The notes beneath the pieces were generated by a model. That model worked only from the letters and a program-made list of their open reading frames with translations, ran no database searches and had not been told where the DNA came from. From the NCBI GenBank assembly GCA_963674755.2, contig CAXXVS010000003.1:96001-160000 (forward strand): a stretch of DNA of 64,000 bases, given 5' to 3'. Both the position numbers and the translations under genes were made by a program. Positions 1 through 64,000 of the stretch are shown one piece after another (within the stretch, counting starts at the first letter, position 1; each line of letters starts with the position of its first letter). Origin of the DNA: Desulfobacterales bacterium (GTDB lineage Bacteria; Desulfobacterota; Desulfobacteria; Desulfobacterales; UBA5852).

Positions 1-206
1 TATGGCACAGGTGGCTATCTTTGTAAAGCCGCGCCTATTGGGGATTTACCAGACTTTCCCAGCAAAGGACAATCAGTATGGGCGGCCTGCAAGGCGCCAC
101 GCCGCCAAGGGCCCATGCGGGTGCGCCGTTACCTTGTTTCTGTCCGGAGATAGCCGCTTTGGGTTCCGGCCGAGGCCGCAAGATGCCGTTTATGGATGGG
201 CACGAC

Positions 207-797
207 CTAAGCCATAGCCGCTTGGTAGCCCATTTCGAAAGCCTTGAGATTGGTATCCACAAAGGCCGCTTTGGTTCGGGTTTGGATCGCCTGCCGGATC
301 ATCTCCTCGGTCAGCGGCAAAATGCCGGTCTGGCAGAGTGCCCCCAGCAGCACGATATTGACGGACATGATATTGCCGGCTTCCCGGGCCAATTGGGCGG
401 CATCCAGAGCGATCAACCGGCTGGTTTTGGCCTGGATCTTTTGTTTGATCTCATCCAGGTCGGGATAGGTGCCCCGACCGATGGAGACGGTAAACGGCGG
501 CAGGGGTGCCATGTTGGAAATCACCGTGGTCTGCGGATTGCATTTGTTCAGCGCCCGCAGGGTTTCCGCCGGTTCAAAGCCCACCAGGACATCCGCTTCA
601 CCGTCGGAGATAATGGTGCTACGGGCATCTCCGAATACAATGGCCGATTCCACCACACCCCCGCGCTGGGCCATGCCGTGAATTTCGCTCATGCGCACCG
701 GGATGTCAGCCATCAGGGCCGCTTCGCCGAGTACTTTAGATGCCAGCAGATTGCCCTGTCCGCCCACCGCAACGATTATCAGACGTGTCGCTTTCAT
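207..797 (-). CDS. iorB: indolepyruvate:ferredoxin oxidoreductase beta subunit
   Basis: VGGQGNLLAS and SEIHGMAQRGGVV motifs; ATG at 797 with GAGGAG RBS; follows iorA. Confidence 0.92.
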   Translation of the reverse strand: MKATRLIIVAVGGQGNLLASKVLGEAALMADIPVRMSEIHGMAQRGGVVESAIVFGDARSTIISDGEADVLVGFEPAETLRALNKCNPQTTVISNMAPLPPFTVSIGRGTYPDLDEIKQKIQAKTSRLIALDAAQLAREAGNIMSVNIVLLGALCQTGILPLTEEMIRQAIQTRTKAAFVDTNLKAFEMGYQAAMA

Positions 798-838
798 AGT
801 TGCTCCTCGTTTTGGGACCACCGCCCGCGGTCAGGGGG

Positions 839-2695
839 TCAGGATTTCGATTTCACCGGAACGATGGCATTTTCCGGACACACCTGGGCGCAAAGGGCGC
901 AACCGATGCAAATATCCGGATCGATGCGCACCCGCTCCCCCTCCAGGTAAAAGGCCGGGCATCCCAGGTCGTTGAGGCAGTCCCGGTGATTGCGGCAGCG
1001 GTCCGACACCTGGAAGGGTTTGCCCTTCAATTGGCGCAACGATTTGGCGTAAAGCGCACATTTCTCCTGTGCGATGACCACCGATACCCCCTCGAATTCC
1101 ACCGCCGCCCGAATGGCGGCAATGCTTTTTTTCACCTGATAGGGGCGGATCGTGGTCACATGCCGGACACCCATGGCTTTGACCAGGGGCTCCAGGACAA
1201 TCTGGTTATAGCCCTCCAGATGCAGTTCCTGCATGTCGACGCCGGGGTTGGGTTGATGGCCCGTCATAGCGGTGGTCCGGTTGTCCAGGATAACCAGTGT
1301 CAGGTTGTGGTTGTTGAAAACCGCGTTGATCAGACCGGGCATGCCGGAGTGAAAAAAGGTCGAATCACCGATGAAGGCGACGACTTTCTGGGAAGTGGCC
1401 CGGGAAAACCCGCCGGATGAGCCGGTGGAGGCTCCCATGCAGATCACATAATCCCCCATGGATAACGGCGGCATGAAGCCCAGGGTATAGCAGCCGATAT
1501 CGGAAGGATGGATGACGTCCAGTCCCTCGGTGGCCTTTTTGACAGCGTAGAACGTTGCCCGGTGGGAGCAGCCGGCGCAGAGCGTGGGCGGCCGCTGGGG
1601 AGCTTCCGGCAGGTCGGAGAGATCCGGCACGGCCGGGGGCGGGCACGGCACTCCGAAATAAGCGGCCAGTTTGCCACGCACCATGGCCGGGTCAAACTCG
1701 TAGAGACGGGAGAACAGCTCCGGCCCTTTGCCGTTGATCGGTAAAGTCAGCCCCCGCTCCTGGGCAAAGGCTTTGACCGCCTCTTCCATGTAGGGTTCGC
1801 CCTCTTCCACCACCAGAACCTTTTCGCAAGCCGCCAGAAAAGCGCCGATCCGCTCCGCCGGCAGGGGATGGGAGAATCCGATCCGCAGCACGCGGACCCG
1901 CTCTTCAATGGCCAGGTCCTGGATGGCGTCGGCCACATAAGGATAACTGACGCCGTTGCAGATGATGCCCCAGGAGCCCCGCCCTTCCTCGAAGTTGTAA
2001 GGGCTCTCCTCGGCCATATGCTGCGCGCGGGCCATGTTTTCCAGCAGGCGGGCATGCAGCCGCCGCGACACGGCCGGCACCGTCACAAAGCTGAAAGGGT
2101 CTTTTTCAAAATGGCCGGCGGTCCGGGGCGGGGTCAAAGCACCCAGCGTCACCACGGCATTGGAATGGTTGATACGGGTGGTGGTGCGCAGAATGACGGG
2201 CTCACCCAGGGTTTCCGAAAGTTCGAAAGCGTAGGGTACCATGGCTTTGGCCTCTTCCACCGAAGACGGCTCCAGGACCGGCAGCCCGGAAAGCTTGCCA
2301 TAGTACCGGTTATCCTGTTCGTTCTGGCTGGAAAACATATACGGATCATCGGCGGAAAGGATCACCAATCCGGCCCGGGTGCCCACGTAGGCCAGGGTCA
2401 TGAGCGCATCGGCCGCCACATTGAGCCCCACATGCTTCATCATGCACATGCTGCGCAGACCGGAATTGGCGGCCGCCGCCGCGACTTCCAGGGCCACTTT
2501 TTCATTGGTGCTGTATTCGAAATAGAGGTCTGTTTCCTGGGAAATCTGAAAAAGATTGAGCGAAATTTCCGAAGAAGGCGTCCCCGGATAAGTGGAGGCA
2601 AAGGCCACCCCCGCCTCCAGCGCCCCTCGGGCGATGGCCTCGTTGCCCAGCAGGAGCAATTTCTGCCCGGGCTGGTCCGTCATCAATTTGTGCAT
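839..2695 (-). CDS. iorA: indolepyruvate:ferredoxin oxidoreductase alpha subunit
   Basis: LLGNEAIARGA, YPGTPSSE, SSQNEQD, ThDP motif GDSTFFHSG, C-terminal ferredoxin CIGCALCAQVCP. Confidence 0.95.
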   Translation of the reverse strand: MHKLMTDQPGQKLLLLGNEAIARGALEAGVAFASTYPGTPSSEISLNLFQISQETDLYFEYSTNEKVALEVAAAAANSGLRSMCMMKHVGLNVAADALMTLAYVGTRAGLVILSADDPYMFSSQNEQDNRYYGKLSGLPVLEPSSVEEAKAMVPYAFELSETLGEPVILRTTTRINHSNAVVTLGALTPPRTAGHFEKDPFSFVTVPAVSRRLHARLLENMARAQHMAEESPYNFEEGRGSWGIICNGVSYPYVADAIQDLAIEERVRVLRIGFSHPLPAERIGAFLAACEKVLVVEEGEPYMEEAVKAFAQERGLTLPINGKGPELFSRLYEFDPAMVRGKLAAYFGVPCPPPAVPDLSDLPEAPQRPPTLCAGCSHRATFYAVKKATEGLDVIHPSDIGCYTLGFMPPLSMGDYVICMGASTGSSGGFSRATSQKVVAFIGDSTFFHSGMPGLINAVFNNHNLTLVILDNRTTAMTGHQPNPGVDMQELHLEGYNQIVLEPLVKAMGVRHVTTIRPYQVKKSIAAIRAAVEFEGVSVVIAQEKCALYAKSLRQLKGKPFQVSDRCRNHRDCLNDLGCPAFYLEGERVRIDPDICIGCALCAQVCPENAIVPVKSKS

Positions 2696-2949
2696 GGCAA
2701 ATCCTTTGCGGGAATAGGGCAAAGCGCGCCCGGAGCAGCTCGCCCCGCAGCGCTAACCGACCGAATCCTTTTGTTAAGTGCTTCCCGCTTTATACCAGCC
2801 CCGAACCAACTGTAAAGCCCTTTCTCCGCAGGGGCCGAGACTGACGCCCGGCGAACCGGTTGAAATTCCTTTACAACGCTGCCACGCTGATTTAAAGATA
2901 AGGATTTCGCAATCTCCGAGGCAATCATCCCCCGATCGAAAGCAGGCTT

Positions 2950-3627
2950 ATGGAAGCACCGCCCGTCCTTGTCCTGGCAACGCGCAATGCCGGCAAAACA
3001 GCTGAAATCCGGGACCTGCTAAAAACTTTCCCGATCCGAATCTGCAACCTGGATGACTTCGGCCCCATACCGGAAATCGAAGAAGACGGGGCCAGTTTTG
3101 ATGAAAATGCCTATAAAAAGGCCCATTTCGCCGCCCGCGTGCTGGGTTTTCCGGCCCTGGCCGACGACTCCGGACTGGTGGTCGAAGCGCTGGACGGTGC
3201 CCCGGGAATTTACTCGGCGCGCTACGCCGGTGAAAATGCCACCGATGCCGACCGCTGCGCCAAGCTGCTCCGGGAAATGGAGGGCCAGGACCGGCGCCAG
3301 GCCGCCTTCGAATGCGTAATTTCCATCGCCGTTCCGGAAGGGCCGGCTTTAACCTACGAGGGCCGTTGCGAGGGACTGATAACGCGCCAGCCCCAGGGCG
3401 CGAGCGGTTTCGGCTACGACCCGGTCTTTTACTATCCCCCAAGCCGCAAGACCTTCGCCGAAATGACCATGGCGGAAAAAAGCCAGGTCAGTCACCGCGG
3501 ACGTGCCCTGCAGGAATTGCAATCCGAATTCGGCAAGGTCCTGATCTGGATCCGGCAGCATATGCCGGTTGTGGCGCGTTCCGGCTGTATCTCGGAAGAC
3601 GACGACGATCATCCGGCCAACACCTGA
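2950..3627 (+). CDS. rdgB: XTP/dITP diphosphatase (HAM1 family)
   Basis: ATRNAGK, ADDSGL, PGIYSARY, GFGYDP, SHRG motifs. Confidence 0.95.
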   Translation: MEAPPVLVLATRNAGKTAEIRDLLKTFPIRICNLDDFGPIPEIEEDGASFDENAYKKAHFAARVLGFPALADDSGLVVEALDGAPGIYSARYAGENATDADRCAKLLREMEGQDRRQAAFECVISIAVPEGPALTYEGRCEGLITRQPQGASGFGYDPVFYYPPSRKTFAEMTMAEKSQVSHRGRALQELQSEFGKVLIWIRQHMPVVARSGCISEDDDDHPANT

Positions 3628-3727
3628 CAGGGGTATGTACACGCCATATTGATTCAACATCCCCGCCGCGCCTGCCTGCGGCGGGCGCCGTACCACACAG
3701 CCGACCAACGGCTGCAGGGAGAGCATC

Positions 3728-5701
3728 ATGACTCAGGGAAAAGACTGTTCTGATATCGCCAAGGCCCTCGGCCGGATCGAAACCGAAGCGGCCGCCCGCG
3801 ACCTGTTCGCAAAGCGGCTCGACGCCGACAATCTGGCCAAAATCAATCACATTGCCACCCCCGCCATCCTTGTAAAAATAGCCAATGCCATTGCCATGTG
3901 CGATCCCGCCGCCGTCTTTGTGAATACCGGATCAGATGAGGACCGGGCCTGGATCAAACGCCATGCCCTGGAAAAAAGGGAAGAAGAATCCCTGCCCATG
4001 CCGGATCACACCATCCACTACGACCTCAGGGAAGAGCAGGGGCGCATCATCGACCGGACCTTCTATATCGTCGATCCGGGCGAGGCCGTAAGCTCCCTGG
4101 CCCTCAAGAAACTGCGACAGGACGCCCGGGAAGAAATCCGGCGGGAAATGACCGGCATCATGCAGGGCATGACCATGATTATCGGTTTTTACATCCGGGG
4201 ACCGGTGGGCGCCCAGGTGTCCAATCCGGCCCTGGAAATCACCAGTTCGGCCTATGTGTCCCATAGCGCAGAGATCCTCTACCGCAACGCTTTCGACCAT
4301 TTCGACCGCGAAGCAACCCGGCAGGGCCATTTTTACACCAACATCCACAGTGAAGGCTTGAACCGGCCTGAAGATCTGCCCCATGCACGGGTCTTCATGG
4401 ATCGCAACCACCGCACCACCTATAGCTTCAAGTGCACCTATGCGGGCAATACCCTGCTCCTCAAAAAAGGTAATCACCGCTTTTCGGTGGATCGTTCGGT
4501 CTACGAAAAGTGCGGCCACGAACTCGCCGAACACATGTTCATCACCGGCATCGATGGCCCCGGCGGCCGGATCACCTGGGTCGCCGGCGCGGCGCCCAGC
4601 GGCTGCGGGAAAACCACTACCGCCATGGCCGGCAACCACTTCGTGGGGGACGATTTGGCCCAGATGTGGATCGCCGAAGACGGCGGTATCCGATCCATCA
4701 ACCCGGAATGCGGCATTTTCGGCATCGTCGAAGACGTCAACCGGGAGGGCGATCCCATGCTGATGGACTGCCTGCGGAAACCCGGCACCGAAGTCATCTG
4801 GTCCAACGTGCTCATCGATGAAAACGGCGTACCCCACTGGAAGGGCAACGGCGAGCCCCAGCCTTCCAGGGGACGCAATTTCCAGGGTCGCTGGGAGGCG
4901 GGCATGACCGATGCCGACGGCAACGCCGTGCCCATCTCCCACCCCAATGCCCGCTGTACATTGGCCTCCACCGCCCTCGGCAATTATTCCCCCTCGGCAG
5001 AAGATCCCGCCGGCGTGGAAACGCGCATCATTACTTACAGCGGCCGGGACAGCAATACCATGCCGCCGGTATGGGCCGCCCGCAACGCCGATGAAGGCGT
5101 CGTGATCGGGGCCTGCATCGTTTCCGCGGCAACGGCCACGGAAGTCGGGGCCACCGGCGTCAAGCGCGCTCCCTGGGCCAATGCCCCTTTCATCCCCGGG
5201 GCCCTGGGGGATTATATGGACGCCCAGTTCCGCTTTTTTGGCAGCGCCCGGCTGGCGGCTGACAAACGGCCCGTGATGGCCGGCCTGAACTACTTTCTCA
5301 CCCATGCGGCCCGCGGCGGCGAGGGCAACAAACTTTTGGGCGAAAAGCGCGACGTCAAAGTTTGGCTGGCCTGGCTGGAGCGCCGGACGCATGGCGAGGT
5401 GGACGCCATTGAAACCCCCATCGGCTTTCTGCCGCGCTATGACGACCTGAAACCCCTTTTTAAGGCTCTCATCGACAAGCCCTATCCGGAATCCCTCTAT
5501 CGCCAGCAGTTTTCGTTATATATCGATAATATCCTGGCCCGCATCGCTTTGCAGATCGAGGCCTACCGCAAGGAAGAGAACATTCCTGCCACGCTTTTCC
5601 AGGTGTTGGAAGCCCAACAGGAGGGGTTAGCCGCGCTTAAGAAAGAATACGGTCCCATCGTAACCCCGGCGCAGTTGGACACCCGTAGCGCGACCCGCTG
5701 A
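3728..5701 (+). CDS. pckG: phosphoenolpyruvate carboxykinase (GTP)
   Basis: YAGN..LKK, LAEHM, PSGCGKT P-loop, VGDDLA, HPNAR motifs. Confidence 0.9.
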   Translation: MTQGKDCSDIAKALGRIETEAAARDLFAKRLDADNLAKINHIATPAILVKIANAIAMCDPAAVFVNTGSDEDRAWIKRHALEKREEESLPMPDHTIHYDLREEQGRIIDRTFYIVDPGEAVSSLALKKLRQDAREEIRREMTGIMQGMTMIIGFYIRGPVGAQVSNPALEITSSAYVSHSAEILYRNAFDHFDREATRQGHFYTNIHSEGLNRPEDLPHARVFMDRNHRTTYSFKCTYAGNTLLLKKGNHRFSVDRSVYEKCGHELAEHMFITGIDGPGGRITWVAGAAPSGCGKTTTAMAGNHFVGDDLAQMWIAEDGGIRSINPECGIFGIVEDVNREGDPMLMDCLRKPGTEVIWSNVLIDENGVPHWKGNGEPQPSRGRNFQGRWEAGMTDADGNAVPISHPNARCTLASTALGNYSPSAEDPAGVETRIITYSGRDSNTMPPVWAARNADEGVVIGACIVSAATATEVGATGVKRAPWANAPFIPGALGDYMDAQFRFFGSARLAADKRPVMAGLNYFLTHAARGGEGNKLLGEKRDVKVWLAWLERRTHGEVDAIETPIGFLPRYDDLKPLFKALIDKPYPESLYRQQFSLYIDNILARIALQIEAYRKEENIPATLFQVLEAQQEGLAALKKEYGPIVTPAQLDTRSATR

Positions 5702-5827
5702 GACAGGCTCCGGTGGTAAAGGCGGCATGCGTCTTACCGGCTGCTTTTACCAGAAGAGGACCTGCCCTCCGTCTGAGCATCGCCCGGCAGTTAAGAGAAA
5801 AGGACGGGGCAGCACACGCATCTTTAT

Positions 5828-7093
5828 ATGAACCGACCGAACCCTCAGGCCCAATCGATGGCCGCGCTCCTGAAGACCCTCTGTAGCCGGCGCATGCTGG
5901 TGGCCTTCATCATGGGCTTTGCGGCCGGTCTGCCGCTGCTGCTGACTATCGGATTGATGCAGGCCTGGATGAAAGATGCCGGCGTGGATCTGGCCGTTAT
6001 CGGGTTGATGAACCTGGTACAGATCCCCTATACGTGGAAATTTATCTGGGCCCCGCTTCTGGACCGCTACACTCTGCCATTCCTGGGACGCCGCCGGGGC
6101 TGGCTGGTCATCGCCCAGCTGGCCCTGATGGCCTCGATCGCCGGACTGGGCCTTTCCGATCCCCAACGCCACCTCGGTTTGATGGCGCTCATGGCCTGCC
6201 TGGTGGCCTTTTTCAGCGCCACCCAGGACATCGTCATCGATGCCTATCGCCGCGAAGACCTCCCCGACCACGAACTGGGGATGGGCTCCTCCCTCTATAT
6301 TTACGGTTATCGCCTGGGCATGCTGCTGGCCGGGGGTGGCGGCCTTATCATGGCCGATCACATGCCCTTTTTTCAGGTATATGGCATCATGGCCCTTTGC
6401 CCGCTGCCCTGCCTGGTCACCACCTGGCTGACCCCTGAACCTTCGGTTGCGGAAGGGACGCCCACGAGCCTGAGAGAGGCCGTGGTAGCGCCGCTGACCG
6501 AATACTTCCAGCGGCCGGAGGCTGTCTGGATTCTGGCCTTTATTCTCTTCTATAAAATCGGCGACACCATGGCCAGCGCCATCAGCACACCGTTTTATCT
6601 CGATATCGGCTTTTCCAAATCCCAGGTGGGCGCGGTGGTCAAGCTGTTCGGTTTCTGGGCCACCATTGCCGGCGCCGGCATCGGCGGCATCACGATTCTG
6701 CGGTTGGGCATTGCGCGCAGCCTGTGGGTTTTTGGCGTTCTGCAGGCCCTATCTACGGCCGGCTTTGCCGTGCTGGCCAGGATGGGCGACCACCTGCCCA
6801 CCCTGGCCGGGGTGATCACCTTCGAGAACCTGAGCGGCGGCATGGGAACCTCCGCTTTCGTGGCCTTCATGGCCAGCATCACCAACAAAAAATTCACCGC
6901 CACCCAGTATGCCCTGCTCAGCAGCCTGATGGGCATGCCGCGCGTCTTCGCCTCGGCGCCTACGGGCTTCATGGCAAAAGCCCTGGGATGGGAAAATTTT
7001 TTTATTTTCTGCACCCTGATGGCGATTCCCGGCATGCTGATGCTGACCAAATTCGCGCCCTGGACGCCTCATGGACCTCATCAGGAAGGATAA
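5828..7093 (+). CDS. ampG: AmpG-family muropeptide MFS permease
   Basis: GFAAGLPLLL, KFIWAPLLD, GRRRGW, SATQDIVIDAYR, TATQYALLSS. Confidence 0.9.
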   Translation: MNRPNPQAQSMAALLKTLCSRRMLVAFIMGFAAGLPLLLTIGLMQAWMKDAGVDLAVIGLMNLVQIPYTWKFIWAPLLDRYTLPFLGRRRGWLVIAQLALMASIAGLGLSDPQRHLGLMALMACLVAFFSATQDIVIDAYRREDLPDHELGMGSSLYIYGYRLGMLLAGGGGLIMADHMPFFQVYGIMALCPLPCLVTTWLTPEPSVAEGTPTSLREAVVAPLTEYFQRPEAVWILAFILFYKIGDTMASAISTPFYLDIGFSKSQVGAVVKLFGFWATIAGAGIGGITILRLGIARSLWVFGVLQALSTAGFAVLARMGDHLPTLAGVITFENLSGGMGTSAFVAFMASITNKKFTATQYALLSSLMGMPRVFASAPTGFMAKALGWENFFIFCTLMAIPGMLMLTKFAPWTPHGPHQEG

Positions 7094-7138
7094 GCCGCGC
7101 GGCTGGTAAACAGACCGAAAATGCTTATGTTCGGTTCC

Positions 7139-8917
7139 ATGCAACCCATAAAACCCGACGATAAAATGCTGACCCGGCGGCGGGAGCTGGCCGCTGAGCG
7201 GCGGCGCTGTTTGAACCTGCCGCCGGAGGAAGCCTTGGAGCAGATCCTGGCCTATCCCCAGCCGGCCGCCCTGGTGCATGCCTTTCCCGAGGAAGATCTC
7301 CATCTGCTGATCCGGGAAATCGGTTCGGATGACGCCCTCCCGCTGCTGGCCCTGGCTTCCCACAAACAGCTTGAATATGTGCTCGACCAGGAAATCTGGC
7401 AGCACGACCGCATCGACCTGTCGGCCACCACGCAATGGCTGGAGCGGTTGCTGCACGCCGAATCTTCCCCGCAGCGCATGGCCAATTGGCTGGCGGAAGA
7501 AAAGACCGATCTGGTGGAGCTGTTCCTGTTCCGCTCCATCGAAGTACGGATGCGCGAACACGATCAGGATCCGTCCGTCTTCGGAGCAAACTTTTTTTCC
7601 TATGACGATGTGTTCTATATCCGCATTCTGGCGCCCCCCAAACCCCTTGACCAAGAGACGGAGGCGAACTTATCGACCGCCCAGGAAACGGTTCGACACC
7701 TGCTGGACCACCTGGCGGAAAGCGACTATGTCCGCTTCCAGGCCATTCTGCTGGAAGCGGTGCATGTACTGCCGGCGGAAACCGAGGAGGAACAATACCG
7801 CCTGCGCACGGCGCGTCTCGCGGAAAAAGGGTTTCTGCCCTTTGCGGAAGCCGTGGGACTTTATCAGTCCTGGCACGAAGACGTTTTCCGGCACCGTGCC
7901 CTCCGGCAGAAACCCATCGCCCCGGACCATCCGGATCTCTATGCCCTGGTCCCCACAACCGTTCTGCCCGCCGGCAACCTTTTCACGCGTGCCCTGGAAA
8001 CGATGTCGTCCCCTGAGCAGCGGCAAGCCCTTCAGGAAGAATTGGCCGCCCTCTGCAACCGTATCATTGTCGCCGATCGGCAGGAAATCGAAAGCCGGGA
8101 CAACCTGGCCGCCATCGTGGCCAAAGCCAGCGGCTTTCTCCATTTGGGATTGCAAAAACTGCAGCCCAAGGAAGCGCCTTCCAGCGCGCCGGATGTCCCG
8201 GCCGCCACCCGGAGTCTGTGCCGCTACCATCTTGAGGGACTTTTTCGGCTGGGTTACGGTGAGGCCGTCGCGCTCAAGCAGACGGCCGAAGCCTGGGTTC
8301 ACCAGAGCTGGTTTGCCGGCCGCGGCCTGCCCCTGACCTTTTGGGGGGAAACCTGGCTGGGGGTCATTGGCGGACTTTTGATCAAGCGCCCGCTGTTTTT
8401 CGATAACGACAAGTCCGGCACATTGTACCGCGATTTTGCCGACATGGAAGAGATTGCATGGAGCCGACGCCAGCTCGACCAGGTCCAGCAGACCGACCGC
8501 TTGCTGGGCCGGTTGAATCCCGCCCTCCCGACCGGAACGATCCATGGCTTTCTGACTTATAAAAACCTTTTGTTGACCTTGTGGGCCCGCCATCGGATGG
8601 GCCTGACGGAAAATGGGCACCCGATGGCTTTTAAAGACTTTCGGTCCTTTTTCAAGACCCTGTTCCCGCAGGAAGAAGACCGCCCGGACGGGGAGGGGAG
8701 CCGCATCGCGGCTGCCCTGCGGACGGACTTTCTGACTTGGCTGGCCGATCGATGTCATCAACCGGCCGAGGCGCTATCAGAGGCCGTAGGACCGACCCTG
8801 GAAGCCCTTTTTGCCGAACTGGAAGACCATTATGGAAGGGTGCCTGCCGATCGTCTCGATCCGCGCTATATCCCCCATTTCCTGATCGAGCGGCCGGCGC
8901 CTTCTCACCCCAAATAA
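7139..8917 (+). CDS. conserved hypothetical protein (DUF6178-like)
   Basis: long helical ORF with coding-like codon usage; EEEQYRLRTARLAEKGF segment; family recalled from memory; start 7121 or 7139. Confidence 0.6.
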   Translation: MQPIKPDDKMLTRRRELAAERRRCLNLPPEEALEQILAYPQPAALVHAFPEEDLHLLIREIGSDDALPLLALASHKQLEYVLDQEIWQHDRIDLSATTQWLERLLHAESSPQRMANWLAEEKTDLVELFLFRSIEVRMREHDQDPSVFGANFFSYDDVFYIRILAPPKPLDQETEANLSTAQETVRHLLDHLAESDYVRFQAILLEAVHVLPAETEEEQYRLRTARLAEKGFLPFAEAVGLYQSWHEDVFRHRALRQKPIAPDHPDLYALVPTTVLPAGNLFTRALETMSSPEQRQALQEELAALCNRIIVADRQEIESRDNLAAIVAKASGFLHLGLQKLQPKEAPSSAPDVPAATRSLCRYHLEGLFRLGYGEAVALKQTAEAWVHQSWFAGRGLPLTFWGETWLGVIGGLLIKRPLFFDNDKSGTLYRDFADMEEIAWSRRQLDQVQQTDRLLGRLNPALPTGTIHGFLTYKNLLLTLWARHRMGLTENGHPMAFKDFRSFFKTLFPQEEDRPDGEGSRIAAALRTDFLTWLADRCHQPAEALSEAVGPTLEALFAELEDHYGRVPADRLDPRYIPHFLIERPAPSHPK

Positions 8918-10500
8918 CTCCAGGGCTGGGCCGGACGCCCCTCCTGCGCCCCGATGACTTCGAAGCATTTGACGGCCCGGTCGCCCAATTGCAGCGTGTG
9001 GGCTTCATCGATGTCAAACTGCTTGCGCACCGCCTTGAAGGTGGTTTCGCTGATCAGCACCTGCTCGGAGCGGGCCGAGCCGCAAACCGCTCGAACCTCG
9101 TTGACGACATCGCCGATAATCGAAAAGCGCCGGGATTTAAGCGCGCCCATGGCACCGGCCACCGCCGAACCGGTGGCGACACCGATACCGATCTCCAGCG
9201 GGGGCAGATCGTCGCGCACCCGCTGCTCATTTAAAGCGATCACCATCTGCTGCATCTCAACCGCCGTGGTCACCGCACGCCCGGGGTCGTCCGCATGGGC
9301 CATGGGAATCCCCCAGACCGCCAGAATCCGGTCACCAAGATAGTTGCCGATCATCCCCTCATAGCGGAACACCACCCCGGCCAGCTGTTCGAAATGGTGA
9401 TTGAGGAAGTCGATCACCCCCTCGGGATCCAGCCCGCGGGTCAAACCGCGGAAATCAATGATGTTGGCCATCAACAGGGATGCCGGATACGTGCGGCCTT
9501 CCGGGTATACGCGCAATTGACCGGCAACGACCATTTCGGCCATCTCGGGCGAGAGCAGTTTGCGGAACCGGTCGCGCTCCAGGGATTCACGGGTCACATT
9601 CTTGGCAATCTGTGAATTGCGGATGAACATGGCGGCCTTGTTGGCCACATTGGCAAGCAGATTCAGATCCTTTTCACGGTAGGGGTTGTAGGCCGCCCAA
9701 CGGTCGAGCACGATCACGCCCAGCAGTTCGTGTTCGTCTATGATCGGCACCGCCAGCGTGGCCTGGACCGGCGTTTCGATAAACTCGGGGGCCTCCCGGC
9801 TGGCGGCCAGGTTCGGAGACATGAGCACCGCGCCCTGGCCGTCTTCGGCCACGAGGTCCGCCAGGGTGCGGGAGATGGTCAGTTCATCATCCATGTTCTT
9901 GGTTTTATAGGCATGGACCGCAAATTCGCCGTCAAGAGCGACCAGCAGAATCACCCCCTGGTCGAAGTCGAGCACCTCGAAGGTGCGATCCAATACCCGC
10001 CCCAGAATAAAATCTACATGGAGGTCGAAGCCGATATCCCGCTGCAGATCGAAAGAAATGCGCAGGCGTTCATAATCCGTCCGCAGCATCTCTTCGTCGA
10101 TAATATTGGATTCGGGAAAAAACTTGTTCATCTGTTCGGGCGCCACTTTTTGGAGGATGCGCTGTTTAAGGACCTCTTCATCCTCCTCCACCCATTTGAC
10201 CTTCCGGGCTTCCATGCGCTCCCGAAAAAGGCAGCGGGTATTGCCAATCCGCAGTTCATCGCCGTCGCTGAGCACTTTCTTGCCTTTGACGCGCTCCCCA
10301 TTGACAAAGGTCCCGTTGCGGCTGCCCAGATCACGAATCGAAAAACCCTGCTGTTGCTCGGCCGTTATCAGGCAGTGCACCTTGGAGATACCGGCTTCCA
10401 GAATTTTGATCCGGTTCTTGGGGTGCCGGCCGATCACGTTGTGATCCGCCAGCTCGCACTCACTGCGGCCCTTTTTCGTAAAAATGTAAAGTTTCGCCAT
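8905..10500 (-). CDS. FHA-GAF-class III nucleotidyl cyclase-like protein with degenerate catalytic residues
   Basis: FHA motifs IGR, SKVH, DLGSRNGT; GAF LAVPI..LLGVIVLD; cyclase-like YLGD..IGIGVATG..IGDVVN. Confidence 0.85.
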   Translation of the reverse strand: MAKLYIFTKKGRSECELADHNVIGRHPKNRIKILEAGISKVHCLITAEQQQGFSIRDLGSRNGTFVNGERVKGKKVLSDGDELRIGNTRCLFRERMEARKVKWVEEDEEVLKQRILQKVAPEQMNKFFPESNIIDEEMLRTDYERLRISFDLQRDIGFDLHVDFILGRVLDRTFEVLDFDQGVILLVALDGEFAVHAYKTKNMDDELTISRTLADLVAEDGQGAVLMSPNLAASREAPEFIETPVQATLAVPIIDEHELLGVIVLDRWAAYNPYREKDLNLLANVANKAAMFIRNSQIAKNVTRESLERDRFRKLLSPEMAEMVVAGQLRVYPEGRTYPASLLMANIIDFRGLTRGLDPEGVIDFLNHHFEQLAGVVFRYEGMIGNYLGDRILAVWGIPMAHADDPGRAVTTAVEMQQMVIALNEQRVRDDLPPLEIGIGVATGSAVAGAMGALKSRRFSIIGDVVNEVRAVCGSARSEQVLISETTFKAVRKQFDIDEAHTLQLGDRAVKCFEVIGAQEGRPAQPWSYLG

Positions 10501-10552
10501 GCTGCCCAACCTTATGGTAACCTGCGTTCCGTCCTTGAGGCCCTGTCTCCCG

Positions 10553-12124
10553 TTAGGATGATACCCCCGCTACCGATGCTGGCAGGGGGACGCTCGGGAA
10601 CAACCCCGGATTCGTATGGGGCAGAAACTTGGCCGCACTGAAACGATTCATGAAGTCTTGATTGACATTGAGCTCCATATAGGTAATCCGGTCGCGGATC
10701 GCATCCACCCGTTCCAGGCTCGTCGGCTGGGTCAGCACTTTTTTGGCCCCTTCCAATGAACTGTTGCCCAAGGGGCGGTAACGCGCCAGGGGAAGATCGG
10801 GGAGCATCCCGATCGTGATGGCCGAACGCGGATCGATAAACACCCCGAAGGTCCCGGCCACGTAGAACGTTTCCAATTCCTGGGGCGTCATCCCCACCGC
10901 CTCCGTAATGGTTTCCAGAATCGTGTACATCGCCGCCTTGGAGCGAATCAAGCTGTCCAGATCGGTCTGGCCGATGGTCAACGCATTCCCGCTGGCCGTT
11001 GTCTTCGCCTCGGCCACAACCAGCCGCGGCTCGCCGTCCGATTGGATCAGCCGTTCCCCGCAGATGGCGGGAACAAAGCGGCCCTGAATGTCAATCATAC
11101 CGCTGGCAAACAGCTGGGCGGCCAGATCGATGACCCCCGAGCCGCAGATGCCCACCGGCGGGACATCTGCGATGGTGCGCAGGGAAAACCGGCGCTCAGT
11201 CCCGGTGATGCGCACCTGATCGATGGCACCCGGACGGGCCGTGGTGCCGATGCGGCTGACCCCGCTCTCCAGGGCCGGTCCGGCCGCGCCGGCACAGGCA
11301 ATCATCCAGTGGCGGTTGCCAAGGACGACCTCGGCGTTGGTGCCCACGTCCACCAGAAGCGCCGTCTGCTCACGGTGATCCAGATCGCTGTAAAGGATAC
11401 CGGCGATCAAATCACCACCGAAATAGCTGCCGATATTCGGAAAGATAATCATCCGGGCCCCGGGGGCGACCTCCAGGCCCAGGGATCGGGCGGTTCGGAT
11501 GCCGGGCCGGTTGACGACCGGGATGTAGGGCTCCCGGATGATCCAATGGGGATCCAGCCCCATGAAAAGATGGGTCATGACCGTGTTGCCCGCCAAGGCC
11601 AGCAGAACGATGCGATCGCGGGCCGTATCCGCCTGCTCGCAGAGCGTTGCGATCATGCCGTTGAGCCCGTCCACCACGAGACGATGGAGGTGCGCCAGGC
11701 CGCCTTGCTCATCGGCATAATGAATCCGCGTCAGCACATCCGGGCCGATGATCCCCTGGGGATTGTCGAAGGACGCTTCCCGGAGCATCTGACCGCTTGC
11801 GAGATCCAACAGGCTGAGGGCGATGCGCGTCGTACCGAGATCGATGGCCAGGCCGCAAAGGGGTGCGGGATCCTTGATGTCGGTGAGGCCACACACCTGC
11901 CAGGCCTCGTTGTCACGCACCAGCGCACAGCGCAGGTCGAAATTCCAGCCTCGCAGACGGGCAGGCAGATCGACCAGGAGCTCCGCGTCCAGATGAACGG
12001 CCGATCCGCCGAGGCGCTTTTGCAGAACACCGATCAGACGTTCCTGATCGGCTGTATTGTCGGACAGGGATGGTGGGGGCAGTCGCAGTGTCTCAAGCCA
12101 GCTGGCGCGGTCTCCGGTTTTCAT
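10553..12124 (-). CDS. ASKHA-domain ATPase (DUF4445/RACo-like corrinoid activator), no N-terminal 2Fe-2S domain
   Basis: AIDLGTT, NPQ..GPDVLTRI, DVGTNAE, AAGPALE, GICGSG, AGTFG; ATGA overlap with sirtuin stop. Confidence 0.88.
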   Translation of the reverse strand: MKTGDRASWLETLRLPPPSLSDNTADQERLIGVLQKRLGGSAVHLDAELLVDLPARLRGWNFDLRCALVRDNEAWQVCGLTDIKDPAPLCGLAIDLGTTRIALSLLDLASGQMLREASFDNPQGIIGPDVLTRIHYADEQGGLAHLHRLVVDGLNGMIATLCEQADTARDRIVLLALAGNTVMTHLFMGLDPHWIIREPYIPVVNRPGIRTARSLGLEVAPGARMIIFPNIGSYFGGDLIAGILYSDLDHREQTALLVDVGTNAEVVLGNRHWMIACAGAAGPALESGVSRIGTTARPGAIDQVRITGTERRFSLRTIADVPPVGICGSGVIDLAAQLFASGMIDIQGRFVPAICGERLIQSDGEPRLVVAEAKTTASGNALTIGQTDLDSLIRSKAAMYTILETITEAVGMTPQELETFYVAGTFGVFIDPRSAITIGMLPDLPLARYRPLGNSSLEGAKKVLTQPTSLERVDAIRDRITYMELNVNQDFMNRFSAAKFLPHTNPGLFPSVPLPASVAGVSS

Positions 12125-12945
12125 TTCCCCCCATGGGTGTTCGCGGGTATGCGACGGTCCGCCAAAGCGCACCGCCCCGGTTGAGGACGCCCTTCCTCGC
12201 GGCGCCGCTCGGCAATACAGGCCACGATGGCTTCCAGAACCTCACCGGCCCCTCCTTGGATAAAGTCGTCGCTGATCCGGCTGGTCAGGGGGGTCGGTTC
12301 GGGATTGATTTCCACCACCCGGGCACCGCTTTCCCTGGCCAGGAGAGGCATCATCGCGGCCGGCTGAACCGTGGCCGAGGTGCCCACCACCAACAGCACC
12401 TCACAATGGGACACCAGCTGCTGGGAGCGGGTCAAATGCTGGGGCGGAATCATTTCGCCAAAAAACACGCAGTCCGGTCGGTAAATGCCGCCGCAGTCGC
12501 AGCGGGGAGGGATTCGGGCAAGGTCGACCTGCCGGGTTTCACAGCGGCTCCCGCAATCCATGCAGCGCTGCCAGGCGAACGTTCCATGAAATTCAATCAC
12601 GTCGCGGCTCCCGGCGGCCTGGTGCAGACCGTCAACGTTCTGGGTAATCACCGATCGCAGATAGCCCCATTGCTCCAGACGTGCCAACCCCGTGTGTCCC
12701 GCGTTGGGACGGGCAGCGCTCAACACGGTCTGCATGCCTGTTAGCAGCAGCTGCCATACTCTGGCCGGGTTGCGGCGAAAGGCATCGATATGGGCCACCT
12801 CCATGGGATCCATGCGTTCCCATAAACCGCCGGGACCCCGAAAAGGGGGAATGCCACTCTCGATGGAAATGCCGGCCCCGGTTAAGGCAACTGCCTTGCG
12901 GGTGTGCATCAATACTTCCGCGGTTTGCCGAATCAATGCTTGCAT
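12121..12945 (-). CDS. cobB: NAD-dependent protein deacylase (sirtuin)
   Basis: GAGISIESGIPPFRG, TQNVDGLH, HG, CxxC..CxC, GTS..VQPA. Confidence 0.93.
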   Translation of the reverse strand: MQALIRQTAEVLMHTRKAVALTGAGISIESGIPPFRGPGGLWERMDPMEVAHIDAFRRNPARVWQLLLTGMQTVLSAARPNAGHTGLARLEQWGYLRSVITQNVDGLHQAAGSRDVIEFHGTFAWQRCMDCGSRCETRQVDLARIPPRCDCGGIYRPDCVFFGEMIPPQHLTRSQQLVSHCEVLLVVGTSATVQPAAMMPLLARESGARVVEINPEPTPLTSRISDDFIQGGAGEVLEAIVACIAERRREEGRPQPGRCALADRRIPANTHGGK

Positions 12946-13004
12946 AGGATGTGTTCATGCTCCCCACGACTATCGCTATTATCACCAGCCGATAAAGAGG
13001 CGGT

Positions 13005-13883
13005 TCAGGGGGCGGCGTTGTAACCGAGATAGGTATACCAGATGTTATCGCGTGTCCAACGATTGCGGATACGCCCGCCGCTGCCATGGAGCAGGCTTTC
13101 CGCCTCCCGGGCTTCGCTGCGCAGCAAGCCCGACAAAATCCAGTGGCGTTTGGCCTTGAAGCCCGGTGATGTCAGCAGGGTCTTCATGACCTCAAAATGG
13201 ACATTGGCCAGCAACAGCTCGGCAGGGCAATCCACCAGTTCTTCGGCCCGCCCGTGAACCGGCAGGACCTGGTTGGTAAAACCGTTCAACCGGATGTTGC
13301 GCCGGGCCGTCTTGACCGCCAGACGGTTAAAGTCCACGGCCAGCACGTGCTCACTACCCAAACCGGCCGCCGCAACCGCCAGAATGCCCGTACCGGTGCC
13401 CAAATCCAACACGGTGTCAATGCCGGTTTCCCGGTATAGGATTTCCAGCGCCGCCAGGCAATCCCGGGTCGTGGGATGGGTGCCGGTGCCGAAGACCACC
13501 CCGGGGTCCAGCCAAAGGGGAATTTGCCCTACGATCTCCGGCTGGAACGTCGCTCCCCCATCGGTTGCCCAGGGGGGCTTCACATGGAAGCAACCGGCGC
13601 GGAAGGCGGCCACGCGTCCACCCTGCCAGTCGTCATAGGGCATCTGGAAGCGATCGATAAGCGACAGGTGGGGATGGGCTTCCAGCAAAGCGGTGATGGT
13701 CGTCTCGGCGGCGGCCGAAAAAAACACGAATGAGAATCCGTCCTCTTCCCAGGTGCCGATGAAGGTCGGCCTATCGGCCAGCGCCTGTTCCGGAACGCGT
13801 CCTTCCATATAATAAATGTAGAGATCCTCATAGGGCGGCCGATAGCGTGGGGCCGCCTTATCACGTGACGGAGATTCAATCAT
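13005..13883 (-). CDS. PrmA-like SAM-dependent methyltransferase
   Basis: DPGVVFGTGTHPTT, VLDLGTGTGIL, ILSGL. Confidence 0.8.
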   Translation of the reverse strand: MIESPSRDKAAPRYRPPYEDLYIYYMEGRVPEQALADRPTFIGTWEEDGFSFVFFSAAAETTITALLEAHPHLSLIDRFQMPYDDWQGGRVAAFRAGCFHVKPPWATDGGATFQPEIVGQIPLWLDPGVVFGTGTHPTTRDCLAALEILYRETGIDTVLDLGTGTGILAVAAAGLGSEHVLAVDFNRLAVKTARRNIRLNGFTNQVLPVHGRAEELVDCPAELLLANVHFEVMKTLLTSPGFKAKRHWILSGLLRSEAREAESLLHGSGGRIRNRWTRDNIWYTYLGYNAAP

Positions 13884-14556
13884 TCTTCGGCAAACGATCC
13901 ATGGTCCACTCCATAGGATCCAGGATCGTGAATCCAAGGGCGGCCAGTTTCTTCTTGACCCGCCGGACATTGTTGGTCAGCAGATAGGTAAACACTGCCC
14001 GCATATTGGGTTCCCAGGAGCGGGCCACCAGGATGGATCCGAACGAGATGTTCTCTTCGGTGATCGCATCGACGATGATTTTCATCTGACCCAGTTTTTC
14101 TTCCACCAGAACACCCAACAGGGTGCCGGGCTCCTCGATCCCCAGCACGTTGATGAAGGCCCGCAGCAGATCACGCACCGAGATAAGGCCCTGCAGCCGA
14201 CCCTGGCGATCGACAACCGGCAAGGCGCCGACACGCAGGGCTTGAATCTGCAGCAAAACATCTTCGATGGTATCCTCAGGCGAAACCGTGCGGGGGTTGC
14301 GTGTCATGGCTTCCGCCACCTTGAGGCTGGAGAAGTCGCCCACCTCCATGTGGGTGTCGGATTTGGCGTAAAATGCCGCCGGCAGGATGCTGCGAACGTC
14401 CCGATCGGTAATGATACCCACCAGAGAATCATCGTCTTCGACCACCGGCAAATGGCGAATGCGGTGCTTTAGCATAAGGTCACGGGCGTCGATGATGCTG
14501 GTTTCAGGACGGACAGCGATCACTTTATGGGTCATGGATTTACTGACAAACATCAT
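13876..14556 (-). CDS. acuB: CBS-pair + ACT domain protein (AcuB-like)
   Basis: IRHLPVV..LVGIITDRD and VGALPVV CBS repeats; C-terminal ACT-like region; GGAGG RBS. Confidence 0.8.
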   Translation of the reverse strand: MMFVSKSMTHKVIAVRPETSIIDARDLMLKHRIRHLPVVEDDDSLVGIITDRDVRSILPAAFYAKSDTHMEVGDFSSLKVAEAMTRNPRTVSPEDTIEDVLLQIQALRVGALPVVDRQGRLQGLISVRDLLRAFINVLGIEEPGTLLGVLVEEKLGQMKIIVDAITEENISFGSILVARSWEPNMRAVFTYLLTNNVRRVKKKLAALGFTILDPMEWTMDRLPKND

Positions 14557-14658
14557 AACCTCCCCGGGCATGCACGAACGTCCTGGACATGCCCCCAAGT
14601 GCAGCGCCCCCCGCAGCAACGGCTGATGCAGGCCGGCTCGCGGGTGCGGACGCACGTT

Positions 14659-15609
14659 TTAGGCATTGAGTAGGATTTGAACATGGTTGCCCGCCAGCTC
14701 GGGGAGGCGCTCTAGCGCGTAGCCTCCCTCGAGAATGGATATCAACTTCCCATCGGCATGTCGGGCGGCCATGTCGACGATCTGTTGCATCACCCAGGAA
14801 TAGCTTTCCGTCGAAAGGGCGACATCGGACATATCGTCATCGACATGGGCGTCGAACCCCACCGACACGATGATGAATTCCGGCCGGAAGCGCTCGATGG
14901 CGGTGGCCAGCTCACCGCCGATGGCCTCCCGGTAGACCTCGTCCCCCTGACCGGGCAAAACCGTGGCATTGAAAGTGTAGCCGACACCACGTTTTTCGCC
15001 TTGGTCGAAGGCGCGCCCCGTGCCGGGGAAGGCAAAGGACGGGTGCTGATGAATCGAGAAGTAATATACGGTATCGTCTTCTTCGAAAATATGGGCGGTG
15101 CCGTTGCCGTGATGGACGTCGATATCGATGATCGCCACCCGCTGCAGGAACCATTTGGTTTGCAGGTAGACCGCCGCGATGGCGGCATTGTTGAAATAGC
15201 AGAACCCCATGGCTTTGGACCGCTCGGCATGATGCCCGGGAGGGCGCACGGCGCAAAAGGCATTGTCGATTTCGTCGGCAATGATGCTGTCGATGGTATC
15301 AAGAATACCACCCACGGCCAGCAGGGCGATCTCGAAGGTCTCAGGGCCCATCTGGTTGTCGGCGCTGTCAAACGTCTTCTGACCGTTTTGGCAGGCCGCT
15401 TCGAACCGATCGATATAATCTTTGTCGTGGACGAGCTCGATCCACATCCGCTCGGCCGGCCGCGCCGGAATTACCGTCAGGTGTTCCAGCAGCCCCATCT
15501 GCTCAATTCCCTGATAGATGGCGGTCAGCCGCTCGGGACATTCGGGATGATAGGGTCCTGTGGTGTGCTTGAGGAACCGTTCATCATACAGAAAGCCGGT
15601 CCGCTTCAT
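14659..15609 (-). CDS. Zn-dependent histone deacetylase-family protein (AcuC-like)
   Basis: HPECPERL, RPPGHHA, GFCYFNN, DIDVHHGNGT, GFDAH, LEGGY. Confidence 0.93.
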   Translation of the reverse strand: MKRTGFLYDERFLKHTTGPYHPECPERLTAIYQGIEQMGLLEHLTVIPARPAERMWIELVHDKDYIDRFEAACQNGQKTFDSADNQMGPETFEIALLAVGGILDTIDSIIADEIDNAFCAVRPPGHHAERSKAMGFCYFNNAAIAAVYLQTKWFLQRVAIIDIDVHHGNGTAHIFEEDDTVYYFSIHQHPSFAFPGTGRAFDQGEKRGVGYTFNATVLPGQGDEVYREAIGGELATAIERFRPEFIIVSVGFDAHVDDDMSDVALSTESYSWVMQQIVDMAARHADGKLISILEGGYALERLPELAGNHVQILLNA

Positions 15610-15628
15610 TCTCGCTCCATCCGGAAGT

Positions 15629-16378
15629 TCACTTCAACAATTTGTCAAAAATAGCAAAGGCGGCCTGAACAACCGCCGTATCCGTGGGTAGCGCCATGGT
15701 CGGTTGGCCGTTGAGATCATACTCATACAGGGTCTCGTCTTCGAGCACCGTGCCCACATACTCCAGATCCGCCTGGCGAATGAGGGTCATGACTTCCTCC
15801 GGTGGAGGCCCCTTGGCCTGGTTGATCATGAGGCATGTCCTTTCCACACCGATATTGAGGGTTTTGGCCAGCGTGTTGATCCGCAGACCGGCCTGAAGCC
15901 CCCGCCGGGAAGCATCGGCCACGATCAGCAGGATGTCGACGTTTTGGGTGGTCAGTCGGCTGATGTGCTCCATGCCGGCCTCGTTGTCCATGACCAGATA
16001 AGGGTAATTGCCGGTGAGCTGCTCCAGGAAACGGGTCAGCAGTGAATTGGCCGCGCAGTAGCATCCAGCCCCCTCCGGCTGCCCCATCACCAGCAGGTCG
16101 AAGCCATCATGTTCGACGATGGCCTGCTGCATGCGCATATCCATAAAGACATCTTTGGTCATCCCCTCGGGGACCTTGCCCTTTTTCATGTCTTCGCGGG
16201 CGTCCCCCAGCGTTTCCGAAACAGGTACTCCCAGCACTTCATTCAAATTGGCGTTGGCGTCGGCATCCACCGCCAATATCGGCGTCTTGTTGACACTCAT
16301 CAAATACTTCACAAGCAGACCGGCCATGGTGGTTTTCCCGGTACCGCCTTTGCCGGCCAGGGCTATTGAAAACGGCAT
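15629..16378 (-). CDS. cooC: CooC/AcsF-family nickel-insertion ATPase
   Basis: GKGGTGKTT, DADANANL, GAGCYC, DNEAGMEHISR. Confidence 0.88.
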   Translation of the reverse strand: MPFSIALAGKGGTGKTTMAGLLVKYLMSVNKTPILAVDADANANLNEVLGVPVSETLGDAREDMKKGKVPEGMTKDVFMDMRMQQAIVEHDGFDLLVMGQPEGAGCYCAANSLLTRFLEQLTGNYPYLVMDNEAGMEHISRLTTQNVDILLIVADASRRGLQAGLRINTLAKTLNIGVERTCLMINQAKGPPPEEVMTLIRQADLEYVGTVLEDETLYEYDLNGQPTMALPTDTAVVQAAFAIFDKLLK

Positions 16379-17076
16379 GATAACGATATCCTTTCCTGAA
16401 AAAAATAATTCGTGTCCGGCCAGATATGGTAGATTTCGGTTCCTGGCAAGGCCCGAGCGCGCTTTCAACCGGAGGAATAGCGCGCTATTTCAGGGATTGA
16501 AAACAAGCGAGAACGCCGCCAGGGGGCGAAAGATGCCAGCTATGGATGGCCACTAAATCAATGTCGTCTAATTTTAACCACTTAAGACAGTTGGCCAGAA
16601 CAGTCAAGGACCTTTTCCAACCGGTCGCCAAGGGGGCCGTCCGCTAAAACGATAACGGCATGAAGGCGTCACGGCTGACGGACAAAGGGTGCCAAAAGAA
16701 GGGGCATCCCACGCGGACACGGCCCTGCTGGCGCGACGCCGTCCGATAGGATGGCGTGATGGCCGAAGTGCATCATCGTGCTGCCAAGGGCTGCTAAAGG
16801 TCGCCGGAACGCCCTTCGGCGGGCTCTGGCCCGCGTTCTGAGGTATGCCATTCCGGATTGGCGGCAGCGCATCACTCCGCGTGCTTCCCATCTTGCAAAG
16901 CACCATACCCTGTGATAAAAATCTGGGCTCCGAACAGCATATCATCGACCGTTTGACCCCCGGGCGGACCGCACCCCGCCACGGGCGTCTGCATGGGGTT
17001 TCGCCTTGGATGCAAGATAACGGTTCCTCGCCGCCGCTGCCGATCATCATCTGTCATATGTAAAAGGGGACGCACA

Positions 17077-18231
17077 ATGGACTTTGAGTTAAATCGCACA
17101 CAGCAGGAGATCGTGAAGGCCGTTCGTGATTTCACCAAGGGGGAGTTTGACAAGGATCTGGCCCTGGAGCTGGAGGAGGCCCACGAATTCCCCAGGAAGA
17201 TCTGGCAGAAGGCCGGTGACCTGGGGCTGATCGGGGTGCATTTTCCGGAAGCATATTCCGGCCAGGGGCTGGGGTCGCTGGAAGACATTCTGGTCATCGA
17301 GGAGCTTTGCCGGGGGGATTCCACCATCGGCAGCGCGGTGGCTTTGGCGGCCTTTGCCTCGGAGCTGATTTTGCACAACGGCACCGAGGCCCAGAAGCAG
17401 GCCTGGCTGCCCAAGATCGCCGAAGGCCAGGCCCTTTCGGCCGGGGCCTTCACCGAACCCGACCACGGCTCGGACATCACCCGCATGAACACCACGGCGG
17501 TGAAAGACGGCAACGAATGGGTGATCAACGGCACCAAGACCTTTATCACCAACGGGGGGCTGGCCAGCGTGTACTGCGTGCTCTGCCAGACCGACGGGGA
17601 GATTGTCCCCAGCCACCGGGGCATGAGCGTGATTCTGGTGGAGGCCGGCCGTGAGGGATTGACGACGGCCGATGTGGGCCGCAAGATGGGCATCCGCATG
17701 ATGGCCACGGCCGAGGTGAACTTCAAGGACGTGCGCGTGCCCGTGGAGAATCTCTTGGGCGAGGAGGGCCGGGGGTTTTACCAGGTGCTGCATTTCTTTG
17801 ACGAGAGCCGCATCCAGGTGGCGGCCCAGGCCCTGGGTACGGCCCAGGGGGCCTATGACCGGGCGCTGGCCTATGTGAAGCAGCGCGAGCAGTTCGGCAA
17901 GAAGATCGCCCTGTTCCAGGTGACCCAGCACAAGCTGGCCGAGATGGCCACCAAGATCGAGCTGGCGCGGTTGATGACCTACAAGGCGGCCTGGAATTTC
18001 GACCAGGGGCGTATCGACCCCAAGCTGACCTCCATGGCCAAGATGGTAGCCGCCCGCACGGCGGTGGAAGTCTGCGACGAGGCCATCCAGCTCCATGGGG
18101 GCTACGGCTACATGAGCGAGTACGAGGTGGAGCGCTTCTACCGCGATGCCAAGATCACCGAACTCTATGAGGGCACCCGCGAAATCCAGAAAAACACCAT
18201 CGCCAGCGCCCTTATCGGAAAATTGAAATAA
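17077..18231 (+). CDS. acyl-CoA dehydrogenase
   Basis: FTEPDHGSD, NGTKTFITNG, REQFGK, QLHGGYG, YEGTREIQ. Confidence 0.95.
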   Translation: MDFELNRTQQEIVKAVRDFTKGEFDKDLALELEEAHEFPRKIWQKAGDLGLIGVHFPEAYSGQGLGSLEDILVIEELCRGDSTIGSAVALAAFASELILHNGTEAQKQAWLPKIAEGQALSAGAFTEPDHGSDITRMNTTAVKDGNEWVINGTKTFITNGGLASVYCVLCQTDGEIVPSHRGMSVILVEAGREGLTTADVGRKMGIRMMATAEVNFKDVRVPVENLLGEEGRGFYQVLHFFDESRIQVAAQALGTAQGAYDRALAYVKQREQFGKKIALFQVTQHKLAEMATKIELARLMTYKAAWNFDQGRIDPKLTSMAKMVAARTAVEVCDEAIQLHGGYGYMSEYEVERFYRDAKITELYEGTREIQKNTIASALIGKLK

Positions 18232-18244
18232 AGGAGGAGAAATT

Positions 18245-18574
18245 ATGCCGGATGTTATCGATATCGCTAAAAAAGCCCTTCTGACAGGCATCGGTCTGGC
18301 CCTGACCGCCAAGGACGAGGCCGAGGATCTGGCCCGGGAGCTGGAAAAAAAATTAAACCTGAATGAAGAAGAGGGTAAGAAATTCCTCAAGGACATTCAG
18401 AAACGTTATGAGGAAACCCAGGACAAACTTGAGGCCCGTGTCGAAAAATCCGTTCAAAAATTTCTGAAAAAGGCCGACATCGTCACCACCGACGAATTGA
18501 AAGCCCTCAAAAAAGAAATCCGCGATCTGAAGCAGTCCCTCAACAAAACCGCGGATGGGACCGGGGAAAACTAG
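18245..18574 (+). CDS. phasin-like small helical protein
   Basis: KKALLTGIG start, coiled-coil composition, AGGAG RBS, upstream of ABC1 kinase. Confidence 0.75.
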   Translation: MPDVIDIAKKALLTGIGLALTAKDEAEDLARELEKKLNLNEEEGKKFLKDIQKRYEETQDKLEARVEKSVQKFLKKADIVTTDELKALKKEIRDLKQSLNKTADGTGEN

Positions 18575-18693
18575 ACCCGACGCGATGTGAGGCGTCGCCT
18601 TCCAGCGACGCGTGCGCCTTCACCGACCCCCCGTGCGGCGCACGCTTGCGGCTGGGCTCACCAGCGATCCACGATCGGCATGGGGAAACCCGC

Positions 18694-20391
18694 ATGCTCA
18701 GTATCCGGAAAATTGGCGTTATTGGCCGGACCTACCGGCATTTAACCCGTTATCGGCAAATCCTGACCGTTTTTTTCAAATATGGATTTGGCGATCTGGT
18801 CGATCTGCTGAAAATCGATCAATACATCGAAATCGGCCTGCAGATGATCTCCCGCAACCGGCGGGAACGATTGGAGCGCATGACCCGTGCGGAACGGATG
18901 CGCCTGGCCATGGAAGAATTGGGCCCCACCTATATCAAGCTCGGCCAGGTGCTTTCCACCCGTCCGGATCTGATCCCGGTCGATTTTATCCGAGAATTAT
19001 CCAAACTCCAGGACGAGGTGCCGCCCTTTCCTTTTGACGAGGTGCGGCAGATCATCACCCGCGAGCTGGGCAGCGTCCCGGAAACGCTTTTTGACCAGTT
19101 TGACGAAACCCCCCAGGCCTCGGCCTCCATCGGACAGGTCCACCGGGCCGTCCTCAAAGACGGCGATGAGGTGGCCGTCAAGGTCCAGAGGCCGGGCATC
19201 GAACGCACCATCGAGGTGGATCTGGAAATCATGCTCCATCTGGCCACCCTGATGGAGCGCCACATCGAAGAGATCGCCTTTTACCGACCGGTCAAGATTG
19301 TCGAGGAATTTGCCAAGACCCTGGAGCGGGAAATCGACTATACCATCGAAGCCAGCAACATGGAGCGCGTGGCCGGCCAATTTCTGAGTGATATGACGGT
19401 CTACATCCCCAAGGTGTATCGCGACTTCACCACCTCTAAAATCCTCACGGCCGAATTTATCGATGGCATTAAAATCTCCGAAATCCGGCAATTGGAAGAC
19501 GCGGGGCTTGATCGCCGCGAAATCACCCGGCGGGGCGCCCACATCCTGTTGCGGCAGGTCTTTGAAATCGGATTCTTCCATGGCGATCCCCATCCCGGCA
19601 ATATTTTCGTCCTGCCGGACAATGTCATCTGCCTGTTGGATTTCGGCATGGTCGGTTCCGTCGACCGGCAGACACGGGAGGATTTTGTGGATTTGGTGGA
19701 TGCGGTGGTCCACCGCCATGAGAGCCGGACAGCCCAGGTCCTGCTCAAGCTGACCACCTGGGATGAAAAACCGGATATGCGCATATTTGAAAAGGACGTG
19801 GCCGATTTCATGGGGCATCACCTATACCGCCCCTTGAGCGAAATCAATTTCGGCCGCCTGTTGCAAAACCTGCTGGAACTGGCCGCGCAGAACCGTCTCG
19901 TGATCCCCCCGGATATCTTTCTGATGATGAAAACCTTGGCGGCGGTGGAAGGGGTGGCCCGAATGCTGGATCCCCGCTTCGACATTTTTACGACGGCCGA
20001 GCCGTTTATCAAGCAGGTCAAACTGGCCCGCTTTCATCCCCGGCGTTTAACCGGTGATTTTATGCAGCTCAGTTCGGACCTGTTGACCTTTCTTCAGCAA
20101 TTCCCTGGGGAACTCCTTGAAATCACACGCAAGGTTCGTCAGCAAAAACTTTCCCTGAGCGTGGAGTTAAAAGGCCTCGACACCATGCTGGAAACCCATG
20201 ACCAGATCAGCAACCGGGTGTCCTTCTCCATTATCATTGCCGGTTTGATCATCGGCAGCTCGATCATCGTGGTCTCCGGCGTCCCGCCCCTGTTCTACGG
20301 TATCTCCCTGATCGGCATCATTGTGTTCATCACAGGCGCCGTGATGGGATTGTGGCTCCTGATCGCCATCATCAAAAAGGGGCGTCTCTAA
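18694..20391 (+). CDS. AarF/ABC1/UbiB family kinase
   Basis: LGPTYIKLGQ, ASIGQVH, VAVKVQRP, FFHGDPHPGN, LLDFGMVG, two C-terminal TM helices. Confidence 0.93.
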   Translation: MLSIRKIGVIGRTYRHLTRYRQILTVFFKYGFGDLVDLLKIDQYIEIGLQMISRNRRERLERMTRAERMRLAMEELGPTYIKLGQVLSTRPDLIPVDFIRELSKLQDEVPPFPFDEVRQIITRELGSVPETLFDQFDETPQASASIGQVHRAVLKDGDEVAVKVQRPGIERTIEVDLEIMLHLATLMERHIEEIAFYRPVKIVEEFAKTLEREIDYTIEASNMERVAGQFLSDMTVYIPKVYRDFTTSKILTAEFIDGIKISEIRQLEDAGLDRREITRRGAHILLRQVFEIGFFHGDPHPGNIFVLPDNVICLLDFGMVGSVDRQTREDFVDLVDAVVHRHESRTAQVLLKLTTWDEKPDMRIFEKDVADFMGHHLYRPLSEINFGRLLQNLLELAAQNRLVIPPDIFLMMKTLAAVEGVARMLDPRFDIFTTAEPFIKQVKLARFHPRRLTGDFMQLSSDLLTFLQQFPGELLEITRKVRQQKLSLSVELKGLDTMLETHDQISNRVSFSIIIAGLIIGSSIIVVSGVPPLFYGISLIGIIVFITGAVMGLWLLIAIIKKGRL

Positions 20392-20557
20392 CCGCACCCC
20401 CTGCCCACCTCGCGTTGCGCGCCGCGGCGTCCAACATTTTTGTTCTAGAGAGTTGCTTTCCATTACATTATTGTTATAAGAAGTCCCGATTGCGCCAACG
20501 GGTCATCACACCACGACGGCCTGGCCGGTCGCATAGATGAGAGGAGAGGGCGGCCCC

Positions 20558-22081
20558 ATGAAGAAAATCGAAGAAGCTTCGTTTTTCTATGAAATCAGCG
20601 AAACCCTGAATGAGCACCTCGATCTGAAAAAATCGCTTTACAAAGTGCTCGACATCCTGGCGAACTCATTGGATATGGCCCGTGGCACCATCACCCTGCT
20701 GGATCCGGTGCGCAATGAAATCCGCATCGAAGTGGCCCACGGCATCACCCAGCGCGCCATGCGGCGGGTCAAGTACAAGTTGGGCGAGGGGATCACCGGT
20801 GGGGTCATCCAGTCCGGCAAGGCGGTCTCCATTCCCAAAATCAGCGAAGAGCCCAATTTCCTCAACCGCACCGTTTCCCGCCGTACCAAGCAGGATCTCG
20901 ATTTGTCTTTCATCTGTGTCCCCATCAAAAAGGGCCGCCAGGTCATCGGTGCCCTGAGCGTGGACAAGGCCTATGAACCTGACTACAGCCTGAAAAAGGC
21001 CGAGAAGCTGCTGACCGTGGTCGCCACCATGGTAGCCCGCCATGTGATCAATCTGGAAACCATTCGCATGGAGAAACAAACCCTGCGCGAGGAGAACCGG
21101 CGTCTCCTGCAGGAGCTGGAAAACAAGTACCGCATCACCAATATCGTCGGCAACAGCAACAAAATGCGGGAAGTTTTCCAGATGGTCTCCCAGGTGTCCA
21201 AAAGCAACGCCACGGTTCTGGTGCGTGGCGAGAGCGGCACCGGCAAAGAGCTGGTGGCCAACTCCGTTCATTACAACAGCCACCGGGCCCAGCAGCCTTT
21301 CATCAAGATCAACTGCGCCGCCATTCCGGCCAACCTGATCGAAAGCGAGCTTTTCGGTCATGAGAGGGGAGCCTTCACCGGCGCCATCAACCAGAAACTC
21401 GGTAAATTCGAGCTGGCCAACCGTGGCACCCTCTTTCTCGACGAAATCGGGTCCATCGGGCTCGACGTCCAGGTCAATCTGCTGCGGGTACTGCAGGAAC
21501 GCGAATTCGAGCGGGTAGGCGGTCAGAAAACCATCAAGGTGGACGTACGCATTATCGCCGCCACCAACAAAAACCTGGAACAGGCGGTGGAGGACGGCAC
21601 CTTCCGGGGCGATTTGTACTACCGCCTCAATGTTTTTCCGATTTATATGCCGCCCCTGCGGGAGCGCAAGACCGACATCCTGCTGCTGGCCGACCACTTC
21701 CTGGAAAAATACGCCAAGGAAAACGACAAGGATATCCGACGCTTTTCCACCCCTGCCATCGATATGCTCATGGCCTACCACTGGCCCGGCAATGTGCGCG
21801 AACTGGAAAACTGCATCGAGCGGTCGGTCCTGCTCTGCGAAGAAGGGGTCATCCACAGCTATCATCTGCCCCCGACCCTGCAGACCGGCGAAGAATCCGA
21901 TACCCTGCCGGCCATGTCCCTGGAAGAAGCCGTGGCCAACCTCGAGAGGGAAATGCTCATCGATGCGCTGAAAAACGCCCGGGGCAACATCACCCAGGCC
22001 GCCAGTATTCTGAAGACCACGGTGCGCAAGTTCGCCTACAAGGCCAAACGCTACGGTATTGATTACAAACACTATCGATAG
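20558..22081 (+). CDS. sigma-54 activator, GAF-AAA+-HTH (NifA-like)
   Basis: N-terminal [33 protein letters not shown]-terminal Fis-type HTH. Confidence 0.93.
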
Positions 22082-22271
22082 CATGAACCGCACGGCCGCG
22101 CGCCCCGTTGACCATCCGGGAAGCCCGGGCCGGGGGACCGATCCGGGGCTGACCGCCACCACCCGCCATGCAACCGCAGCGCATTTCTCTTTTCGCTTTT
22201 CCCCTCCCGCACAAGCCGGTTGTACCTGGACCGGCCAGGTGGTATGACCGGGCCGATCAGGATATCGAGCC

Positions 22272-23495
22272 ATGAATGCCAAAGAAATCAAAACCTTCTG
22301 CATCCTTTTTTTCGCCCTGATGACCACCGTCACCGGCGTTGGCATCGTTGTCCCGCTGTTGCCGGTCTATGCCCGGGACATCGGGGCCGGCGGCTTCTAT
22401 ATCGGCATGATCTTCGGCATCTTTTCCATTTCGCGGACCGCTTTCATTCCTTATTTCGGTCGCACCTCCGACCGCCGGGGACGCAAACCGTTCATTTTAG
22501 GCGGTCTGCTGGGCTATGCCGTTGTGGCCGCCGCCTTCTGTTACACCACCAGTATCAATATGCTCATCACAATTCGCTTTTTTCAGGGCATTTTTTCCGC
22601 CATGATGATGCCCGTGCTCCAGGCCTATGTGGGCGACATCACCCCCGACGGTCGCGAGGGATTTACCATGGGCGTCTTCAATCTGGCGACCTTTGTGGGA
22701 CTCGGCCTGGGCCCCCTTCTGGGCGGGATTATCAGCGACCGCTGGAATCTGCAGGCCGCCTTTGCGAGCATGGGCATTCTGGCCCTGATCGGGTTTGGCC
22801 TCAGTTTGCTGGGGCTGCCCCCCGCGCGCCACGAAAAAGGGTTTCGCCACTACGCCGCCCCGGTTGCCTGGCGGCAGCTCCTGCGCGACCGGGAAGTCAT
22901 CGGTCTGTTCGCCTTTCGGACGGCTTACACCACCTGCATCGGCGTCATTTGGGGATTTTTGCCGATTTATGCCGACCAGGCCCTGCACCCCAGCCGCTCG
23001 GCCATCGGCGCGCTCATCATGACCGGTGTCATGGTGAGTGGTTTGCTTCAGGTTCCCATGGGCTGCCTTGCCGATCGCCTGTCCAAACCCCGCATGGTGA
23101 CGGTGGGCGGCATTTTGGCCGGCCTGGGCGTGCTGACGTTTATCTGGGACCAGACCCTCGCCGGTATGCTGCTCAGCAGCGGATTGTTCGGCCTGGGCGG
23201 CGGTATCGCCATGCCGGCGCTGATGGGCATGACCGTCAGCAAAGGCGTCCGCTCCGGTGCCATGGGGTCTATCATGGCCCTCCTGACTTTAGGCCATAGC
23301 CTGGGAATGATGATCGGCGCACTAATGGCCGGCGGGTTCATGGATCTGCTGACACTCCGCTGGGCCTTTCCTTGTGGGGCGGTTGTGATGGTGATGGGGG
23401 TGGGTGCGTTCCGCTGGTGGTCGGGCGGAACCGATGTGCCGTTCGAATCCGCCGACCGCCGGGCCCTGCAACGCATGGACCCTGGCAACCATTGA
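22272..23495 (+). CDS. MFS transporter
   Basis: about 12 hydrophobic segments; motif A GRTSDRRGRK. Confidence 0.88.
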   Translation: MNAKEIKTFCILFFALMTTVTGVGIVVPLLPVYARDIGAGGFYIGMIFGIFSISRTAFIPYFGRTSDRRGRKPFILGGLLGYAVVAAAFCYTTSINMLITIRFFQGIFSAMMMPVLQAYVGDITPDGREGFTMGVFNLATFVGLGLGPLLGGIISDRWNLQAAFASMGILALIGFGLSLLGLPPARHEKGFRHYAAPVAWRQLLRDREVIGLFAFRTAYTTCIGVIWGFLPIYADQALHPSRSAIGALIMTGVMVSGLLQVPMGCLADRLSKPRMVTVGGILAGLGVLTFIWDQTLAGMLLSSGLFGLGGGIAMPALMGMTVSKGVRSGAMGSIMALLTLGHSLGMMIGALMAGGFMDLLTLRWAFPCGAVVMVMGVGAFRWWSGGTDVPFESADRRALQRMDPGNH

Positions 23496-23517
23496 TAGCG
23501 CTGACTTGCGGAATCGA

Positions 23518-23545
23518 TTGACTTTCTAGGAATTTGCTTTACATT
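23518..23545 (+). promoter_or_regulatory. putative sigma-70 promoter upstream of dnaJ
   Basis: TTGACT-16 nt-TACATT. Confidence 0.5.
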
Positions 23546-23732
23546 AACGCCACATTGATTCAATCGGGGGAACAACCCCCCGCATCATTCCTGTTATCCC
23601 CCAACGGATAACGGAATTTGAGGTCCGAGCAGAGTCTCACACCCCGCCGAGGACAGGGCGCCCCAGGGTGGGGACTTTAACCGCTAACCATCTTTGAGCC
23701 TGAATGGTTTTAAGTCAAAATTGGATGCATCC

Positions 23733-24842
23733 ATGAGCAGCAAACGGGATTACTACGAAGTCCTCAACGTTGAGCGCAATGCCAGTGATGCCGACCTGAA
23801 AAAAGCCTATCGCAAACTGGCCCTCCAATATCACCCCGACCGCAACCCCGGTGACGCCGCCGCCGAAGAAAAATTCAAAGAAGCGGCTGAAGCCTACGAT
23901 GTGTTAACCGACCCCCAGAAGCGTCAGCTCTACGATCGCTTCGGGCATCAGGGCCTGGAAGGCTCGGGCTTCTCGGGATTTTCAGGGTTCGAGGACATCT
24001 TCTCCAGTTTTGGCGATATTTTCGAAGATTTTTTCGGCCTGGGATCGGGACGCGGCTCCCGCAGCCGGCACCAGCGCGGCGCGGACCTGCGCTATGACCT
24101 GTCCCTGACGTTTCTGGAAGCCGCTTTCGGGGTGGAAAAAGAGCTGCCCCTGGAAAAAATGGATACCTGCGAAACGTGCGGGGGCAGCGGCTGCCAGTCC
24201 GGCACCCAGCCGGAAACCTGCAATTTCTGCCGCGGCACCGGGCAGATGGCGCGCAGCCAGGGCTTTTTCACGGTTCGGACCAGCTGCCCCCACTGCCGGG
24301 GCACCGGGCAGATGATCGCCGATCCCTGCCGGGACTGCCGGGGGACGGGGCAGATCAAGACCCGCAAGACCGTGTCGGTCAAAATTCCGGCCGGGGTGGA
24401 CACCGGCTCGCGCCTGCGGTTGACCAACGAGGGGGAGGCCGGCCGTCAGGGCGGTCCCCGCGGCGATCTTTACGTCTTCATCCACGTAGAACCCCACGAT
24501 TTTTTCGAGCGCGACAATGCCGACGTGATTTGCCGGGTGCCCATCTCCTTTATCCAGGCGACCTTGGGGGACACCATCAGCGTACCTACCCTGGAGGATG
24601 AAAAAAAACTGCGCATTCCCAAAGGGACCCAGTACGGCGACGTCTTCCGCTTCAACGGTGAAGGCATCCCCTCCCTGCGCACCGGCCGACGCGGCGATCA
24701 AATCATTCAGGTCATCATCAAAACCCCCACCAGCTTGTCGAAAAAGCAGGAGTCGCTGCTCAAGGAATTCGCCAAACTGGAATCCGGCAAGATTTCCAAA
24801 CGCCTTAAAAATATTCTCCGGGGCGAGTCGGTCGGCACCTGA
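23733..24842 (+). CDS. dnaJ: chaperone DnaJ
   Basis: J domain with HPD, G/F region, four CxxCxGxG repeats. Confidence 0.97.
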
Positions 24843-24892
24843 CAGAACCGCCACCGGCCGCCGCACACTCCCTGAACGCCATAGGATGGATC

Positions 24893-25267
24893 ATGTTTGA
24901 ACTGCGCGTTGTCACTCGATTTGCCGCCGCCCACCGATTGACCATGGTGGGTGCCAAATGCGAAAATCTGCACGGTCATAATTGGAAAATCGAGGTTTAT
25001 GTGCAGGGGCAGGAATTGGACCGGGGAGGGGTTTTAGTGGATTTCGGCATCATCAAGGGCCACGTTCGGTCCTTGATGGAGACCCTTGACCATAAATTTC
25101 TCAACGAGCTGGACTATTTCCAGGACGGCACGCCCCCTTCGTCAGAGAATATCGCCCGCTATGTGGCCGACCGCCTGGCCGAGCGGCTGGACATTCCGGG
25201 CATCCGCGTCTCCCGGGTGACCGCCTGGGAATCCGACGACGCCTGCGCCACCTATCTGCCCGCGTGA
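24893..25267 (+). CDS. queD: 6-carboxytetrahydropterin synthase
   Basis: FAAAH, CENLHGHNW, LDHKFLNE, SSENIA, WES. Confidence 0.93.
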   Translation: MFELRVVTRFAAAHRLTMVGAKCENLHGHNWKIEVYVQGQELDRGGVLVDFGIIKGHVRSLMETLDHKFLNELDYFQDGTPPSSENIARYVADRLAERLDIPGIRVSRVTAWESDDACATYLPA

Positions 25268-25292
25268 GGCTCCTCCCCGCATTGCGGGGGCC

Positions 25293-25859
25293 TCAGGACC
25301 GTTTTTCCATACACGCCATAAGTTCGTCACGGGTAATGATGGCCGTCACATCGGCGACATGCTCCCGGATGTTGGCCAGCCCGCCTTCCTCACGGTCCAC
25401 GAGAATTACCGCCTGCACAACCTCCAGCCCTTCTTCCCGGGCCCGCTGGATAGCCTTGATGGTGGACCCCCCGGTGGTGGCCACGTCATCGATGATGGCC
25501 ACCCGCTCCCCCGGCTGAACATCACCCTCCAGCCAGCGAATGATCCCGTGATCCTTGCGCGTCTTGCGGATGGAAAAGGCCTGGATGGGCTGCTGGTTCA
25601 GTTCTGAGGCGAAGGCCGTGGCCACGGCGATGGGATCGGCCCCGAAGGTCAGGCCCCCGACGCCCCTCACGTCCCTGGTTTTGATGGCCTCGAAGACCAG
25701 GTGTCCGGTCAGAAACATCCCCCGCGGACTCAGGGTGGTGGGTTTGCAATTGACATAGAACCGGCTGAGGCGCCCCGACACCAGTTTGAATTTCGGCTCC
25801 GGGCTGTACTGAAAAGACTTTTGGCACAACAGCGCGGTGAGTTCTTCTTTGTAGGTCAT
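25293..25859 (-). CDS. pyrE: orotate phosphoribosyltransferase
   Basis: FKLVSG..S.FY, RK..KDHG, PRPP motif [11 protein letters not shown]. Confidence 0.93.
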
Positions 25860-25941
25860 CGCTGTTATCCGTTCCCATCCCTCGGAGAGCGCTCCCAGCG
25901 GCGGTTTCACCGCCCGAACACTCTTCGATTTTGTTAACCGC

Positions 25942-25970
25942 TTGATTTTGAAACGCAATTTGGGTATAAA
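25942..25970 (+). promoter_or_regulatory. putative sigma-70 promoter facing ftsE
   Basis: TTGATT-17 nt-TATAAA. Confidence 0.55.
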
Positions 25971-26024
25971 AAAAGCCTCCACTAATTTGGAAGAAGCCTG
26001 TCTAATGGGTTTTAGTGGAGGCTT
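25968..26024 (-). terminator. intrinsic-terminator-like hairpin upstream of pyrE
   Basis: perfect 13-bp inverted repeat AAGCCTCCACTAA/TTAGTGGAGGCTT ending in a T7 run on the minus strand. Confidence 0.5.
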
Positions 26025-26226
26025 GAGCAAGGAAAACCGGGGACGGCACTCCCTGAACTCGGGACCAGAATTACCAGCTTATCAGGACCGGGTCAATCGC
26101 TAAGCCGCATGGTTGGCGCCCGGCCGGTGGGTCGTAGCATATGACGAGCGAGTGTTTTTTTAGGATACGCAACCCTCTTCCGGTGGCCGCGGCCCCGCAT
26201 GGCCCATCCACGAGGAAGGCCACCGC

Positions 26227-26916
26227 ATGACCCCCGATGACAGCAGGGACGCCCTCATCCGTCTCTTCCACGTCCATCGGCACTTCCATGCCACCCGGGC
26301 CTTGACGGACATCACCTTGGATTTTTACCGCAATGAATTCATCTTCGTGACCGGGCCCAGCGGCGCCGGCAAAACCACCCTGCTCAAACTGCTCTACCGC
26401 GGTGAAACCGCCAGCCAGGGCCAGATTCTGGTAGACGGCATGAACCTGGCGCGCATTCCCCACAAGAAAATTCATTTGCTGCGCCGCAAGTTCGGCATCA
26501 TCTTCCAGGACTATAAACTGATTCCCACCCGCACGATTTTTGACAACGTGGCCCTGGTGCTGGAGGCGGCCGGCCGCAAACCGGCCTATATCCGCAAGAA
26601 AGTGCAAAGCGTGCTCCGGATCGTGGACATGGAACAGCGTCAGGACGCGCTGCCCCCCAGCCTGTCCGGGGGAGAGCAGCAGCGCATTGCCGTGGCCCGG
26701 GCCGTGGTGGGGGATCCCACCATCATCCTTGCGGACGAACCCACCGGAAGTCTGGACGCCGATTCGGCCCGACTGATCATGAAGCTGCTGAAATCGTTTC
26801 ACACCCGGGGGGCCACGGTGATCGTGGCCACCCATGACAGGGAGCTGCTTCGCAGCCTGCCGGGGCGCATCGTTTATTTACAGGAGGGGCGCCTCGCCAA
26901 CGCGTCGGCGGTGTAG
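26227..26916 (+). CDS. ftsE: cell division ATP-binding protein FtsE
   Basis: [23 protein letters not shown]; upstream of ftsX. Confidence 0.93.
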
Positions 26917-26932
26917 CCGCCGGAGGACCGTC

Positions 26933-27820
26933 ATGCCGATGCTCCAATTTCATCTGAAGAGTGCCCTGAAAGACATCCGCAGCAATCGTTTGCTGAGCCT
27001 GGTGACCATCAGCACCTTTGCCTTGTCGATTCTCATCGTTAGCACGGCCCTGCTCTTTTTTGTCAATATGAACAGCATCATCGACGGCTGGCGGCAAGGC
27101 ATCCACCTGATGGCCTATCTCCGGGACGGCCTGACCGACACCGACCGCAGCCACCTGAAGGCCCAGATTGAGAATCTCTATGGCGTGCAGCACGCCGAGT
27201 TTATTTCCAAGGATCAGGCCCTGGCGCGCCTGCGCGAACAGATGAGCCGCCAGGCGGCCATCCTGGATAATCTGGAGGCCAACCCCCTGCCCGACGCCTT
27301 CGAGATTCAAATGATCGCGGCCTCCCAGACCTGGGACAAGGTGGAACAGCTGGCCGCTTCCCTGGAAGCGCTGGACGGGGTCAATGAAGTGGAGTACGGC
27401 CAGCGCTGGATCAAACGCATCATCAATGTGTTCCATCTGTTTCAGATGACGGCCTATACCATGGGGGCCCTCTTTTTCATGGCGGCCGTCTTTATCGTCG
27501 GCAACACGGTGCGCCTGGTGCTCTTCTCCCGGAAGGAAGAGGTGGAAATCATGCGTCTGGTGGGGGCCACCGAGGGTTTTATCCTGGCCCCCTTTTATTT
27601 TCAAAGCCTGCTGCAGGCCGCCGCGGGCAGCGTGATCGGCCTGGTTGGTCTTTACCTCATGTATATGTTGATCCAAGCCCGGATCACCGCAGGCATGACG
27701 GCCGCCTTTTTTGAACCCCGTTTTCTGTCGGCGGCCACACAAATGGGCATCGTAGGATGCAGCATGCTCGTCGGATGGTTGGGATGCCACCTTTCGGTCA
27801 AACAATACGTCAAACTCTGA
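26933..27820 (+). CDS. ftsX: cell division permease FtsX
   Basis: NPLPDAF, RKEEVEIMRLVGAT, four TM segments; GGAGG RBS. Confidence 0.92.
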   Translation: MPMLQFHLKSALKDIRSNRLLSLVTISTFALSILIVSTALLFFVNMNSIIDGWRQGIHLMAYLRDGLTDTDRSHLKAQIENLYGVQHAEFISKDQALARLREQMSRQAAILDNLEANPLPDAFEIQMIAASQTWDKVEQLAASLEALDGVNEVEYGQRWIKRIINVFHLFQMTAYTMGALFFMAAVFIVGNTVRLVLFSRKEEVEIMRLVGATEGFILAPFYFQSLLQAAAGSVIGLVGLYLMYMLIQARITAGMTAAFFEPRFLSAATQMGIVGCSMLVGWLGCHLSVKQYVKL

Positions 27821-29163
27821 TCGCCGCGCTCGGTCTCGGTCTGATCGGGTGGTGTGCCGTGGGATGGGCCCTGGAAACCGGGCCGCGCGAAGTGGTGGTC
27901 CAGGTGGATCATCTCAACCTGCGGGGCCGGCCGGGAACCGATGGGACGCCCTTGCGGCAGTTGGCGCGCGGCAGCCGTTTGACGATCCTGAAGAGCGGAC
28001 CCGAATGGATCAAGGTCCGCTACAAGGACACCATTGGTTATGTCCGCAACCGTGACCGCTACCTGGACACCACCCCGGCCCTGGATCAGGCCCGGGAAGA
28101 CCGGGAATCCGTCCAGGCGGAACTGGCCACTCACCGGCAGGCCCTCGAAAATATCGCCGGCCACGAAAGCGACCTGCTCGACCGGCTCGATCGTGTCAGC
28201 CACAGCATCGCCTCGGCCCGCAAGACGGCGGCCGAATTGCGGCGCAAGATCAAATCCATCGAGAAACGCATCAGCGAGGCCGAAGACGAGCGGCAGGAGG
28301 TCGCCAAGCGCATTAAAACCCAGGAGGTCCATGTGGCCGGCCGCCTGGTCGCCCTGTACAAACTCAACTGGCTGGGCAATCTCAATATTCTGGCGTCGGC
28401 GGATTCCATCAACGGCATGGTGCAGCGCAAAGCCGCGCTGGAACGAATTCTCGATCTGGACAACGTGCAGCGGGAAACCCTGTTCCAGGATTACGAGCGC
28501 TGGTCGTTCCTGCAGATCGATCTCGAAAACAGCCGCAAGGATGAGCTCGCCCTGGAAAGCCGCCATGTGGCCCAGCTGCGGCAGCTGGATCGCGAAAAAG
28601 CCGTGCGGGCGGCGCTGCTGGAGGATGTCCGCAGCCAGAAGCGTCTTGAAAAGGCGGCGATTTCCGCCCTCCAGGACGCCGCCGGTGAGCTCGACGGCGT
28701 TATCGCCTCCCTGACCCACGACGACCGCGATCGGCACGAGGTCCCGCCGCCGGGGTCGCTGGGAACATTAAAAGGCTTGCTTGATGCGCCTGTTAAAGGT
28801 AAAATTACTAATTTTTTCGGACCGTTTAAAAATACCCGCTACAACGTGATGAATTTCCGCAGCGGCATCGAATTCAAGTCCGATAGAGGCGAGCCCGTGC
28901 AGGCCGTGTTTGCCGGAAAAGTCCTTTTTGCCGATTGGTTCAAAGGCTACGGCAATATGCTGATCATCGACCATGGCAACAGCTACTGCACCCTCTACGC
29001 CCATGTCGAAGAGCTTTTCAAACAAAAGGGTGACCCGGTCGAAACCGGTGAAGTGATCGCCACCGTGGGGGATTCCGGAACGTTGTCCGGACCCGGCCTC
29101 TATTTTGAGGTCCGGCATCACGGCAAGCCCGAAGATCCGCAACAATGGCTCAAAGGCCCCTGA
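27784..29163 (+). CDS. envC: EnvC-like murein hydrolase activator (SH3b + coiled coil + M23)
   Basis: LNLRGRPGT SH3-like segment, long coiled coil, GYGNMLIIDHG..LYAH..LYFEVR; start uncertain. Confidence 0.85.
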   Translation: MPPFGQTIRQTLIAALGLGLIGWCAVGWALETGPREVVVQVDHLNLRGRPGTDGTPLRQLARGSRLTILKSGPEWIKVRYKDTIGYVRNRDRYLDTTPALDQAREDRESVQAELATHRQALENIAGHESDLLDRLDRVSHSIASARKTAAELRRKIKSIEKRISEAEDERQEVAKRIKTQEVHVAGRLVALYKLNWLGNLNILASADSINGMVQRKAALERILDLDNVQRETLFQDYERWSFLQIDLENSRKDELALESRHVAQLRQLDREKAVRAALLEDVRSQKRLEKAAISALQDAAGELDGVIASLTHDDRDRHEVPPPGSLGTLKGLLDAPVKGKITNFFGPFKNTRYNVMNFRSGIEFKSDRGEPVQAVFAGKVLFADWFKGYGNMLIIDHGNSYCTLYAHVEELFKQKGDPVETGEVIATVGDSGTLSGPGLYFEVRHHGKPEDPQQWLKGP

Positions 29164-29220
29164 ACCGAATTCGCACAGCGCGCCCGGTCTGGTAAAGGGC
29201 CAGGAACGAAGGAGATTGCA

Positions 29221-30567
29221 ATGACAGGCAAACCAAAAGGCAGCATCAAACTTTGGGTGGTTCTGGCCATGGCCGTCGTCGTTTACACGGCAGGCGCAGG
29301 CTTCCTGAAAGAACTCTCCGCCAGCAACGATGAGACCTACAAAGGGCTCAAGCTGTTCACGGATGTCCTCCAGATCGTCACGGAAAAATATGTGGATCAG
29401 GTCGATCCGAACGAATTGATCGTCAAAGGCATCCAAGGCATGGTGCACAGTCTCGATCCCCACTCCAGCCTGCTGCTGCCGGAGGCGTATGAAGACCTGC
29501 GCATCGATACCAAAGGAAATTTTACCGGCATCGGCATCCATATCACCCTGCGCAACGGTTTTGTGACGGTCATCTCCCCCATCGATGGAACACCGGCCTT
29601 CAAGGCCGGTATTCAGGCCCAGGACCGCATCATCAAGGTGGACGACACCCCGGTGGAGGATCTGCGCCAGGCCGTCAACCTGATGCGCGGGCCCAAGGGC
29701 ACTCCGGTCAAGGTCACGATATTGCGCAAGGACGTTCCGGAACCCCTGGAGTTTGATCTGGTGCGGGACGTCATCCCGGTGAAAAGCATCAAGGCCCAGA
29801 CCTTAAAACCCGGCTACGGCTATATCTGGATCACGAATTTCACCGGCAACACCACGGAAGACTTCCTGAACGCCCTGGAAAAGCTGGAGAGCGAAAACGC
29901 CCCCATGAAAGGGCTGGTGCTGGATCTGCGCAACAACGGCGGCGGGCTGCTGGAGGAATCCCTGCGCATCTCCGATATCTTTATCGACAAGGGCATCATT
30001 TTATCCATCAAGGGACGCGGGGAGGACACCAAGGAGTTTCCCGCCAAACCCTCGGCGGTCAAACGTGACTATCCCATCGTCCTGCTGATCAACGGCGGCA
30101 GTGCCAGCGCCTCCGAAATCGTGGCCGGCGCCATGCAGGACCACAAGCGGGCCCTCATCCTGGGCACCACCTCCTTCGGCAAAGGGTCGGTGCAGACCGT
30201 CGAGCCCCTGCGGGACGGCTACGGCCTGAAACTGACCATCGCCCGCTATTACACTCCCAGCGGGCGATCCATCCAGGCCAAGGGGATCGAACCCGATATC
30301 GTCGTGCCCTTCAAGCCCCTGGATGAAACCGCGGACCTCAACAGTGACGACGGCTTCGTCAAGGAAAGCGACCTCAAGAATCATCTCGAGGGCATGCCCG
30401 AAGGCGCGCAAAAACCCCAGGAGGAAAAAAAGCCGAAAAAACAAATCAAGAGCATGGAGTCCACCGTCAATCCGCTGGAACCCGACAGCTTGAAACGGGA
30501 CAATCAGGTCATGCGGGCCCTGGACATTCTGGTGTCCTACGATCTTTTCAAACACCTGGGCTCCTGA
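29221..30567 (+). CDS. ctpA: carboxy-terminal processing protease S41
   Basis: LDPHS, PDZ domain, DLRNNGGGLL, SASASEIV, FGKGSVQ. Confidence 0.93.
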   Translation: MTGKPKGSIKLWVVLAMAVVVYTAGAGFLKELSASNDETYKGLKLFTDVLQIVTEKYVDQVDPNELIVKGIQGMVHSLDPHSSLLLPEAYEDLRIDTKGNFTGIGIHITLRNGFVTVISPIDGTPAFKAGIQAQDRIIKVDDTPVEDLRQAVNLMRGPKGTPVKVTILRKDVPEPLEFDLVRDVIPVKSIKAQTLKPGYGYIWITNFTGNTTEDFLNALEKLESENAPMKGLVLDLRNNGGGLLEESLRISDIFIDKGIILSIKGRGEDTKEFPAKPSAVKRDYPIVLLINGGSASASEIVAGAMQDHKRALILGTTSFGKGSVQTVEPLRDGYGLKLTIARYYTPSGRSIQAKGIEPDIVVPFKPLDETADLNSDDGFVKESDLKNHLEGMPEGAQKPQEEKKPKKQIKSMESTVNPLEPDSLKRDNQVMRALDILVSYDLFKHLGS

Positions 30568-30691
30568 CGCCTCCGGCAATGCATGACATGCGGCCGACCC
30601 GGCCCGGACTTCCGAAGTCCGGTAGCCGGTTCGGCCGCCGCCACCGCCGAACCAACCGCCTACCGGCCCGATCGGATCGAGAGTTGTCCCC

Positions 30692-31747
30692 ATGAGCGCC
30701 GCGAAGAAGAAAAAGAAACCTGCCGCTACCAAACGTAAACCAAGCCGCAAACCCCAGCGCCAGAGCGTGCCGCGCGGCACAGGCCTCAAAATCGCCATCG
30801 CCCTGATCCTGTTGACCGGCATCGTTGTGGGCGGCGGTTTTTTGCTGCACCGCTATCTGCCCCCGACGCCCGGCAAGGCCCCGGCGGTCCACCAGGCCAA
30901 AACCCCGGCGTCCCCTAAGAAGCCGGCGCCGGCGCCGGCTTCGCCAGCCCCCCAGCCTCCGCCGCCGAAAAAAACGGCGCCCGTAAAAACCAAAGCGCCG
31001 GTCTATGAAATATTTCCCGAAAAAGAGCCTGCCAATCGTGCCCGTACGCCGGTACCACCGAACCGGCCGACCACCGGGCAACCGCGCGTCGCCATCATCA
31101 TCGATGACATCGGCTATGATCGGGGGCTGGCCCACAAGTTCATGGCCTTCAAGGTGCCCCTGACCTTTTCGGTGCTGCCCGACAGCCCTTTCGGCGACAC
31201 GCTGGCCAGGGAAATCAAGGCCCAGGGCTTGGAACTGATGCTTCACCAGCCCATGGAACCCAAAGAATACCCGACTGCCAACCCCGGCCCCGGAGCCCTG
31301 CTGTCGGCCATGACCGCCGACGAACTCATTGCGCAGCTGGAGCGCAACCTGGACCGCCTGCCGGGGGTGAAGGGGGTCAACAATCACATGGGCTCCCAGC
31401 TCACCACCGAGTCCACCCGCATGTACCAGGTCTTATCCGTTCTCAAGAAGCGCAAGCTCTATTTCATCGACAGCCGCTCCACGGCGGATACCATTTGTCT
31501 CCCGTCGGCCCGCATGCTGCAGGTCCGTTTCGCCGAACGGGACATCTTCCTGGACCACTTCCAGAAGGCCGACTTTATCCGCAAGCAGTTCCGCCTTCTG
31601 GTCAAAGAGGCCCAGATGCACGGCCAGGCTGTGGCCATCGCCCATCCCCACAGCATCACGGTCAAGATATTTCGGGAAATCCTGCCCGAGCTCCAAAAGC
31701 AGGTCCAGCTGGTGCCGGCCTCGGAAGTCGTTCACATTTTGAGTTAA
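30692..31747 (+). CDS. divergent polysaccharide deacetylase (YibQ-like)
   Basis: AIIIDDIG, LHQPMEP, NNHMGS, FIDSRS, RDIFLD; TM anchor and Pro-rich linker. Confidence 0.9.
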   Translation: MSAAKKKKKPAATKRKPSRKPQRQSVPRGTGLKIAIALILLTGIVVGGGFLLHRYLPPTPGKAPAVHQAKTPASPKKPAPAPASPAPQPPPPKKTAPVKTKAPVYEIFPEKEPANRARTPVPPNRPTTGQPRVAIIIDDIGYDRGLAHKFMAFKVPLTFSVLPDSPFGDTLAREIKAQGLELMLHQPMEPKEYPTANPGPGALLSAMTADELIAQLERNLDRLPGVKGVNNHMGSQLTTESTRMYQVLSVLKKRKLYFIDSRSTADTICLPSARMLQVRFAERDIFLDHFQKADFIRKQFRLLVKEAQMHGQAVAIAHPHSITVKIFREILPELQKQVQLVPASEVVHILS

Positions 31748-32102
31748 TGGACGCGTAGAATTCCGACAACCCTAAGGTGCTAATCAGTGTCCGTTCTTAA
31801 ACGGTAGGTTTTGGTTCCTGGTCCCGCCATACAGCGCGGGATTTCACGTCTGATCGGTAGCACATCGGTGTTCAACCAAGCGCAGCCGGGCGTCCCGCTA
31901 AGCGGGAATTCCCATCTGATGGGTTCTTCAACGGTGGGTGCCCACAGGCGTAGACCGGCTGCGCCGAGGACCGACAGGAGGCGCGAACGCCGGCTTGTCC
32001 GCCAAAGGTGGCCTTATCCCCATTCGGGAACCCGGTCCACCGGCGGCGGGCCAGGGGCCGAAGGATGCCATTTAAGGATGGGCACGGAACAAAGGAGATG
32101 GC

Positions 32103-33845
32103 ATGGACCTCCACGGCGGCGATATCATCGCCCGCTTTCTGGCCGAACGTCAGGTAGCCTGCCTGTTTACCCTGTGCGGGGGGCATATCTCGCCGATCCT
32201 GGTGGCCGCCCGGGCAGCCGGTATCCGCATCGTCGATATGCGTCATGAAGTCAATGCAGTCTTTGCCGCCGATGCCACGGCACGCCTTACGGGCCGCCCG
32301 GGAGTGGCGGCCGTGACGGCCGGCCCCGGGGTGACCAACACCGTCACCGCGCTCAAGAATGCCGCCCTGGCCCAGTCGCCGGTGGTCCTCATCGGCGGTG
32401 CCGCCCCCACCGTCCTCAAAGGGCGCGGCGCCTTGCAGGACATCGACCAGACCAACCTGCTGCGCACGGTGGTCAAACAAACCTTCCGCATCAACCGCAA
32501 CTGCGACATTCTGTCGACCTTGGAAACCGCCTTTGCGACGGCCGCCAGCGGCGTCCTGGGCCCCGTGTTTGTGGAATGCCCCATCGATCTGCTCTACCCC
32601 GAGGATCTGGTGCGCCAGTGGTATGGGGGGCAAAAGCAGACGGCACCGTCCCGCAGCCTGCGGGAACGCCTGCTGCAGGCCTATCTGAACCGCCATGTGG
32701 ACCGCATGTTCGCCTGCAGCTTCGACACCATGGAAAGCGGCCCGTGGTCTCCCCCGGAAGACACGGTGGAGAGCGCCACCGTCTCCCAGGCGGCCCAAAT
32801 GTTGCGCCAAAGCCGGCAACCCGTGGCCGTCGTGGGCAGCCAGGCCCTGCTGCAGGCCGACCAGGCCGACGCCCTGGCCAAGGCCCTGGAGCGCATCGGT
32901 CTCCCCCTTTACCTCACCGGCATGGCCCGGGGTCTGATGGGGCGCTGTCATCCCCTGGCATTTCGTCACCAGCGCCGCCAGGCCCTCAAGGAGGCGGACA
33001 CCGTTCTCATGGCCGGCATGCCCTGCGACTTTCGCCTGGACTACGGCCGCAGCATCAACCGCCCGGCCACGATCATCGGGATCAATCGCAGCCGCCGGGA
33101 CCTGAAGCTCAACCGCAGCCCCCAGCTGGCCGCCGCCGCGGATCCCGGCCGGTTCCTGCAAGCCCTGGCGGAAAACGGGCCGTTTCCCGCCGAGCAGTGG
33201 GCGCCCTGGCACGAGGCCCTGCGCAAGCGGGAAGACGCCCGCGAGGCCGCCATCCGCTCCCAGGCGGCAACCCCCGTCGATGGCGTCAATCCCTTGCAGT
33301 TTTTGCAAACCCTGGAGGATTTTCTGGACGACCGGGCCCTGCTGGTGGCCGACGGCGGCGATTTCGTGGCCACGGCCGCCTACACCCTGCGCCCGCGGGG
33401 CCCCCTGTCCTGGCTCGATCCGGGCGTCTTCGGCACCCTGGGCGTGGGGGCCGGATTTGCGGCCGGCGCTACATTGTGCCGCCCTGAAGCCGAAGTCTGG
33501 CTGCTGTATGGGGACGGGTCGGCCGGCTACAGTCTGGCTGAATTCGACACCTTCGTGCGCCACCGACTGCCGGTGATCGCCGTGGTGGGCAACGATGCCG
33601 GCTGGTCCCAGATCGCCCGCGACCAGGTGAAGTATCTGCAGGACGACGTGGCCACCGTCCTGGCGCCCACGGCCTATGAACAGGTTGTGGAGGGCTTCGG
33701 CGCCAAGGGTCTCCGGGTGGCCCGGCCGGAAGACATCCTCCCTGCCCTGGAGGAGGCCCGCCGGACCGCGGCCGGCGGCCGACCGGTGCTGATCAACGTC
33801 CTCATCGGCCGCACGGACTTCCGCGAGGGCGCCATCTCCATGTAG
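32103..33845 (+). CDS. ThDP-dependent acetolactate synthase-like / 2-hydroxyacyl-CoA lyase-like enzyme
   Basis: [35 protein letters not shown]. Confidence 0.9.
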
Positions 33846-33866
33846 CGATCCGATCATTGGATCGGA

Positions 33867-34421
33867 TCATGCGGCATGGGCCGCTGAAAACTCCAGCGCT
33901 TCGAGATAAGCCTTCTCCATGGCCTCCCGCCCGGCTTTCACCCGCGCCCGCAAACCGTCGACCTCAACCAAGCCCCCGGGGATATCCCGTGCGATGGCCC
34001 GATGCAAATCCGGGCAGATGTACCAATCGCAAATCCAGGGGCGTGACGGATGGGGCAGGCGACAGCCGTGTGGCCCTAAATATCGGCAAGACGCGTTAAG
34101 ATCTTCGCGCAGTTGGTGGGGCGGCAGGGGCACCCCGTTCAGATGGAGGAGCAGCAAATCCTTGAAATCCAGCCAGACTTTGGCGTGCTGACAGCAAGGG
34201 GTGGCGCAGACCGCACAAGTGACCGCGGTCACCTCGTCGAAAAGGGCCGCCAGGCACCGACGGTGGTGGGCGATGGCGGCCGCCTGCCGGCGGGCCGGCG
34301 CCAGCCGCGCCCCGTTTGCGGCCAGGCTGTGTGCCAGAGCGTTCTGGGCCTCCGCCCACAGAGCTTCCGTGGCCCAGGGCACCGGCGCTCTGGCGGTGGC
34401 CGGCCCGCTTTCCCCTTTCAT
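33867..34421 (-). CDS. Cys-cluster hypothetical protein (YkgJ-like)
   Basis: CAVCATPCC, CRYLGPHGC, RPWICDWYIC. Confidence 0.6.
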   Translation of the reverse strand: MKGESGPATARAPVPWATEALWAEAQNALAHSLAANGARLAPARRQAAAIAHHRRCLAALFDEVTAVTCAVCATPCCQHAKVWLDFKDLLLLHLNGVPLPPHQLREDLNASCRYLGPHGCRLPHPSRPWICDWYICPDLHRAIARDIPGGLVEVDGLRARVKAGREAMEKAYLEALEFSAAHAA

Positions 34422-34446
34422 GAAAGCCCCGCCCTTTCCATCGCGC

Positions 34447-35190
34447 TCAAGAGCCGTCCCGCACACGTGAGACCGGCACCGGCTGCACCCAGCGGTTGGT
34501 TTCGCCATCATAAAACCATTTGTCCGGAAATCCCCGCCGTCGGGTGAAAGAAGGGTGCTCGGCCCAGTCCATGAGGGCTTCGTAGGCCTTCTGGAGGCGC
34601 CGGAAAGCGACCGGCGTGCCGCCCCGATCCGGATGGTGGCGCAAGGCCTGCTGCCGGTAGGCTTTTTTGACGATGCGATCCAGCTGGGGGGAGTCCAGGT
34701 CGCCCCGCTTGATTTTCAGCTGGATCAGCAGATGGTCCTTGATGGCCGGGCGGCGTTTTTCCACCGGCATGACCGTGCGGATATCCGCCGCCCCCTGGCG
34801 GGCCGTGCGCAGGAGGTATTGGGAAGCCCGGTATTTCTTGTTGGTGCGCCGCCGTTCGGTCCACCAGTCGTTGCCCAGCATATTGGCCATGCGGCTGAAA
34901 TCATCGGCCGGTGTGACCCCTGGACGACGCGCGTAAAAAAAACTGTAAATTTCCCGGGTGCCGTAGGGCAGGATATCCAGGACAATCACCCGGTCATCGA
35001 AATAAAAGGTGGCGTAGCGGGTCTGGAGCGCCCTGAGCAGGCCCGTGCGCACCTGGAGCTTGTAGCGCAGGCGCTGCCGGCATTCCACCGAACAATACTT
35101 GCGCCGCTGCATGTTCTCCCGCGTGCCGCAGGACAGGCAGGCGTTCCCGTTGGCACGGGGGATCGGTTGTGCATTGGCGGCGGACGTCAA
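34447..35190 (-). CDS. J-domain-containing protein with N-terminal Cys motif
   Basis: CLSC..YCSVEC; KKAYRQQALRHHPDRGG near the C-terminus; start uncertain. Confidence 0.8.
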   Translation of the reverse strand: MTSAANAQPIPRANGNACLSCGTRENMQRRKYCSVECRQRLRYKLQVRTGLLRALQTRYATFYFDDRVIVLDILPYGTREIYSFFYARRPGVTPADDFSRMANMLGNDWWTERRRTNKKYRASQYLLRTARQGAADIRTVMPVEKRRPAIKDHLLIQLKIKRGDLDSPQLDRIVKKAYRQQALRHHPDRGGTPVAFRRLQKAYEALMDWAEHPSFTRRRGFPDKWFYDGETNRWVQPVPVSRVRDGS

Positions 35191-35525
35191 TTTCCTGCAA
35201 CCTCACTATTATAACCGGCCCCGGCGCCGGGTCTCCAACACCCGGGGCCAGGCCGGCCGAATGTCCCACCCCGAGGCTTTTTTTTTGCCCGGCGATGGTT
35301 ATCATTGTTCCTGGCTTGACTTCGACCGGTATTCGTTCAGCCGGCTGTCGATAAGCAAGCATCAGGTCGAAAGGCAAGGCGCCGCCCGATGGGATACGCG
35401 CAGAAACCATCAGGGTTGTGAGCATTTTCGCGAGGGCGGGAACGCCGCATTTCGGCCTGAGGCGAAGCTTAGCCCCAGCCTGCCGGTCGATCCCATTGCT
35501 TCCCCCGTTCAAAGACGATCTTAAT

Positions 35526-38500
35526 ATGACCTTGTTAAAGATGAATGATCCGGCCATCAAAATCAAGGGGGCCTGCCAGCACAACCTGAAGAATCTGGAC
35601 CTGGAGATCCCCCTGCATCGCTTCACCGTGGTAACGGGCGTCAGTGGCTCCGGCAAGTCCTCCCTGGCCCTGGACACCCTCTACGCCGAGGGCCAGCGCC
35701 GCTATGTGGAAACTTTCTCGCCCTACGCCCGGCAGTTCATGGACCGTATGGACCGCCCGCAGGTGAAGACCATCACGGGCATTCCGCCGGCCATCGCCAT
35801 CGACCGCAAGGATCCCGTGCGCACCTCCCGCTCCACCGTGGGCACCATGACCGAGGTCACGGACTACGTCAAGCTGCTCTTCGCCCGCCTGGGGGTCCTG
35901 CACTGCGCGCAATGCGGGCAGGCGGTCATCCCCGAGACCCCCCAGGTCATCTGGGAGAGCCTCCGGGAACTCCCCCCGGACAGCCGGCTGATCGTGACCT
36001 TTCCCTTCGAGGCCCATCGTTTCGTGGAAACCGACGAGGACCACGGGACGCCGGATGCCAATCGGGTGCGGCAGACCTTGCAGCGCCTGGGCTTCGACCG
36101 TCTTTTCATGGACGGCCGGACCACCGACCTCTCCGCCTGGGACCCCGCCCAGGGCCCCCCCCGTCCGGACGTCATCGTCGACCGGGTGGTGCTGAGCCCC
36201 GAGCGGCGGCAGCGCATCCTGGATTCCCTGGAAATGGCCGCCCGCTTCGGCAACGGCCTTCTGGCCGTGCACACGGATTCCGAGCGCCACGACTTCAGCA
36301 CGGCCCTGCACTGCGCCCGCTGCGACCGGGCCTACGCCCCGCCCCTGCCCAACCTGTTTTCCTTCAACAGCCCCATCGGGGCCTGCGAGACCTGCCGCGG
36401 TTTCGGCCGGGTGATCGACATCGACCTGGACCTCATCATTCCCGACCCCCAGCGCACCCTGGCGGCGGGGGCCATCAAGCCCTGGGGCGGCTTCGACGAG
36501 GGCGGTAACCACCGCATGGAGTTCGACGATCTGATGGACTTCTGCCGCAAAGCGGGCATCCCCACCGACATTCCCTTCCGCCGGCTGAAAAAGGGCCAGC
36601 AACAGGCCATCATCGACGGCCGGGACGGCTACTACGGCATCCGGGGCTTTTTCCAATGGCTGGAAACCAAAACCTACAAGATGCCGGTGCGGGTCTTTCT
36701 CTCCCGCTACCGCAGCTATGACGTCTGTCCGGACTGCCGCGGCACGCGCTTTCAGCCCGCCGCGCTGCTCTACCGGCTGGAGGGACGCGATATCGCGGCG
36801 ATCTACGCCATGAATATCGACGGGGCCGCGGCCTTCTTTGACGCCTTGCAGGCCAAGATCCGCAACGAAGCCGACCAGCTGGTCTGGGACGAGGTCCGCA
36901 ACCGCATCCGCTATCTGCAGGACGTGGGGCTGGGCTATCTCACCCTGGACCGCCAGTCGCGCACCCTGTCCGGGGGCGAAGTCCAGCGGGTGTCCCTGGC
37001 CTCGGCCCTGGGATCCTCCCTGGTCAACACCCTCTATGTGCTCGACGAGCCCAGCATCGGCCTGCACCCCCGGGACAACCACCGCCTGATCGGCATCCTC
37101 AAGGGCCTGCGCCGCCTGGGCAACACCCTGGTGGTGGTGGAGCACGACCCCGACATCATCCGGGCCGGGGACTATATCCTGGACCTGGGTCCCCAGGCCG
37201 GCGAAAAGGGCGGCGAGCTGCAATATTTCGGCCCCACCACCGGCATCAACGGCTGCCTGACCGGCGCCTATCTGCGGGGGGAACGCACGATTCCCATGCC
37301 GGCCGCCCGGCGTCCGCCCGACCCCCACAAGCAGCTCGTCGTCCGGGGAGCGGCCGAGCACAACCTCCAGGGCATCGACGTGACCCTCCCCCTGGGCCTG
37401 CTGGTCTGTCTGACCGGGGTTTCCGGCTCCGGCAAGTCCACCCTGGCCGAAGAGATCCTTTTCCGCGCCCTCAAACGGGAGCTCGGTGATCCCCAGGGCA
37501 AGCCCGGACGGCATACGCGCCTCACGGGGGCCGGGCAGATCGCGGACGTCGTCCTGGTGGACCAGCGCCCCATCGGCCGCACCCCCCGGGCCAACGCCCT
37601 GACCTACACCAAGGCCATGGACCCCATCCGGCGTCTGCTGGCCGACACGGCCGATGCCCGGGAACGGGGCTACGGCCCCGGCTTTTTTTCGTTCAATGTG
37701 GACGGCGGCCGCTGCCCCACCTGCAAGGGCGAGGGGTTTGAAAAAATCGAGATGCAGTTCCTCTCGGACGTCTATGTGGCCTGCCCCCAGTGCAACGGAC
37801 GCCGCTTTACCGACCCGATCCTGGCCGTCCGCTACCGGGACCGCAATGTGGACGACATCCTGCAGATGACGGTGGACCAGGCCCTGGCCTTTTTCGCCGA
37901 CCGCAAGCCCGTCGTCACCGCCCTGGCGCCCCTGGCCGAGGTGGGCCTGGGCTACCTGCGCCTGGGCCAGCCCCTGAACACCCTCTCGGGGGGCGAGGCC
38001 CAGCGCCTCAAACTCTCCCGCTTCCTCACGGCCGATCCCAAGGAAACCGACGCCGGCCGGCTGCTCATTTTCGACGAGCCCACCACCGGCCTGCATTTCG
38101 AGGATATCCGCATCTTGCTGCAGGCCCTCCGGAGCATCGTGGACCGGGGCCACAGCGTGCTCGTGATCGAACACAACCTGGATGTCATCAAAACCGCCGA
38201 CTGGATCATCGATCTCGGACCGGAGGGCGGGGAAAAGGGCGGGCGCGTGGTGGCCGCGGGTACTCCGGAAACCATCGTGCGAACCAAGGCCTCCCATACC
38301 GGCCGCTACCTTGCAGAGGCCTTGTCACGCGCCCCTTCCCTTGATAATCGGCCGGTTTCCCAGGAGGTTCGGGACGCCCGCGCCGTATATGAATCCGGCG
38401 AACCCTCGGACGCCATCCGCATCCGGGGCGCCCGGGAGCACAACCTGCGGAATGTCAACGTGGACATCCCCCACAACGAGCTGGTGGTGCTGACCGGCGT

Positions 38501-40892
38501 CTCCGGCTCCGGCAAGTCCACCCTGGCCTTCGACATCCTGTTCGCCGAGGGCCAGCGCCGCTACCTGGAAAGTCTGGCGCCCTACGTGCGCCAGTACATG
38601 AAAATCCTGGAGCGGCCCGACGTGGACCTGGTCACCGGCCTGGCGCCCACCGTGGCCATCGAACAGCGCGTGAGCCATGCCAGCCGGCGCTCCACTGTGG
38701 CCACCCTGACGGAGATCTACCACTTCCTGCGCCTGATCTTCAGCAAGCTGGGGACACCCCACTGCACCGGCTGCCAGCGGCCCCTGACCGCCCAGTCGCC
38801 CAAGGACATCCTCAACCAGTTGAACACCCGCTATCCCAAGGGCGCCGGCTGGATCCTGGCTCCCAAGATCGCCGGCCGCAAGGGCTTTCACAAGGACGTC
38901 TTCAAGCTGGCGCTCAAGCGGGGCTTCAAGCGCGCCCGGGTGGACGGCAAACTGGTGGATATCGTGCCGGACATGGCCTTGAGCCGCTACCACGAGCACA
39001 CCATCGAGCTGGTGATCGGCAGCCTCGCCGCCAAGGACCGTGAGGGCCTGGTGGCCCGGGCCCTCAAAGAGGGCGACGGCGGCCTGATCGTCCTCAAGGG
39101 CAAACAAGAGGAGATCTTCAGCCGGCACGGGATCTGCCCCACCTGCGGCATCGGGGTGGCCAAGCTCGATCCCCGCCTGTTCTCCTTCAACAGTCCCCAG
39201 GGGGCCTGCCCCCGCTGCCACGGGCTGGGGGTGGAGGGCAGTGAAGACGACGAAAGGCCCGGTCGGATCTGCAGCGCCTGCGACGGCACCCGCCTGCGGC
39301 CGGAGGCCCTGGCCGTGAGATTGCAGAAGCAGTCCATCGGCGACCTGGTGCAGCTGCCGGCCCGGCGCCTGGAAGCCCTGCTGGCCAAATGGCGTTTCCC
39401 GACCCACCAGAGGGCCGTGGCCGACCCGGTCATGCGGGAGATCGCCACCCGCTTGGGCCTGCTCAATCATCTGGGATTGGGCTATTTGTCCCTGGGGCGC
39501 AGCGGCGAGACCCTGTCCGGGGGGGAAGCCCAGCGGGTGCGCCTGGCCGCCCAGCTGGGGTCCAATCTTACGGGCGTCGTCTATGTCCTGGACGAACCCA
39601 CCATCGGGCTGCATCCCAAGGACAACGGTATTCTGGTGAACGCCCTGCGGGAGCTGCGCGACCGGGGCAACACCATCGTGGTGGTGGAGCATGACGAGGA
39701 AACCATCCAGGCGGCCGATACCGTCATCGATTTGGGGCCCGGAGCCGGGGCCCAGGGCGGCCGCATCGTGGCCCAGGGCGGGTTGGAGGCCCTGCGCGCC
39801 ACGCCCGAGTCCGTCACGGGCGCCTTTATCGGCGTGCCCCACGCGGCCTCCGCTTCGCGCCAGCGGCCCTATCGCAAAAATCCCCGCATCAGCGTGACCG
39901 GGGCCGCGGCCAACAATCTCAAACGGATCCGGGCCGATTTCCCTCTGGGGTGCCTGATCGGGGTCACCGGGGTATCCGGCTCCGGCAAGTCGTCCCTCCT
40001 CAAGGAAGTGCTCTATAAAAACCTGGCCAACAAGCTCCACGACCGCGACGACCCGGCCGGGACCTGCCGCGGCATCACCGGCTGGAAGGCCGTGGACCGC
40101 GTCCTGGAGGTGGATCACAGCCCCATCGGCCGCACCCCGCGCTCGGTGCCGGCCTCCTACGTGGGCTTTTTGGCCGACATCCGCCAGCTGTTCGCCCGCA
40201 CGCCCGAGGCCCGCTCCCGGGGATACGCCCCGGGACGCTTTTCCTTCAATTTGACCGGCGGGCGCTGCGAGGCCTGCCAGGGGCAGGGCCATCCCAAGGT
40301 GGCCATGAGTTTCCTGCCCGACGTCTACGTGCCCTGCGAGGTCTGCCGGGGGGCGCGCTTCAACCCCGAGACCCTGGCCGTCACCTACCGGGGCAAATCC
40401 ATCGGCGACGTGCTGGACATGACCTTTGCCGACGCCCTGCAATTCTTCAGCGCGATTCCGTCCATCCGCCTGCCGGTACAGTTCGTCTGCGACATCGGCC
40501 TGGGCTATCTCAAACTGGGCCAGCCCAGCCCTACCCTCTCGGGGGGCGAGGCCCAGCGCATCAAGCTGGCCCGCCAACTGGCCAAACCCGGCCGGGGCAA
40601 GACCTTCTTCATCCTGGACGAACCCACCACGGGCCTGCACCTGGCCGACGTGACCCGCCTGCTGGACGTGCTCCAGACCCTGGTGGACCAGGGCCACACC
40701 GTGGCCGTGATCGAGCACAACCTGGACTTCATCCGGGCCGCGGACTACCTCATCGACCTGGGACCGGACGGCGGCGACCAGGGCGGCCGCATCGTGGCCC
40801 AGGGGTCGCCGGAGGAATGGCTGCGCAAGGGGGTTGAAACGCACACCGCCCGGGCGCTGCGGCAGATGGTGGGGGCCAGGCCGAACGGGTAG
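35526..40892 (+). CDS. uvrA: double-length excinuclease ABC subunit A (two fused UvrA units)
   Basis: four GVSGSGKS Walker A motifs, four LSGGE signatures, two AEGQRRY segments, Zn fingers; start 35526 or 35541. Confidence 0.95.
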
Positions 40893-41081
40893 CCCTTTTG
40901 GTTTGAAGTAAAATTGATTTTTTCTTCTCTGCGAAGGTGGAGGCCTGTCGATGAGATTTTTTCCGGACAGCCCTTGAAGTCATGAATGCGCGATGACGGG
41001 AGGCTTTTCTGTACGGCTATGCAAATTTTTCAGAGAAGATGAATGCTGGCCGGTGGCTCGGCGTTCGGCAGGAACATGTGG

Positions 41082-41324
41082 TTATCCTTTGGGAAGTGAA
41101 TCCATCGCTTTGTCACTTGCCGTAACAAACGCCCGCACCGAACGGGTGATATCGGCTTCGGTGGTGGCCCAGGAGCAGACGCTGATGCGGATCACCGCGC
41201 TCCCCTGCCAGCTGGCGCCGCCCGCCCAGCACTCCCCCGAGGCCTGGACATTCCGCATGGTCTCAGACGTGATCCCATCGCTCCCGCAGGCGGCCAGCAC
41301 CTGGTTGGACACCACCTCAGTTTA
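41082..41324 (-). pseudogene. C-terminal fragment of a PLP-dependent (group II) decarboxylase
   Basis: EVVSNQV..GECWAGGASWQG..IRISVCSWATTEADI matches the decarboxylase C-terminus; N-terminal domain and PLP lysine absent. Confidence 0.7.
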
Positions 41325-41431
41325 TATTGTGGCAGGAAATGGCCGTGCTTTTGCTAATGCGCGGCGCAATGCCCTGTCGCACGCATAGATTCCTTACGCC
41401 CTAAGCAGATAGCATACCGCCAGAATGAAAC

Positions 41432-41743
41432 TCAGAACGCCTCGGTCCCGGTTCTGATTACCACGCTTTCCCGCAGCGGGGCCACCCGCGCCACGAATTC
41501 CGTCATGTGGGCCGTCGCGGAATGGGTCTCGAGCGCCGCGAGGGAGGCCCATTTCTCGAAGAGGGTCACCCGGTTGGGATCGATGGGCTCCTGGCGATCC
41601 GATCCGCTGTCGATCTCGCGCGTATAGTCGTACATCAGGCACCCGTCCTCGGCCAGGACAAGGGGGCGCACCTTCCGGCACTCCGCCAGAAAGGCCTCCA
41701 TTTTCCCCGGCTTGATCGTCATGCTGACAACGGAATAAATCAT
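41432..41743 (-). CDS. putative quinol/antibiotic biosynthesis monooxygenase (ABM)
   Basis: IKPGK..F, AEDGCLMY, EKWASLAALETH. Confidence 0.85.
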   Translation of the reverse strand: MIYSVVSMTIKPGKMEAFLAECRKVRPLVLAEDGCLMYDYTREIDSGSDRQEPIDPNRVTLFEKWASLAALETHSATAHMTEFVARVAPLRESVVIRTGTEAF

Positions 41744-41801
41744 CTCTGCTCCCTTCGGCCGATGGGCCTATTTCAAGGTGTTGCGATCAAACCGGATGTC
41801 T

Positions 41802-43013
41802 TCATCCCTTGCTCGCTGCAAGGTCTTCGATCGCCTTGCGGGTGACATTGTAACGTCCGATGGACGACCGGCTCAGTCCCACAACCGATCGGGGAAGGAT
41901 CAAGGCCTGCGCCGCGACGACGAGCAGGGGAACGATGCTCGGAAAGTCGCGCGTGACGGGTGTCAGCCCTTCGTGACTGCCGTTGAAAGCCTTCCGGCGC
42001 AGCAGGATCTCGGCCATTTTGAGCAGCACCGCCCGGCGCGTTCCAGCGTAAGCACCGGTCCCGAGAAGGATGGCCAGTGAACCGTGGGTCCGGACGCCGC
42101 ATTTGCCCGGAGGCGCCTCGGGCGGATGCGCGCCCCGGGAGAGGGCCAGTTGCAGGCCCGGCAGGTCGACGCCGCTGGCCGCAGCGTTGGCCGGCTCCAC
42201 CGTGCGGGGGTTGCATTCGATATAAAGCCGCTCGCCGTCCCTGAAGAGGTAGTCGAGGGTGAGGCCCCCGTGCCAGGCGAGATGCCGGCCGATTTTCGCC
42301 ATATCTTCCCGGGCCAGGGGGTGATCGACGCTCATGCGGCCCGCCGCACTCGGTCCGATCCCCACCGCGGTTTGCATGCTGGTATGGCACGCCACCAGGC
42401 GCCCATGATCGAAGAGCGCCTGCACCTGGGCATAGTCGCCCTTTGCGGCGGCCTGCCACATGAGCGGCTGGCCGTCTGAAACCTCAAGGAGCTCCTGGAA
42501 TGCCGCAACGGCGTCACCGTCGCTTTTCACCAGGCGGACACCGGATCCGGCCGTGCTGTAGGGCGTTTTGAGGTAGAAGGGCGGTAGTTTACCGGCCAGT
42601 TGCGCGATGGCGTCCAGGCGGCCCCATTGCGGCTGGGGCAGCCCGATGTCATCGAGCAGCCCGGCAAAGGCGATCTTGCTCTGGACGAGGGCGAAGGCCT
42701 CCGGGGCGGCCATGGCTGTTCCGGCTCCGGACCGCAGCCTCTTGCCAGCCGCGGCGAGCAGCCAGGCCTGTTCGTGGGTGGGCAGGAGGACATCGAACAT
42801 GCCCTTGTCGAGAACATGATTGACCGCCTCGAGATAACCGTCGGGGTCCGCGTTGGCGGGTGGGCAGGGATGAACCTTCCGGGTCCAGCGGCTGAAGCGG
42901 CAAAGGCAGGCGGGACTCGGATCGAGCACCTCGATCCAGTGCCCGGCCGGCCCCAGGACGCTCAGGAATTCCCGCGCCGTAAGACTCGATCCCTCCGTGA
43001 AAAGAACTTTCAT
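41802..43013 (-). CDS. ATP-grasp domain protein
   Basis: DVLLPTHE, LKTPYSTAGSGV, YIECNPR. Confidence 0.75.
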   Translation of the reverse strand: MKVLFTEGSSLTAREFLSVLGPAGHWIEVLDPSPACLCRFSRWTRKVHPCPPANADPDGYLEAVNHVLDKGMFDVLLPTHEQAWLLAAAGKRLRSGAGTAMAAPEAFALVQSKIAFAGLLDDIGLPQPQWGRLDAIAQLAGKLPPFYLKTPYSTAGSGVRLVKSDGDAVAAFQELLEVSDGQPLMWQAAAKGDYAQVQALFDHGRLVACHTSMQTAVGIGPSAAGRMSVDHPLAREDMAKIGRHLAWHGGLTLDYLFRDGERLYIECNPRTVEPANAAASGVDLPGLQLALSRGAHPPEAPPGKCGVRTHGSLAILLGTGAYAGTRRAVLLKMAEILLRRKAFNGSHEGLTPVTRDFPSIVPLLVVAAQALILPRSVVGLSRSSIGRYNVTRKAIEDLAASKG

Positions 43014-43162
43014 GGCCATGCAAACCCGGAACGCCATAACAAGGAGACGACGGCCGCCCCTTGAACCTGCTTCGGCAGCGGCAATAATGCATAGCAAATA
43101 TTATCCTTTTTATCTGCCAAAAATCTAATTTCGTTTTATTTTTGAGCGTTTGCCAAAAACCT

Positions 43163-43192
43163 TTGACAGCCTTGTGTTAATCAGATCATAAT
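43163..43192 (+). promoter_or_regulatory. putative sigma-70 promoter for the adhesin gene
   Basis: TTGACA-18 nt-CATAAT in an AT-rich divergent intergenic region. Confidence 0.45.
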
Positions 43193-43397
43193 TTCAAATT
43201 GTTCTGGGCCGTTACCAACCTGCGCTGCGGGAGGGGATACTCCCTTTTCGGCTTGGGGCCGGCCGCCCCAGCCCGAATATTTTGTGAAATGTTCGGGCTG
43301 GGGACAGAGCCGACGCTTCAAAGGGACAACGGCACAGAGTGGAAACCAGAGCGGATGCGGACATGACAACGACGACGGAACGGGAAAGGATGCGGAC

Positions 43398-44798
43398 ATG
43401 CAAGCAAAGCGCGGTAGCGGAAGGGGTGATTGGCTGATGGTAGTTGGGGGGATCATGATTTTGGCGCTGGTGCCGATAATGGCCGTTGCCCCGGCGTGGG
43501 CGGAAAACACCGTACAGGCCGGCAATACAATCCCCGATGCGCCCACCAGCGACGGCAACATCGTCACCGGCGATGGCAACACGGTCTCTGGCAACAGCGA
43601 CTACAACGCCGTCAGCGGTAGGCGCAACACGGTCTCTAACAACGGCTACGCCAACGCCGTCAGCGGCTCTCAAAACACGGTTTCTAACGACAGCGACTAC
43701 AACGCCGTCAGCGGCTCTCAAAACACGGTCTCTGACAGCTACTACAACACCGTCAGCGGCTATGAAAACACGGTTTCTAGCTACAGCGACTTCAACGCCG
43801 TCAGCGGTAGGGACAACACGGTCTCTAACTACAGCTACTACAACGCCGTCAGCGGCTATCAAAACACGGTCTCTGACAACAGCGACGACAACGCCGTCAG
43901 CGGCTCTCAAAACACGGTCTCTAACAACAGCGACGACAACGCCGTCAGCGGCCATTCCAATACCGTATCCGGGGATGACAACCTCGTGTCCGGCTACGAC
44001 AATACGGTCACCGGCAACAACAACGTGGCCGTCATGGGGGCCACGGTCACGGGCAGCAACAACATCGGCATGGGCGCGGGCGCCCAGTCCACGGCGGCCA
44101 ACACCATTGCCATCGGCAACAGCGCCAGCGCCACCCGGGCCGATGCCATCGCCATGGGCAGAAGCGCCACCGCCTCCGGCACCGGTGCCATCGCCATCGG
44201 CCAGGGCGCCACCGCCACGGGGTCGGTCGCCGTGGGAGCGGGGGCCACCGCCGGAAACGGCGGGGCCGCCTTCGGCGACGGCGCCACGGCGAATACCGGC
44301 ATCAATACCGCCGCCCTCGGCACCAACGCCACCGCCACCGCCGACAATGCCGTGGCCATCGGCAGCGGCTCGGTGGCCGGCGAAGCCGACACCGTATCCG
44401 TGGGCGCCAGCGGCAGCGAGCGGCGCATCACCAACGTGGCCGACGGGGTCAGCCCCACCGATGCCGTCAACCTGCGCCAGTTGCAGGCCATGAGTATGGA
44501 CGTGGGCGGCCTGGAGACACGGGTCGACGCCCTGGAAAGAAACGTGGCCGACCTGGACGACCGCATGGACGACGTGGGCGCCCTGGCCGCCGCCTTTGCC
44601 GGACTGCACCCCAACCCCCATGCCACGGGCCGCAACCAGGTGGCTGTCGGCACCGGCTTCTACAAACAGTCCGCCGCCGTGGCCATGGGCTATTTCCGTA
44701 TCGTCAACGAGAACGTGATGCTCAATGCCGGGGTCTCAACCAACCTGGCCGGCGGTGGGGAAACCGCCGTCAAGGCCGGCATCACCTTCGCCTGGTAA
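43398..44798 (+). CDS. YadA-like trimeric autotransporter adhesin
   Basis: signal peptide ending AWA, AIAIG head repeats, neck ERRITNVADG..TDAVN, coiled stalk, beta anchor ending in W; GAAAGGA RBS. Confidence 0.9.
   Translation: MQAKRGSGRGDWLMVVGGIMILALVPIMAVAPAWAENTVQAGNTIPDAPTSDGNIVTGDGNTVSGNSDYNAVSGRRNTVSNNGYANAVSGSQNTVSNDSDYNAVSGSQNTVSDSYYNTVSGYENTVSSYSDFNAVSGRDNTVSNYSYYNAVSGYQNTVSDNSDDNAVSGSQNTVSNNSDDNAVSGHSNTVSGDDNLVSGYDNTVTGNNNVAVMGATVTGSNNIGMGAGAQSTAANTIAIGNSASATRADAIAMGRSATASGTGAIAIGQGATATGSVAVGAGATAGNGGAAFGDGATANTGINTAALGTNATATADNAVAIGSGSVAGEADTVSVGASGSERRITNVADGVSPTDAVNLRQLQAMSMDVGGLETRVDALERNVADLDDRMDDVGALAAAFAGLHPNPHATGRNQVAVGTGFYKQSAAVAMGYFRIVNENVMLNAGVSTNLAGGGETAVKAGITFAW
43578..43958 (+). 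repeat. eight tandem 48-bp coding repeats (one of 45 bp) in the adhesin
   Basis: unit AACACGGTYTCT-(NNC)5-AACGCCGTCAGCGGY-N6, encoding NTVSxxxxxNAVSGxx. Confidence 0.95.
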
Positions 44799-45013
44799 GG
44801 ACGGCGAAAACGCCATTGCGCCGATTTTGACGTCAACAACGGTGCCATGGGGACATCATGATAGCGGTTTTGAGAACCATTACCTGTACCGTGGCGACCT
44901 CCCCCGGTCGGAGAAGATCGGGGCATGGTGCATGGCCTTTGCGGGAAAATTGCGCGGCGCCGAAGGAAAGGCGCCGGCGGATCGTTTAAAGGCGGCCCTT
45001 AAAGCTATTACGC

Positions 45014-45265
45014 TTAGTCGGCTGACTTGATATTCCAGGGAAGTTCTTCCGGCGCGGCATTGCGCCATTCCTCGATGATGCTTTGGGCTTCCGGAAGATC
45101 TTTTTCAGAAACACGAATCAGGCCCCAGCCATATTGTGATTGGAAAAGGCCATCATAAGCCGTGTCGTGAAAGGATTTAATTTCGGCATAAATGCCATTA
45201 TCCTCTAAAACGGATTTGATGACGTTTGCTTCGGCTTCGTTCTCGGGCTTCATTAGTGTTTTCAC
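45014..45265 (-). CDS. DUF2007-like small protein
   Basis: EANVIKSVLEDNGI..IRVSEKDLPEAQSII; AT-richer than its neighbours. Confidence 0.7.
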   Translation of the reverse strand: MKTLMKPENEAEANVIKSVLEDNGIYAEIKSFHDTAYDGLFQSQYGWGLIRVSEKDLPEAQSIIEEWRNAAPEELPWNIKSAD

Positions 45266-45406
45266 GGTTCAATGTCCCATACGGTTAGGGGAAAGGGCGC
45301 CTTGTTTCTCCCCAAGGTGTGCGAACAGGCGGAAAAGGCTTCGGAGAACACGCGCGCACAGAAAAAACCTTGACGCCTTGTGACATATCAGGCAGACCGT
45401 TCCGCT

Positions 45407-46600
45407 ATGAAAATTAAGCCTGATACGCCGAAATTTCAAACGGCAAATGTCATTCTGATTGCATTCTCTCATCTTATTCATGACATCTATGGGTCGTTTT
45501 TGGCCCCGCTCTTGCCGCTGTTGATCGAAAAGTTAGGATTTTCCTATACGATGGCGGGCTTTCTGACGGTGGCGCAGCGGTTTCCTTCTCTCCTGAATCC
45601 ATTTTTTGGCGTTATCGCGGATCGAATCAGTGTTCGCTATTTTGTGATCGGTGCCCCGACAGTGACCGCCATATCCATGAGCTTGCTGGGGCTCGCGCCC
45701 TCCTATCCGGTGCTCGTGGTGCTCCTGGTGATCATGGGAATCAGCGCCGCCTGTTATCATGTCCCGACACCGGTGATGATCAAGCACATTGCCGGCACGC
45801 AAGTTGGAAAAGGAATGAGTTTTTATATGGTTGGGGGCGAACTTGCCCGAACGGTCGGCCCATTGGTCGTCATTGGCGTGGTCTCGCGCTGGGGATTGGA
45901 ACGCACCTATTGGCTGATTCTACCGGGCGTGTTGGCCTCCCTGTTCCTCGCGGCGAAGTTTAGACATATGCCTGTCCAACACACGGTGCATGCCACCCCG
46001 TCCTCCGGGTTGGGACAAACCCTTGTCGACATGCGGGCGACCCTGCTGGGTTTGACCGGCATCAGTATTTTTCTGGGAGGACTGAAGGGCGCCATGGTTA
46101 TCTTTCTCCCGGCGTATTTGACGGACAAAGGCGCCCGTCTTGTGGTGGCCGGGGTTTCTCTGTCCATATTGGAAGCGGGGGGCGTCATCGGCGTCCTGAC
46201 GTCCGGGCCCCTCTCGGACCGTTGGGGACGAAAGTTTGTCCTGCTGGCGGCGATCCTCGCCGCTCCGGCGCTCATGTGGATCTTCCTGCGCAACCCTGGT
46301 TTCCTGACCTTCCCCATCCTGTTTCTCCTGGGCTTCTTCCTGCTGTCCAACGGCCCCGTCATGCTGGCGATTGTCCAGGAGAGCGGCTCTGATCGGCCCG
46401 CGTATGTCAACGGGATCTATATGATGATCAATTTTGTGGTCGGGTCCGGGATGACCGTGCTTGTGGGCGTATTAAACGACCGGCTGGGTCTTGATCTGAC
46501 CTACCAACTCGTCACGGTGTGGTTCCTCGGGGCGATCTTCTGTGTCCCGTTCTTACCTGGGAAATTGCTCGCGCGGTCCGCCCACAGGGCGAAGCCGTAA
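45407..46600 (+). CDS. MFS transporter (Fsr-like)
   Basis: HLIHDIY..PLLPLL, YHVP, GPLSDRWGRK. Confidence 0.85.
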   Translation: MKIKPDTPKFQTANVILIAFSHLIHDIYGSFLAPLLPLLIEKLGFSYTMAGFLTVAQRFPSLLNPFFGVIADRISVRYFVIGAPTVTAISMSLLGLAPSYPVLVVLLVIMGISAACYHVPTPVMIKHIAGTQVGKGMSFYMVGGELARTVGPLVVIGVVSRWGLERTYWLILPGVLASLFLAAKFRHMPVQHTVHATPSSGLGQTLVDMRATLLGLTGISIFLGGLKGAMVIFLPAYLTDKGARLVVAGVSLSILEAGGVIGVLTSGPLSDRWGRKFVLLAAILAAPALMWIFLRNPGFLTFPILFLLGFFLLSNGPVMLAIVQESGSDRPAYVNGIYMMINFVVGSGMTVLVGVLNDRLGLDLTYQLVTVWFLGAIFCVPFLPGKLLARSAHRAKP

Positions 46601-46699
46601 TCCGTTCTCTGCCGAAATAATCGGTTGATGGGCCTTGTTCGGTTACACTTGGCCACAAAGCAACTTATTTATGAATGACCGTCCTCATTATCTCCCGTT

Positions 46700-47896
46700 C
46701 TAAACAAAAATATCCAGCGCCTGCTGCAAATCCGACATCAGATCTTCCGCATTCTCGATACCGGTCGAGTAGCGGATCAACCCCTCCGGTATGCCCAGTT
46801 TGGCGCGCTCGTCCTGTGTGCATTCCACATGGCTGGTGGTCGCAGGGGGCCCCACGATGGTCTCGACCGCCCCCAAATTGGCCGCCGCATGGGCAAACCG
46901 CAGCCGGGGGATAAAACGGCTTACCGCTTCAAGCGTATCCTCTTTCAGCATAAAACTCATCATGCCGCCGAAGCCGCGCATTTGTTGTTTCGCAATCTGA
47001 TGGCCGTCATGGGAAGGAAGACCGGGGTAGAAAACACGTTCGATGGCGGGGTGCGATTCCAGATATTGGGCGATCCGCAGGGCGCTTTCATTTTGTCGCT
47101 GAATCCGCAGCTCAAGTGTTTTCATGCCCCGCAGGATCAGATACGCCGACATCGGGTGCAGGGTCGCGCCATTGATTTCGCGATAATGGTAAATCCGATC
47201 GATCAAATCCTTCCGGCCGCAAACGACGCCGCCTAACGCGTCGGCATGGCCACCGAGGAATTTGGTGGCGCTGTGCAGGACCAGATCCGCGCCCATTTGA
47301 AGGGGGTTCTGGTTGATGGGTGTTGCGAAGGTATTATCGACCACGACGATGGCGCCGACCGCCTCGGCCGCCTTCACCAGGCGTGGGATATCGATCACTT
47401 TGGTGGTGGGGTTGGTGGGGCTTTCCAGATAAAGCACTTTACAGCCGTTTGCGACTTCCCTTTCGATTTGTTCATGATCGGTGGTGTCGCACAATTTGGC
47501 CTCGATCCGAAATTTCGGCAAAAATTCGCTGAAAATCACACTGGTGCCGCCGTAGGTGTCCTTGACCGTGACCACACGATCTTGATCGGAAAGCAAGGCG
47601 AACAAGGTGCTGCTGATGATCCCCATGCCGGTTGCGGCGCTGGTCGCCGCTTCCCCATCTTCCAGATTGCGGACTTTCTCTTCAAACACCTGAACGGTCG
47701 GATTGGTGTTGCGGCTGTAGATATGGCCTTCCTTCCGCCCCAAGGCGACCTGCAGCCATTCATCCACATCCCGATAACCGAATGACACACTATGCACAAC
47801 AGGCACCTGGGTGGCACCCTGCATCAAATAGTCTTCTTCGCCTGCCCAAACCGCGCGTGTTCCCAGCCGTGGATTTTCACTCATGCTTTTGTCCAT
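46700..47896 (-). CDS. cystathionine gamma-synthase/lyase family PLP enzyme
   Basis: YSRNTNPT, ESPTNPT, VDNTFATP, HSATKFLGGH. Confidence 0.92.
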   Translation of the reverse strand: MDKSMSENPRLGTRAVWAGEEDYLMQGATQVPVVHSVSFGYRDVDEWLQVALGRKEGHIYSRNTNPTVQVFEEKVRNLEDGEAATSAATGMGIISSTLFALLSDQDRVVTVKDTYGGTSVIFSEFLPKFRIEAKLCDTTDHEQIEREVANGCKVLYLESPTNPTTKVIDIPRLVKAAEAVGAIVVVDNTFATPINQNPLQMGADLVLHSATKFLGGHADALGGVVCGRKDLIDRIYHYREINGATLHPMSAYLILRGMKTLELRIQRQNESALRIAQYLESHPAIERVFYPGLPSHDGHQIAKQQMRGFGGMMSFMLKEDTLEAVSRFIPRLRFAHAAANLGAVETIVGPPATTSHVECTQDERAKLGIPEGLIRYSTGIENAEDLMSDLQQALDIFV

Positions 47897-48199
47897 TCCT
47901 TTTACACTTTCATTTGATATTGCGATGTCGCCTGACCGATTGTTTTAATGCCCAAGCGTCGATGCGGATCCCCCATGGCCGCCGTCTGACCGCCGGGAGG
48001 CGCACTATACCGCGTTTGTCCCGCCTTGCCCACCTTTAAAGGGCCGTGGATAAACGACCCCTCAGGCCGCAATGCGGCGTTGTCCCGCGTTGCGGAAGTT
48101 CTCATCTGGTCTTATAGGCGTTGGTTTGGTCTGTCAGGGAATTTGGTTTGTTGGTGTGAAGACAACGTTTGTGAATATCGAAGGTCCCCCTCCCGCGTC

Positions 48200-50653
48200 T
48201 TATCCTTTGACCCCGTCCAGGACTTTCCGGATCGTTTTGGCAAGCGTCGCTTTGGCAACCGGCTTGTAAAGCATCGCCCTGATACCGATTTCAGCAGCCG
48301 ACTTTTCTGATATCCTGTTATTGTACCCGGTACAAATCAATATCGGAATATCGGGTCGAAGGGACATCAATCGGGATGCCAATCTATCCCCTGTGATGGT
48401 CGGCATGGTCATGTCGGTGATGACCAGATCGAATTCGTGCGGTGCTGAACGAAACAGGTCCAGAGCCTCCACACTGCTTGTTCTTACCGTCACTGAATAG
48501 CCTAAGGATTCGAGGGTCCGTCGACCCAATTTTGCAATGGCGGCTTCGTCGTCAACAAAAAGAATTCTCTCCGTACCCGTACCGGAAGGCAGACCCACAT
48601 TTTTCTCAACCTCGCAGCGTTTATCTTTTCTGCTCACCGGCAGATAAACGGTGAAGGTGCTTCCCAGGTCCGGTGTGCTGTCAACGAGAATTTTGCCGCC
48701 GTATTTTTCAACAATACCGTGAACAACCGACAGCCCCATACCGGTACCCTCGCCTGGAGGCTTCGTGGTGAAATAGGGCTCGAATATGGTATTGATAATT
48801 TCCTGGGGAATGCCCTTACCTGTGTCGGCTATTCTGACCTGCACATAGTCTCCTGGCTTTAAACCAAAATCGGCGGCTTTGTTCCCGGCCGTGACGCAGG
48901 TGTCCTTGATGATTACGTCGAGAACGCCGCCTTGATCATCCATTGATTGGGCCGCATTTGTGCACAAGTTCATAAAGATCTGATGAATCTGGGTGGCCGA
49001 TCCCATGACAAGGGATTTACTCTCTATCGTGTCATTAATCGCGATGGAGGCCGGTATTGAGGATCGTATAAATTTCAGGGCTTCTTTGGCAATAATGCCG
49101 ACCTGGACCGGTATGATCTCCTCATCGGTTTGACGGGCAAAGGTCAATATCTGTCGGACGAGGTCTTTGGCGCGTTTTCCTGCGGTATAAATTTCTTTGA
49201 GATCATCCGCAAGATCCGTATCTTTATCAACCTCCGCAAGCCCCACTTCGCTGAATCCGATAATGGCTGAAAGAATATTATTGAAATCATGGGCAATACC
49301 GCCGGCAAGGGTGCCGATGGCTTCGAGTTTTTGGGACTGGCGCAGCTGACCCTCAAGCCTGAGCTGTTCGGTGATGTCTTCAACAATTTCGATGGCGCCG
49401 GTAATCTGGCCGCGGTCATCCAGGATGGGAGATGAGATAATACGGTGATTGCGGATCTTTCCGCCCCGCTGTGTCATCACCCTTGCTTCATTTACGGTGC
49501 CGTCTTTGAGGGTTTTAATGGCGGGACAGTTATCGCAGACGCTTTCCCGGGGAGGGTCCGTGAAAGTGCAATGACAGATGGGCCGTTGGCCGATATCGAT
49601 ATCAGGGAACCTTTTGCGCAATTTTCGATTTATTTCGATAACTTCCATGTTCTGATTGATCAGGACCACCCCCATCCCGATATTGTCCACCATGGTCTGG
49701 AACTTTTGTTTGCTCGCCCGCAGTGCCTTCTCCGCTTTGCGGTTTAGTTCCATCTGTTCAATGCCATAGAGGGCCAGCCCGATATCCGATGCCACCTCTT
49801 TGACCAGGGACAGTTCGTCTTCAGAGGGCTCAATAATTTGAGGCGCCGCCAAGGCCATGACCCCGAATATTTTCCCCTGATGGGTCAGACCTACCGCCAT
49901 CCCGCAGTTGCTCGATTTTTTTGGTGCAAGGGGACAGGGTAGGCAATCGGATGCGCCCTCTTTAAACAAGAGGACCTCTTTAGACCTCATGGCTTGTTTG
50001 CAGCAGGGAGGCACGCTCTTCGAAAATAGGGCCTGTAGCGCCCCGGCGCTTTCTCCCAACCCTTCCGCTGCGAAGGCCATGGCGCTTCCGCTTGGTTCCA
50101 AAAGGGTTATCCAACCATGCCGGTAATGCCCCTCTTTAACGAGCAGTTTACAGGCGGATTGAATCAATGCCTTCGGGTCCTTCTCACGAACAATAAGCTG
50201 GTCGATACTGCGGATGGCCTGCAGCATCCTATTGTAATGCTTCAGTCTAACGCTGAGGCTTCCCCTTTCAATGGCATACCTGAGGACGCGCAACAGCATA
50301 TCGGTGTTTACTTGCCCTTTTACCAGATAATCCTGGGCGCCAATCCTGATGGCCTCCGTACCGAGCGTTTCGTCATCCAAACCGGTGAGCACAATGATCG
50401 GGATTTCCGGTGCTTCCGCTATGAAGCGTTTCAATGTCTCCAGGCCGGTGCTGTCTGGAAGGCCAAGGTCCAGAAACACCACATTGGATCTGTGCTTCTC
50501 CAGAATTTTCAGGGCGCTGCCCAGACTGCCGGCCGTCTCGGCCCGAAATGCCTTTCCGGACTGTTCAAGGTAGTCCAGGATGAGCTCCCGGTCGCCGGGG
50601 TTGTCTTCAACCAACAGGATATCAAATTCCACGGAGTTGGAATCCATCATCAT
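48200..50653 (-). CDS. hybrid histidine kinase (REC-GAF-PAS-HisKA-HATPase-REC)
   Basis: N-terminal LLVEDN..LDLGLPD, GGIAHDFNN, FTTK..GTGMGL, C-terminal FVDDE..TDMTMP. Confidence 0.92.
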   Translation of the reverse strand: MMMDSNSVEFDILLVEDNPGDRELILDYLEQSGKAFRAETAGSLGSALKILEKHRSNVVFLDLGLPDSTGLETLKRFIAEAPEIPIIVLTGLDDETLGTEAIRIGAQDYLVKGQVNTDMLLRVLRYAIERGSLSVRLKHYNRMLQAIRSIDQLIVREKDPKALIQSACKLLVKEGHYRHGWITLLEPSGSAMAFAAEGLGESAGALQALFSKSVPPCCKQAMRSKEVLLFKEGASDCLPCPLAPKKSSNCGMAVGLTHQGKIFGVMALAAPQIIEPSEDELSLVKEVASDIGLALYGIEQMELNRKAEKALRASKQKFQTMVDNIGMGVVLINQNMEVIEINRKLRKRFPDIDIGQRPICHCTFTDPPRESVCDNCPAIKTLKDGTVNEARVMTQRGGKIRNHRIISSPILDDRGQITGAIEIVEDITEQLRLEGQLRQSQKLEAIGTLAGGIAHDFNNILSAIIGFSEVGLAEVDKDTDLADDLKEIYTAGKRAKDLVRQILTFARQTDEEIIPVQVGIIAKEALKFIRSSIPASIAINDTIESKSLVMGSATQIHQIFMNLCTNAAQSMDDQGGVLDVIIKDTCVTAGNKAADFGLKPGDYVQVRIADTGKGIPQEIINTIFEPYFTTKPPGEGTGMGLSVVHGIVEKYGGKILVDSTPDLGSTFTVYLPVSRKDKRCEVEKNVGLPSGTGTERILFVDDEAAIAKLGRRTLESLGYSVTVRTSSVEALDLFRSAPHEFDLVITDMTMPTITGDRLASRLMSLRPDIPILICTGYNNRISEKSAAEIGIRAMLYKPVAKATLAKTIRKVLDGVKG

Positions 50654-50654
50654 T

Positions 50655-51086
50655 TTACGCCTCCGGCGGATAGCGAACCACCGAGAACCAGAAGCTTTCA
50701 ATGGCCGTTACGATCGTTTCGAAACCTTTCAGATCGACGGGTTTTGTTACGTATGCACTGGCTTGGAGGTCATAGCTTTTAAGGATATCCTCTTCTGCCG
50801 CTGAAGAGGTGAGAACCACCACCGGGATTCTTTTCAAGACGGGCATCTCTTTTATTTCAGCCAGAACCTGCCGTCCGTCTTTTTTGGGCAGGTTGAGATC
50901 CAGCAGAATCAGGTCAGGCCTGTCGGCGTTTTCATATGGGGGGTTGCGCAGCAAAAAATCCATTGCTTCCATACCGTCTTTAACAAGGGTGATCTCGTTT
51001 AAAATCTTGCTCGCTTCCAGCCTCTCGCAGGTCAGATCCGCATCCGCCGGGTTGTCTTCAACCAATAAAATTTTTATCAGTTCCAT
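50655..51086 (-). CDS. single-domain response regulator (Rcp1-like)
   Basis: [30 protein letters not shown]. Confidence 0.92.
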
Positions 51087-51108
51087 TATCTGACAGCCTC
51101 CGTGAAAG

Positions 51109-52566
51109 TTATTCTGCCGCTATCAATGAAAAATAAAAAACCGATCCCTTCCCGGGTTCGGATTCAACCCAGAGCTTCCCGCCATGACGTTCCACAATTT
51201 TTTTCGATATGGCAAGTCCGATGCCGGAACCCTGATAGGCATCACGTCCGTGGAGACGCTGAAAGATCACGAAAACCCGGTCAAAAAACATGGGATCGAT
51301 ACCGATTCCATTATCCTGGACTGAAAAGACCCATTTCGCGTTTTCCTTTTTTGCCCCAACTTTCACGACAGGGTTTTCCGCACCGTGAAACTTAATGGCA
51401 TTGCCGATGAGGTTCTGGAATAATTGGATAAGCTGGCCGTCGTCTCCCATAATCGTCGGTAATCTATCCACCTGGATTTGGGCCTGTTTTTCCTCAATGG
51501 CCTTGCTAAGCGCCCACAAGGCTTTTTCAACGATTTCATTGCCGTCAATTTTATCAAAGGATTTGCCGTGGGTATTCACCCGGGAAAGCCCAAGAAGATC
51601 ATTGATAAGCCCCTGCATACGCTTGGCACCATCAACGGCATAGCCTATATATTTGTCGGCTTTTGCATCGAGTTTTCCCTTGTACTTTTCTTCAAGAAGC
51701 TCGGTATAGCTGGCAACCATACGTAGCGGCTCCTGCAGATCGTGGGACGCTACATAGGCGAACTGTTGCAGTTCTTTATTGGAACGATTGAGTTCATCCA
51801 TCGCCCCTTTCAGCTTTTCATTTGCTTTTTGCGCCACCTGGCGGGCCTCTTCAGCATCCTGCGCCATTTTCAGGGTTGCTATCTGGGAATCCTTCAAATC
51901 CCGGGTGCGTTCCTCAATACGGGCTTCTAGGCTATGCATCAATTCCTGAAGCTGCATCTTATTCAATCCGGCTTCGGCAAGAAATACGGCAAGCTCTACA
52001 AGATAGTCGATTCTCAGCCTTACTTCTTCATCCGCTAATATAGGAACTTTTGATAGGGCCTGAAGGTATTCTTTTTCATTAAAACCGTATTGGCGGGCTT
52101 GTTGACGAAAAAAATGAATGTCAGGTGCCTCAGACAAAAACTGGCCGGTGAAAAGATTGGCAAGATGCGTACCCCGAATTTTGACCGGGAACGCCACGTC
52201 CACCATACCGTTCATACAGCGATAGACATTATATTGATCTCCCTGTCTGAGCATGTTGGCCAGGGCTGTATCCGATTCATGACAGCATTTTTCAGTTTCG
52301 GGATGAACCCGGTGAAACCGGGTGCAGATATCCTGCCATCCGGCGGCTACGAGTACCTTGCCATCCAGATCAAGCAAGGCTGTACCTGCGCCGGTGGCAG
52401 CCGAAAATTTTTCCATTAGCACCTGAAACTGATCAATATCAATCAGGTCGGAGATCTGATATTTTGTGCCGGGAAGATCATTCGATTGCTGCGATTCTGG
52501 TGTCACAAGGCGCCTCTTTTCTCCGTTTTTTGACAGCGCATTAACGTCTTCCTTGCGTTCAATCAT
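51109..52566 (-). CDS. PocR-domain sensor histidine kinase
   Basis: [20 protein letters not shown] PocR domain; [29 protein letters not shown]. Confidence 0.9.
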
Positions 52567-52594
52567 CCGCTTTTCCCCCCCGACGGCCATTTTA

Positions 52595-52760
52595 ATCGAG
52601 ATAAGGGAGAAGTCTCACGGCCTCCCCCCTCTCACACCATTCGGTATACGGAACCGTACCGGGCGGTTCATATCGTCTTGGGTGATCAGCGGGAACACTC
52701 CAGGGGCTGATGAGCCCCTTGTCGGCAAGTCCCATTTCTGGGGCGCCCTTGACGTGCAAA
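52595..52760 (-). mobile_element. 3' remnant of a group II intron (class C-like domains V and VI)
   Basis: minus strand GAACCGCCCGGTACGGTTCCGTATACCGAATGGTGTGAGAGG (DV), then GGGAGGCCGTGAGACTTCTCCCTTATCTCGAT (DVI, AY end); left extent approximate. Confidence 0.8.
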
Positions 52761-53091
52761 CCACAGAATCTCGTTACATTTAAGGTCTATCGCAGGTCAT
52801 AACCGCATAGATATATGCTCTCGCGAAGCGCTTTATCAAGCGAGCGCCTCATCAGCGTCAACCCGATCATGAGCGATGTTTAGGAGGGTGATCGGAGATA
52901 TGATGCGGCGCCGTCCATAACCAGATGTTTTGAGTTTTGCCATTGCGGCAATGAAGGGAAAAGAGCCGACGGCTTGCAAAAATTGTGATTATTACAATCA
53001 CCTAACATCAGAATCCCAACTTGTAAAGAACCTGCTAAAATCTTTACCAATCATAGTGATCTTACGATTAATCGTTTTTAGGGTTTTAGGT

Positions 53092-53203
53092 CTGTATGAC
53101 GGCGATTTCGACGTCGAAAATGCGATTATAGCGACATTATTAAGGGGGCCTTGGGAACCATCACTTGTGAGCTTTATTGGCGGGCTTGCTCCGACCGGGA
53201 ATC
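53092..53203 (+). repeat. junction repeat copy A (~110 bp)
   Basis: ungapped, roughly 70% match by eye to 57702-57811; ends GGCTTGCTCCGACCGG. Confidence 0.8.
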
Positions 53204-53241
53204 AGATGGTCCCCTGATCACCGGTGGGTTGGCGGCGCGGT

Positions 53242-53552
53242 GGGGGCAGGTCTCAACTTTTAACAAAAGGTAGATACAAGCGTTTCTTGTCTGCGCCGGG
53301 GTTTCCCTCAGCGCCCCTTTCACCAAATCCACGACCGTTCCCAGATCGATCCCTTCATGGATCTGCCTAAGTGCGGGAAGATCCCGGCTGCGGACCTGAT
53401 TGCCAAGAAAAATCTGGGGCAGATTGGCGGAGGGCGTCTCAAGCAGGAGGTGATAATGGTTGTCCATCAGGCAGAAGGCATGGCCGGCCGCATTGTACCG
53501 CTTGGAGGGGATATCGCCTGGCGGCTTTTTTTTGTCAAATGTTGCTGACCCC
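53242..53552 (-). mobile_element. internally deleted HUH/Y1 (RAYT-like) transposase element
   Basis: HAFCLMDNHYHLLLETP (HUH motif) fused to a C-terminal-like fragment; inverted ends GGGGCAG and CTGACCCC; TTGACA inside the 5' end. Confidence 0.8.
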
Positions 53553-53584
53553 GTCAAGGTTTCCGATTCCCTCCGCCGCCCATT

Positions 53585-54295
53585 TCAGGCTCCTCCCCGC
53601 TCTCCGCTCCTCCGGTTTCCTGCCTGTGTCCTTCCGGCCCTGAGCACCATCCGGATGGCATTTGACGCACAGGTCGCGACACACAAACCGCATCCGTAGC
53701 ATTTGTCCTGATGAAAGACCACGGCGCCCGATTCCCCGCTCTGGGCGCCAAAAACACAGCGTTCCGTACACGCACCGCACTGCACGCATGCGTCCGTGTC
53801 CACCACGGCGACATAATCCGCATGCGCCACCAGATCGGGCCGCCCAAGCTTCTTCATGAACCCGATATCATGGCAACAACACGCGCAGCAGCTGCAGAGC
53901 GCATACACATGCTGCTCGGGGTTATAAATGGTCAGGTGGACCAGCCCATGCGCATTCGCCAGCTTCAGCACCTCTGCCGCCTCCTCCAGATCGACGCGCC
54001 GGGCCGCCCCCTGGGCGACTTTTTTATCCGCCACATCGTTCGTATAAAAACAGACCTCCAGCGGATTGTCGCAGCGCTTGTGCTTGGTCCGGCACAAACA
54101 GTCGGCCAGCGCGAACGAGTGCGAATTCCGCAGAATCTCTATCACCTGCTGCGTCGGCAATACCCACTGCAAATAGTCCTGCGACTGCTGCACCGGGATG
54201 ACCTTCGATGAGAACGGAATCTTCCCCTCTTTTATCCACCCCTCATAGGTCTGCATCCGTTCCTCGAGCTCTTCGTCCCGTTCTTCTTTTTCCAT
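53585..54295 (-). CDS. 4Fe-4S dicluster protein
   Basis: CLCR, CSCCACCC, CVQCGACTERC, CYGCGLCVATC. Confidence 0.88.
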   Translation of the reverse strand: MEKEERDEELEERMQTYEGWIKEGKIPFSSKVIPVQQSQDYLQWVLPTQQVIEILRNSHSFALADCLCRTKHKRCDNPLEVCFYTNDVADKKVAQGAARRVDLEEAAEVLKLANAHGLVHLTIYNPEQHVYALCSCCACCCHDIGFMKKLGRPDLVAHADYVAVVDTDACVQCGACTERCVFGAQSGESGAVVFHQDKCYGCGLCVATCASNAIRMVLRAGRTQAGNRRSGERGGA

Positions 54296-54398
54296 ACCGC
54301 ATCCCCCTGTGGTTTGATGCTGCTAAGATGAGTAGATGGATCTTGACCGTAATCTGCCACATCTGGATGGACACTATTTAAACGCGGACGAGAATAAT

Positions 54399-54420
54399 GT
54401 ACACTCACTTGTCAGTATAC
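54399..54420. promoter_or_regulatory. putative TetR operator
   Basis: imperfect palindrome GTACACTCAC-TT-GTCAGTATAC just upstream of the tetR RBS. Confidence 0.55.
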
Positions 54421-54436
54421 TTATAGGAGGAGCGCC

Positions 54437-55030
54437 ATGCGCAGAAAATCCGCAGAAACCCGGCAGCAGATCATCGATGCGGCCTATACCCTTTTTTATC
54501 AGCGCGGCTTCATGCGGACCGGCGTCGATGCGGTCGCCCATGCGGCGGGCATTACCAAGCGAACGCTCTATCAGCACTTCGGCAGCAAGGATGACCTGAT
54601 CGAAGCGGTGCTGGAACATCAGCACCAGATGGCGCTCGAACGCATCCGGCGGTGGGCCGATCGCCTCACCGGAAAACCGGATCAGATGGTGATGACGCTT
54701 TTTGGAAAACTCGCTCAATGGGCCGCCGGCCCGGAGTGGCAGGGATCCGGCTTTACCCGGGCGGCGGTGGAATTTGCCGATCAGCCGGGACATCCGGCCC
54801 GCAAAGCGGCGCGCCGGCAAAAGGCCGCGGTCGAAAGGTATCTGGTAGAAAAGTTTGCCGCCCATGGTCTGGATGATGCCGAACAACTGGTGCGGGAAGT
54901 CCTGTTGTTGATCGAGGGGTGTCAGACCCTGGCCCTGATTCATGACAATTTGGACTATATCGATGCTGCCCGCCATGCCGCCTTGATCCTGGTCCGAAAC
55001 AGTCAATCAACGACGGCGGGAAATATATAA
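54437..55030 (+). CDS. TetR/AcrR family regulator
   Basis: AAYTLFYQRGF..TGVDAVA..AGITKRTLYQHFGSKDDL; AGGAGG RBS. Confidence 0.93.
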   Translation: MRRKSAETRQQIIDAAYTLFYQRGFMRTGVDAVAHAAGITKRTLYQHFGSKDDLIEAVLEHQHQMALERIRRWADRLTGKPDQMVMTLFGKLAQWAAGPEWQGSGFTRAAVEFADQPGHPARKAARRQKAAVERYLVEKFAAHGLDDAEQLVREVLLLIEGCQTLALIHDNLDYIDAARHAALILVRNSQSTTAGNI

Positions 55031-55083
55031 CCCGGCCGGAAATCAGACACTATGCGTAATGCGTCCACATAAGGGTGAGGTTT

Positions 55084-55104
55084 TTGGCGGGGTTCGACCC
55101 GATT
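55084..55104 (+). repeat. junction repeat core, copy F (degenerate)
   Basis: TTGGCGGGGTTCGACCCGATT versus core TTGGCTTGGTCCGACCCGATT. Confidence 0.55.
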
Positions 55105-55145
55105 CGAATCGGCAACGCCCGCCGGAGGGCAAGCAGGAAGCGACA

Positions 55146-55883
55146 TTAGCCGCCAAAGCCCCCGACGCCCTTGAGCAGCATCAGCGCGCCCAGGGCGAAC
55201 AGCAGGATGTAGATGGTCCGTTTGTAAAGGCGCTGGTCGATGGTATCAAAGAGCCGCATACCAGTGAAAACACCGGCCAGAAGGGGCACAAGGCAGTAGG
55301 TGAAGTGGTGGACCACCTCAGCCGTGACCAGTCCGGAAAAAAACTGCAGCGCAAGGATCAGCGCACCGCTGATACAGAAAAATGTCACCAGGGTGGCCTT
55401 GATCTGGTGTTTGGGCCATGGCTGCAGGGCCGTGTATACAATCACAGGCGGGCCTGCCGCCCCGATGCTGGCGCCCAGAAGCCCGGCGCTGAAGCCGGCG
55501 GTGAAAGTCCAGCGTTGCTTCAATTCCGTTTTCGACGACCCGTGTTGCCAGGTCGTGGCCGTCGTGGCGATGATCACGCCCCCCACCAGCAACTCCAACC
55601 ATTGCGCTTCGACCGTTTTGAGAATGTAGACCCCCACAGGCACCCCCGGAAGAGACGCTATCAGCAGGGGCAGCCACTTGCGGGCCTGAACGTGGCGGGC
55701 GAGCCGCCAGACGAGGATAACGTTCATCACCAGGCCCAGCATCATGATCAGCGGGATGGCCGTCTTGATGTCGATCATCAGCGCCATGAGGGGCAGGGAC
55801 ACCAGCATCAGACCGAATCCGGTCATGCCCTGAACGAGCCCGCCCAGATAGGCAATAAGGGCCAGGTATACTGTTTCAGCCAT
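55146..55883 (-). CDS. TauE/SafE family exporter
   Basis: GLVQGMTGFG, GAAGPP, multiple TM segments. Confidence 0.9.
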   Translation of the reverse strand: MAETVYLALIAYLGGLVQGMTGFGLMLVSLPLMALMIDIKTAIPLIMMLGLVMNVILVWRLARHVQARKWLPLLIASLPGVPVGVYILKTVEAQWLELLVGGVIIATTATTWQHGSSKTELKQRWTFTAGFSAGLLGASIGAAGPPVIVYTALQPWPKHQIKATLVTFFCISGALILALQFFSGLVTAEVVHHFTYCLVPLLAGVFTGMRLFDTIDQRLYKRTIYILLFALGALMLLKGVGGFGG

Positions 55884-55939
55884 GCCTCAACCATCGCGGT
55901 TACTGTTTTTCAAACCCGGGGGCCCCGATTTGGAGACGG

Positions 55940-57499
55940 TTAAACCGGGTTGGCTTGGTCCGACCCGTTCGAAACGTTTGACGCCCCGCAAACGAGCTCC
56001 GCTAAAAATCTGGAAAATGGTTCGATATTTTTTCTCATGCTGGCTTCTTCCAAAGCAGCCATATAGTCATTGCGGGTTTCAAGCGGAATTACGGTCCACG
56101 GATAGCCGCCGCTGGCTAACATGACATTCATCAGAAATCTTCCCATGCGGCCATTTCCATCAACATAGGGATGTATAAATACAAAGAAGAAGTGGCCTAA
56201 AACAGCCCTCACAGCGGGCTCTTTTTCATTTTTTAAAAGCGTGAAAAAGGCCGGCATTAGATCACGCACGGCTTCACAGCGAGGCGGTATATGCCTTGAT
56301 TTACGTATATAGACAGGCTGGCTGCGATAGCCGGCAAGATCAGATGCCGTTATTATACCCGCACTTATACTTGGGGCGAACAGCTCTCGGTACCATATGG
56401 AGTGATCCTGGCATACCACTGTTCCTGCTGCGTTTTCATTTAGAACCTTGGTCAAGCTTCTCTTCACCGCTTGAAAAGCCTGCCAGTAACCACGCGCCGC
56501 CAATGCATCGGCGTACGCTTTGTCTTTGCGGTTTGTTTCCGGGTCCCAATTCCCTGAGCGAATACGTTCAATAAGCGCTTCACTAACACGGTACCCTTCA
56601 ATAGAAAGCGAATGGTAGGCATCCGTCAGGTATAGGTCGTCGACATGTTTAAGATATTCGTCGGTGTTCTGGCGCATGGCAGGCGCCTGCGGAAAGTTTT
56701 CAAGGACAACGCCGCGCATCTCGGCCCAGTTCATCCGTATCCGGTTGACGTAAGGTGAAAGCTCGCGTTCACTGAAAACAATGGCCGGTTTTCCCTCAAA
56801 AGGGTCGTTCTCTGTAATGCTGTATCCAGCAGCTCGCATTGTCTCGATAATGTTGTCGGCAATCGCATTCTTCCCAATATTTCGGAAAGCGCCGGCAAGC
56901 CTGCCGGCTACGGTGCTATGTCCACCTTCAAGAAGCTTGTGCAATATTTCGGAAGCATCAGGAATCATGGACAGCACCGCGCGGGCTTCTGCCGCATGAT
57001 TTGAATAAAAGCCGGGCGCACATGCAATCAAGGCCGCGGGCAGGGTCATCATCTGCAAGTTTTCTTTGCTTTCGATATCGTTCTTGTCCGGCAATTTCAG
57101 GCGGGCGTCCAGTATGGCGGTTTTATGAAGAAGAGAGGTTGGTTTGTTGCCGCCCTTTGGGGTGCGAACAAGCAGTTGTCCCGGGACATTCCAGTTTCCG
57201 CTGTGAATGCATAATGATTGTTCAGGGGAAAGGCACCACTGATGACCAAACCTTGATTTAAGGTAATCGGCACAAAATCCCCAAAATGAAGCATACCATG
57301 CCGTACTTTCCCCGGTTGGCGCTTCGGGGCGGACCGAAATATACCATCCTTTCATTACTTCTTTGATAAGTCCGTTTTTGAGGAGCCGTTCCCGGTGCGT
57401 GCGGGTCATATTCTTTGAATGAATTGCGACGATGCCCTCATCCTGAAGTTTTTTCAGGACAGCGAGAGATTCCGAAAGCTTATCCTGTGGTGTTGCCAT
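55940..57499 (-). CDS. Fic family protein
   Basis: intact Fic motif HPYVDGNGRMGR; DAYHSLSIEGY; lower GC than flanks. Confidence 0.93.
   Translation of the reverse strand: MATPQDKLSESLAVLKKLQDEGIVAIHSKNMTRTHRERLLKNGLIKEVMKGWYISVRPEAPTGESTAWYASFWGFCADYLKSRFGHQWCLSPEQSLCIHSGNWNVPGQLLVRTPKGGNKPTSLLHKTAILDARLKLPDKNDIESKENLQMMTLPAALIACAPGFYSNHAAEARAVLSMIPDASEILHKLLEGGHSTVAGRLAGAFRNIGKNAIADNIIETMRAAGYSITENDPFEGKPAIVFSERELSPYVNRIRMNWAEMRGVVLENFPQAPAMRQNTDEYLKHVDDLYLTDAYHSLSIEGYRVSEALIERIRSGNWDPETNRKDKAYADALAARGYWQAFQAVKRSLTKVLNENAAGTVVCQDHSIWYRELFAPSISAGIITASDLAGYRSQPVYIRKSRHIPPRCEAVRDLMPAFFTLLKNEKEPAVRAVLGHFFFVFIHPYVDGNGRMGRFLMNVMLASGGYPWTVIPLETRNDYMAALEEASMRKNIEPFSRFLAELVCGASNVSNGSDQANPV
55949..55967 (+). 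repeat. junction repeat core, copy E
   Basis: GTTGGCTTGGTCCGACCCG, identical to 57790-57808; overlaps the last codons of fic. Confidence 0.85.
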
Positions 57500-57540
57500 T
57501 TTTTGGCCTTTATATTGATGTATCCGCGTTTGGTTATTTC

Positions 57541-57630
57541 AGGTTATTGTGTTCTATTGTTTTTAGGTTTTCGTGTCAAACATATTTAAGGTTATTTGGT
57601 TGTTCTATATTCAGGTTATTGTGTTGCTAT
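57541..57630. repeat. four direct repeats with exact 24-bp period upstream of fic
   Basis: AGGTTATT or AGGTTTTC starting at 57541, 57565, 57589 and 57613. Confidence 0.8.
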
Positions 57631-57661
57631 GCATCGGTGCTTCAGGTGCCATACCTGTCCA

Positions 57662-57811
57662 GGTAGAAAATGCCGATGAGCGCATTCCATGGTTACGGAT
57701 TCCGCATGACACCAATTTTGGGGTTAAAAACGCAGTTATAGAGGCAATATTATGGAGGCTTTGGGAACAATCATGTGTGAATTCTATTAGTTGGCTTGGT
57801 CCGACCCGATT
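57662..57811 (+). repeat. junction repeat copy B (longest, ~150 bp)
   Basis: GGTAGAAAATGCCGATGAGCGC...GGAACAATCATGTGTGAA...TAGTTGGCTTGGTCCGACCCGATT. Confidence 0.9.
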
Positions 57812-57819
57812 GAAATCTC

Positions 57820-58614
57820 TTAAACCAGTTTCTCGGTTTCAGTGAGCCATGACAGCAGGGTGTTGTTGAACGCGCGCGTCCGGTCGATCATGACCCAATG
57901 CCCGGCGGGCAAGGCAATCACGCGGTTGCCAGGCCGCTTGGCGAGACCCTCGATCCAGGCGCGCGAGTGGAACATGAGCGGCTTGCGTTCGCCGTAGATA
58001 TAGAGCATGGGACAGTGCGGATCGAAGGCCCGGAGGCCGCGGAGCCCGCCGGAAACGCCCAGCCAGGCCAGCGCATAGGGATAACCCATTTGCGAACCGA
58101 TGCGCTCGGGGTCGGTCGGACAACGCAATACGCGCGCCATCCAGCGCGACATGGCATCTCCGATCCTGCCGCCTATGCGCCAGGCGAGGGCCAGCCACAT
58201 CTGATAGGCCGCCACCATGAGCACGCCCTTGGCGCCCAGTTCCGCGCGGTGGTTTCGCGAGCCGGCGTCACCGATGTCCACGCCGATCACCCGCTCGACA
58301 ACCTGCGGATGTCGCATGGCAAACTGGTAGCCGAAGAAGCAGCCCCAATCGTGCAGCAACAAGCTTACGCGCTGATCAGGGCAGGCCTCGTCGACCACGC
58401 GGCGGATCGTCCCGACAACTTCGGCCAGCGAATAGGCGCGGCCTTTCCGTGACAGGTCGAATCCCGGCAGGGTGAAGCGCACGCAGCGCAAGCGGCCCTT
58501 CAAGGCCTCGACCTGGGCATCCCACAACGCGTGCGTGTCAGGCCAGCCATGGATCATCACGATCGCTTGCGGGCCGGCGCCCTCGATCATCACGTCGACA
58601 TCGCCAATCCTCAT
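57820..58614 (-). CDS. alpha/beta hydrolase
   Basis: HGWPD, HDWG nucleophile elbow, GHW. Confidence 0.88.
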   Translation of the reverse strand: MRIGDVDVMIEGAGPQAIVMIHGWPDTHALWDAQVEALKGRLRCVRFTLPGFDLSRKGRAYSLAEVVGTIRRVVDEACPDQRVSLLLHDWGCFFGYQFAMRHPQVVERVIGVDIGDAGSRNHRAELGAKGVLMVAAYQMWLALAWRIGGRIGDAMSRWMARVLRCPTDPERIGSQMGYPYALAWLGVSGGLRGLRAFDPHCPMLYIYGERKPLMFHSRAWIEGLAKRPGNRVIALPAGHWVMIDRTRAFNNTLLSWLTETEKLV

Positions 58615-58660
58615 GCCGCCAACTCCTTATTCGGGACCGCCGGGCATCGGCATTGGGGGC

Positions 58661-59698
58661 TTACCACGGCGTGGGTTTGGGGTTGCGCTGGTCGAAGCCT
58701 TTCTGGTGCCAGTAAGGATAGGCGGGCTCGCGGTGGCTGGCCGCGTCGAGCTTGGCGATCTGCGCCCCGTCCAGTTGCCACCCCACTGCCCCGAGGTTCT
58801 GCTTCAACTGGTCGGCATTGCGCGCGCCCACCACCACGTTGCTGACCGTCGGCCGCTGCAACAGCCAGTTGAGCGCCACCTGCGGGATGGTTTTGCCGGT
58901 CTCGGCCGCCACCTCCTGCAGCGCGTCCACCACCGTGAACAGGTATTCGTCGTCCACCGGCGGGCCGCCCTCGGCGCCGCCCTGGGCGATGCGCCCCTCC
59001 TTGGGCGGGTTGTTGCGGGTGATTTTGCCGGTAAGGCGCCCCCAGCCCAGCGGACTCCACACCATCAGCCCCACGCCCTGGTCGAGTCCCAGCGGCATCA
59101 GTTCCCATTCGTAATCGCGCCCCACCAGCGAGTAGTAGCCCTGGTAGGCCACGTAGCGGGCCAGCCCGTGTTTTTCCGACGTGGCCAGCGACTTCATGAG
59201 GTGCCAGCCCGAGAAGTTGGAGGCGCCGATGTAGCGCACCTTGCCGGACGCGATGAGGTTGTCGAGCGCCGCCAGGGTTTCTTCCACCGGCGTCAGCGCG
59301 TCGAAGCCGTGCATGAAGTAAACGTCGATATGGTCGGTGCCGAGCCGCTTCAGGCTGTCTTCCGCGGCGCGGATGAGGTGGTAGCGCGACGAGCCGCATT
59401 CGTTCGGCCCTTCGCCCATGGCGAAGGTGGCCTTGGTGGCGATGAGCACGTCGTTGCGCCTTCGGCCCACCGCCTTGCCGAGAATTTCTTCCGCCAGGCC
59501 GTTGGAATAGATATCCGCCGTGTCGAAAAAATTCATGCCGTGCTCAAGGCAGATATCCACCAGCTCCGTGGCTTCCTTCACATCGATACTGCCCCACTTC
59601 CTGAAGAATTCGCTGTTGCCCCCAAAGGTGCCCGTGCCCAGGCTGAAGGCCGGCACCATCAGCCCCGAGCGCCCGAGTTGGCGATATTCCATGCTCAT
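58661..59698 (-). CDS. aldo/keto reductase
   Basis: YRQLGRSGL, FFDTADIY, IATK, SLKRLGTDHID, GKVRYIGASN, WSPL. Confidence 0.95.
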   Translation of the reverse strand: MSMEYRQLGRSGLMVPAFSLGTGTFGGNSEFFRKWGSIDVKEATELVDICLEHGMNFFDTADIYSNGLAEEILGKAVGRRRNDVLIATKATFAMGEGPNECGSSRYHLIRAAEDSLKRLGTDHIDVYFMHGFDALTPVEETLAALDNLIASGKVRYIGASNFSGWHLMKSLATSEKHGLARYVAYQGYYSLVGRDYEWELMPLGLDQGVGLMVWSPLGWGRLTGKITRNNPPKEGRIAQGGAEGGPPVDDEYLFTVVDALQEVAAETGKTIPQVALNWLLQRPTVSNVVVGARNADQLKQNLGAVGWQLDGAQIAKLDAASHREPAYPYWHQKGFDQRNPKPTPW

Positions 59699-59965
59699 GG
59701 TGGTTCCCCCTCTTTTGGTTGTGGTGGGTCCATACGTTGCCATAAGCTATCAACGGATGGGCCGCGCGCAAGGGGCCGCCTTTCAGTAAACGGATGAATC
59801 GGGGCGCACCAAGAGATCTACCTGCTTTCACGTCGCTTATGCGTCATAGCCGTTGATTTCGGCAAACTGTAGCGCCATTTTGACCACAAGAATTCTCGCT
59901 ATACCGCAATTGGTCTTTCTGCTGTTCCTAACCAGATACCGATACGTCGGATGCTAAGCCCTCCG

Positions 59966-60014
59966 GGTAGAAAATGCCCATGAGCGCGCGCCATGGTTTT
60001 GGTCCGACCCGATT
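59966..60014 (+). repeat. junction repeat copy D (internally deleted)
   Basis: 5' part GGTAGAAAATGCCCATGAGCGC..CCATGGTT joined directly to core TTGGTCCGACCCGATT. Confidence 0.85.
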
Positions 60015-60157
60015 TGCCCCCTTAGTAAGATGAACTTCATTTCCGGTTTGACCTGACTATGGCTCTATAGTTTAGAAGAAGTTGACGGTCATCGACAAAG
60101 TCTTTCCCGATAGCCGGAAAACCTGCCAATACATGCTATTTTGAAAAAGGTGTCCGC

Positions 60158-61090
60158 ATGCGAGATTACATCAAAGGCGTGTATCTATGCCTGATCGTCG
60201 GCAGCGTGACTTTTTCCTGGGGCTGCAAGAAGGATCCGGGTCCGGGCGACAGGTCCTGGCACCAGGTCGTGGCAAACCATCTGCGAAAAGTCGATGTGGG
60301 CGGATATTCGCTGAATGCCGTTGACATGGGAACGGGCATCCCCGTGGTCATGATTCACGGCTTCGCGGATTCCGCCTACTGCTACCACAGGAACGTCCAA
60401 ACGGTTCTCGAACATGGATTCCGTGTTGTTCTGCCCGAGCCGCCGGGATTGGGCCAATCGGATATCCCGCCCGCACCCTACGTGTACAGCGTTGAGAACC
60501 AGGCCGAGGCCATCCGCACCTGTTTGGACCGGATGGGCATCGAGCGTTTCATACTGGTCGGCCACTCCATGGGCGGTGGGATTGCGCTGTATTTGGCCAC
60601 GCACTACCCGCAGCGCATCGCCAAGCTGATGATTATCGATGCGGCCTGCTACGATCCCAAAAGATTCCAATTTTTCAGGCTACCGGGAGCGTCGCATTTT
60701 GCCGGCGCCATTGCCGGGAAATGGATCATCCGTATGGCGTTGAATGATGTCTTCTACGACAAAAGCAAGGTCACCGACGCCATGGTCTCCGAGTATGCGC
60801 AACCTTTACGCAAACCAGGGTACGTGAAGGTATTGGCAGGACTTTCGAAGCAATATTTTTCCGAAGCGCATACCGCCATGCAGTCGCGCTACGGTCATCT
60901 GGACACGCCCCTGTTTATTGTCTGGGGCCGCGCAGACACCTGGCTCCCCCCTGAATTCGGGGAAACGCTTGCCAGCACGGCGCCACATGCCAGACTATAT
61001 CTTTTGAAAGATGCAGGCCACAGCCCCCATCAGGAGCAACCGGAAGTATTTAACAAACTGCTTGCTGAATTTTTAAAGGACGGCGCTTGA
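60158..61090 (+). CDS. alpha/beta hydrolase, probable lipoprotein
   Basis: lipobox-like FSWGC, HGF, GHSMGG, WGRAD, GHSPHQE. Confidence 0.88.
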   Translation: MRDYIKGVYLCLIVGSVTFSWGCKKDPGPGDRSWHQVVANHLRKVDVGGYSLNAVDMGTGIPVVMIHGFADSAYCYHRNVQTVLEHGFRVVLPEPPGLGQSDIPPAPYVYSVENQAEAIRTCLDRMGIERFILVGHSMGGGIALYLATHYPQRIAKLMIIDAACYDPKRFQFFRLPGASHFAGAIAGKWIIRMALNDVFYDKSKVTDAMVSEYAQPLRKPGYVKVLAGLSKQYFSEAHTAMQSRYGHLDTPLFIVWGRADTWLPPEFGETLASTAPHARLYLLKDAGHSPHQEQPEVFNKLLAEFLKDGA

Positions 61091-61094
61091 GCAG

Positions 61095-61240
61095 GGAAGT
61101 GGCGATGAGGGCGTGCCATGGCTGCGGCGTTCGCATAACCCTGATTTTCAGGTCAAAAATGGCATCATAGGGACTATATTGGGGTGGTTTTCGGAACAAT
61201 CATGTGTGAAATCTCTTAGTTGGCTTGTCCGACCCGGAAT
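61095..61240 (+). repeat. junction repeat copy C (~145 bp)
   Basis: colinear with copy B, sharing GGAACAATCATGTGTGAA and TAGTTGGCTTG(G)TCCGACCCG. Confidence 0.9.
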
Positions 61241-61312
61241 CAGGCTCTGCCGTAAGGTCGTTAAGATAATCTGGTGTGCAAACCATTTGTGCACTTTGTC
61301 AACAACGTCCCC

Positions 61313-61661
61313 TCGATGGTCTGGAATCAGCGCCTATATTGTCTGTGATTGGCTTGACAGACAGCCAGAGGACCCGGGAGACTTAAACGAGATAGCGTTG
61401 CGGTTCGGATTGTCTCGAAGCTTACTTACACGCGAATTTAGAAGTTATACGAATACAAGCATTGTTGAATATATCAATATCCGACGCCTCCAAAAGGCCG
61501 GGATAATTCTTTCATCAACAGGTGAAGGTATTGCCGAGGCAGCATTTCAGAGCGGTTTTTCAAGTTTACCCAACTTTTATAGGCAGTTCAAAAGAATGTA
61601 TGGTGTGTCACCAGCAGAATTTCGCAATCAATTCTTCAAAAAAGTCGAAAAGGATGTTTGA
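61313..61661 (+). pseudogene. 5'-truncated AraC-family regulator (HTH domain only)
   Basis: LNEIA.RFGLS..EYINIRRLQKA..AAFQSGFSSLPNFYRQFKR.YGVSP; upstream part of the ORF is repeat-derived. Confidence 0.75.
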
Positions 61662-61805
61662 AAGATCACATACTGATGGAGATCTCGGCGATAGAGATCG
61701 ATAGTAACACTGGGGGCATCGATACGGGCTTGGCGAGGCAGACGGAGAGGTTAGCAGATCAGATTGAAAATTGATACTTATTATGAATGGGCCCCCTTTT
61801 AGCCC

Positions 61806-62900
61806 CTAATCCTCCACCTCCGACCAACGATAGAACATCTTGAGCCCATTACCATGAGAATTAGGCAAACGCTTATCATGCTGCAATCGCCCAACGACAA
61901 TTCCTGGCGCTATTTTTATTTTCTTTGCAAAGGTCTTAATTGGGGCGAATGATCGCCCATCCCATGATTCAATAAATTTTCGGTAATCGGCTGGAGGAAT
62001 TAATCTATCCCTGGCGAAGGCATTGGCTTCTTCCTCTTTTTCACAATTCATACCGTTGCCTTCTATAAAAATTTCCTTGCGTCCATGCAGGAGTATATGC
62101 CCCGCCTCATGAAAAAATGTGAACCAAAGATGGTCATTGCTCTTATACCGGAGGCTCAACTGAATGACGGCCTTGTTGCCGAGCCAACGGGTTGCGCCAT
62201 AAACCCCGGTCTTTGACAACTCGGGGACAAAAACTACTGCTACACCAGCCGAAGCACAGACCTCTAACAATCTCCTTTGGAAAAGATGCGGCTTTTCGAT
62301 GGTCAGCCCTCGTATGTTGCCCAACGCCTCTTGAAATCGTTTATTATTAAATTGGTCACAAGATATTTTTCTTGCTTCGAGCTCACCCTGTCGAAGCCAG
62401 GCCGATACCGATTCAGCGCAGGCCTCAAAGCGTTGTGTCTGTCGATAAGCCACTTGGTGTTTTCGCCAAACTGTCACCCATTGATCAGGAGATGCCACCC
62501 CAAAAAAACGTAAAACTTCAGTCAGTTGAGATATCTTGTCTTTTTTTTTAGGAATCCACCCCAGTTTGGTCAGTTGACCAACGGGCACCTTTTTTAACCA
62601 GTCCAATTGGGAGGACAGTCTCTTTGCTTCGGCTAAACGGGAGCGATCTTCCTGGAACTGTCTCTCAAGGTTGTTCCAGAAATGCGCAGGACGGCCAAGC
62701 GAATGTTCAAATTTCAGCGCTGTATCTGGTGTTATAGGCGATTTCCCCTTGATGATTTCATTGATGGTTTTTTTTGCAAGTCCAGTCCTAGCAGCTAATT
62801 CGGCCTGGGTCATGCTGAAGGCTTCCAAATATTCCTCCAAAACCTCTCCTGGTAGAACCAAATAATCCGGATCATATTGCGTTGAGGTCTTATCAGCCAT
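61806..62900 (-). CDS. higA: HigA-type HTH antitoxin fused to ImmA/IrrE-like metallopeptidase
   Basis: PGEVLEEYLE..MTQAELA..INEIIKGK..FWNNL; FTFFHEAGH (HExxH). Confidence 0.88.
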   Translation of the reverse strand: MADKTSTQYDPDYLVLPGEVLEEYLEAFSMTQAELAARTGLAKKTINEIIKGKSPITPDTALKFEHSLGRPAHFWNNLERQFQEDRSRLAEAKRLSSQLDWLKKVPVGQLTKLGWIPKKKDKISQLTEVLRFFGVASPDQWVTVWRKHQVAYRQTQRFEACAESVSAWLRQGELEARKISCDQFNNKRFQEALGNIRGLTIEKPHLFQRRLLEVCASAGVAVVFVPELSKTGVYGATRWLGNKAVIQLSLRYKSNDHLWFTFFHEAGHILLHGRKEIFIEGNGMNCEKEEEANAFARDRLIPPADYRKFIESWDGRSFAPIKTFAKKIKIAPGIVVGRLQHDKRLPNSHGNGLKMFYRWSEVED

Positions 62901-63240
62901 GGGTGTCCTCCACTCCCAGTATTTTGATCGCAGTGACCTGGGACCAGTCTAATCCACCGTCATCAAGCTTTGGGACAGGATCATGATCGGGGGTGAAAAT
63001 TAGACGGTAGGGATGATCCAGATCCACGGATAGTTGACCAGACCTTTTCCCTTCAGTGAGCTCATGACAGCGGCCAGGCGGACTTTTAGGCGGCCAGAAA
63101 TCCTTCAAACTATTAGCCGCCCGCAATTCTGTCATGCGTATGCGTATCTTCTTAGCCCGCGAACTACCGTGAATTTTCACGAGTTGCGGCCCCTCGTTGA
63201 AGGATTTTGCAAGTTTCTTGTTCTTAAAGGATATATTCAT
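62893..63240 (-). CDS. higB: HigB/RelE-like toxin
   Basis: MNISFKNKKL, RCHELT..RSGQLSVDLDHPYRLIF, EDTH; upstream of and overlapping higA. Confidence 0.85.
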   Translation of the reverse strand: MNISFKNKKLAKSFNEGPQLVKIHGSSRAKKIRIRMTELRAANSLKDFWPPKSPPGRCHELTEGKRSGQLSVDLDHPYRLIFTPDHDPVPKLDDGGLDWSQVTAIKILGVEDTHG

Positions 63241-63262
63241 ATATCATATAGTCAAGAAGTTG

Positions 63263-63279
63263 TTAACCCATTAGGTTAA
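63263..63279. promoter_or_regulatory. putative HigA operator
   Basis: palindrome TTAACC-CATTA-GGTTAA about 22 nt upstream of the higB start. Confidence 0.6.
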
Positions 63280-63413
63280 TTATTTTTAAGATAACATGGT
63301 TGCGGTTTATAGAATGCAAATGTTCTGGAGCCTTGTGTGACTATAGAAAAGTGCGCAGGGGACGTACACAAACATGCGGGATGTTGGCCGGCTTTACTGC
63401 AGAAGATGATATC

Positions 63414-63611
63414 AGAAGCTATTCCAAAAAAGTCTTCTCGCCCGATCCGCCAGCGGCGGGCAAGTATCGGCGTTGATGCCTCGTCTCAAATCCTCGCCAT
63501 ACCTGAGTATGTACCCAAGGGTACTTCCTTCGGGCGCCTACGGATTGATTCTCAGCCTCGTCTTGATCTTGAACGAAAACCCTAATTCTTGGATGGCTTT
63601 TGGAAATTGCT
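63414..63611. repeat. MITE-like non-coding element
   Basis: imperfect terminal inverted repeats AGCTATTCCAAAAAG / CTTTTGGAAATTGCT; no credible ORF. Confidence 0.45.
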
Positions 63612-63690
63612 ACCATAATCGGAACGGCATGTAAAGCGCACGGTTTCGGATTTTCTGCATTATTGCGATGACTTACAATTATATTTTGTT

Positions 63691-63718
63691 CTGGATGCCC
63701 GCCTGCGCAGGCATGACG
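63691..63718. repeat. REP-like palindromic repeat unit
   Basis: CTGGATGCCCGCCTGCGCAGGCATGAC resembles the widespread GTCATTCCCGCGCAGGCGGGAATCCAG-type repeat. Confidence 0.6.
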
Positions 63719-63738
63719 GTGGAGGGTTGGCCTTCTCG

Positions 63739-63801
63739 AAATCGGGATCGAGCTTCGATTTATTTCGATTGCGATTTCGATCCCGATAGCGATCCCGATT
63801 T
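63739..63801. repeat. inverted array of CGATNN hexamers
   Basis: AAATCGGGATCG ... CGATTGCGATTTCGATCCCGATAGCGATCCCGATTT; 12-bp perfect terminal inverted repeat. Confidence 0.7.
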
Positions 63802-64000
63802 GTAGCGCCTATAACTGCATTCTAACCGCCGGAATTCGCTTTATGCTGCGTTTCGCATAATCTCCGCCTGCTTCTCATCCTCCTCCCCCGCGAACGAAAT
63901 ATTTTCGGAGGCGATCCGGATTGTCCGGAAGGGCGACCCTGCCGTACCGGGCGATCCAGCGCCCGTCATTCGGCTGGTGGCTTGCCATGGTTGATGGATC

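Follow-up and report, generated by a model that had tools for sequence, protein, structure and literature searches.

An integron or CALIN is a row of unrelated accessory blocks with co-oriented attC repeats that carry paired boxes and a hairpin. TIRtrons have been described from sequence as elements in which a RAYT-like transposase gene, that of the TIRYT enzyme, is flanked by terminal inverted repeats and not by REPs, with a repeat motif, GGGGWSAS, that is said to be common to some but not all of them (Di Nocera et al. 2013, PMC3733652); in the excerpts of the literature used here their mode of movement is left open and no activity is reported for any TIRYT. As excerpted, two further classes come close, namely TnpA-Y1 subclass 2.1, with the class 2 signature Y---NP and a C-terminal extension that is HTH-like in 2.1.2 (Quentin et al. 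2018, PMC6006769), and RAYT group 1 (Bertels et al. 2017, PMC5581495). Truncated subclass 2.1 tnpA fragments have also been found in fixed orientation among variable genes in the case of the prochlorosins, and there the authors later saw no strong evidence for or against causation (bioRxiv 10.1101/2020.03.09.984088).

The window analysed here, a stretch of 64,000 nucleotides from a Desulfobacterales contig, had been read in an initial annotation as holding an integron-like array in which six copies of a repeat divide unrelated gene modules and a Y1 transposase does the joining. The locus resembles the prochlorosin case in its truncated, fixed-orientation fragments among variable genes, whereas in that case the fragments are mostly C-terminal, inverted repeats were not found and there is a single partner gene family. 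Co-oriented end remnants that divide an island, local partial duplication and a replication bias do not feature in the excerpted descriptions of TIRtrons, subclass 2.1 and RAYT group 1.

Identity and extent of the repeats

Judged from their sequence, the repeats are the left ends of a TIRtron, a kind of element already described, and they include the first codons of its Y1/HUH transposase gene. The proposed link to Y1/HUH transposases holds, and the reading of the repeat as a dedicated cassette site is not supported, a known IS end being the very outcome that the annotation had named as speaking against its own reading. The complete element is ~930 bp long with the transposase gene between terminal inverted repeats, both of which are present at 40 of the 82 related loci examined, whilst within the window only copy D is two-ended and the transposase gene is reduced to its first 8-20 codons. 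No intact transposase gene of the repeat's own subfamily was found in the genome.

The intact relatives encode a protein of 261 aa, and all 15 of them give a Y1_Tnp match and keep H60, H62, Y121 and a Y-x-x-x-N-M motif invariant. The top fold match is 4ER8 (E 8e-7), which likens the enzyme to the RAYT/TnpA-REP proteins of REP/BIME systems, and the RAYT equivalog NF047646 scores 73.4 bits, under its curated cut-off of 80. A C-terminal extension of ~110 aa is conserved, and no HTH Pfam domain was found in the relatives at E up to 1. The repeat consensus starts GGGGTCGG in 39 elements and fits GGGGWSAS at six of eight positions, the last two being different. As in the excerpted TIRtron description, there is a RAYT-like gene, the terminal inverted repeats start GGGGTC, REP hairpins are lacking and the repeats occur alone or clustered; the subfamily differs from that description and from subclass 2.1 in its length, in having Y-x-x-x-N-M in place of Y---NP and in the missing Pfam HTH domain. 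By the published descriptions it is probably a member of TnpA-Y1 subclass 2.1, which would equal RAYT group 1.

The six copies are real. An 18-mer allowed up to 3 mismatches has four matches in the window (55084, 55950, 57791 and 59994), all on the same strand, against a mean of 0.12 in shuffles and four matches in 0/100 of them; copies A, B and C are 73-77% identical in pairs across 100-150 nt. An independent profile, made solely from intact left ends (35 in all) that lie in other genomes, recovers five of the six, weakly in the case of E, and has no match with F, a degenerate copy whose position after tauE is that of a clear copy in the congener G004.

The sites given for the copies stand, and their strand and extent have to be corrected (Table 1). 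The repeats have to be read on the minus strand, which makes the conserved "core" the outer 5' end of the element; B reaches further than described, D has a degenerate, inverted right end at ~59800, and a leader remnant, not listed by the independent profile, extends the island beyond the range first given. A tiny remnant suspected at ~48070 was rejected, as it belongs to another multi-copy repeat (48036-48119), whose end it forms. Elsewhere in the genome there are four more copies, as two co-oriented pairs. Rfam gave no structured-RNA match within the window, and a promoter in the left end was rejected, as a consensus scan returned 4 sites where 6.0 were expected, none of them on the element strand inside the copies.

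Table 1. Features of the island within the 64,000-nucleotide window (E, E-value with the independent left-end profile unless stated otherwise)
Feature	Position	Strand	Remarks
Whole accessory island	40893..64000		uvrA stop towards DEAD-box helicase gene just beyond window end
Extra leader remnant	44814..44887	-	no terminal repeat; E 9e-6 in another search
Left-end remnant, C1:626353-type family	46658..46684	-	ahead of MFS block; 93% over 27 nt
Copy A, diverged left end + leader	53094..53204	-	cut ahead of start codon; E 4e-4
Internally deleted mini-element ("mini-transposase")	53244..53562	-	different TIRtron family; longer Y1 genes in G004, G014 match it piecewise (82-85% identity)
4Fe-4S protein (minus) + divergent TetR regulator (plus)	53585..55030	.	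block
Copy F, degenerate inverted repeat	55084..55104	-	3' of tauE; 3 mismatches to 18-mer
TauE/SafE exporter	55146..55883	-	block; also in G004
Fic-domain gene	55940..57499	-	block; last codons and native stop lost
Copy E, inverted repeat alone	55944..55969	-	18-mer match; E 0.36 (weak); fic reads through
Copy B, left end + leader + first ~20 transposase codons	57626..57811	-	E 4e-26; joined to fic upstream region
Aldo/keto reductase (AKR) + alpha/beta hydrolase	57820..59743	-	block; AKR also in G001, G004, G010
Copy D, two-ended mini-element	59797..60014	-	left repeat 60011; leader deleted; first ~11 codons; E 0.002
Lipoprotein alpha/beta hydrolase	60158..61090	+	block
Copy C, left end: inverted repeat + ~115-nt leader + first ~8 transposase codons	61097..61240	-	profile positions 3-139; E 4e-12
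Left end, third TIRtron family	61286..61313	-	28/28 nt identical to left end of intact gene C2:1645185
AraC-type DNA-binding domain, no N-terminal part	61320..61661	+	between TIRtron ends of other families
Leader + start of further TIRtron-type gene	61708..61762	-	78% over 58 nt to C1:626353 element

Gene blocks and the integron comparison

The copies lie between blocks of unrelated genes, as had been claimed, and in addition to the blocks tabulated the island holds a two-component cluster, a Cys/Met PLP enzyme, an MFS gene, DUF2007, a YadA-like gene and higBA. Three congeners have nothing in the interval between uvrA and the DEAD-box helicase gene, and four others have its contents in a different order; the island is lineage-specific, and the content and order of its blocks vary among species. 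Composition differs between modules, with a GC fraction of 0.50 for fic and 0.645 for the hydrolase and AKR, and the copies do hug gene ends, the core of B being 11 nt away from the stop of the hydrolase gene, E lying within the 3' end of fic and C ~5 nt from the lipoprotein stop.

In its unrelated blocks, its co-oriented repeats between them and its changes of order the locus does resemble an integron or CALIN. It could be such an array if the repeats were atypical attC sites on which an integron integrase acts in trans; the genome encodes one, which passes the curated cut-off, at C2:2.339 Mb, and candidate attC-like flanks are seen beside fic homologues elsewhere. It differs, however, in that paired RYYYAAC and GTTRRRY boxes are present in 0/6 copies by our own regular-expression test, seven folds gave z from -0.56 to +2.15, which is no folding beyond shuffles and not the bottom-strand hairpin of attC, and there is neither an adjacent intI nor any tyrosine recombinase within the window, the absence of intI and canonical attC having been noted from the start. 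Furthermore, genes occupy either strand and have regulators of their own, junctions are imprecise and the repeat is a transposon end. The integron-type reading is largely refuted, and we would be very surprised if it proved correct.

Orientation of the copies

The polarity described for the array is found well beyond it. When a nearby own-end copy is defined by at least 80% identity and at least 40 nt, all 38 copies near related transposase genes (19 of 145 loci) are co-oriented, as are 31/31 of those more than 300 bp away; with a 70% threshold 2/49 are opposite, both at one locus. Bare repeat motifs near intact elements (19 plus, 16 minus) have no polarity because left and right ends look alike, and it appears only after ends have been assigned.

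Same-strand orientation is not peculiar to this array, since it is common to the other TIRtron families in the island and genome-wide, following the direction of replication. Of the 14 loci counted for TIRtrons of all families in this genome, 13 are co-directional with replication against a gene baseline of 51% (p 0.002), C3:239757 being left out because it could be a left or a right end; counted against, it brings the figure to 13/15 (p 0.008). Leading-strand placement was found for 26/32 TIRtron loci in the related genomes of this genome's family. In a wider, taxonomically mixed set assessed by GC-skew the figures were 61/96, 43/70 and 14/28 depending on flank length; these are confounded with gene strand, and the link to replication was not reproduced. 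Within the genus the TIRtron coding strand lies on the leading strand, that is on the lagging-strand template, and a probable reason why the repeats all face one way is that insertion of such elements is coupled to chromosome replication. IS608 follows the same strand rule, and IS608 and ISDra2 of the IS200/IS605 group also share the Y1/HUH fold and the lack of a target duplication (PMC5027513, as excerpted). Here, unlike in a classical IS or MITE with a DDE transposase, no such duplication is seen in 32-37 of 39 elements at each of six offsets, the longest being 3 nt. As excerpted, though, those elements have subterminal hairpins and no terminal inverted repeats (PMC3333891), whereas here there are inverted repeats without special folding.

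Origin of the copies and reordering of the blocks

All 12 uvrA-locus copies tested have their best match in the uvrA locus, orthologous copies in five congeners being not independent; the G pair is 88% alike and the H pair 78%. In the tree the uvrA-locus clade has 38% support and also includes one outside element. Sibling copies have 4-7 outer flank bases in common. Amongst 38 fresh copies 22 start no more than 10 nt from the edge of the repeat and 30 are truncated on the inner side, so the claim of one fixed and one variable boundary stands, with the outer end as the fixed one. That copies are most like their neighbours suggests local re-insertion, and the RAYT model of variable-distance cleavage and local amplification fits copies that are fixed outside and variable inside (PMC3333891, as excerpted); RAYT/REP arrays differ in their GTAG-tagged hairpin, which is lacking here, where there are several whole elements per locus. 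Fresh copies are balanced between left (17) and right (21) ends, unlike the uvrA locus in the window, where left ends exceed right ends 6 to 1.

On present evidence the locus is probably a decayed TIRtron cluster, formed by fork-linked local re-insertion and then subject to host recombination between direct repeats. A TIRYT that is absent today would have worked, like IS608 TnpA, on the single-stranded DNA of the replication fork, and every insertion would thereby have had its orientation fixed; this enzyme may have put copies back, complete or with a single end, no more than a few kb from the donor, with the cut a few bases beyond the inverted repeat and an inner endpoint that varied. Intergenic insertions would have been kept by selection and copies eroded by deletions, whilst host recombination may have used the direct repeats, with the result that blocks would be deleted, duplicated or permuted. 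We favour, with some reserve, the view that the ends both mark and promote rearrangement and do not serve any dedicated recombinase as cassette sites.

It would seem improbable that the copies are passive debris, that is independent insertions into a tolerant island that played no part in its rearrangement while the blocks moved by other routes. The island does hold remnants of several TIRtron families and other repeats, and some interspecies junctions, such as that from MFS to DUF2007, lie away from the repeat. The likeness of copies to their neighbours and their common outer flank bases speak against this, as do several switches in downstream content that fall inside end remnants (after tauE; before Cys/Met).

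A further possibility, which we regard as unlikely but deserving more weight than passive debris, is active carriage of cargo, in which the TIRYT would move one end and the genes behind it, the outer end fixed and the far end variable, and place them beside a resident end in the manner of an IS26 translocatable unit. A TIRtron end heads common blocks in several species (AKR in 4, where D takes this place here and likewise in G001 and G010; Cys/Met in 3/4), block order has been swapped twice between species (Cys/Met versus MFS; AKR versus Cys/Met) and the genes after AKR differ in three lineages. Elsewhere L050 and L084 alternate whole copies with 1-4 genes, L244 alternates right ends with single genes, and G010 triplicates a ~200-bp composite that includes a non-element spacer. 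Direct element copies between unrelated gene segments are likewise seen in IS26 arrays, which differ, as excerpted, in having DDE chemistry, intact copies and demonstrated targeting (PMC4196232), as against predicted HUH chemistry, decayed ends and hypothetical targeting here.

Against carriage, fresh duplicates at the 19 loci reach at most ~20-30 nt into flanking DNA, and the similarity of fic ends 24 nt before copy E. The precise joining of modules at the core that had been proposed is not supported by the sole clean loss of a module, that of B-fic-E in G004, where one break falls ~22 nt beyond the edge of B and the other 55 nt after E begins, and no core is left. None of the 15 joints listed, of 95, lies at a core, a count from contigs, which drop rare variants. 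A close strain from another study keeps the same block order over 54.1-58.8 kb. Block homologues proved scarce beyond the genus, with searches of 301 genomes each finding them in 4 and 8 other genomes, and outside the genus locus the repeat lies within 1.5 kb of 2/19 fic-homologue loci and 0/10 AKR, tetR or tauE homologue loci. Correspondingly doubtful is the general proposal that TIRYTs are fork-coupled, one-ended gene shufflers, in which a cut just beyond one terminal repeat would release a single-stranded unit of that end and variable downstream genes, and its return close to a resident end would build polar, integron-like arrays by HUH chemistry. For the decayed cluster that we prefer, the two order swaps would require excision and re-entry or duplication and loss, and neither was observed.

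If host recombination reorders the blocks, TIRtron debris would be a modest and general source of island plasticity, and the label "integron-like" would not suit such arrays; were a TIRYT to carry cargo, this would be a new way of assembling accessory genes, and the excerpted literature holds no report of a one-ended HUH gene-capture route. The locus and its relatives offer three testable traits of TIRtrons, namely strand polarity like that of IS608, local re-insertion after cleavage a few bases beyond the repeat, and reordering of blocks at remnants.

The "mini-transposase" next to copy A had been tied to the repeats as their enzyme; it was rejected as such, having a weak RAYT profile match and no significant match to the cognate protein, and it belongs to another TIRtron family. 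The four remnants of other families in the island are on the same strand as the repeats, and at C2:1.644-1.654 Mb a like layout is found for another TIRtron family, there with an intact gene.

Element identity of the repeats

The repeat array is a real feature and belongs to a known but little-studied kind of element, the already published TIRtron, in which a Y1/HUH transposase gene (product TIRYT) lies between terminal inverted repeats. The six same-strand copies (A to F) were described as sharing an 18-mer core, and a search for it with three mismatches or fewer gave four matches, all on a single strand, where 0.12 would be expected; A, B and C align mutually at 73-77% identity, and the distances of repeats to gene ends and the GC differences between neighbouring modules given in the initial annotation were borne out. 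A profile scan of the 6.7-Mb genome (G000) added four strong copies in two pairs (the G pair, which includes G1, and the H pair, H1 with H2), and a profile built from 35 intact left ends only, that is the 5' ends on the gene start side, recovered A, B, C and D, found E weakly and missed F.

On the minus strand, B, C and D extend from the core along a ~115-nt leader and through a start codon into the opening 8-20 codons of a protein; in D the leader is deleted and an inverted right end lies at ~59800. The distant copies G1 and H1 have the identical gene start plus a C-terminal piece. The intact version is found at L036, one of the related transposase loci (L numbers), as a 261-aa gene flanked by inverted repeats; both inverted repeats were detected at 40 of 82 such loci, mostly spaced by ~930 bp, and among 39 elements the end has the consensus WWYGGGGTCGGRCCAAGCTAAC and no target duplication was found. 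In the transposase relatives the HUH pair and the tyrosine are invariant, Y1_Tnp is matched by 15 of 15 members, and the predicted fold most resembles 4ER8, the REP-associated transposase of E. coli.

The repeat element matches the TIRtron/TIRYT kind that Di Nocera et al. set out in 2013 (PMC3733652) and that Quentin et al. 2018 (PMC6006769) tie to subclass 2.1. These proteins depart from the published description in two traits: they carry Y---NM in place of the Y---NP signature, and no HTH domain was detected in them, so membership of subclass 2.1 is unproven. A search of G000 turned up no intact gene of the repeat's own subfamily; the congeners G005 and G006 have near-complete versions. The "mini-transposase" of the array was rejected as an own-family element, being a deleted element of a different TIRtron family. 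An array of integron type is highly improbable, as the copies have neither attC boxes nor a fold and no integrase lies locally, just as the first reading had it for canonical attC sites and integrase, though an integrase above the curated cut-off does exist away from the locus.

Features in the window, on the contigs of G000 (C1-C3) and at related loci
Feature	Position	Remark
Further copy pair	C3:2.306 Mb	co-oriented within pair; profile search of genome
Further copy pair	C3:2.477-2.488 Mb	co-oriented within pair; profile search of genome
Leader remnant	window 44814-44887	profile search of genome
YadA-like adhesin gene	window 43284-44798	internal repeats; one island edge
higBA-type pair	window 61806-63240	other island edge
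Multi-copy short repeat	window 48036-48119	within island; about 10 genome places
Second multi-copy short repeat	window 63410-63600	within island; about 15 genome places
Candidate group II intron 3' end	window 52595-52900, minus strand	directly upstream of histidine kinase gene
Deleted element, different TIRtron family	window 53244-53562	
Short direct repeats	window 57500-57627	upstream of fic
Integron integrase	C2:2339256-2340191	several other integrase fragments in G000
Second array	C2:1644100-1654300	same layout, other TIRtron family
AT-rich row of co-oriented ORFs	L002:3000-13900 and L003:7600-14500 (C3:2.471-2.495 Mb)	includes Mrr-like nuclease, FRG domain; holds H1, H2
Solitary right end	C3:2494462	in the AT-rich row
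Left-end pair, 88% alike	L001:9800-11000 (C3:2.306 Mb)	encloses gene fragment, putative attC-like stretch, UPF0158 gene
24-30-bp repeats, about 22 copies	L049, ~200-1450 bp upstream of transposase gene	~61-bp spacing
Stutter sites (examples)	L036:1126-1175; L046; L119; L190; C1:917360-917420	

Block order in the uvrA-helicase island

The copies sit in a ~23.5-kb island flanked by a uvrA-like gene on one side and a DEAD-box helicase gene on the other. Across 13 genomes of the genus this interval is nearly empty in three (G003, G009, G011); five (G000, G001, G004, G005, G010) carry an island whose left ends are co-oriented, and five are unresolved. The blocks are reordered between species: G000 has AKR-hydrolase (aldo/keto reductase and hydrolase), fic, tauE, Cys/Met (a PLP enzyme) and MFS, G004 has AKR-hydrolase-tauE, MFS and Cys/Met, and in G001 Cys/Met stands ahead of AKR; a TIRtron end heads most blocks common to several species. 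A close strain from another study (run X7) keeps the order over 54144-58754.

Module loss exactly at the core is not supported by G004, from which B-fic-E is missing with both cores gone, similarity to G000 ending 22 nt outside B and returning 55 nt beyond the point where E starts. At 19 fic-homologue loci similarity breaks off at least 24 nt ahead of E, and the window fic has lost its own stop. It is conceivable, if rather unlikely, that TIRYT transports end-plus-cargo units as is described for IS26 (PMC4196232), an element of DDE chemistry; the block-order swaps and the rows alternating elements and genes would fit such carriage, but the imprecise breaks would not.

In run X3, single contigs carry joints from 53538 to 48212 and from 61782 to 59663, at depths of 9.6 and 3.2, which link ends of other TIRtron families to different island places and hint at strain-level hops. 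In about half of the fic homologues similarity begins near-constantly at 57624-57627, coinciding with the B cut-off. The repeat at 48036-48119 occupies the site where a left end precedes the Cys/Met gene in other species. The stretch ahead of the histidine kinase gene looks to us like a group II intron 3' end, for which Rfam returned no match there at E up to 1.

Orientation and replication

At least one end was locatable at 145 of 157 related loci, and 19 of these 145 have further own-end copies, counted from a threshold of 80% identity over 40 nt. These copies number 38, and every one is co-oriented with the transposase gene, 31 of them at distances above 300 bp. The island's remnants of other TIRtron families lie on the same strand. 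GC skew places an origin of G000 at C3:349 kb and a terminus at C2:1.02 Mb. Counting every TIRtron family, 13 of 14 loci have the leading strand as their coding strand (p 0.002 against a gene baseline of 51%), with one ambiguous place omitted that would make it 13 of 15 if scored against. In relatives, judged by local skew, the figure is 26 of 32, four being orthologues of the uvrA locus; other IS types gave 3/5, 0/4, 2/3 and 3/8 in the same test. In a taxonomically mixed set the skew test (61/96, 43/70 and 14/28) followed gene strand, which counts against a link to replication.

The leading-strand sequence is the lagging-strand template. The bias in G000 parallels the preference of IS608 and ISDra2, which excise and insert on the lagging-strand template (PMC5027513). 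A preprint (10.1101/2020.03.09.984088) reports truncated subclass-2.1 fragments of fixed orientation among prochlorosin genes; the papers searched gave no description, for TIRtrons, of a replication bias, of partial duplication close by or of reordered blocks. The second array is a better test case, its enzyme gene being present: an intact 322-aa gene lies there with five left ends and two right ends, all in one orientation and separated by unrelated genes.

Origin of the copies

Each of the 12 uvrA-locus left ends tested matches best another end of that locus, mean identity being 75% within it against 56% outside (88% within the G pair, 78% within the H pair); tree support for a uvrA-locus clade is only 38%. 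An outer-base pattern common to siblings, picked post hoc and counted over copies that are not independent, occurs in 10 of 17 uvrA-locus copies versus 1 of 39 intact elements. Since 22 of the 38 fresh copies begin no more than 10 nt from the edge of the repeat, the junction falls a few bases beyond the repeat and not at the core, where the initial annotation had set the cut/join point. Internal truncation affects 30 of the 38, and the flank included in a fresh duplicate never exceeds about 20-30 nt, although G010 holds three copies, and G001 two, of a ~200-bp composite that includes a non-element spacer.

The most likely mechanism, which we hold with moderate confidence, is local re-insertion by a fork-coupled HUH transposase, which would have placed whole or one-ended copies close to the donor on a constant strand; intergenic copies would have persisted and then decayed, and host recombination between direct repeats would have deleted or permuted blocks. 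The element's identity, its polarity within this genus and the block reordering are demonstrated, whereas cleavage, hopping over short distances and the route by recombination are inferred, in part from the TnpA-REP amplification model (PMC3333891). The island holds more left than right ends, an imbalance left unexplained. That the copies are passive debris seems improbable.

Just outside TIRtron ends there are stutters, short tandem repeats of the last repeat bases and a few flank bases, possibly the footprints of repeated nicking and re-joining. The repeats at L049 adjoin the left end in a CRISPR-like layout. Finally, the AT-rich row contains several copies of a ~65-bp palindrome in which two ends of another TIRtron family stand inverted to each other, and the palindrome is also found elsewhere in the genome.
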